The position numbers and the translations under genes are program-made. The notes below the pieces were generated by a model, which was given only the letters and a program-made list of their open reading frames with translations, searched no databases and had not been told where the DNA came from. Of a stretch of 24,322 bases of DNA, positions 1 to 24,322 are shown piece by piece. The stretch is taken from IMG/VR virus record IMGVR_UViG_3300015050_000552, positions 1 to 24,322 of that record; one strand, given 5' to 3'. Source of the DNA: a virus. Its lineage: Duplodnaviria; Caudoviricetes. Position 1 is the first letter of the stretch. Each line of letters opens with the position of its first letter.

Positions 1-49
1 CTTGGCAACCCACAGTCCAATCTCCCGGGCCAAACTTCCCCGCTGAGGG

Positions 50-78
50 TTGACACCCGGCCCGGGATCAGGTAGGGT
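50..78 (+). promoter_or_regulatory. sigma70-type promoter for the packaging/structural operon
   Basis: Perfect -35 TTGACA (50-55), 17-bp spacer, and -10-like TAGGGT (73-78) keeping the TAnnnT core. It ends 5 nt before the ATG at 84. The spacer holds the inverted repeat CCCGG-C-CCGGG (56-66). Confidence 0.6.
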
Positions 79-83
79 AACGT

Positions 84-563
84 ATGGCCGCGACACAAAT
101 TAAGGAAATGAGACCGACTCACGAGGGAGTTTTAGACCTTGTGTTGGCGAATCCTCATCAGACGCTGGAGAATCTCGGGTTGGCGACAGGTTATTCGCCG
201 GCTTGGCTCTCGCAAATGATGCGCTCGGATTGCTTCCGCGCTGCGTATGACGCGAGGCGTGGCGATATCGAGGCGCAGGTGATGATGCCTTTGCAGGCGA
301 AGCTGGCTGCGGTGGCAGAGCTTGCGATTGATAAGGTGTCCGCCGATCTGCTCGCTTCGAAAGACAAAGAGCACAATCTGGATGCTTTCGACAAGATCAT
401 GCACGCTGCCGGCTATGCGCCGAATTCGAAGTCTGCTGGTGCCGCACCCGCTATCGGTGTTCAGAACAATACGTTCATAGTGAACAAAGACGATCTGCGT
501 GAGGCGCGTGAAGTTATCATAAACCCGCCCCAGCCCGCGCAGATCGCTCATGACGCAACGTAG
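84..563 (+). CDS. terS: putative terminase small subunit (HTH-like N-terminus)
   Basis: 159 aa. HTH-like segment (TLENLGLATGYSPAWLSQMMRSDCF) followed by helical oligomerisation-type segments. First gene of the module, upstream of terL. Confidence 0.6.
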   Translation: MAATQIKEMRPTHEGVLDLVLANPHQTLENLGLATGYSPAWLSQMMRSDCFRAAYDARRGDIEAQVMMPLQAKLAAVAELAIDKVSADLLASKDKEHNLDAFDKIMHAAGYAPNSKSAGAAPAIGVQNNTFIVNKDDLREAREVIINPPQPAQIAHDAT

Positions 564-1083
564 ATTTCTTACCGCGGACTCGGTGCTGAGTGCTAAGCAC
601 ATTCCGTTTAAACCTGCATTTATACGGCAACAGAAGCAGAGGGGAGCTAAAGCAGTAGGACTGCGGTATGAACGAAAGGCGCTTGAGAAGATCGAGCGAC
701 TGGTTCAGGAACAGTCCGTGGATGCTACGTTGCTGCTCTCTCCTTGGTTCGAGTATACGGATGCGACTGGAAAGCATTGGTGTCAGCCGGACTGTGTTGT
801 AATCTCGCATGACAGGACTCACGGTGGTGTCATAGAGATTAAATATAAGCACACGGCCGATGCCTGGTTTCAGCTTTGGAAGCTTTATGTGCCAGTGTTG
901 CAGAAGGCGTTTCCTGACGTAAAGAAGTGGGTTACTGTGGAAATGGTTAAGTGGTTGGACCCGGCTGTCGTGTTTCCCGAGTCCTTTGATTTGACTGACT
1001 CACCGTTGAAAGTTCTAAATGCAAACAGAACATCCGTTCATATCTGGAATCCAAGCCGAGACTTCCTCACGGCCGCTTCCTGA
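550..1083 (+). CDS. PD-(D/E)XK (RecB/restriction-like) nuclease
   Basis: Motifs YE...CQPDCVV...VIEIK...FQLWKLY match the E / PD / ExK / Q-L-x-x-(x)-Y pattern. Overlaps the terS stop. Confidence 0.7.
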   Translation: MTQRRFLTADSVLSAKHIPFKPAFIRQQKQRGAKAVGLRYERKALEKIERLVQEQSVDATLLLSPWFEYTDATGKHWCQPDCVVISHDRTHGGVIEIKYKHTADAWFQLWKLYVPVLQKAFPDVKKWVTVEMVKWLDPAVVFPESFDLTDSPLKVLNANRTSVHIWNPSRDFLTAAS

Positions 1084-1312
1084 GGCCATTGAACAGATTG
1101 ATAACTACGGCGTAGAGCCGGGGACCGAACTCGACATTGCGACAGCAATTGTCTATCTGAAGGCGCAGGCCCGCATCAAGGGGTTTGACTTCTTACCGAT
1201 GGAAGTGCAGATTTCCAATACGCCGCACTCGTGGATTATCGCTGCGAAGCGGTTTGTTAAGGAACGCAAAGAAGAAGGCTATGCAGGAAAGCGATTCGAC
1301 GCTAACGCCTGA
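1019..1312 (+). CDS. hypothetical protein
   Basis: 97-aa ORF filling the gap between the nuclease and terL, overlapping both. Composition is protein-like but there is no clear RBS. Confidence 0.5.
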   Translation: MQTEHPFISGIQAETSSRPLPEAIEQIDNYGVEPGTELDIATAIVYLKAQARIKGFDFLPMEVQISNTPHSWIIAAKRFVKERKEEGYAGKRFDANA

Positions 1313-2780
1313 AATCGGCCCGAAGCTTCTGGAACTTGATCAGAAGCAGGCGGTCAAACTCGGCGCTGCATCCCTTGGAAATTACGGGAGGATTTTCTTC
1401 CCTAAGACGTTCCGTCAGAAGTCTCCCAGGATGCACGAAGAGATCGGCACGGCGCTTTACAGCATGGAGCGCTATAATGCTTTCATGATCTTTCGCGACG
1501 GCGCGAAGACTTCTCTGCTGCGTGTCTTTACTTCGCAAAGGATCGCGTATGCAATCTCCCGAACAATTATGTACGTCTCCGTTAGCCAACAGCACTCCAT
1601 GTTCAGTTTGCGGTGGCTTAAGAGACAGGTCGAATCAAACACTAAGTGGGCATCCACCTTCGGTCTGCGAAAAGGCTCTAAATGGACAGACGAGTGGTTG
1701 GAAATCTATCACGGGATTGAAGAGACGCCCATCACTATATTGGCTATGGGTATCACAGGTCAGATACGAGGCTTCAACCCAGACGATTTCCGTCCTGATC
1801 TGATCATTGTCGACGACGTGCTGAATGAGGAGAACACTGCTACTCCCGAGCAGCGGAAGAAGATCGACGACTTATTGTTCGGCGCATTGCTGAATTCACT
1901 TGCCCCAGCTACGGAAGCGCCCTGGGCGAAAGCCGTGTTCCTGCAGACTCCTATGCATAAGGAAGATGCAATCAATCGCTGCATGAAAGACCCGCAGTTT
2001 AATCCGAAATGCTTTGGTGTGTTTGACGAGTTTGGTCGTAGTCGCTGGGAAGAACGCTGGCCGACTGAGACATTGATCAAAGAGAAGGAAGCGCATGTCA
2101 GGCGCGGGCAGTATCGTCTGTGGATGCGCGAGAAAGAATGTAAGATTGTCGCTGGCGAGGATAAAGCTATCGACATAACAAAGTTTAAGCACTACGATAT
2201 GCTGCCGGAATCGCTGGAAGTTATCATAGCGATTGACCCGGCGTCGTCTGATTCACAAACAGCAGACGATCACGCAATCGTGGCTCTTGGCTTCCGAGGG
2301 AATGACGTGTGGGTGCTGGACTATCAATTGGCCAAGGGCGTGATGCCCGACAAAGCTGCCAACGATTTCTTCCAGCTCGTGCTCATGTATGGCCCTCGGA
2401 AAGCGGCAGTTGAAACGATTTCGTATCAGCGGGTTTTGAAATGGTATCTGGAGCAAGAGATGTTGAAGCGTCGCATCTTCGTTCCTATGGATGCTATTCA
2501 GGACAAGCGTAGCAAAGCTAACAGAATCATGCAAGCCATTCCGGGCTTGGTTTCTTACGGGCATTTCTTCATCCGGCCGAGTATGCAAGAGCTGATCGAC
2601 CAAGCGGATGACTATGATCCGGAACAGAAGAACCCGAAGGACGACTTGCTGGACGCTATTGCAACAGGAATTACCTGTCAGAACCCTGCGCTCCGCGCTG
2701 GCCTTACGCTCGATGGTGAGTATAACGTCGTGGAGGATGAAGAAGAGTATCCTACATTGAGAATTGGAGGCTGTCCATGA
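1281..2780 (+). CDS. terL: terminase large subunit
   Basis: Start reassigned to ATG 1281 (GAAGG upstream). Walker A-like FRDGAKTS, Walker B PDLIIVDDV, coupling motif LQTPMH, RNase H-like nuclease AIDPAS...D and C-terminal DDLLDA. Confidence 0.93.
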   Translation: MQESDSTLTPEIGPKLLELDQKQAVKLGAASLGNYGRIFFPKTFRQKSPRMHEEIGTALYSMERYNAFMIFRDGAKTSLLRVFTSQRIAYAISRTIMYVSVSQQHSMFSLRWLKRQVESNTKWASTFGLRKGSKWTDEWLEIYHGIEETPITILAMGITGQIRGFNPDDFRPDLIIVDDVLNEENTATPEQRKKIDDLLFGALLNSLAPATEAPWAKAVFLQTPMHKEDAINRCMKDPQFNPKCFGVFDEFGRSRWEERWPTETLIKEKEAHVRRGQYRLWMREKECKIVAGEDKAIDITKFKHYDMLPESLEVIIAIDPASSDSQTADDHAIVALGFRGNDVWVLDYQLAKGVMPDKAANDFFQLVLMYGPRKAAVETISYQRVLKWYLEQEMLKRRIFVPMDAIQDKRSKANRIMQAIPGLVSYGHFFIRPSMQELIDQADDYDPEQKNPKDDLLDAIATGITCQNPALRAGLTLDGEYNVVEDEEEYPTLRIGGCP

Positions 2781-4723
2781 CGCCAGAAGGTTTGGCCTCA
2801 GCGCTTAAGCATGGGGGTGCTGGCCACCGCCGTGTGCTCGACGCGTGTAAATCTCGGATTCGTATGTCCGAGCAACGCATGCGTCCTCGCTTTCAGCAGA
2901 TGAATAAGAATGATGAGCGCTTTCAAGCTTATGTTCCGGAGTCTGATCTGGATGCGATACGCAGAACGAATCGTGATAATAAGGGAATGCCGGAGTATCG
3001 GACTGTAGAGATACCGTATTCCTATGCTTGTTTGATGACAGCGCATACGTATTACACCTCGGTATTCCTTGGCCGCTCGCCGGTGTTCCAGGTGTCTGGG
3101 CGGCATGGCGAAGGTGAGATGAATGTTCAGTCGATCGAGGCGATCCTGGACTATCAGCGGCAGGTTGGTGAAATGTCAGTGCCGCTGTATATCTGGCTGC
3201 TTGACCCGGGTAAGTATGGCTATGGTGTGTTGGGCCACTATTGGGACGAGCAGTATACCAACGTGCGGCAAGTGGTCGAAGAGCCGGTGACTTTCATGGG
3301 GATGCCTGTGATTGGCGCAGCTCCGCGTAAAGTTGAGCGGGTAACGGAAGTTCCTGGATACCGTGGGAACAGGGTTTACAATGTCCGTCCTCACGACTTC
3401 TTCCCTGACCCACGTGTGCCAGTTCGTTACTTCCAAAAGGGAGAGTTCTGTGGGCGCTATATTGAGCATAGCTGGTTTGATGTTGTTGCTGGTGAGCGAG
3501 CTGGTCGCTTTTTCAACGTTGACAAACTGCGCTCAATGCGGCGAGACAAAGATACATCTTCTGGTGGCATTGTTGCTCGCGATATGGGGTCTAGCAATGT
3601 TGTTAGCGGCCTCCCTGACATTTCCGTGGCAGACATTGAAGACCGTATTCCAGCAGGATTCATCAAAGGCTATGAGCTTTATGTTAAGCTTATTCCTAAT
3701 GAGTGGGGCTTTGGTAAAGAAGACCGTGTCGAAACCTGGGTCATCACCCTCAGCTCCAACGGAATCATCTACGGCTGCGAACCGCTCGCAGAATTCCTCG
3801 ATCAATTCCCCTTCGACGTAATCGAGCACGAGCCGGAAGGCTACGCTTTGGTATCCCGTTCCATGCTGGAGATCTCCCAGCCCCTGACGGATATCATCTC
3901 CTGGCTCGTCAACACCCACTTTTACAACGTCCGTCAGACCCTCAACAATCAGTTCATCGTCGACCCTTCGATGGTCGTCATGAAGGACGTTGAAAACCCC
4001 AACCCTGGCCGTGTCATCCGGCTAAAGCCTTCGGCTTATGGTAAAGATGTCAGGACCCTTTTGACTCAGTTGCAGAACTCAGATGTGACTGGTCGGCATA
4101 TGTCTGACATTGGACCGATTACTGAATTCGTTCAGCGTGCGTTGGGCACACCGGACTCGGTGATGGGGATGCTTCCGACGAAGAGTCATACGACTGCCAC
4201 GGCTACGCGGACGAGCACGAGCTTTGGCACGAACCGACTGAAGACGAATTGCGAGTATTACTCGGCCATGGGCTGGACTCCTTTCGTTCAGAAGCTCATA
4301 CAGCGCACTCAGCAGCGCATGGACTATGAGCAATACTTCAGGGTGGCAGGAGACACTGCACAATACGGGAAGCCGTGGGTTCAAGCAACTCCGGATACCA
4401 TTCGAGGTTTCTACGACTTCATTCCTGTCGATGGGACGCTGCCAGTTGATCGGTTTGCACAAGCGAATCTCTGGCAAATGATGCTGGGGCAGATTCGCAA
4501 CTATCCGCAGATCATGCAGAATTATGATATTGCAAAAATCTTCGGGTGGGTTGCTACCTTGGCTGGTATCAAGAACATTGCTCAGTTCAAGATCACGCCG
4601 GATGCGTTACTGCAACAACAAGCTCAAGCTGGTAACGTGGTGCCGATAGGCACGGCGCAAAAGAACCTGCCGCCGAATCTGAATGAGCCGAGACAAGTTC
4701 CTGGCATGGGAGCAACCGGCTGA
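2777..4723 (+). CDS. portal protein
   Basis: 648 aa directly after terL (ATGA overlap, GGAGG RBS). Podovirus portal-like segments (DFFPDP, HTTATA, Q-rich C-terminus). Confidence 0.88.
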   Translation: MTPEGLASALKHGGAGHRRVLDACKSRIRMSEQRMRPRFQQMNKNDERFQAYVPESDLDAIRRTNRDNKGMPEYRTVEIPYSYACLMTAHTYYTSVFLGRSPVFQVSGRHGEGEMNVQSIEAILDYQRQVGEMSVPLYIWLLDPGKYGYGVLGHYWDEQYTNVRQVVEEPVTFMGMPVIGAAPRKVERVTEVPGYRGNRVYNVRPHDFFPDPRVPVRYFQKGEFCGRYIEHSWFDVVAGERAGRFFNVDKLRSMRRDKDTSSGGIVARDMGSSNVVSGLPDISVADIEDRIPAGFIKGYELYVKLIPNEWGFGKEDRVETWVITLSSNGIIYGCEPLAEFLDQFPFDVIEHEPEGYALVSRSMLEISQPLTDIISWLVNTHFYNVRQTLNNQFIVDPSMVVMKDVENPNPGRVIRLKPSAYGKDVRTLLTQLQNSDVTGRHMSDIGPITEFVQRALGTPDSVMGMLPTKSHTTATATRTSTSFGTNRLKTNCEYYSAMGWTPFVQKLIQRTQQRMDYEQYFRVAGDTAQYGKPWVQATPDTIRGFYDFIPVDGTLPVDRFAQANLWQMMLGQIRNYPQIMQNYDIAKIFGWVATLAGIKNIAQFKITPDALLQQQAQAGNVVPIGTAQKNLPPNLNEPRQVPGMGATG

Positions 4724-5130
4724 TGGATAAGATTGAACTCGAAGGTGAATTAAGTGACGCTGCTAGTGAACTGAAAGTCTGGAAGGACTTGAAGGAGACT
4801 CACGGCTGGCAGCGTATGCAGGTGATGGTTCAAGGGCAGATCAACGCCCGGTTTACTGAGTATCGGAAGCCTCTCGGTTCAATGGATGAGGTTCCCGCGC
4901 AAGAGTATTTGAAAGGCGAGATGGCTGGACTCGAGCTGTTCAGCGGTCTGTTGGATGCCGAGATTGAGAGACTCGAAGCGTTAATTGAACGTTTAACTAA
5001 GGAGATAGAAGATGAACCTGACACGGAAGATTCTGCAACGGCTGGAGATGCCGGAGGGGGAGACGGGCTCGACCTCATCGACGAGTCCCGCACCGACACC
5101 TTCGCCGACGGCAGCACCAGCAACACCTGA
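4723..5130 (+). CDS. small portal-adjacent head assembly protein (hypothetical)
   Basis: TGATG coupling to the portal. Helical protein (HGWQ...YLKGEMAGL) in the usual portal-scaffold slot. Its acidic tail overlaps the scaffold start. Confidence 0.7.
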   Translation: MDKIELEGELSDAASELKVWKDLKETHGWQRMQVMVQGQINARFTEYRKPLGSMDEVPAQEYLKGEMAGLELFSGLLDAEIERLEALIERLTKEIEDEPDTEDSATAGDAGGGDGLDLIDESRTDTFADGSTSNT

Positions 5131-6025
5131 AGCGCCTGCGGCTGCGGCCGGAGAAGATAACGGAGAGGTAGAAGATCTTTCTGCGTCTCCTGAAGATTGG
5201 GCTGCGCTCTCGGCCGAGACTGATGAAGATGAACCGGCAGCACCCGTTGCGACGCCAGCTCCTGCTGCGCCCGCTCCGGCACCTGCTGCCGCTCCGTCGC
5301 CTTCACCAGCTCCGGCTCCCGCACAGCCCGGTGCGCCGGCAACACCTGCAGCTGCTCCTGCGGCTCCTGCAGCAACACCAGCAACGCCTGCAACTCCGGT
5401 TGCAACGCCTGCTGCGCCAGCACCCCAGAGAACGGCCGAGGAACTGGAAGCAGAAGCCCGGCAAGCTGCGAAGACTTATCAGGACGGCTTGGAGAAAGCT
5501 TATCAACTTCCTGAAGACCTCGCAACGCAGGTAGCCACAGAGCCGGAACTCGTGCTGCCTAAGATTGCTGCGCAACTGCACATGGCAGTGGAACACGCGG
5601 TGCTTCAACGTGTTTCCCAGATGATTCCGGGGTATATCTCACATCACCAAGTTATCACGGTGAAGGAAGAGCAGGCCAAAGCGGCCTTCTTCGAGGCAAA
5701 CCCTGATCTGACAAACTATGACGCTCAAGTGCGGCAAGCCGGTCTGATGTTCAGAAGCTTGAACAAAGACGCAACTCCGGAACAAGCGATTCTGGCTATC
5801 GGGAATATGGTGAGATCGGCGATGGGTCTGCCGGCTTTGCAACCGAAACCAGGTGCTGGAGCGGGGCCTGCTGCCTCCGCAACACCAGTGGTTGTCACCC
5901 GTCCTGCTGGGACAGGCCATAAGCCTGCCATGCCGGGCTCTGGTGGCGGCGCTGCGCAACCTGCGGCTGGTAATGAGTGGGGCAATATGGCGGAAGCTAT
6001 GATCGCGGAAGATCAGGCGCCGTAA
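5012..6025 (+). CDS. capsid scaffolding protein
   Basis: AAGGAG RBS. Acidic, Pro/Ala-rich disordered N-terminal half and a helical core. Immediately upstream of the major capsid gene. Confidence 0.8.
   Translation: MNLTRKILQRLEMPEGETGSTSSTSPAPTPSPTAAPATPEAPAAAAGEDNGEVEDLSASPEDWAALSAETDEDEPAAPVATPAPAAPAPAPAAAPSPSPAPAPAQPGAPATPAAAPAAPAATPATPATPVATPAAPAPQRTAEELEAEARQAAKTYQDGLEKAYQLPEDLATQVATEPELVLPKIAAQLHMAVEHAVLQRVSQMIPGYISHHQVITVKEEQAKAAFFEANPDLTNYDAQVRQAGLMFRSLNKDATPEQAILAIGNMVRSAMGLPALQPKPGAGAGPAASATPVVVTRPAGTGHKPAMPGSGGGAAQPAAGNEWGNMAEAMIAEDQAP
5235..5430 (+). repeat. low-complexity Pro/Ala/Thr coding repeats (PAAP, ATP) within the scaffold
   Basis: Degenerate GCT/CCT/GCA/ACA codon repeats encoding PAAPVATPAPAAPAPAPAAAP...ATPATPATP. 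Confidence 0.75.
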
Positions 6026-6047
6026 GCTTCACGAAGGAGAAGTAAAG

Positions 6048-7316
6048 ATGTTTTCGCTTTTGCATTTGCTTTGGAACCCGCAGGCGCTTTTCAGCCTGTT
6101 CCAGTTCTTTGCTATCGCATCACTGCGTGGCACGGGCGACTGGGGCACGGATGAGCGTCCGAAGTCGTTCAGGGAGATGATTCTCTGGCGGCGCCCCAAC
6201 GGTTCAGCACCGCTGCTGGCTTTCACGTCCAAGACGAAGAGCCAGTCGCTGACTGATCCGGAGTTCGCATGGTGGGAAGAAGAGCTGAACGCTATCCGTG
6301 TCCGTATTTCCTATACGACCGGTTACGCTACATCAGCCACGACACTGGTTGTCGACACCTCAGGCGATGCTCAAGACCTCGTGGCCGGCGACGTTCTGCT
6401 GGTCGAAGCTGCGCTGACCTCGTCCTACACTCACGAGTTGCTGGTTGTCTCGTCGGTGGACTCGAGCACGCAGTTTGTGGTGAAGCGCGCACAAGCCGGC
6501 ACGACTGCGGCGACGATCGCTCACCAGACGTACCTGACGAAAATCGGGAACGTCTTTGCCGAGGGCACAGGCGCACCGGGCGTAAGCACCCGCAATCCGA
6601 CGAAGCTCTATAACTATGTGCAGATTTTCAAGACTGCATATAGCATCACCGAAACTGCGAAGCTTACCAAAGCCCGCACGGGTGATGCGCTGGCCAATGA
6701 CAAGAAGCGCAAGATGTTCGACCACTCCGTGGCCCTCGAACTCGCCTTCCTGTTCGGCAAGCGGTATGAAGCTGCGACAGGCGGCACGAACGGCAAACCG
6801 CTGCGCTTCACCGGTGGTGTGCTGTATATGTTCTCGCAGTATGCGACCAGCCGTATCACGGCTTTCACCACGACGCCTACCGAGACCACGCTGCTGGATG
6901 CGGTGTATCCGATCTGGGACTACGATACCGAAGCCGGTTCCGAACGGATTGCCTTCTGCGGCAATGGCGCGCTGAATTCCCTGAACAAGCTGGCCAAGAG
7001 CTCGAGCAGCACCCGTATCAACTTCGACGGGTATGTGACAGTTTACGGCATGAAGCTGATGCGTTGGGTCTTCCCGCAAGGTGAAATCTACCTGCGGACC
7101 CATCCGCTGTTCAACACGCACGCCAGGTTCACAAACGATATCTTCATCTTCGACCCCAGCACCATGATCTACCGGTATCTGCGGGACACGAAGCCCAAAG
7201 AGAACATCCAGGGCAATGATGAAGATCTGCAAAAAGGTCAGTGGTTGACCGAAGCGGGGCTCGAAATGGAGCACGCCAAGACCAGCTGCTGGTTGTCGAA
7301 CTTCGTTGTGCCGTAA
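6048..7316 (+). CDS. major capsid protein (HK97 fold, DUF5309/SU10-like) with inserted beta domain
   Basis: AAGGAG RBS, strong C/G-ending codon bias, and follows the scaffold. Motifs FAWWEEEL, YNYVQIFKTAYSITET, ELAFLFG, RFTGGV, KGQWLTEAGLE. Confidence 0.9.
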   Translation: MFSLLHLLWNPQALFSLFQFFAIASLRGTGDWGTDERPKSFREMILWRRPNGSAPLLAFTSKTKSQSLTDPEFAWWEEELNAIRVRISYTTGYATSATTLVVDTSGDAQDLVAGDVLLVEAALTSSYTHELLVVSSVDSSTQFVVKRAQAGTTAATIAHQTYLTKIGNVFAEGTGAPGVSTRNPTKLYNYVQIFKTAYSITETAKLTKARTGDALANDKKRKMFDHSVALELAFLFGKRYEAATGGTNGKPLRFTGGVLYMFSQYATSRITAFTTTPTETTLLDAVYPIWDYDTEAGSERIAFCGNGALNSLNKLAKSSSSTRINFDGYVTVYGMKLMRWVFPQGEIYLRTHPLFNTHARFTNDIFIFDPSTMIYRYLRDTKPKENIQGNDEDLQKGQWLTEAGLEMEHAKTSCWLSNFVVP

Positions 7317-7338
7317 GACGACGAAGAAACTGTAATAC

Positions 7339-7373
7339 AGCCCGGGTTCATTTCACACTTGAACCCGGGCTTT
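7339..7373 (+). terminator. intrinsic terminator-like hairpin after the capsid gene (probably leaky)
   Basis: Perfect 12-bp stem AGCCCGGGTTCA / TGAACCCGGGCT with a 9-nt loop and only a short T run. Lies in the only sizeable intergenic gap of the operon. Confidence 0.7.
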
Positions 7374-7385
7374 AACGGAGGCTCT

Positions 7386-8093
7386 ATGAGCTCTTTACTG
7401 CAGAAGTTTAAAGAATTGAATGTGTATGTCGCTGTTCCATCCCAAGGAATGTGGGTGGCCGACTTCGGCACTTCGCTTTGCAATATGTTGACTACCTGTG
7501 GTTCGCACAGGATTGAGAATTACAAGACGCAAAAGATTCACACTATGTCGTCCAAGGGATCGGTGCTGCCGAAACTGCGGTGGAATGTAGTTGAGGAATG
7601 TCAGAAGAAGGAAGCTGACTACTTGTTGTTTGTGGACAGCGATCAGACGTTCCCTCGCAGCACGTTGCACCGGCTTATTAAACATGGTAAGGATTGTGTG
7701 GGAGCTAACATTGCGACCAAGACAATACCGACGCAGCCGACTGCGCGGATTATCACGAAGGAAGAGCCGATTTTTGGCTCGCCGGTGTACACTGACCCGG
7801 AGTCAAAAGGGCTTCAAAAGGTATGGAGGGTAGGCACCGGGCTGGTGCTGCTCTCGAAGAAAGCGATCAATACGATCAAGCCTGAAGACTTTGACATGTA
7901 CTGGCGGGAAGATGTGAAGCTGCATCAGGGTGAGGACTGGACGATGTTTGCTGCTCTTGAGAAGGCAGGCATCGACGTTTGGGTAGATCATGACTTGTCG
8001 AAAGAAGTCGGACACGTCGGTCTCTTTGAATTCACACATGAGTATACAGGAGAGGTGAAGCATGTGGGTCATACCGTCTCGCGCGCGGCCTGA
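7386..8093 (+). CDS. glycosyltransferase, GT-A fold (GT2-like)
   Basis: Start reassigned to ATG 7386 (GGAGG RBS). VYVAVPS strand, DYLLFVDSD (DxD), GTGLVLL, GEDW, VWVDHDL...GHVG. Confidence 0.85.
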   Translation: MSSLLQKFKELNVYVAVPSQGMWVADFGTSLCNMLTTCGSHRIENYKTQKIHTMSSKGSVLPKLRWNVVEECQKKEADYLLFVDSDQTFPRSTLHRLIKHGKDCVGANIATKTIPTQPTARIITKEEPIFGSPVYTDPESKGLQKVWRVGTGLVLLSKKAINTIKPEDFDMYWREDVKLHQGEDWTMFAALEKAGIDVWVDHDLSKEVGHVGLFEFTHEYTGEVKHVGHTVSRAA

Positions 8094-8754
8094 TTGGCTG
8101 GCACGTCTCTGCGATTCTTTCGGGCCGGAAGACCTGAAGGAACCGGTTGCAGTTATACTCTGCAAAGAAGACCCGAAGTGGGACGAATACTATCGTCGCC
8201 AATGGCCTGAGACTTGGAGCATCAACTTGGCTCCGGAAGGTCATACGTATTGCGGAGAGAAGATGAATTGGGCACTGGCTCAATTTCCGAAAGCGAAGTT
8301 CTACGGGCATCTGTGTGATGATGTCTGGATCAAGACGAAAGATATGTTGCCGCAGCTTTCTGCCGCTGCTGGGGATTGGAAGATCAGCTACCCCGGTGAC
8401 GGTATCTATGACGATCAGGGAAAGGAGGCGATCATCTGTTTTCCTTGTTCTGGGGGTAAGTTGATACGAGCTCTCGGCTGGTGGGCTCACCCAGATTTGA
8501 AGCATAACTGTATCGATTCGGTGCTGACAGATATTGCCAGGATGGTGCCGGATTGCGAAGTTAACATGCGGCATTTGGAACTTGGTATGGTGCATCCGAG
8601 TGTCCGCAAAGATACGTGGGACGAGACTTACGAGCGCGTTGAGCTTATCAACCTCGAAGCCGGAACCATTTACCATCGAGTGTGGGATCGTCAGCCAGCA
8701 CAGAAAGACGCTCTCAATCGTATTCGTGAAGCAATGGAGGCCGACCGTGGCTGA
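8062..8754 (+). CDS. second putative glycosyltransferase, GT-A fold
   Basis: GAGG RBS. VIPSRARP start, EKMN, GHLCDDV (DD metal motif), ALGWW...KHNCID, C-terminal HP, in the order typical of small GT2-like proteins. Confidence 0.7.
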   Translation: MWVIPSRARPDWLARLCDSFGPEDLKEPVAVILCKEDPKWDEYYRRQWPETWSINLAPEGHTYCGEKMNWALAQFPKAKFYGHLCDDVWIKTKDMLPQLSAAAGDWKISYPGDGIYDDQGKEAIICFPCSGGKLIRALGWWAHPDLKHNCIDSVLTDIARMVPDCEVNMRHLELGMVHPSVRKDTWDETYERVELINLEAGTIYHRVWDRQPAQKDALNRIREAMEADRG

Positions 8755-9082
8755 AACAACGAAGAAGTCTAAAGTTAAAGGCAAGAAAGTTGTTGACTCT
8801 TGCTGCGCACTTCCTTGCGGCGATTATAAGCCGAGGCTTTATCTTGATCTGGAAGGTAAAGATGTCAGTCAAGTAAAGGGTTTGACTGTCGGGGAAGAAG
8901 TCTGGTGTCTCATTAAAGGTAAGGTTGTCGGGCTCGAGCAGCGCGAGCGTTCCGACAGCGACGGTGAGATGAAGAAAACAGGTTCGATTCAGCTGGAAGG
9001 TTATGAAGTCGATGTGTTGGCCGAAGAGCCGAACGACTTCGTGAAGATGGCCGATGAAATGACTGAAGGAGATCAGTCATGA
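8747..9082 (+). CDS. small beta-rich hypothetical protein, possibly capsid-associated
   Basis: Start reassigned to GTG 8747 (GGAGG RBS, GTGGCTGA overlap). 111 aa with pattern PRLYLD...LTVGEEV..IKGKVVG...SIQLE. Confidence 0.6.
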   Translation: MAETTKKSKVKGKKVVDSCCALPCGDYKPRLYLDLEGKDVSQVKGLTVGEEVWCLIKGKVVGLEQRERSDSDGEMKKTGSIQLEGYEVDVLAEEPNDFVKMADEMTEGDQS

Positions 9083-9468
9083 GCAGTGCAGTCTATCCGA
9101 AGGCTCTGGACGCGATTGGTAAAAAGCTGATCGATTTGACCACTGACGACATTCGCGTGATGCTGCTCAAGGCGGCGTACACTTACGATCCGACAGATGA
9201 GTTTATCGCAGATATTGGAGCTAACGATAACGGCAGATCGGCTGCGGCGATTGGCGGAAGAACAATGGCCAGTGGCGTGCTGGATGGGAGTGATACGAGT
9301 TTAACCGCTACAGGAGCTGTATCTTGTGATGCAGTTCTTGTTTTCTTGCATACTGGTTCAGATGCAACTGCCAGGCTTTTAGCAAGATTAGAGGGCTCGG
9401 CTTTCACTCCTGCAGCCTCACAGCCTATCAATGTGCTGTTTCATGCAAGCGGAATTCTTTCGATTTAA
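9079..9468 (+). CDS. virion structural protein (fibre-associated)
   Basis: AAGGAG RBS, ATGA overlap, 129 aa. IDLTTDDIRVMLL...GILSI pattern is one I recognise from phage proteins preceding fibre genes. Confidence 0.6.
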   Translation: MSSAVYPKALDAIGKKLIDLTTDDIRVMLLKAAYTYDPTDEFIADIGANDNGRSAAAIGGRTMASGVLDGSDTSLTATGAVSCDAVLVFLHTGSDATARLLARLEGSAFTPAASQPINVLFHASGILSI

Positions 9469-9471
9469 GTC

Positions 9472-10884
9472 ATGGCTGATCGCTATTGGGTAGGCGGCAC
9501 TAACACTTGGAACGGCACAGCCGGCACCAAGTGGGCCACTACGTCTGGTGGCGCTGGTGGTGCTGCTGTCCCTACTTCTTCAGATGATGTGTTTTTTGAT
9601 GCTAATTCTGGGGTTGTAACTGTAACTGTCTCAGGTTCCCCCGCTTGCAGGCATTTAAATTTTACTGGTTTTCCATCTGGCGCTGCCATAACTACTGGCG
9701 GTATTGTCACGCTGGTTTTGGGTGGAGATATTATCATTCCATCTGGCAGCCTTGCAACCTATACATTCTTTGGCTTTGTAGCGCCGACAGCTAGTGTCAC
9801 ACACACTTTAGATACGAACGGGGTAGTGCATCAATTTATTATAAACTCGAATGCAAACAACGCTACAATCAATTTAGCTTCTGATTGGGTCACAGATTCT
9901 TCGACCGCAGCAAGACCGTCCGGAATGATCTTCACCGGCACTGGTGCAGTTTTTAATACTAATAACTATAATATGACGTTGAGTGATTTTAATAATGGCC
10001 CAGCTGGAACTATAAATCTTGGCTCTAGTATTATTACCCTAAAAGAGCCAAGAACGGGGGCTGGGCAAGGCTTTGTCTCTCTTTCTGGTGCTGGAACAGT
10101 GAATTTTGGCACTTCAAAAATAATACTGCAATGCGTTGGAAGCAACAACAGAACTTTTGCTGGTGCCGGTAGAACTTTCTATAATTTGGAGATTACAGGG
10201 TCAACTTCCGGGAACTTAGTCTTCACTGGATCAAATACTTTCAACGAGTTCAGGTGTTCTATCGCACCTAAAACTATTCATTTTACTGCTGGCACAACAA
10301 CCACTGTGTCTGCTTGGGTTGTATCTGGGACACCTGGTAACTTAATTACTATTACCAGCCCCACCACTGCTACTCACGCTTTGGTAAAAACTGGTGGGAT
10401 AGTCAGTTCAGATTATCTGAATTTGAGTTATTCCGCAGCTACTCCCGCTTCGACGTGGTATGCTGGGGCTAATTCAACTAATAGTGGTAACAACAGCGGT
10501 TGGTTATTCTCTGCAGGTGCGTTTGATTTCAGCCCGGGATTTGGCTCGAATACCCCACAAGCCTTTGGCTTGACGCCTGGCTTAGAGATGTCTACAGCTA
10601 TGAATACCAGTACAGCTGCAGGTTATGTGCCTATCTTAAATCTAAATGTAGCGCTTGAAATTGCAGTAAGTCAAGCATTTGCTTATGATGCAGGAATATC
10701 TGGTGGTATGTCTGTCAGTCGTGCTGACGGGCCTCGTGCTGCTTTTGATGTAGGCTTTGAATTCCGCTGGAATGACCAAGAACCGCTGTCTGGTTCTTGG
10801 TCAAAGCAATCGGTTAAATCGCCAGGTTGGATTAGCCAATCTGGTTTAAATAATTCGTGGACTGAACAAGAGAGCGAGACATGA
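9472..10884 (+). CDS. G/T/S/N-rich beta-helix-like fibre or adhesin protein
   Basis: 470 aa. N-terminus RYWVGGTNTW...VPTSSDDVFFD, repetitive beta-solenoid-like strands, C-terminal WxxQ repeats. Visibly AT-richer than the flanks. Confidence 0.7.
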   Translation: MADRYWVGGTNTWNGTAGTKWATTSGGAGGAAVPTSSDDVFFDANSGVVTVTVSGSPACRHLNFTGFPSGAAITTGGIVTLVLGGDIIIPSGSLATYTFFGFVAPTASVTHTLDTNGVVHQFIINSNANNATINLASDWVTDSSTAARPSGMIFTGTGAVFNTNNYNMTLSDFNNGPAGTINLGSSIITLKEPRTGAGQGFVSLSGAGTVNFGTSKIILQCVGSNNRTFAGAGRTFYNLEITGSTSGNLVFTGSNTFNEFRCSIAPKTIHFTAGTTTTVSAWVVSGTPGNLITITSPTTATHALVKTGGIVSSDYLNLSYSAATPASTWYAGANSTNSGNNSGWLFSAGAFDFSPGFGSNTPQAFGLTPGLEMSTAMNTSTAAGYVPILNLNVALEIAVSQAFAYDAGISGGMSVSRADGPRAAFDVGFEFRWNDQEPLSGSWSKQSVKSPGWISQSGLNNSWTEQESET

Positions 10885-11525
10885 TTAAAAGTGCTGTGAT
10901 TACGATTATCAAGAATCGTCTTGGTCAGCGAACCGATCTGGACGACTTCATCACGACGGAACTGGATTTGCAACAGGAAACCGCATTGGAGCGGAACGGT
11001 CGGATTGTACCTTGGTTTATGGAGTCCGAGGTAGCTTCAACGACTATGGAAGTTGGTGAGCAGCGTGTTCCAATTCCTGCTGACTTTGCAATGGCAAAGG
11101 AAGAAGGCGGGCTGTTCGTCTACCGAGCGGATCAAGAAGAACCTTGGATTCCGTTAACCAAGGTGGACTACGACGATGCAGTGATGAAATATGGCGATCA
11201 GACCGGACAGCCAGAAGTCTACTCGATGGGTGGTGACTACTATCGGATGTTTCCTATCCCTGATCAGGAATACGTTTTGAAACAGATTTACTTCCAGACG
11301 GATACTCCGCCGTCAGCTGTAGCTGCTGGTTCTTACAACAAGTGGTTGCGGTATGCACCTGACTTGGTGATTGCGCAGATGTGCGTATATCTCGCCTCGT
11401 TTTATATGCAAGACTTTGACTTAGCCAAAGTGCATCAAACTGCGTTGCAGGCAGCTTGGGATCGACTGCATGTCGAAACCGAGTCACAGAAGCATACTGG
11501 CCGTCAATATCAGATGGGGCGCTAA
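10881..11525 (+). CDS. head-tail adaptor protein (T7 gp11 / P22 gp4-like slot)
   Basis: 214 aa. Motifs VPIPADF, GQPEVY, FPIPDQEY, NKWL..APDL are typical of podovirus adaptors. Confidence 0.72.
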   Translation: MIKSAVITIIKNRLGQRTDLDDFITTELDLQQETALERNGRIVPWFMESEVASTTMEVGEQRVPIPADFAMAKEEGGLFVYRADQEEPWIPLTKVDYDDAVMKYGDQTGQPEVYSMGGDYYRMFPIPDQEYVLKQIYFQTDTPPSAVAAGSYNKWLRYAPDLVIAQMCVYLASFYMQDFDLAKVHQTALQAAWDRLHVETESQKHTGRQYQMGR

Positions 11526-11526
11526 C

Positions 11527-12390
11527 ATGGGACTCGAAGCTGGAAATTTTCTCAATGATTTAGTAGTTATCAATCCGGTTGCAGGTGACCCGCGCAATCA
11601 GGGTGACGATCATTTGCGACTGATTAAAGAAGTGCTGAAAAATACTTTCCCAGGCTTTACGGGGCAGTTTACTCGCACGCAAACTAAGTCTGCTGGCTAT
11701 ACCCCAGTTTTGAATGACAATTGGTCAGCTATACTCGCGACAGCTTCCTTGACACTAGGCCTAACAGCAGCCGCTACGCTTGGCAATGGTTGGGCTTTAA
11801 TCATCATTGCAGATGGCGGTGATGTTACAGTTGATCCGAACAGCACTGAAGAGATCAATGGGGCTGCCACTTCAGTTGTAGTTGAAGATGGTAATATGGC
11901 TTTGCTTGTGTGCACAGGCGCTGAGTTTTATCTTCTTCAAGCGCCGAGGACTATTCCGGTAATTGAAGCTTTTCCGATCGGCTCTATCTTCATGTCGGTA
12001 GTTGCAACTGCCCCCGCAACTTTACTCGGATATGGAACTTGGGTTGCTTTCGGAACTGGTCGTATGCCGATAGGCATAGACTCCGGCAATGCTTTGTTTG
12101 ATACGGCAGAAGAAACTGGTGGGTCTGCTGATATTCCTGTGGTAGCGCATGATCATACTTTTACTACTGGTGGTCAAAGCGCAGACCATAGTCACGTAAT
12201 AGGTGTTGGCTCTGTTGGCGGAACTTCTGGTGGTGTGTCCAGTGGTGTTGGTGTTTCTGGAGGTGCAAACACTAACGCTACTTCCAACGATCATACTCAC
12301 TCTGGCACGACAGCCTCAACTGGTGTAACTGGCACAAACAAAAACTATCCTCCGTTTATCGCAGTTTACATGTGGAAGCGCACAGGTTAA
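11527..12390 (+). CDS. tail fibre protein
   Basis: Start reassigned to ATG 11527. N-terminal anchor GDDHLRLIK. C-terminal T4 gp10-like region PIGSIF...GTW...GR...TGG, three HxH motifs (HDH, HSH, HTH) and PPFIAVYMWKRT. Confidence 0.8.
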   Translation: MGLEAGNFLNDLVVINPVAGDPRNQGDDHLRLIKEVLKNTFPGFTGQFTRTQTKSAGYTPVLNDNWSAILATASLTLGLTAAATLGNGWALIIIADGGDVTVDPNSTEEINGAATSVVVEDGNMALLVCTGAEFYLLQAPRTIPVIEAFPIGSIFMSVVATAPATLLGYGTWVAFGTGRMPIGIDSGNALFDTAEETGGSADIPVVAHDHTFTTGGQSADHSHVIGVGSVGGTSGGVSSGVGVSGGANTNATSNDHTHSGTTASTGVTGTNKNYPPFIAVYMWKRTG

Positions 12391-12400
12391 GGAGAACGAT

Positions 12401-12736
12401 TTGGCTGATTGCGATCAAGACGAAATCAAAACTCCTTTCTTCTCTTGGAGAGGAAAGTCTCGGCAAACAGCTGAGTTAATCTCAATGGCTTCCATGCTTG
12501 CTCTTGGTTGGGTAGGTTGGCAGGTGTGGGAAATGAAAGCGGAAACGAAAAAAGACTCCACGAAATTGGAGCAGACTTTTAAGCAGGGGTTTACTGACTT
12601 GGCTGGTGGGCAGAAAGAGCAAAACGAGATTATGCGTTTTCAGCTTTGCCTACAATCTGTCTCACCAGAGCGTCGTGAGCGGGAATACATAAGTGAGAAT
12701 TCAATGTGTCGGCAGCTGTCAAAGGAAAAACTATGA
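12401..12736 (+). CDS. single-pass membrane protein of the lysis cassette
   Basis: TTG start with AAGGAG RBS. One hydrophobic helix (LISMASMLALGWVGWQVW), a coiled coil and two C-terminal Cys. Coupled to the endolysin by ATGA. Confidence 0.6.
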   Translation: MADCDQDEIKTPFFSWRGKSRQTAELISMASMLALGWVGWQVWEMKAETKKDSTKLEQTFKQGFTDLAGGQKEQNEIMRFQLCLQSVSPERREREYISENSMCRQLSKEKL

Positions 12737-13113
12737 CTCCGCATTTCTCGAAAGAGGAGTTGACTTGTAAGTGTGGCTGCGGTATGCTGCCAGACCCGAT
12801 CTTTATGAATAAGGTCGAGTTGCTGCGCGTGACTGTTGGCTTTCCGTTTCCAGTGAATTCGGCCGCACGCTGTGCAAAGCATAATAAAGCAGTGAGTGGA
12901 ACTGGAGAAGATGGGCCACATACGACTGGACATGCGATCGACTTAGGCTTGTCAGGCGCGAAAGCTTTGACAGTTCTTAATACTGCACTGCGTATGGGTG
13001 TCTTTACTGGTATTGGAATAAACCAGAAAGGTAATTATCCCGGACGCTTTGTTCACTTGGACGATCTGCCCAATGCACCGGGTCAGCCGCGTCCTCACAT
13101 CTGGAGCTACTAG
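12733..13113 (+). CDS. endolysin, peptidase M15 family (Zn D-Ala-D-Ala peptidase fold)
   Basis: Start reassigned to ATG 12733 (AAGGA RBS). HFSKEELTCKCGCG, SAARCAKHN, H-x6-D (HTTGHAID), FVHLD. Confidence 0.9.
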   Translation: MTPHFSKEELTCKCGCGMLPDPIFMNKVELLRVTVGFPFPVNSAARCAKHNKAVSGTGEDGPHTTGHAIDLGLSGAKALTVLNTALRMGVFTGIGINQKGNYPGRFVHLDDLPNAPGQPRPHIWSY

Positions 13114-13114
13114 C

Positions 13115-13651
13115 ATGCCCTTACCAGCAATCATTGCACTTGCCGCAAAACTCCTGCCTTTCGCTGCTGCAGTCCCGGATGTGATTCGTGCCTTTGGTGG
13201 GGAAAAGGCGGGTGACGTCGCTGACGTGATGGTAGACGTTGCGAAGAAAATCACTGGTGAAGTTGACGGCGAGACAGCAGTCACCAAGATCATCAATGAC
13301 CCACGACTGCAATTGGAATATCAGACGATGCTCTCGCAAGAGAAAATCACGATTCTGAAAATTGAAGCGGATGCTGAGAAAGCTGCCAGTGAAGCAGTGA
13401 CTGATCGCTGGAAAGCTGACATGGCGTCTGATGATAAGCTTTCCAAGCAGGTGCGCCCGGCCGTGCTTCTGTGGTTTATGGTGCTGTTGACTTATATTAC
13501 AGTCGCCAGTAGTGTCGGAACTCGCTTTCAGACCGGAGTGCTTGATATGATTCTGTATCTCGCTCTGGCAGTATTCAGCGCCTACTTCGTTGGCCGCACA
13601 GGCGAAAAAGGTATGGAAACTTTCAGCAAGATGCGCTTGCACAGGAAGTAA
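13115..13651 (+). CDS. holin (3TM / GTA-holin-like)
   Basis: Start reassigned to ATG 13115 (GGAG RBS). RWKADMASD..SKQVRP followed by two TM helices and AYFVGRTGEK. Follows the endolysin. Confidence 0.78.
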   Translation: MPLPAIIALAAKLLPFAAAVPDVIRAFGGEKAGDVADVMVDVAKKITGEVDGETAVTKIINDPRLQLEYQTMLSQEKITILKIEADAEKAASEAVTDRWKADMASDDKLSKQVRPAVLLWFMVLLTYITVASSVGTRFQTGVLDMILYLALAVFSAYFVGRTGEKGMETFSKMRLHRK

Positions 13652-13653
13652 GC

Positions 13654-15249
13654 ATGGGTAAAAAGAAGACAGTCGCTATCCCGATCGCTGGCCAATACGG
13701 CATAGTTGTTGATGTGTCTCCCCAGGAGATGCCGTTGAACGCTTGGAGTGGTGGGAAGAATGTGCGTTTCCGAGACGGATACGTAGAGAAATTCTTCGGG
13801 CATGTGGCTGTCTTCGACCCGCCGGTAGTTCCTCCGTATTGGGCGCTGCCTGTGCCGACGGTGCAGGGTTTGCTTTGGCTGTATGCTGGACTGCAGAAAG
13901 TCTATGCGTGGGATGGGGCTGCGCATTTTAACATTACTCGGCAAACTGCTTCAGTAGATGTAGATTATTCAGCGAATGCAACGTTGAACTGGACAGGTGG
14001 TTTACTTGGTGGTGTGCCTGTAATCAACAATGGAGTTGATGCCCCGCAGATGTGGTTTCCGGCGGAAACTGGCGTGAAACTGGAAGAATTAGGTAACTGG
14101 CCAGCTTTGACAACATGCCGCGCTTTCCGTTCATTCAAGCAATACCTGCTTGCTATGGATGTGACGAAGAATACCGACCGCTTCCCCTTTATGGTGAAGT
14201 GGAGTCACGCCGCTGATCCTGGTGATATTCCGGTAAGCTGGGACGAAACAGACGAAACACGGGATGCTGGTGAGTATGAGATTAAGGAGTCCGGTGGTTT
14301 CGTGCTGGATAGTATTCCGCTGAAGGATACGAACGTCATCTATAAAGAAGATGAAATCTGGGCTCAGCAGTATATAGGTGGGATTAACATCTTCAAGTTT
14401 TTCCGACTCTTCGGGACTATTGGAGCTTTGTCTCGTCGGTGCGCTATTGAGATACCTGGCGGCTATCACTTGGTCTTTGGCTCGAATGATATTATCAAGC
14501 ATAATGGCGTCGAGGCAACTTCGATCTTGGAAGGGAAGTATCAACGGCGGATATACTCGACGATTGATCCAGACAATTTCGCTAAGTGCTTCGTAGCTGT
14601 AAATAAGGCAGCACGGGAAGTCTGGTTCTGTTACCCGGAGACCGGCAACACACTGCCGAATATCGCACTTGTCTGGAATATGAAGACAGGTGCTCTTGGG
14701 TTGAGAGACATTCCGAACGTCACTCACATTGCCGCTGGTTTAGTTAACTTAGGAGTTAACTCCGATCTCTGGTCGTCGAATGACGGGACTTGGGATGACT
14801 GGGCGCAGGCGTGGGGCGAGCGTGAGTTTAATCCATCACAAGAGAAACTGTTACTCTGCAACCCTGTGTTGACTAAACTCTTCCGAGCAGACACCGATAC
14901 AACTTTCGATCTGCAGCCGATGGAGTCTTACATCGAGCGTGTAGGTCTCGGTTTTCCGCTGAAAACGGGAGAATCGCCTGACTTTACTTCCAAGAAATTT
15001 GTATCGCGTATCTGGCCGAGAATTTCTGGAACGATCGGAGGTGTGGTTAATGTGCACCTCGGCACGCAAGAGAAAGTGGACGGGCCTGTAACTTATAAGC
15101 CGAGTAAACCCTTTGTTATCGGACAACAGGAGCACGTGGATATCATGGCTGACTCACGTCTCCACGCTCTCAAGTTCTCCTCAGATACCGCTTTGGAATG
15201 GAAACTGCACAGCTACGACGTAGACGTTCGTAAGTCTGGGGAAATGTAA
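13654..15249 (+). CDS. tail nozzle / DNA stabilisation protein (P22 gp10 / T7 gp12-like)
   Basis: 531-aa beta-rich protein (NVRFRDG, VKWSH, EVWFCYP, ALVWN), located between the adaptor/fibre and ejection genes. Confidence 0.8.
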   Translation: MGKKKTVAIPIAGQYGIVVDVSPQEMPLNAWSGGKNVRFRDGYVEKFFGHVAVFDPPVVPPYWALPVPTVQGLLWLYAGLQKVYAWDGAAHFNITRQTASVDVDYSANATLNWTGGLLGGVPVINNGVDAPQMWFPAETGVKLEELGNWPALTTCRAFRSFKQYLLAMDVTKNTDRFPFMVKWSHAADPGDIPVSWDETDETRDAGEYEIKESGGFVLDSIPLKDTNVIYKEDEIWAQQYIGGINIFKFFRLFGTIGALSRRCAIEIPGGYHLVFGSNDIIKHNGVEATSILEGKYQRRIYSTIDPDNFAKCFVAVNKAAREVWFCYPETGNTLPNIALVWNMKTGALGLRDIPNVTHIAAGLVNLGVNSDLWSSNDGTWDDWAQAWGEREFNPSQEKLLLCNPVLTKLFRADTDTTFDLQPMESYIERVGLGFPLKTGESPDFTSKKFVSRIWPRISGTIGGVVNVHLGTQEKVDGPVTYKPSKPFVIGQQEHVDIMADSRLHALKFSSDTALEWKLHSYDVDVRKSGEM

Positions 15250-15494
15250 TGGAGAAGTATGAAGCCAGCGAAGTTTCAACCATCGAGCCAACTGGGGTGT
15301 TCGGTTGGGCTGTGGAGGAGTTTCGCAGGATTTCGGCGGCGTTCTCAACTATTCATGAACTCGACACTTACCACGTCGCGCCGAAGAAAGCACGCACTGG
15401 CATGCTGGTAATCGCTGATGGGACTGACTGGGACCCTGGAGCTGGTCAGGGTGTTTACTGCTATTACAACTCAACTTGGAATCGTCTTGGCTGA
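15249..15494 (+). CDS. small tail-tip / needle-like virion protein
   Basis: TAATG coupling. Short helix followed by GMLVIADGTDWDPGAGQGVYCYYNSTW, a small beta-domain pattern common after nozzle genes. Confidence 0.65.
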   Translation: MEKYEASEVSTIEPTGVFGWAVEEFRRISAAFSTIHELDTYHVAPKKARTGMLVIADGTDWDPGAGQGVYCYYNSTWNRLG

Positions 15495-15966
15495 ATTTGA
15501 CACACCTGAATGGCGGGCAGAGCGTAACGCAAAGCTTGCCGAGTGGTTTCTCCATAACGGAGATGCCATTGCTCTTTTCCTTGATTTCTGTCAGTTGTCC
15601 GAAGTATGGGACGACTTGATTGATAAAGATAAGATTCCGACGGATGAGGAAGTTTCGGATACATTCAACAGTATGTTGATTCGGCTTCCTACAAATCCGT
15701 TTTACTTGAGATATCAAGGTTGGTTTACTTGTCTCTCAATTCTTGTGGTGAACGCTTATCATGATGCAAACCAGTTTCAACTTGGTGATAAGCGGCAGCG
15801 TCATATTGCTTACCATTTACGTAAGATGATCATTGAATTTGCTTGCCTGATCGCGTTCTGTGCGGGTGGTTTTCCTCACATGCGTAAGGTGAGTTTAGAG
15901 ATTCGCGAGTTTTTCATCCGCGAAACCTACGAAGACTGGGAGCTTTCTGATGCGCAACTTCATTAA
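15487..15966 (+). CDS. all-helical protein with DDxxD motif (possible isoprenoid synthase / prenyltransferase fold)
   Basis: Start reassigned to TTG 15487 (TTGGCTGA overlap). WDDLIDKD at the end of a helix (15607-15630). The gene is well supported; the function is inferred. Confidence 0.5.
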   Translation: MAEFDTPEWRAERNAKLAEWFLHNGDAIALFLDFCQLSEVWDDLIDKDKIPTDEEVSDTFNSMLIRLPTNPFYLRYQGWFTCLSILVVNAYHDANQFQLGDKRQRHIAYHLRKMIIEFACLIAFCAGGFPHMRKVSLEIREFFIRETYEDWELSDAQLH

Positions 15967-16885
15967 ACTATTGTTCAGCGTGGTGACGCCGCTCTACTTC
16001 GGTGGTGGCGGAGGCGCGCAGCAATCGACTACAACAACGCAGAATTTCTCTCCGGAGGAAGCTGCGCAGCGTGCTCTGGTTCAGCAGGAAGCTACGAGGA
16101 TTTACCAGAGTAGCAAAGACCAGATTGCTAATTCTCCGTATCCAGGGGCGGCGCCGGTTCCTCTGGGCCCAGATTCGTTGCAGGCGCAGGACATGCTGCG
16201 CACTTGGGCAAATGGAGCTGGAACTACCGGAGCACAGACTGCTCAAGGTTATTCCGATTTCCTGATGACAGATGCGATGAAGGCGGAGTCGAATCCGTAT
16301 CTTCAAAGTGCTATCGGTGCTGCGACACGTCCGATAGATCAGGCTTACACAGACCCGGGTGGCGTATTCAGCTCTATCCGGACAAGCTCGCAGCAAGCAG
16401 GTCCGAGCACACGGCAAGGTATCGCTGAAGGTATCGCAGGTCGTGGTTACCTGAATGCTGTCGGTGATGTGTCCAGTAAAATGGCATATCAGAACTATGC
16501 AGATTCGATGAAGAATGCGACGACTGCATTAGCTCTTGGCCCGCAGACAGCACAGCTTGGCCAAATGCCTGCAATGGCGATCGGAGCTATCGGTCAACAG
16601 AACGAGATGATCCAGCAGATGCAAGGGGATTATGCCTCTCAGCAGAAAATGTGGGAGCTGAACGCTCCGTGGGCGCCTTTGCAGAATTACGCTAACATCG
16701 TGTTCGGCGGAGCGGCGCCCGGAACGACCTCGACTTCAACAGGTGGCGGCTCACAATCTCCTAATCGAGCGATGGGAGCTCTTGGTGGCGCCGCTCAGGG
16801 GGCAATGCTCGGTTCAGTTGTGCCGGGTATAGGCACCGCAGTCGGAGCTGGTGTCGGCGCATTGCTTGGCTTATTCGGTAGCTAA
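15950..16885 (+). CDS. DNA ejection / pilot protein 1
   Basis: GGAG RBS. GGGGG-QQSTTTTQ near the N-terminus, NPYL motif, Q/A/G-rich body, C-terminal glycine zipper (GAAQGAMLGSVVPGIGTAVGAGVGALLG). Confidence 0.75.
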   Translation: MRNFIKLLFSVVTPLYFGGGGGAQQSTTTTQNFSPEEAAQRALVQQEATRIYQSSKDQIANSPYPGAAPVPLGPDSLQAQDMLRTWANGAGTTGAQTAQGYSDFLMTDAMKAESNPYLQSAIGAATRPIDQAYTDPGGVFSSIRTSSQQAGPSTRQGIAEGIAGRGYLNAVGDVSSKMAYQNYADSMKNATTALALGPQTAQLGQMPAMAIGAIGQQNEMIQQMQGDYASQQKMWELNAPWAPLQNYANIVFGGAAPGTTSTSTGGGSQSPNRAMGALGGAAQGAMLGSVVPGIGTAVGAGVGALLGLFGS

Positions 16886-16898
16886 CAGGAGAACTTAA

Positions 16899-17306
16899 AT
16901 GATGGACTTTTCTGCAATTACTCCGGAAATGCTGAACACTTTGGCTGCGGACTGGAATCCGATGCCGATGCTGGAACAGCTGAACACTCCTGCAAATGCC
17001 GTATTAGGCGGACAAAATCCGATGCCTGCTGCGGATGGAGGCTACTTCAATATGCTGAACGGAGGTCTTGGTCAGGGTGCGCCGATCACGCCTCAAGGTC
17101 CGGCTCAACCTGGTATGACTCCGCTGAACATGCAGCAGATTGCTGCCCTACAAGGCAGCATGGCGAAGCCTCAGCAGATGCCGAACCCTGCGGCGGTGTC
17201 TCCGAGTAACAACTCGAGGGCGATCTCCACTGTGCCGATTCCTGGAGTAAATTCTCCAGGTATTGCGCCGGGCTTGAATCAAATCCTGCAAGGAGGTAAG
17301 CGATAA
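16899..17306 (+). CDS. M/P/Q/G-rich putative ejection protein 2
   Basis: AGGAG RBS. Low-complexity 135 aa between ejection-type genes. Confidence 0.6.
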   Translation: MMDFSAITPEMLNTLAADWNPMPMLEQLNTPANAVLGGQNPMPAADGGYFNMLNGGLGQGAPITPQGPAQPGMTPLNMQQIAALQGSMAKPQQMPNPAAVSPSNNSRAISTVPIPGVNSPGIAPGLNQILQGGKR

Positions 17307-18484
17307 TGGACTTCCAGCAAATGATGGGCACAATGCCTCAGAGTGAAATGGCTGCTCCGCAGTTTGGTCAGCCGAGCCCGCAGCTTCTTGCTCAGCCGGC
17401 GCAGCCCGCACAGATGCCGTATGCTGCCACACAGCAAGGCTTACCTCCGGAAGTGCAGGCTATGAACACGCCAGTGAAAAGCGCTGAGGAACTTGAGCAG
17501 CGCAAATCTGGCTGGATGGAAGTCATCAAGAAGATTTCCGCTGACCCGAATATCATGAGGGCTATTGGTTACTTTGGGCAATCGGTGGCTCAGCCAATGC
17601 CGCAAGGTCAATCTGCTATCGGACACTTGAGCAACGGTGTGATGACTGGTGTCAACGCCTATCAGTTTGGCAAAGACGCTGAGTTTCAACGGCAAATGGC
17701 TGAGAGTAAGAACAAGCGGGAAGTTGCTGAATCTGAAGCCAACGTCGAAGGCACGAAGGCACGCACTGCCGGCACTGTTACAGACAATGAACTCAAAACT
17801 CGCACTCTGGAAGACAGTGTTGCCAAGGTCAAGACTGAACGTGAGAAGCTTGCTCTTGATCTTGGTAAGGCGAAGGATGAAGCCGAGCGGGCTAAGATTC
17901 AACTTGCTCACGACAAGCGGATCGCAGAGATTCGTACTTCCCTGCCGGACGACAGCTACCGTGCAAGTCTGGATGCGGAGCTCAAAGCGAAAGGTCTCGC
18001 GAACGATCTGTCGAAAGCGCAGGCATCTTCGGCTAATGCTACAGCTGGTTACTACGGTGCCAAAGCTTCGGAAGTCAAGGCCGAGATGGATGCAATGAAA
18101 GGTCTGTCGGACGAAGAAAAGCGGCAATTCATCACCAAAACTGGCAAGTATGCAGGAGGTGTGGGTTCCGGTCAGGCGGTCATGGCGGAATACTACAAGG
18201 GCAATTGGAAGCAAGCCAACCCGAAACGTGCTGGTGAAACTGATGAGCAATACGGCACACGGGCAGCAACCGCGCTCAACTCATATCTGACGACTGCCAA
18301 AGACAAGCCAGAAGCGGATGAATTCCTTCGCTGGGCTGGTCTCTACGGCACTGGTAATTCCACCACAGATATGGCCGCCTTCAAGAAATGGAAAGGCGAA
18401 GCACCTGCAGGTTCAACGCCAGGCGGGGCAGCTACTGCCAAACGTGAACGCACTTTTGACGCTTCTGGAAAAGAAGTCAAATAA
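17306..18484 (+). CDS. coiled-coil internal virion / ejection protein 3
   Basis: GGAGG RBS and TAATG coupling. P/Q-rich N-terminus and a long A/K/E coiled coil. Precedes the giant gene. Confidence 0.72.
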   Translation: MDFQQMMGTMPQSEMAAPQFGQPSPQLLAQPAQPAQMPYAATQQGLPPEVQAMNTPVKSAEELEQRKSGWMEVIKKISADPNIMRAIGYFGQSVAQPMPQGQSAIGHLSNGVMTGVNAYQFGKDAEFQRQMAESKNKREVAESEANVEGTKARTAGTVTDNELKTRTLEDSVAKVKTEREKLALDLGKAKDEAERAKIQLAHDKRIAEIRTSLPDDSYRASLDAELKAKGLANDLSKAQASSANATAGYYGAKASEVKAEMDAMKGLSDEEKRQFITKTGKYAGGVGSGQAVMAEYYKGNWKQANPKRAGETDEQYGTRAATALNSYLTTAKDKPEADEFLRWAGLYGTGNSTTDMAAFKKWKGEAPAGSTPGGAATAKRERTFDASGKEVK

Positions 18485-18492
18485 GGATTCAA

Positions 18493-21400
18493 ATGGGCCA
18501 AGTAATCAACACCACCTATGGCGAAACTTTTAACTTTCCGGATGATACACCTGAGGAAGTTATAAGTCAGACGGTTCGGAAATACGCTCCGAAAGGGCCT
18601 ACGAGCCCGGAAGTCATCTCTGGAACTTTAAGCGCTATTCCAGGTCAGTTGACGGCCGGTGCGCTTGCCGTGAAGTCTGCCGTGCGTATGCCGAAACTTC
18701 CTTTTGTTACAACTGATCCGCTCGAGGAACTGCAACATCTGAATGCGAGTGGTCGGTATGGGCAAGGGGATATGGAAATCCTCAGTCAGGCTTTGCATAA
18801 GAAGCCGCTTGCGCAGGTGACTGAAGAGCATATGGTAGGTGAACGTCGTCGGCAGGAGGAACGTGCGACTGCTGCGACGGTAGGTAAGATGGCCTCGGAG
18901 AATCTGCCTCCGAACATGACGACAGGCGGAGAAGTGCTGAGTTCAGTCGTTGGTAGCGTGGCGACTGCTTTGCCTGCTGTGGCTGCGGGTATTGTGACGA
19001 AGAGTCCGGCTGTAGCTATCGGAACGATGGGTGGAGCTTCTGCACTTACGAGTGCTGGAACTGGTGCACAGTCCAATGCAACGGACTCCGATCTGTTGAC
19101 TACCGCTGCAGCTGTCGGTGGTGTAGAAGCTGCGTTCGAGACGATTCCTACCAAGATGCTGTTCAAGATGTTCGACGGTAAGAATCTGCTTGCGAAAGGC
19201 TTGAAATTCATCGCGGCTGAAGAATTGACTGAACTGCCGACTACCGCGGTGCAGAAAGCCTTGGAAACCGCTGGCTATAACCCTGATACTCCTGCTGATC
19301 AGTTCTTCGCGGAGTTGAAGCATGATCTGTTGATTACCGCTCTCGCCACGCCATTCGCTGCTGGCACTCAGGCAGGTATGGTTGCTGGTGTTCAGAAGCT
19401 ACAAGAGCGTTCTGCCGGTAAGACGATAGGCGATCTCGTTGGTGAAGATATCGACAAGATTCGTGAACTGAAAACGAATCTCGATCTTGCACAAGAACTG
19501 CAAGAAATGGGTATTCCTGTCGACTTGAAGCAAAAGCAGGATGCTTACAATATGGCGCTGCGGAAGTATATGGAGCCGCCGGAAACCCCGGGTTCAAGTG
19601 AGACTAGTCCCCGGGATAAACCCACAATCCAGACAAGCGTGCTTTCCCCTGAAACCGCTGCTCTGATTCAATCAATTGACGCTGAATTAAATCCGGAGAA
19701 CATAACCGATGAACAGGTTTCTCAGGCAAGGGCGCAGGTCGCAAGTTTTGAAGAAGCAACAAAGAGACCTGCAAGAGATGAAAGCGTTGCTCACCTCCGC
19801 GGGCTTGACGACCTCCAGCACGAAGGCGACATCGGAGAGTCTGCAAAGGTTGCAAGAAACGCTATCAACTACGCGAATGAGAATGACTTAACTGCGAGGA
19901 GTGAACGGCCGATTATTGCTGGGCCTGCTGGCACGGAAGGATTGACGCTTCAGCAAGTTGAGATCGAGAAGGTGCCTGGTGTGTATGCGGTAGGTTTGCC
20001 AACAGCGGATCGCTCAGAGGAGTTTACACGAGCTACGCAGGAGACGCTCGAGAAGTGGCGGGCCCAGTATCTGCCGAATACTTCGTTTATCTTGCTGAAT
20101 GAATCAGTGCCAACGCGCAATGCTGGTGGCTGGCACTCACGGCTTGGAAGCGGCGTGCATGTGATTCTGCCCAATGCGTTGCGGAATCTGAAGAATCCTG
20201 CACAGTATAACACGAACGCGCAGTTTAAGCAGCTCTACACGCTAGCGCATGAGTTCGGGCACGCACTGTTCGATGAAAAGATGTTCGAAGGTGTCGAGCC
20301 GACCGTGCGCCAACTGGTGGAAACACAGGGGCAACTTGGGTTAGTTGGAGAAGAGACACTGGCTCAACTTCCTGAGGCGCAAGCTGGTATCCTGCGCGAA
20401 TTCAATGCGCTTAAAGCGAGGGTAATGAGCAATGAAATCACGGCGCAGGAATTCATCAACGAGTGGATGGGCCCGGCGAAGATTCACCGCTCAAGCTTCG
20501 CTGCCGATCACGGAGTCTCAGGCGATGCCCCCGCTATACAGCTCGTCGACGCTATCATCCGGCGAAGCATCCGAACAAATGAATCGCTCACTGGAGAACA
20601 GCTTTTCAAACTCAGGAACGAATTCCTGGGAGTGAATGAGTATTTCGCTGAGCAAATGGCTCGTCATGCGTATGACAAGAAATGGGATGAAAGTTCGGCT
20701 TATAACAAGGAATCGCTGTTTGCGCGGGCTTTTGCTAGCGCGAGAGCTTTGCTCATGGATTTCTTCAAAGATTTAAAGAAAGAAGGTGGTCTGGCTGCTG
20801 GTGTTAAATTCCAGGATTGGCTGGATGGACTGACTGCGGTTCCGGTGCTGGAACAGCAAGAAACTCCGCTTAAGCCTGTCAAGCCGAAGGTGAAGAAAAA
20901 GGCTGCTATACCGAAGAAACCTGCGATTAAGAAAACTGATTTAAACGAGGAAACTGAGAGTAAGCAGCAGATTCTCAATGCCCGTAAAGTCGTCACCGGA
21001 TTGGTTCGCTCTGGTGACATTGAGGCAGGTGGTGAGCAATATAAACACTTCATGCAGCTTATCAAGGCGAATGACTTTTCAACTTTCATCGAAGAAATTC
21101 AGCCTTTGACGGAAAAGAAAATCAAGCTGGAACTGGACAACGATATTCCTGATGTTCGCACAATGGGGCTGCAAATGGACCCCAAGCGTCTCGTTCAGCA
21201 GTTCGGTGCGAATATGTATTCTGGTGACTTGCCGTCGACTATCGTGAAAGAGCTGGTGCAGAACAGTTTCGACGCGATCAAGCAGGCACAGAATAAGGAA
21301 ACCGGCGATCCACTTGAGCAGGTGCCTATTCATAATATTAAGGTCACTACGGACAGTAAAGCTCGCACGATTACTGTGTCAGATACCGGCGTTGGCATGA

Positions 21401-24322
21401 CTCCGGAAATCCTGCAAAAGGCTTTCTTGACGTATCCTGGGTCGAGTAAGCTTGGTTTGAAGCCGGAGCAGGCTTCTGGTGGTCTTGGCCTCGCGAAGGT
21501 GCTGATTCTCTTTGTGCCAGAACGTCTGGTTGTAACGACTATTCGTGATGGTAAGAAGACCGTAATGGATACGACTCCCGATGAGATAATCGAGGGGAAT
21601 ACGCAAGCAGTTGTGACTGATACGGCAGAGGAATCTGGCACAACAGTTCAACTGTTTCTGCCTGCTGTGATCGAGCGTCCGAGTGGTGTTGAAGAAGTTG
21701 AAATTTCAGGTTATCCTTGGAATTATAAGGCGCTGACAAAAGGAGTGTTAGGTCGCGATATTGCGATTACACTGAACGATTTGCCAGTTACTACTTCTTT
21801 TGCTGAATCGAATACAGAAACTCTCGAGAAAGACTTCTCTTGGGGAAAGGCAACAGTTCGCTTTAATCCGAAGGCTGGTATCTATCCGACTCAGGATGTA
21901 TACAGTTCTGGGCTGTATCAGTTCGAGACACAGCTTCGCTTGCCGAATGGCGAAGATTTGCCGTTTAATGCTCAGATCAACATTGAACCTCATGTAACCG
22001 CGAGTGAGGCTGCATACCCATTCGAGAACAATCGGCAGAATTTCAAGAAGCACGTTATCAAAGATATCGGCGAGTTAACCTTCAGTTTATACGAGGAATA
22101 CATCGCTGCCCGCTTGCGGGAAAGTGCTGATACTTACTCGCAGGTAGTTGGTTTGAGTGAGAATCTGATTCAGCCAAATATCAATACGACGACTACCAAA
22201 GATGGTAAGAATATTGAAATGGATATAGGTATTCCTGACAATATTCCGCTGTATAACAACATGACGAACTTCGACTTTCTGGGACTGCCGGAATATAAGA
22301 AGATGCTGACTCGTATCGGCAATGTCTTTACGTCTGTTGGCCAGCGAGTTGCTCGTATGCCTGGAATTGGAAAGCCAAGCTGGGATTTGGATAAGCCTAC
22401 CCATTTCGGCGTCTTTTTCCAGAAGAGCCCGAAGGGAGGCGAACTCTTCGGCATTAACATGGTTAAGCCATATCAAGCTATCTTCATCAATCCGGTAGCT
22501 GGTAAGAAGCGTGAAACGGCTGAAGCTATGGCCGAGGAAATCTACCAAACTTTCGTGCATGAATTAGCTCATATTCCTGAGCGTTCGCACGACGCTGATT
22601 TTGCCAATGCGCTTGCTGAAGTCCAAGTGCTCATGGCCGAGTCTAACCTCATGAACCGAGCGCGCGGCTCACTCTTGAACATAATCCGCGAGAACTTCCA
22701 AACCTATAAGGATATGTATGACACCTATCACAACGTCAGCACAGTTAATCAGGGACAATCTTTTGAAGGAACACAAAGGGAAGACGCCGGCACTCAAGCT
22801 GGAGCTGACCTTGGTGGGCCTGGAGACGCACGCAGCGATAGCCAAGCAGGAGGGCGAACTGGAGCTGGCAGCCGCTCTGGAAGAGGAAATATCGAATATG
22901 AACTCGATGATGATGGTGGCTTCTCCATCCCCCACGCCGGCTCCGAGCTCAGCCCAGCAGCCCTCACCGCAGCAGCCGCCGAGTGGAAGCGCGCCGGTTT
23001 CCGCTCTCGTTTCTTCACCGCCTGGTTCGGGGACTGGGAAGGCGACCCCTCCGGCAGCAGCAAAGCCTTAAACTCGCGTGGAGAGCCGCTGGTTCTGTAT
23101 CATTCGAGCCGAGCGAAGGTAAATACTCCGCGTGGAGAAGAGCCTTTTGAAGTGTTCCAGAGAGGTGATATTGGGTACCACTTTGGCACTACTTTAGCTG
23201 CCCACGCGCGTGCACTTATCGGTCCGGCGGAGGAATTCTCCAATCCGTCTCAGGCTGATATCGATGAGATTATCTGGAGTCGTGAGTATCCCGCAGCGTT
23301 GAACTGGGGTAAAGGCGAAGTCACCCCGTTTTACATTATGCCTGTTGTTTTGAATATCAGGAATCCTGCTGTAGTAGAGGACGAAGTGCCTGATATGTGG
23401 CATAACCCTGATGTGATGCTTGCTGTGCTGGAAGAGGCAGGAATACTGACTTCTGAAGATGTGTCCATCATTGAACTTGCAGAGGGAAACTCCGATCATA
23501 CGAGGATGATGAACATTCGTGACTTTCTTGACTTGAAAGGTTACGATGGTATTAAGTATGACAACATCATCGAAGGTGGTGTATCGTGGGTTGCTTTCTA
23601 CCCGAATCAGGTGAAGTCTGTCCTCGGCACTAAGGTGTTCTCGAAGCTGCCGCAGATTCACTACGAGACTGAGTATGACGATGCTTCTCCTTCAGGTCAT
23701 ACCGCAGCTCGTTTCCGTGACAAGATGAAGCCGTTCTTCCCTGACTATGGTATGTTCAGGAGAGCCTTCCGTTCAGTCACGAACCTGCAATATAAGGTTC
23801 TCCAGCTTCAACAGCTGGCCCATATCCACCCTGATCTAGCTGACTTGCAATTCATGGTTGAGACGAACATGAATTACAACCGCTATAAATCGAGTCTTCA
23901 GGAGGCAGCCGACGGTATTTCTCAGGAATGGGAAGCGTTGGGGAAAGAGAACTTCTCACGGATAAATAAGATGCTTCAGGACGAAGCGTCAGCTGGCGCT
24001 CTGTGGGTTGATCTGCATAAGAATCCGCAGTCAGGACAGTGGGAGTATATTCCAAACGCTGAAACCGAAAAGCAGCTGAAATCCCATGGAATAGACGTTA
24101 ACACACAGGCTGGAAAAGACGTAGCTGAGCTTTTCTTAAAGGTGAAAAACTCTCTTCTTTCCAATCTTAACGAGACCGAAACAGTCCTTATCTCGCTCAT
24201 CGCACGTCGCTATGCTGCTGCTCCACAGGGGACACTTAACGCCGCTATTATCCCACTCAAGCGTGAAATCCATGAAATCAGGAAACGTCCGTATTTCCCT
24301 CAAGGGCGGTTCGGAAACTATA
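18493..24322 (+). CDS. giant polyvalent internal virion protein, 3'-truncated (zincin + GHKL ATPase + zincin + ADP-ribosyltransferase-like + PLxRFG-like)
   Basis: Absent from the ORF track. TAAGGA RBS, ATG 18493, no stop in frame +1 to the window end (at least 1943 codons, translated by hand). HEFGH 20248-20262 and EYFAE 20638-20652; ELVQNSFDA 21250, DTGVGMT 21382, SGGLGLA 21475, GTTV 21637; HELAH-x5-H 22558-22590; WFGDWE 23023, PLVLYH, PVVLNIRNP, GYDGIKY, AFYPNQVKS; YFPQGRFGNY 24292. Confidence 0.92.
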   Translation, partial: MGQVINTTYGETFNFPDDTPEEVISQTVRKYAPKGPTSPEVISGTLSAIPGQLTAGALAVKSAVRMPKLPFVTTDPLEELQHLNASGRYGQGDMEILSQALHKKPLAQVTEEHMVGERRRQEERATAATVGKMASENLPPNMTTGGEVLSSVVGSVATALPAVAAGIVTKSPAVAIGTMGGASALTSAGTGAQSNATDSDLLTTAAAVGGVEAAFETIPTKMLFKMFDGKNLLAKGLKFIAAEELTELPTTAVQKALETAGYNPDTPADQFFAELKHDLLITALATPFAAGTQAGMVAGVQKLQERSAGKTIGDLVGEDIDKIRELKTNLDLAQELQEMGIPVDLKQKQDAYNMALRKYMEPPETPGSSETSPRDKPTIQTSVLSPETAALIQSIDAELNPENITDEQVSQARAQVASFEEATKRPARDESVAHLRGLDDLQHEGDIGESAKVARNAINYANENDLTARSERPIIAGPAGTEGLTLQQVEIEKVPGVYAVGLPTADRSEEFTRATQETLEKWRAQYLPNTSFILLNESVPTRNAGGWHSRLGSGVHVILPNALRNLKNPAQYNTNAQFKQLYTLAHEFGHALFDEKMFEGVEPTVRQLVETQGQLGLVGEETLAQLPEAQAGILREFNALKARVMSNEITAQEFINEWMGPAKIHRSSFAADHGVSGDAPAIQLVDAIIRRSIRTNESLTGEQLFKLRNEFLGVNEYFAEQMARHAYDKKWDESSAYNKESLFARAFASARALLMDFFKDLKKEGGLAAGVKFQDWLDGLTAVPVLEQQETPLKPVKPKVKKKAAIPKKPAIKKTDLNEETESKQQILNARKVVTGLVRSGDIEAGGEQYKHFMQLIKANDFSTFIEEIQPLTEKKIKLELDNDIPDVRTMGLQMDPKRLVQQFGANMYSGDLPSTIVKELVQNSFDAIKQAQNKETGDPLEQVPIHNIKVTTDSKARTITVSDTGVGMTPEILQKAFLTYPGSSKLGLKPEQASGGLGLAKVLILFVPERLVVTTIRDGKKTVMDTTPDEIIEGNTQAVVTDTAEESGTTVQLFLPAVIERPSGVEEVEISGYPWNYKALTKGVLGRDIAITLNDLPVTTSFAESNTETLEKDFSWGKATVRFNPKAGIYPTQDVYSSGLYQFETQLRLPNGEDLPFNAQINIEPHVTASEAAYPFENNRQNFKKHVIKDIGELTFSLYEEYIAARLRESADTYSQVVGLSENLIQPNINTTTTKDGKNIEMDIGIPDNIPLYNNMTNFDFLGLPEYKKMLTRIGNVFTSVGQRVARMPGIGKPSWDLDKPTHFGVFFQKSPKGGELFGINMVKPYQAIFINPVAGKKRETAEAMAEEIYQTFVHELAHIPERSHDADFANALAEVQVLMAESNLMNRARGSLLNIIRENFQTYKDMYDTYHNVSTVNQGQSFEGTQREDAGTQAGADLGGPGDARSDSQAGGRTGAGSRSGRGNIEYELDDDGGFSIPHAGSELSPAALTAAAAEWKRAGFRSRFFTAWFGDWEGDPSGSSKALNSRGEPLVLYHSSRAKVNTPRGEEPFEVFQRGDIGYHFGTTLAAHARALIGPAEEFSNPSQADIDEIIWSREYPAALNWGKGEVTPFYIMPVVLNIRNPAVVEDEVPDMWHNPDVMLAVLEEAGILTSEDVSIIELAEGNSDHTRMMNIRDFLDLKGYDGIKYDNIIEGGVSWVAFYPNQVKSVLGTKVFSKLPQIHYETEYDDASPSGHTAARFRDKMKPFFPDYGMFRRAFRSVTNLQYKVLQLQQLAHIHPDLADLQFMVETNMNYNRYKSSLQEAADGISQEWEALGKENFSRINKMLQDEASAGALWVDLHKNPQSGQWEYIPNAETEKQLKSHGIDVNTQAGKDVAELFLKVKNSLLSNLNETETVLISLIARRYAAAPQGTLNAAIIPLKREIHEIRKRPYFPQGRFGNY
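22718..23071 (+). CDS. candidate nested (overprinted) small helical protein inside the giant gene
   Basis: TAAGGA (22707-22712) lies 5 nt before ATG 22718. The first ~60 codons read as an amphipathic E/L/A helix with typical codons (CTG GAG, GCC AAG CAG GAG), exactly where the main frame degrades to a G/A/R/S linker. Confidence 0.55.
   Translation: MTPITTSAQLIRDNLLKEHKGKTPALKLELTLVGLETHAAIAKQEGELELAAALEEEISNMNSMMMVASPSPTPAPSSAQQPSPQQPPSGSAPVSALVSSPPGSGTGKATPPAAAKP

Follow-up and report, generated by a model that had tools for sequence, protein, structure and literature searches.

An Hsp90-like ATPase paired with a Wss1-like zincin in a giant ejection-type protein of an uncultured podophage, with a +1-frame ORF overprinted on the zincin tail

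In the window (the whole stretch of 24,322 nucleotides analysed here), residues 886-1416 of a giant ORF form a module in which a GHKL ATPase domain of Hsp90 type and an S5-type transducer domain are followed by a zincin domain. ATPase and zincin are a fixed unit that recurs in many phage proteins, and a second ORF in the +1 frame overlies the end of the zincin. We tentatively prefer, without quite calling it probable, the reading that the module is a protease gated by ATP and injected to act on host proteins, and that the overprinted protein keeps it inactive during assembly; this builds on the folds, the catalytic motifs, the fixed pairing, the position of the gene, stand-alone copies of the module and the conservation of the +1-frame gene.

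A giant ORF at the end of an ejection cluster

The giant ORF and its setting comprise the following features:
1185..11525, + strand, SU10/phiEco32-like podophage head module: terminase, portal, major capsid protein and adaptor (Pfam SU10_portal, SU10_MCP and SU10_adaptor; PHROG terminase)
13654-15249, + strand, phrog_3287 virion protein, an upstream context gene
15950-16885, + strand, DNA-ejection-protein homologue
17306-18484, + strand, upstream virion/ejection gene that fixes the context of the giant ORF
18493..24321, + strand, giant polyvalent ejection-type ORF, 1,943 aa, open at its 3' side at the contig end
20248..20262, + strand, HEFGH, marking a zincin (MPTase-like) domain distinct from the module and upstream of it, with NEYFAE later
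23077..23628, + strand, ART-PolyVal-like ADP-ribosyltransferase domain, aa 1529-1712 (Pfam PF18760, E 5e-7)
24289..24321, + strand, YFPQGRFG, with which the C-terminal PLxRFG (tail-700) domain begins; the contig end interrupts the domain

The giant ORF is the final gene of a podophage ejection cluster and has a late virion/ejection location; the ejection-protein homologue upstream matches L001:4839-5777 (E 1e-84), which in turn matches phrog_4287, ‘DNA ejection protein’ (E 2e-16). Its orthologue L004 is 2,658 aa long (36% identity across residues 373-1942 of the giant ORF), has a PLxRFG domain (NF032893) at residues 1922-2634 and repeats the YFPQGRFG-type motif at residue 1923, where the NF032893 match opens, and by this comparison about 700 aa are probably absent past the contig end. 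A single chain joins two zincins, a GHKL ATPase, an ART-PolyVal domain and the opening of a PLxRFG domain, the combination of a polyvalent protein. The ART-PolyVal assignment falls marginally below the PF18760 cut-off in the giant ORF (31.1 bits vs 31.2) and above it in L004 (34.8 bits), and the upstream zincin has only weak Pfam metallopeptidase matches (E 0.009-0.017) but lies at an equal offset in P0003, P0006, P0009 and P0018.

Since the giant ORF is the last gene of the ejection cluster and its PLxRFG domain is common to giant proteins of cultured podophages, the protein with its module is likely located in the virion. Packaging and injection are predicted by analogy with the SU10 gene order, as given in the excerpted text of PMC9509320, and with PLxRFG relatives, which carry a ‘structural’ annotation. 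The sequence-only reading had proposed a virion payload at 21150..22740. A virion location fits the gene order. The module does lie at 21150..22740, but as an internal part of the 1,943+ aa ORF with its in-frame start at 21148, and a separate gene at 21150 was rejected since the stretch is in frame within the giant ORF.

The ATPase and transducer domains

Three domains make up the module:
21148..21672, + strand, GHKL (Bergerat-fold) ATPase domain, Hsp90-like, aa 886-1060 (Pfam HATPase_c, E 1e-8)
21673..22137, + strand, S5-type transducer/middle domain, aligned with GHL folds in the model, with an invariant YPF-x3-R
22231..22740, + strand, Wss1/WLM-type zincin domain, aa 1247-1416, with HExxH-x5-H at 22558-22590

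The motifs quoted by the sequence-only reading are real and all lie in the + strand frame of ORF 18493..24321, and the GHKL, S5 and WLM-type anatomy that it proposed is borne out by Pfam, an AlphaFold2 model and fold matches. The HATPase_c match exceeds the Pfam cut-off, and the Bergerat-fold boxes N, G1, G2 and G3 are present; the quoted motifs are KELVQNSFDA (E920 at 21250), SDTGVGMT (D964 at 21382), SGGLGLA (21475) and SGTTV (T1050 at 21640). Across 115 modules E920, N924, D964, G968, K986, G996, G999 and G1049 are invariant, and T1050 is conserved in 97%.

The module model (pLDDT 91.3, pTM 0.86) has a GHL fold at residues 1-322, with an S5 transducer, which VIA aligns with GRP94, TRAP1, ParE, MORC2 and MutL at Z 17-22; GRP94 leads (Z 22.5, rmsd 4.1 over 292 residues), and ParE (Z 20.6) and MORC2 (Z 19.2) are not far behind. 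Hsp90-family proteins rank first by profile search (HtpG/TRAP1, E 6e-12), Foldseek and VIA alike. The likeness to HtpG, TRAP1 and GRP94 covers the GHKL domain and the S5 middle domain with a putative arginine loop: YPFENNRQ holds R1181 (22033-22035), an arginine invariant in 92/92 modules that sits in a loop of the model at the place expected for the transducer arginine. R1181 is a candidate gamma-phosphate arginine, which may be equivalent to that of Hsp90. A true Hsp90/HtpG was rejected: the score is 34 bits where the cut-offs stand at 371 and 455, and a zincin takes the place of the C-terminal dimerisation domain. TopoVI-B and MutL were rejected as well, their scores being far below the cut-offs.

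A zincin domain with modest likeness to Wss1

The zincin motifs IFINP and TFVHELAHIPERSHDADF (H1356 at 22558) are in frame, and HExxH-x5-H supplies the zinc-site residues H1356, E1357, H1360 and H1366. The catalytic glutamate of HExxH is invariant in the family, and 114 proteins supply a third ligand, H in 99 of them and E in the remaining 15. The domain is modelled at pLDDT 95, with a Wss1 fold at module-model residues 364-504, so that the structure prediction and Foldseek search proposed by the sequence-only reading returned both expected folds. Foldseek gives Wss1 (5xbn) as its best match (prob 0.99, E 0.017), as does VIA (Z 8.4, rmsd 3.3 over 115 residues; the sole match with Z of at least 8), with the nuclease YbeY a modest gap below (Z 5.9-6.9) and SPRTN at only Z 4.8, and in a profile search Wss1 (E 7e-4, the leading PDB match) and proabylysin rank first. 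The domain does not reach the gathering score of PF08325 WLM (26 bits), scoring 21-24 bits (E 4e-5 to 3e-4; 24.1 bits for the domain alone), and PF08325 is matched by 18/67 family members at E <= 0.1. On the predicted model we regard the likeness to Wss1 as modest. With yeast Wss1, SPRTN and the proabylysin/selecase minigluzincins the domain shares a small zincin fold and HExxH-x5-H, but it differs from them in being fused to a GHL ATPase, acidic, extended by C-terminal helices and below the Pfam WLM cut-off.

YgjP-like Pfam matches, all weak, occur in 12/67 members; YgjP is a nucleotide pyrophosphatase. Together with the YbeY RNases just below Wss1, and with a Wss1-like fold employed without proteolysis in the defence protein Tiamat (see below), these matches could suggest that the zincin is no protease but a metal hydrolase of another kind (nuclease or nucleotide hydrolase), which the ATPase would gate and which would be directed for instance at immune signals or nucleic acids. 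However, the general-base glutamate of HExxH, which YbeY lacks, is invariant, and the sequence profile places Wss1 and proabylysin first; we consider such a hydrolase improbable.

Pairing, spread and mobility of the module

An HExxH follows the ATPase in 114/116 proteins, the remaining 2 of which stop earlier, and in 150/150 of a second homologue set. Viral loci retrieved by the ATPase motifs alone carry it in 61/62 cases, the last being cut by a contig end. The pairing is beyond chance, since HExxH follows the ATPase in 79/80 loci (77 of which have their third ligand, H or E, at +10), as against HExxH-x5-H/E in 3/427 windows of 320 residues from the same giant proteins.

The family comprises 805 clusters at 50% identity (E <= 0.001), a figure that includes ATPase-only matches, and 187 at E <= 1e-30. 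In the search for the fusion in phage versus cellular proteins that the sequence-only reading had proposed, 7 of 67 GTDB loci belong to the family (L081-L087). Of these, 5 lie on contigs that are phage-like or very short and the remaining 2 in chromosomes of chlamydiae, while the other 60 loci match the ATPase without a protease-domain match and, where scanned, are HD-CE-Hsp90 or Hsp90-like proteins. With only these 2 chromosomal members, a cellular origin of the module was rejected. A tblastn search of 50,697 phage records with seven family members as queries found no cultured phage with the whole module; it returned nothing or rIIA/ATPase matches spanning 20-26% of the query.

The module occurs within many polyvalent proteins and the domains flanking it vary freely (lysozyme, SLT, ParB, methylase, ART, LPD22/38/39). 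It is absent from the same-slot PLxRFG giants L150 and L156 and from the cultured PLxRFG phages examined. Stand-alone copies of 520-620 aa, with identical invariant residues, sit among non-structural genes in large phages, occur also in a few chlamydial genomes and nest among the embedded copies at four places. Absence from same-slot giants, variable flanks and stand-alone copies together argue for cargo rather than ejection machinery. That the module should be a genome-pulling motor or a structural part of the ejection channel, as its place in the largest protein of the ejection cluster and the ability of GHL clamps to handle DNA might suggest, is hardly credible given the giants that lack it, and would leave the invariant protease site and the stand-alone copies unexplained.

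The sequence-only reading had envisaged action on proteins stuck to the incoming DNA, and a clamp tracking along the genome could, like Wss1/SPRTN, strip or destroy host proteins bound or crosslinked to it. Wss1 is the top structural match of the zincin, the DNA-acting ParE and MORC2 are close behind Hsp90 for the ATPase, and the protein would arrive together with the DNA. This role is nonetheless less supported, because the ATPase is nearest to Hsp90, which has protein clients, by sequence and fold (ahead of MORC/MutL), because the module is net acidic, and because the stand-alone copies in non-structural regions are unlikely to travel with DNA. By admittedly crude counts, the median net charge is -10.5, with 4/92 modules and 2/92 protease parts positive. 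Few basic residues are conserved away from the ATP site, although a neighbouring domain might provide DNA binding. We judge the DNA clamp to be quite unlikely.

An overprinted ORF in the +1 frame

Two features overlie the end of the module:
22707..22712, + strand, Shine-Dalgarno-like TAAGGA, 5 nt ahead of the hidden ATG
22718..23071, + strand, overprinted +1-frame ORF of 117 aa over the protease tail, a candidate cognate inhibitor

This +1-frame gene over the protease tail is new in the present analysis. A +1-frame ORF lies on the protease tail in 72/73 embedded loci, which collapse to only 12 clusters at 40% identity, vs 26/292 control windows, and SD-like words precede 50/72 of the hidden starts vs 78/927 control ATGs. 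At other HExxH sites a comparable ORF is found in only 7/42 cases. In 17 close pairs, substitutions within the overlap peak at the third position of the hidden frame (174 vs 90 and 89), and just upstream of it at the wobble position of the main frame (321 vs 71 and 119). A hidden-gene profile built with the window, L001 and L004 left out finds the ORF of the window among 3,662 six-frame segments (E 4e-5) and matches 0/8 stand-alone module loci.

Other measures weigh against the hidden gene. Synonymous resampling of the main frame alone yields 30.7/72 such ORFs (0.70 for the window alone), alignments across all 2,556 pairs score slightly higher in the main than in the hidden frame (median 39 vs 31), and the window and L001 share 25 identities in the hidden and 26 in the main frame. 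The first ~66 aa of the hidden protein form an amphipathic helical core, and its best PDB matches are designed helical bundles. Its family alignment is very variable, and a single-sequence query for stand-alone copies of the hidden gene retrieved itself alone. No PHROG family was matched by more than 1/40 hidden proteins, and 0/10 were present in a collection of 15 billion proteins. A scan of 21000-23200 gave 6 promoter-like sites vs 2.1 expected and 2 terminators vs 2.0, with no promoter or terminator tied to the hidden gene. It is by its position and distribution that we regard the hidden protein as a candidate inhibitor of the module.

The overprinted ORF had escaped the sequence-only reading. 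A further +1 ORF at 20432-20635, past the upstream HExxH, was not accepted; it is Ser/Arg-rich and one of the 7/42 such sites.

Possible function of the module

From knowledge of the GHL family, ATP binding would close a dimer of the module, the S5 domain would grip a client and R1181 would complete the ATPase site, so that cleavage would be coupled to the ATP cycle. The distribution of the module suggests that it rides into the host as cargo and not as ejection machinery, and once inside it would cut host proteins, most likely defence or takeover proteins. The distribution of the hidden gene suggests further that the embedded copies, which are expressed late, require an inhibitor translated together with them that does not leave the producer cell, and that early stand-alone copies need none.

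Alternatively, the module might serve its own virion as a chaperone-protease, refolding and cutting its giant polyprotein or other ejection proteins in packaging or after ejection, with the hidden protein as assembly co-factor or timer. Autoprocessing has been suggested for the MPTases of polyvalent proteins, with processing of P1 DdrB cited, in the main text of Iyer et al. (2017; PMC5512222), and an Hsp90-like ATPase and the restriction of the hidden gene to embedded copies would suit this role. But the stand-alone copies have the same invariant residues and no polyprotein, same-slot giants eject without the module, and the giant protein already has a separate upstream zincin; we hold self-processing to be unlikely.

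If the preferred reading of an injected, ATP-gated protease is true, the phage-injected repertoire gains a protease that depends on ATP and has a GHL clamp, not an AAA+ ring, as its framework, in a module found in hundreds of uncultured phage proteins, and the overprinted gene is a possible answer to the problem of making a harmful polyvalent protein while sparing the producer cell. A possible but doubtful extension is a class of injected effectors in which a minimal Hsp90-type ATP clamp and an active Wss1-type protease form a two-gene toxin-antidote cassette, the antidote being overprinted on the linker of the effector, so that the cassette could pass as a single block from one giant ejection protein to another. 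In its boldest version, the module would imitate GHL defence proteins of the host (Tiamat, HD-CE-Hsp90, MORC) while being catalytically active, pair with them via its ATPase and cut them. More generally, what look like G/R/D/S-rich ‘linkers’ in giant virion proteins may, if the preferred reading is true, be the shadows of hidden genes missed by gene callers. The natural stand-alone copies should ease biochemistry.

Comparison with known systems

No description of the phage module was found in the literature and family libraries searched, in agreement with the sequence-only reading, which knew of no characterised example; the pairing of an ATPase with a Wss1-like fold does, however, exist in Tiamat, where the protease site is dead. 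The giant ORF resembles the polyvalent proteins (Iyer et al., 2017, PMC5512222; P1 DarB/DdrB, N4 virion RNAP), likewise multi-enzyme giants of late clusters that combine zincin and ART domains with a PLxRFG tail and are predicted to be injected; the families compared are PLxRFG/NF032893, LPD38, LPD39 and ART-PolyVal. The main text of that study has 0 mentions of GHKL, HSP90 or WLM, nor does it describe the ATPase-protease module or the overprinted gene.

Like the module, the T4 rIIA-like proteins, proposed as counter-defence in the excerpted text of PMC7824862, are phage GHKL ATPases with a variable C-terminus, and they are the next-best viral folds for it. The similarity is confined to the ATPase (PHROG E 5e-5; 20-26% of relatives covered by cultured rIIA), whereas the module ends in a zincin and lies inside an ejection-type protein. 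A scan of 26 window proteins revealed no rIIB; the contig ends within the giant ORF.

In Tiamat/ATPase-DUF3684 (bioRxiv 10.64898/2026.09.30.754977) one chain carries an Hsp90-like ATPase with a transducer arginine as well as a Wss1-like fold, and the preprint notes, citing InterPro, that a metallopeptidase is often found at the end of fusions of the ATPase with DUF3684. It makes no mention of virion, polyvalent or rIIA. Tiamat itself is a host defence protein of >1,000 aa with TPR-like folds, a PD-(D/E)xK nuclease and a Wss1-like fold without HExxH, whereas the phage module is minimal and virus-borne and has, as far as its sequence tells, intact catalytic motifs. The module has no DUF3684 or nuclease Pfam match, the model leaves no room for such parts, and a known defence system was rejected, with no PADLOC match for the module in 7 proteins. 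The link to DUF3684 is a weak Atlas lead only (cluster score 0.78), and a DUF3684 protein search gave 0/401 genomes, the controls being likewise silent. A possible link to MPN635_N has an Atlas score of 0.94.

Genomic context of the giant protein

The window, a full virus record of 24,322 bases, carries a podophage virion module with terminase, SU10-type portal, capsid and adaptor, tail fibre, endolysin, holin and a phrog_3287 virion protein. The ATPase-zincin module is part of a giant ORF:

18493..24321: giant ORF running off the contig end; the module is formed by its residues 886-1416

The upstream gene at 15950 matches a gene of a related viral locus (L001:4839-5777, E 1e-84), itself assigned to the PHROG family "DNA ejection protein" (E 2e-16), and tail, internal-virion, acetyltransferase and ejection families are found upstream at other carrier loci (64 hand-picked neighbours scanned). 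In L004, a complete orthologue of 2,658 aa, a PLxRFG domain begins at the motif where the ORF of the window is cut; 62 records of cultured phages contain relatives of this domain, some of them with the annotation "structural protein". In phage SU10, the ejection proteins gp20-24 come after the nozzle gp17 and exit the virion at genome release (PMC9509320). From the ejection-gene neighbour, the PLxRFG relatives and the SU10 gene order, we infer on good grounds that the giant protein is a virion component. With a HEFGH zincin upstream of the module and an ART-PolyVal-like domain as well, it has the make-up of phage-type polyvalent proteins, and by the testable criteria it belongs to that class (Iyer et al., 2017, PMC5512222).

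The ART-PolyVal-like domain (23077-23628) is without a glutamate just before the last strand (GVSWVAF; DTSFVAF in L004, SDNWVAF in the related locus L003). Two consecutive +1-frame ORFs following the HEFGH zincin (20432-20635 and 20636-20776) appear neither conserved nor helical. Directly 3' of the major capsid gene are two glycosyltransferase-like genes (7359-8754; phrog_1574, unknown, and phrog_14945, glycosyltransferase), and capsid glycosylation is possible.

Structure of the module and related systems

All motifs named in the sequence-only reading are present, and none of the 92 aligned modules deviates in the ATPase boxes, YPF-x3-R or HExxH. A model built from these 92 modules (pLDDT 91.3, pTM 0.86) has an Hsp90-type (GHL) fold followed by a Wss1-like fold. 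Residues 1-322 are closest to GRP94 (Z 22.5), followed by TRAP1 (21.8), ParE (20.6), MORC2 (19.2) and MutL (17.2), and Hsp90 proteins also rank first by Foldseek and by sequence profile. From its position, R1181 is probably the counterpart of the Hsp90 arginine; the surrounding YPFENNRQ had been likened to the Hsp90 Arg loop, LPLNVSRE. The C-terminal 170 residues modelled alone reach pLDDT 95, and their best Foldseek match is yeast Wss1, with a probability of 0.99 but an E of 0.017. Yeast Wss1 also leads in the Z-score comparison (Z 8.4; 115 residues aligned at rmsd 3.3), ahead of S. pombe Wss1 (Z 7.5), YbeY-type proteins (6.9 and 6.6) and SPRTN (4.8). That the zincin is a hydrolase other than a protease is a rival reading of this domain. 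Among viral models the whole module matches only an unnamed protein (TM 0.76), with rIIA and Hsp90 next.

The earlier proposal of a GHL ATPase joined to a Wss1-like zincin in a likely virion protein thus stands. Its further suggestion, that the module strips proteins from incoming DNA, is possible but less favoured, because the module has a negative net charge (median -10.5; positive in 4/92, the protease part in 2/92) and is nearest to Hsp90.

In the ESM Atlas, the module in its full length is similar to bacterial MPN635_N clusters (0.94), and its protease domain alone to unnamed viral proteins of only 90-130 aa (0.91-0.93). Far N-terminal of the module, three giants (P0091, P0109, P0112) show another, partial GHKL-like stretch.

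Of published architectures, Tiamat comes nearest: it combines a GHL ATPase and a transducer arginine with TPR-like folds, a nuclease and a Wss1-like fold that has no HExxH (bioRxiv 10.64898/2026.09.30.754977). The two-fold core is common to both, but the phage protein, with its intact protease site, is not a Tiamat. GHKL, HSP90 and WLM are not mentioned in the main text of PMC5512222, whose supplements may bear on novelty, and in a jumbo-phage review rIIA-type GHKL proteins and SprT-like peptidases each appear on their own (PMC7824862); PMC9505181 and PMC10386132 provide context only. The literature searched, largely outside subscription papers, contains no description of the module or of the overprinted gene presented below, in keeping with the earlier statement that no characterised phage virion protein of this kind was known. 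The class of virion proteins is a known one; the enzyme module that it carries here, with its overprinted partner gene, is undescribed.

A fixed and mobile unit

Searches with the module yield at least 116 long proteins (7,990 best candidates scored), and cluster representatives number 805 at E 1e-3, 478 at 1e-10 and 187 at 1e-30. HExxH follows the ATPase in 114/116 long proteins and in 150/150 best-listed representatives of the 805, counts biased by whole-module queries, which favour matches with HExxH. Searching with ATPase-domain patterns is a less biased test of the pairing: 61 of all 62 loci so found have HExxH and one is cut by the contig end, against a chance level for HExxH-x5-H/E of 3/427 background windows. 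ATPase and zincin are a fixed, mobile unit. Among the 80 best-ranked out of 137 viral loci, 79 have it in an ORF of 1,000 aa or more (median 2,828), with varying neighbouring domains (SLT, lysozyme, ParB, methylase, ART, LPD22/38/39). Ten loci were retrieved via the phrog_3287 gene of the window, seven of them cut short or without a giant; of the three visible giants, L148 (on the contig of L001) has the module, while L150 and L156, both complete PLxRFG giants, lack it, so that the module is dispensable cargo. A tblastn search with seven family members found no carrier of the module in 50,697 cultured-phage records.

At L021 (2-3118 and 3222-6161), L061, L071, L074 and L076 the giant is split into two genes shortly after the module, the overprinted ORF being retained; the second gene has LPD38/LPD39 where scanned.

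A probable overprinted gene

A +1-frame ATG ORF (22718-23071 in the window) overlaps the tail of the protease domain. It is present in 72/73 non-redundant embedded loci, with 50-119 codons (median 74) and a start 33-81 codons past HExxH; control windows within the module have a comparable ORF in 26/292, and the +2 frame has none at any of the 73 loci. At the exception, L087, a +1 ORF of 82 codons starts at codon 25 and is not recognised by the hidden-gene profile. Six further embedded loci inspected by hand all have the ORF (profile E 0.06 for L173 and 2.4 for L193; no match for L194 and L206). SD-like words precede 50/72 hidden starts versus 78/927 other +1 ATGs. For 17 non-overlapping close pairs, substitutions at hidden-frame positions 1/2/3 are 90/89/174 within the overlap and 71/321/119 just upstream, where the peak is the main-frame wobble; amino-acid differences are 141/935 (hidden) versus 214/918 (main). 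The hidden products are alignable and rich in L/E/A/Q/K, the overlapping main frame in G/A/S/R. With the window, L001 and L004 left out of its construction, the profile still recovered all three among 3,662 segments (E 3e-6 to 2e-4).

Against this, synonymous resampling alone yields 30.7/72 such ORFs (0.70 for the window by itself), the main frame scores slightly above the hidden one over all 2,556 pairs (39 vs 31), and the comparison of the window with L001 is a tie. Grouped at 40, 50 and 70% identity, the loci fall into 12, 30 and 47 clusters, respectively. At the family level the gene is very likely real. Its position and distribution make an inhibitor of the module a plausible, if only slightly favoured, role for its product.

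Late in infection, one message would give the giant and the small protein, which would bind and silence the module; the giant would be packaged and the small protein remain behind, and after ejection the module might attack proteins of the new host cell as a protease gated by ATP. Rivals to this ATP-gated attack are autoprocessing by the module and its use as an ejection motor.

Stand-alone copies

Twenty of the 150 best-listed representatives are shorter than 760 aa; such stand-alone copies mostly begin just before the N box and stop 50-83 residues past HExxH. At eight stand-alone loci the hidden-gene profile has no match (best E 7.7). A FastTree tree built from 112 dereplicated modules out of 277, with two distant copies as its root and several deep nodes below 0.5 support, places stand-alone forms within embedded ones at four points: clades of 13 and 4 (support 1.0 each), P0204 and P0213. 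One copy (L081) is on a 172-kb phage contig with portal, DNA polymerase, GroEL and RNA ligase, binned in a Roseburia genome, on the same strand as the non-structural genes. A more distant stand-alone family (L229, L207, L282, L283, P0276-P0289) has identical invariant residues, and its L229 and L282 copies adjoin clamp-loader, SbcC and topoisomerase genes. Stand-alone copies could supply the same activity from non-structural genes with no brake required; by analogy, T4 has a virion-borne ADP-ribosyltransferase, Alt, and the non-virion paralogues ModA/B (PMC5512222). The L081 contig (G003:C128) has many fragmented ORFs under code 11.

Searching phage versus cellular proteins recovered the fusion in phages and, as stand-alone copies, in 3/400 scored genomes of the chlamydial phylum. 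These copies from environmental chlamydial genomes (L082:9707-11824, L083:9791-11629, L261, L262; P0137, P0157) lie amid housekeeping genes, as recognised from translations, and have an N-terminal extension of 60-90 aa, basic then hydrophobic, which resembles a signal for targeting or secretion; the symbionts may have adopted a phage module as an effector. The closest cellular ATPases (L088-L147, L208-L240) are mostly 750-1,150 aa with a GHKL domain near residue 350, and the three scanned among those of this type are HD-CE-Hsp90 conflict proteins.

Follow-up and report, generated by a model that had tools for sequence, protein, structure and literature searches.

A short peptide tag marks an exchangeable slot in a giant polyvalent ejection-type phage protein and is a candidate processing site

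How does a phage delimit several biochemically unrelated enzymes that it carries within one giant polypeptide, and could these be parted again? The question is raised by the last gene of the virion block on a contig of a tailed phage (IMG/VR record IMGVR_UViG_3300015050_000552), which was analysed over its whole 24,322 nucleotides (24.3 kb, hereafter the window) and is part of a genome only. The block is podovirus-like, with terminase, SU10-type portal and capsid, adaptor, tail, lysis and ejection-type genes; those for terminase, portal, capsid, adaptor and tail lie upstream of the giant gene on the same strand, which is the late, virion-gene setting of polyvalent proteins. The giant gene (18493..24321, plus strand) encodes 1943 residues and is open at the contig end, and complete relatives that carry both of its cassettes measure 2650-2690 residues. 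Its product joins a GHKL ATPase, two HExxH zincins and an ART-PolyVal-like ADP-ribosyltransferase, and judging from gene position and family it is probably packaged in the virion and injected. It thus resembles the phage-type polyvalent proteins, large late-gene products that join zincin, ART-PolyVal and unrelated enzymes and for which the main text of Iyer, Burroughs, Anand, de Souza and Aravind (2017, PMC5512222) proposes that a zincin-like MPTase cuts them into units. A tblastn search of cultured phages with the whole giant protein returned two weak ART hits and no close relative. Elsewhere in the block, two adjacent glycosyltransferase-like genes (phrog_1574 and phrog_14945, 7359-8754) directly 3' of the major capsid gene possibly serve capsid glycosylation, and a Pro/Ala-rich gene ahead of the capsid gene (5012-6025, GC up to 0.6, no family match) is a probable scaffold gene.

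The giant protein is built of modules that end in short, similar peptides, all in frame on the plus strand. Zincin 1, the candidate processing protease, occupies approximately 19810..20847 (aa 440-785), with HEFGH at 20248..20262 (aa 586-590, hence H586, E587 and H590) and EYFAE at 20638..20652 (aa 716-720), in which E716 or E720 probably serves as the third ligand of the metal. The zincin half ends in the tag IKLELD (21121..21138), followed by a first cassette (21139..22890) of GHKL ATPase (by Pfam aa 915-1058), zincin 2 with HELAH at 22558-22572 (aa 1356) and a polar linker of ~45 residues. This cassette ends in IEYELD (22891..22908), and a tag at this place is present in all six training members that carry both GHKL and ART. 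The second cassette (22909..23655) is the ART-PolyVal-like ADP-ribosyltransferase with an N-terminal extension; its domain (Pfam aa 1529-1712) scores 31.1 bits against a Pfam cut-off of 31.2, which is 0.1 bit under, and homologs P0001, P0002, P0003, P0005, P0007 and P0008 lie above the cut-off. It ends in IHYETE (23656..23673), after which the conserved C-terminal half starts (23674..24321). The PLxRFG (tail-700) domain of that half would begin at the contig end, so the window protein stays under the NF032893 cut-off, which is passed by homologs P0004, P0005, P0011, P0108 and P0164. A preliminary description had placed eight-residue versions of the tags, IKLELDND at 21121-21144 (aa 877), IEYELDDD at 22891-22914 (aa 1467) and IHYETEYD at 23656-23679 (aa 1722), correctly, and had taken them to flank each effector domain. 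The tags do sit at module borders, but each ends a module rather than enclosing it, and GHKL and zincin 2 form a single cassette.

Taken alone, this one protein does not establish its motif. The translated sequence holds no fourth match to the pattern first proposed (I-x-[LY]-E-[LT]-[DE]-x-D), and the DNA of the copies differs as had been claimed: the longest shared in-register run is 5 nt, and seven of nine codon pairs for the same residue are synonymous variants. In shuffled sequence the literal pattern occurs once in 16 of 20,000 shuffles and never twice, but it was fitted afterwards; in a look-elsewhere test the BLOSUM sum of the motif triple is 58, compared with 61-81 for the best triples in 30 of 30 shuffles. 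The expected excess over shuffled sequence thus holds for the fitted pattern and fails for the protein as a whole: from the single protein the repeat is not above chance, and the reality of the motif rests on its homologs. With the family profile, PSWDLD (aa 1295, nt 22375-22392), inside the GHKL-zincin cassette, even outscores the second junction; it was treated as noise and is, by eye, absent from the equivalent part of L001, the closest relative. The same profile gave five chance hits of at least 9 bits in 22,988 residues of other ORFs, and no site of that strength in the 24 other ORFs of the window.

Scans of viral contigs yielded no matches with a single query and 11 + 1 loci with an alignment as query. 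The training set comprises 58 proteins, 57 of which cover junction 1 and 57 junction 3; two fragments (L011, P0030), the remote homologs P0051-P0056 and three duplicates (L002, L004, L009) were left out. The junction register was set by hand in P0039, L005 and P0045, and every site could shift by up to ~5 residues in a local refinement, a freedom that is built into the window-corrected null. At 113 sites the tag reads V/I/M/L-x-F/W/M/L/Y-E/D/Q-L/R/T-D/E, or [VILM]-x-[FWYLM]-[EDQ]-x-[DE] as a consensus. The exact pattern of the preliminary description was overfitted, its literal 6-mer being found at one of 57 junction-1 and two of 57 junction-3 sites (3/114) and its trailing x-D at 8/57 and 36/57, respectively. 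The core of an aromatic residue, L or M followed by D, E or Q is present at 51/57 junction-1 and 56/57 junction-3 sites. In 31 of 56 proteins a profile trained on junction 1 ranks junction 3 among the top three of ~2,100 positions, and in 48 it is among the top ten; a profile trained on junction 3 ranks junction 1 in the top three in 36 of 56 and in the top ten again in 48. After window correction, these cross-trained profiles reach p≤0.05 in 53/56 and 51/56 proteins. The held-out set consists of 71 later proteins of at least 1700 residues from a full-library search, two of which repeat the training loci L006 and L007; here the junctions were located from profiles of their flanks, the motif itself being excluded. 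There, p≤0.05 was obtained for 25/30 anchored junction-1 and 52/71 junction-3 sites, several misses being tags just beyond the search window. The peptide core lasts across proteins that are 22-35% identical and whose flanks diverge, cassette-free members included, which bears out the claimed conservation at the peptide level. A search for further copies in the C halves of the family found no site of at least 9 bits in 51,858 residues; permuted profiles gave 1-31 such sites there, and the N halves showed no such effect. The rows of this comparison are related, so that avoidance of the tag outside the seams is no more than a possibility. Judged by the cross-trained and held-out comparisons, the junction tag is real and under selection, and it delimits a slot of this polyvalent ejection protein whose contents can be exchanged.

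The contents of the slot vary. The GHKL-zincin cassette and the ART cassette are found together, each alone and both missing, other cassettes occur as well, and the breakpoints lie at the motif; that the motif borders swappable cassettes, as had been proposed, is thus confirmed by gain, loss and exchange at the tag in aligned homologs. A single tag and no cassette are found in P0004 (with two more full-length members of its cluster) and P0094, an ART alone occurs in some members, the GHKL-zincin cassette alone in four training members (P0025, P0027, P0028 and P0033), and both cassettes with three tags in six of six (the window protein, L001, P0011, P0012, P0013 and P0037). In most members the number of tag copies equals the number of cassettes plus one. 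Other slot contents include a module recognised by an E-I/L-Q-S-D signature, which occurs by itself or ahead of an ART, and a kinase-like module before the ART. P0033 and P0035 carry different cassettes, yet their zincin cores (at a distance of 0.013 in the zincin tree) and their C halves are nearly identical, with no difference in the 40 residues after junction 3. Most of the further cassettes have no Pfam match (PcfJ-like, E-I/L-Q-S-D, kinase-like and LPD23: P0014, P0017, P0035, P0095, P0117; P0009, P0047-P0050, L007; P0043; P0135); the name PcfJ-like is a provisional one, given from a signature.

Cassette-free members point to the origin of the arrangement. In twelve of 14, one clear tag stands where the zincin half meets the C-terminal PLxRFG ejection half (it is degenerate in the other two), and because they keep one copy, the oldest job of the tag was probably to serve as this seam. 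F-R-N-V-x-Y/F-E-L-D closes the GHKL cassette both before an ART and before the C half: the tag travels with the module upstream of it. The rule has exceptions. In two-segment inserts, with the mis-anchored P0018 excluded, the tag before the distal ART matches the core in 11/13 training and 16/22 held-out cases, reaching p≤0.05 in 9/13 and 9/22, and no tag precedes the ART in 2/13 and 6/22 (P0003, L006, P0096, P0105, P0106, P0134, P0157 and P0159); by eye, P0001, P0002 and P0006 likewise have none before the ART. In P0121 an ART without a trailing tag lies upstream of the seam, and in a cassette-free clade tag-free SLT lytic transglycosylases are inserted upstream of zincin 1 (P0108, P0115, P0119, P0120, P0122, P0124 and P0130), which argues that the tag is the mark of one slot and not of every domain border. 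Two remote homologs, P0052 and P0053, possess the zincin and the C half and no such tag; the zincin hence does not need it.

The first cassette also occurs on its own. Six free-standing GHKL-zincin homologs of 545-595 residues (P0057-P0062) match it end to end (window 21139-22770), starting ~5 residues after tag 1 and stopping where the polar linker begins. At the ends of these six proteins there is no tag (≤2.8 bits), and three profile hits of at least 9 bits elsewhere in them are put down to chance. Their existence suggests that cassette 1 can work as a separate protein. For the combination of a GHKL ATPase with a WLM-like zincin, the GHKL domain is the only part that has a family name.

The reading that we favour, with a probability of about one half, is that the tag is a processing site at the conserved seam, probably read by zincin 1, whose action would split the halves and free the cassettes; that some protease cleaves the tag is likely. 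Each cassette inserted at the seam ends in its own copy of the tag; zincin 1 would read the tag and part the zincin half from the C-terminal ejection half, and the cuts would release GHKL-zincin and ART as free enzymes, in the head or after injection. Cleavage would fall at or just after the acidic residues of the tag, since these move together with the module before them and homology is lost no more than ~10 residues further on. Both tags of L003 are predicted to lie in coil between domains (pLDDT 65-70), as sites in accessible linkers would. Also in favour of this reading, copies within one protein resemble each other more than permuted partners do (p 0.0001, n=55; p 0.0003 in the 42-member main clade and 0.02 after thinning to 32), for example FEPD/MEPD in P0032, a WDRE type at all sites of a distant clade and FSTS twice in P0113, with kinship not removed from these figures; a tree-aware test found only 2-5 independent pairs, too few to reach significance. 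Potyvirus NIa and picornavirus 3C offer a parallel, as there a polyprotein is cut by its own protease at repeated short sites at module ends, with specificity lying mostly upstream; the likeness is one of working principle only, between unrelated viruses with another class of protease, where cleavage is proven and here it is inferred.

What favours zincin 1 as the cutter is the invariance of its residues, together with the free-standing versions of the GHKL cassette. H586, E587, H590 and E716 are found in 125 of 125 aligned members and E720 in 123, with the proviso that these 125 were picked for having HExxH and one further member is without. That member, P0164, found on 11 contigs, has HEFGR and a Ser at the position of E716 (aa ~490-600), and has thus lost two metal ligands. 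It nevertheless keeps matching tags, PKFDVG and LHFDLG, despite its dead zincin 1 (one of 126 members), and speaks more strongly than anything else against a tag read by zincin 1 alone; the tagless inserts weaken the case as well. An AlphaFold2 model of aa 431-896 (mean pLDDT 84) places HEFGH on a helix (144-167 of the model), and its fold matches, the best at Z 7.5, include many zinc peptidases, among them ERAP1 (rmsd 5.1, 172 aligned) and lugdulysin (rmsd 3.7, 147 aligned), with none at Z of at least 8. Foldseek with the zincin 1 model gave no match at E≤0.001, Foldseek against viral models only ART and uncharacterised matches, and a profile search of solved structures only repeat-protein noise. 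Two other candidates were set aside: zincin 2 as a general cutter, as it is found only in GHKL cassettes and is absent from most members, and protein splicing, rejected on sight since the tags have no Cys/Ser/Thr-His-Asn pattern.

Published virion proteins with an MPTase domain point both ways. P1 DdrB, according to the part of the survey that covers it, is processed before packaging, the cutter being inferred and the site not given (PMC5512222), and N4 virion RNA polymerase, with its HExxH zincin, is there described as packaged unprocessed; as far as these accounts go, neither is reported to have repeated tags. In the relevant section of the phi24B report, the authors assign the metallopeptidase of a polyvalent protein to peptidoglycan (10.64898/2026.04.10.717836), and this assignment together with the unprocessed N4 protein weakens zincin 1 as a processing protease. 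For a crAss-like polyprotein the passages concerned speak of 'likely cleaved' and leave the role of the zincin open (10.1101/2020.03.07.982082).

The same N4 protein lends weight to an explanation in which the tag is never cut. It would act as a binding handle, an amphipathic strand that docks modules in core assembly, in unfolding and passage through the ejection channel or in re-folding, with zincin 1 acting elsewhere, on the cell wall or a host protein. The alternation of hydrophobic and charged residues in the tag would suit such a role, as would the tags kept alongside the dead zincin of P0164, and N4 vRNAP is not only a zincin-bearing ejection protein reported as unprocessed but is also modelled, in the portion of PMC13434306 that deals with it, as flexibly linked units. 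We nonetheless consider a docking handle unlikely, as the free-standing GHKL-zincin homologs suggest a cassette that works as a separate protein, the tag occurs in no other virion protein of the window, and the transglycosylases inserted ahead of zincin 1 do without one. Structure prediction is uninformative either way: in two monomer models no confident strand is formed at the tags, with one single-residue bridge at V433 of the L003 model.

A cut site could also be served in trans, by a phage protease encoded outside the window or by a host protease. The concordant tags of P0164 would then need no active zincin 1, and the partial genome leaves room for such a gene. Among the 25 ORFs of the window, however, the only other protease recognised is an M15 endolysin, with no head protease in the virion block, and the zincin site is kept in 125 of 126 members. 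The tag sequence, moreover, follows the zincin tree, shifting in type from ELD to DRE, QVD and DTD along it, as would be expected if tag and reader shared a genome. A cutter in trans is therefore, in our view, rather improbable.

Could the tags be DNA scars, left as cassettes move in and out by short-homology recombination that duplicates ~18 nt, and the peptide be without a job? Exact repeats over the tags of 18 nt in L008, 12 nt in L007 and 9 nt in L002 speak for such events, and the single copy of cassette-free members looks like an empty target site. The repeats of L008 and L007 also show that likeness among copies can come from duplication or conversion. Runs of at least 12 nt are, however, confined to two of 17 tag pairs across nine genomes, and the 5-nt maximum in the window is short of a target-site duplication. 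The seven differing codons out of nine in the window, and a peptide core that outlasts diverged flanks at 22-35% identity even where no cassette is present, make scars without function very unlikely: they account for the origin of the copies, not for their persistence. Possibly an insertion event duplicates the tag, and it is the peptide that is preserved from then on. In L008:1051-7479 (tags at aa 879 and 1153) and L007 (aa 1266 and 1526), a recent duplication or gene conversion is possible. Chance likeness among acidic linkers, for which the negative single-protein test and the scattered hits of at least 9 bits in other ORFs and in the free GHKL proteins could be cited, is refuted by the cross-trained and held-out homolog tests and has a negligible probability.

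A broader and more tentative reading, to which we give somewhat less than even odds, is that T7-gp16-like ejection proteins of this podovirus group hold a self-cleaving expansion slot. An ancestral zincin site would part the ejection halves, and captured free-standing enzymes, each with a new copy of the tag, would be packaged, injected and released as effectors. The tag of each lineage would be matched to its zincin, so that FELD, WDRE, RWDTD, FSR (F116) and LxQG (Jess A) would each be paired with their own. A protease-and-site code of this kind would parse polyvalent proteins into delivered effectors from sequence alone.

Zincin processing has been proposed since 2017 without a site, and the tag defined here supplies a testable candidate. 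The main text of PMC5512222 mentions no cleavage site, junction motif, GHKL or HSP90, and its supplements could hold such alignments; the site, the copy-number rule and the empty-site members are what the present family adds. In the main texts of open-licence papers, no description of a junction motif in proteins of this kind was found. With the tag, unnamed injected effectors can be delimited exactly, among them the GHKL ATPase-zincin, which is absent from the main text of that survey. The tag also suggests a way in which phages acquire enzymes for early host takeover with no need of further packaging signals. Natural empty-site, swapped and dead-protease alleles, together with the layout of a cultured phage protein, F116 gp60, make a direct experiment possible.

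Pseudomonas phage F116 gp60, listed as a T7 IVP-D homolog in the part of PMC4819975 concerned with it, shows the same order of parts (L014:7420-12369), with zincins, then an ART, then the PLxRFG domain, and the ART stands between the short motifs QAFSRT and ILFSRS, a pair found by eye, without statistics. It differs from the window protein in its motif, F-S-R instead of F-E-L-D, in having two zincins and in having no GHKL domain, and a literature search found no processing data for it. Likewise by eye and without statistics, Pseudoalteromonas phage Y7 (L013) has IRYSQS and MKFSRG after its ART and QKFSRT before a zincin-like region, and in Caulobacter phage Jess A gp39 (L015:7213-13332) SLTQGE and LLAQGE flank the ART cassette. 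F116, Y7 and Jess A are thus cultured phages with ART cassettes between other short motifs (F/Y-S-R/Q and L-x-Q-G-E), and as such are ready test systems.
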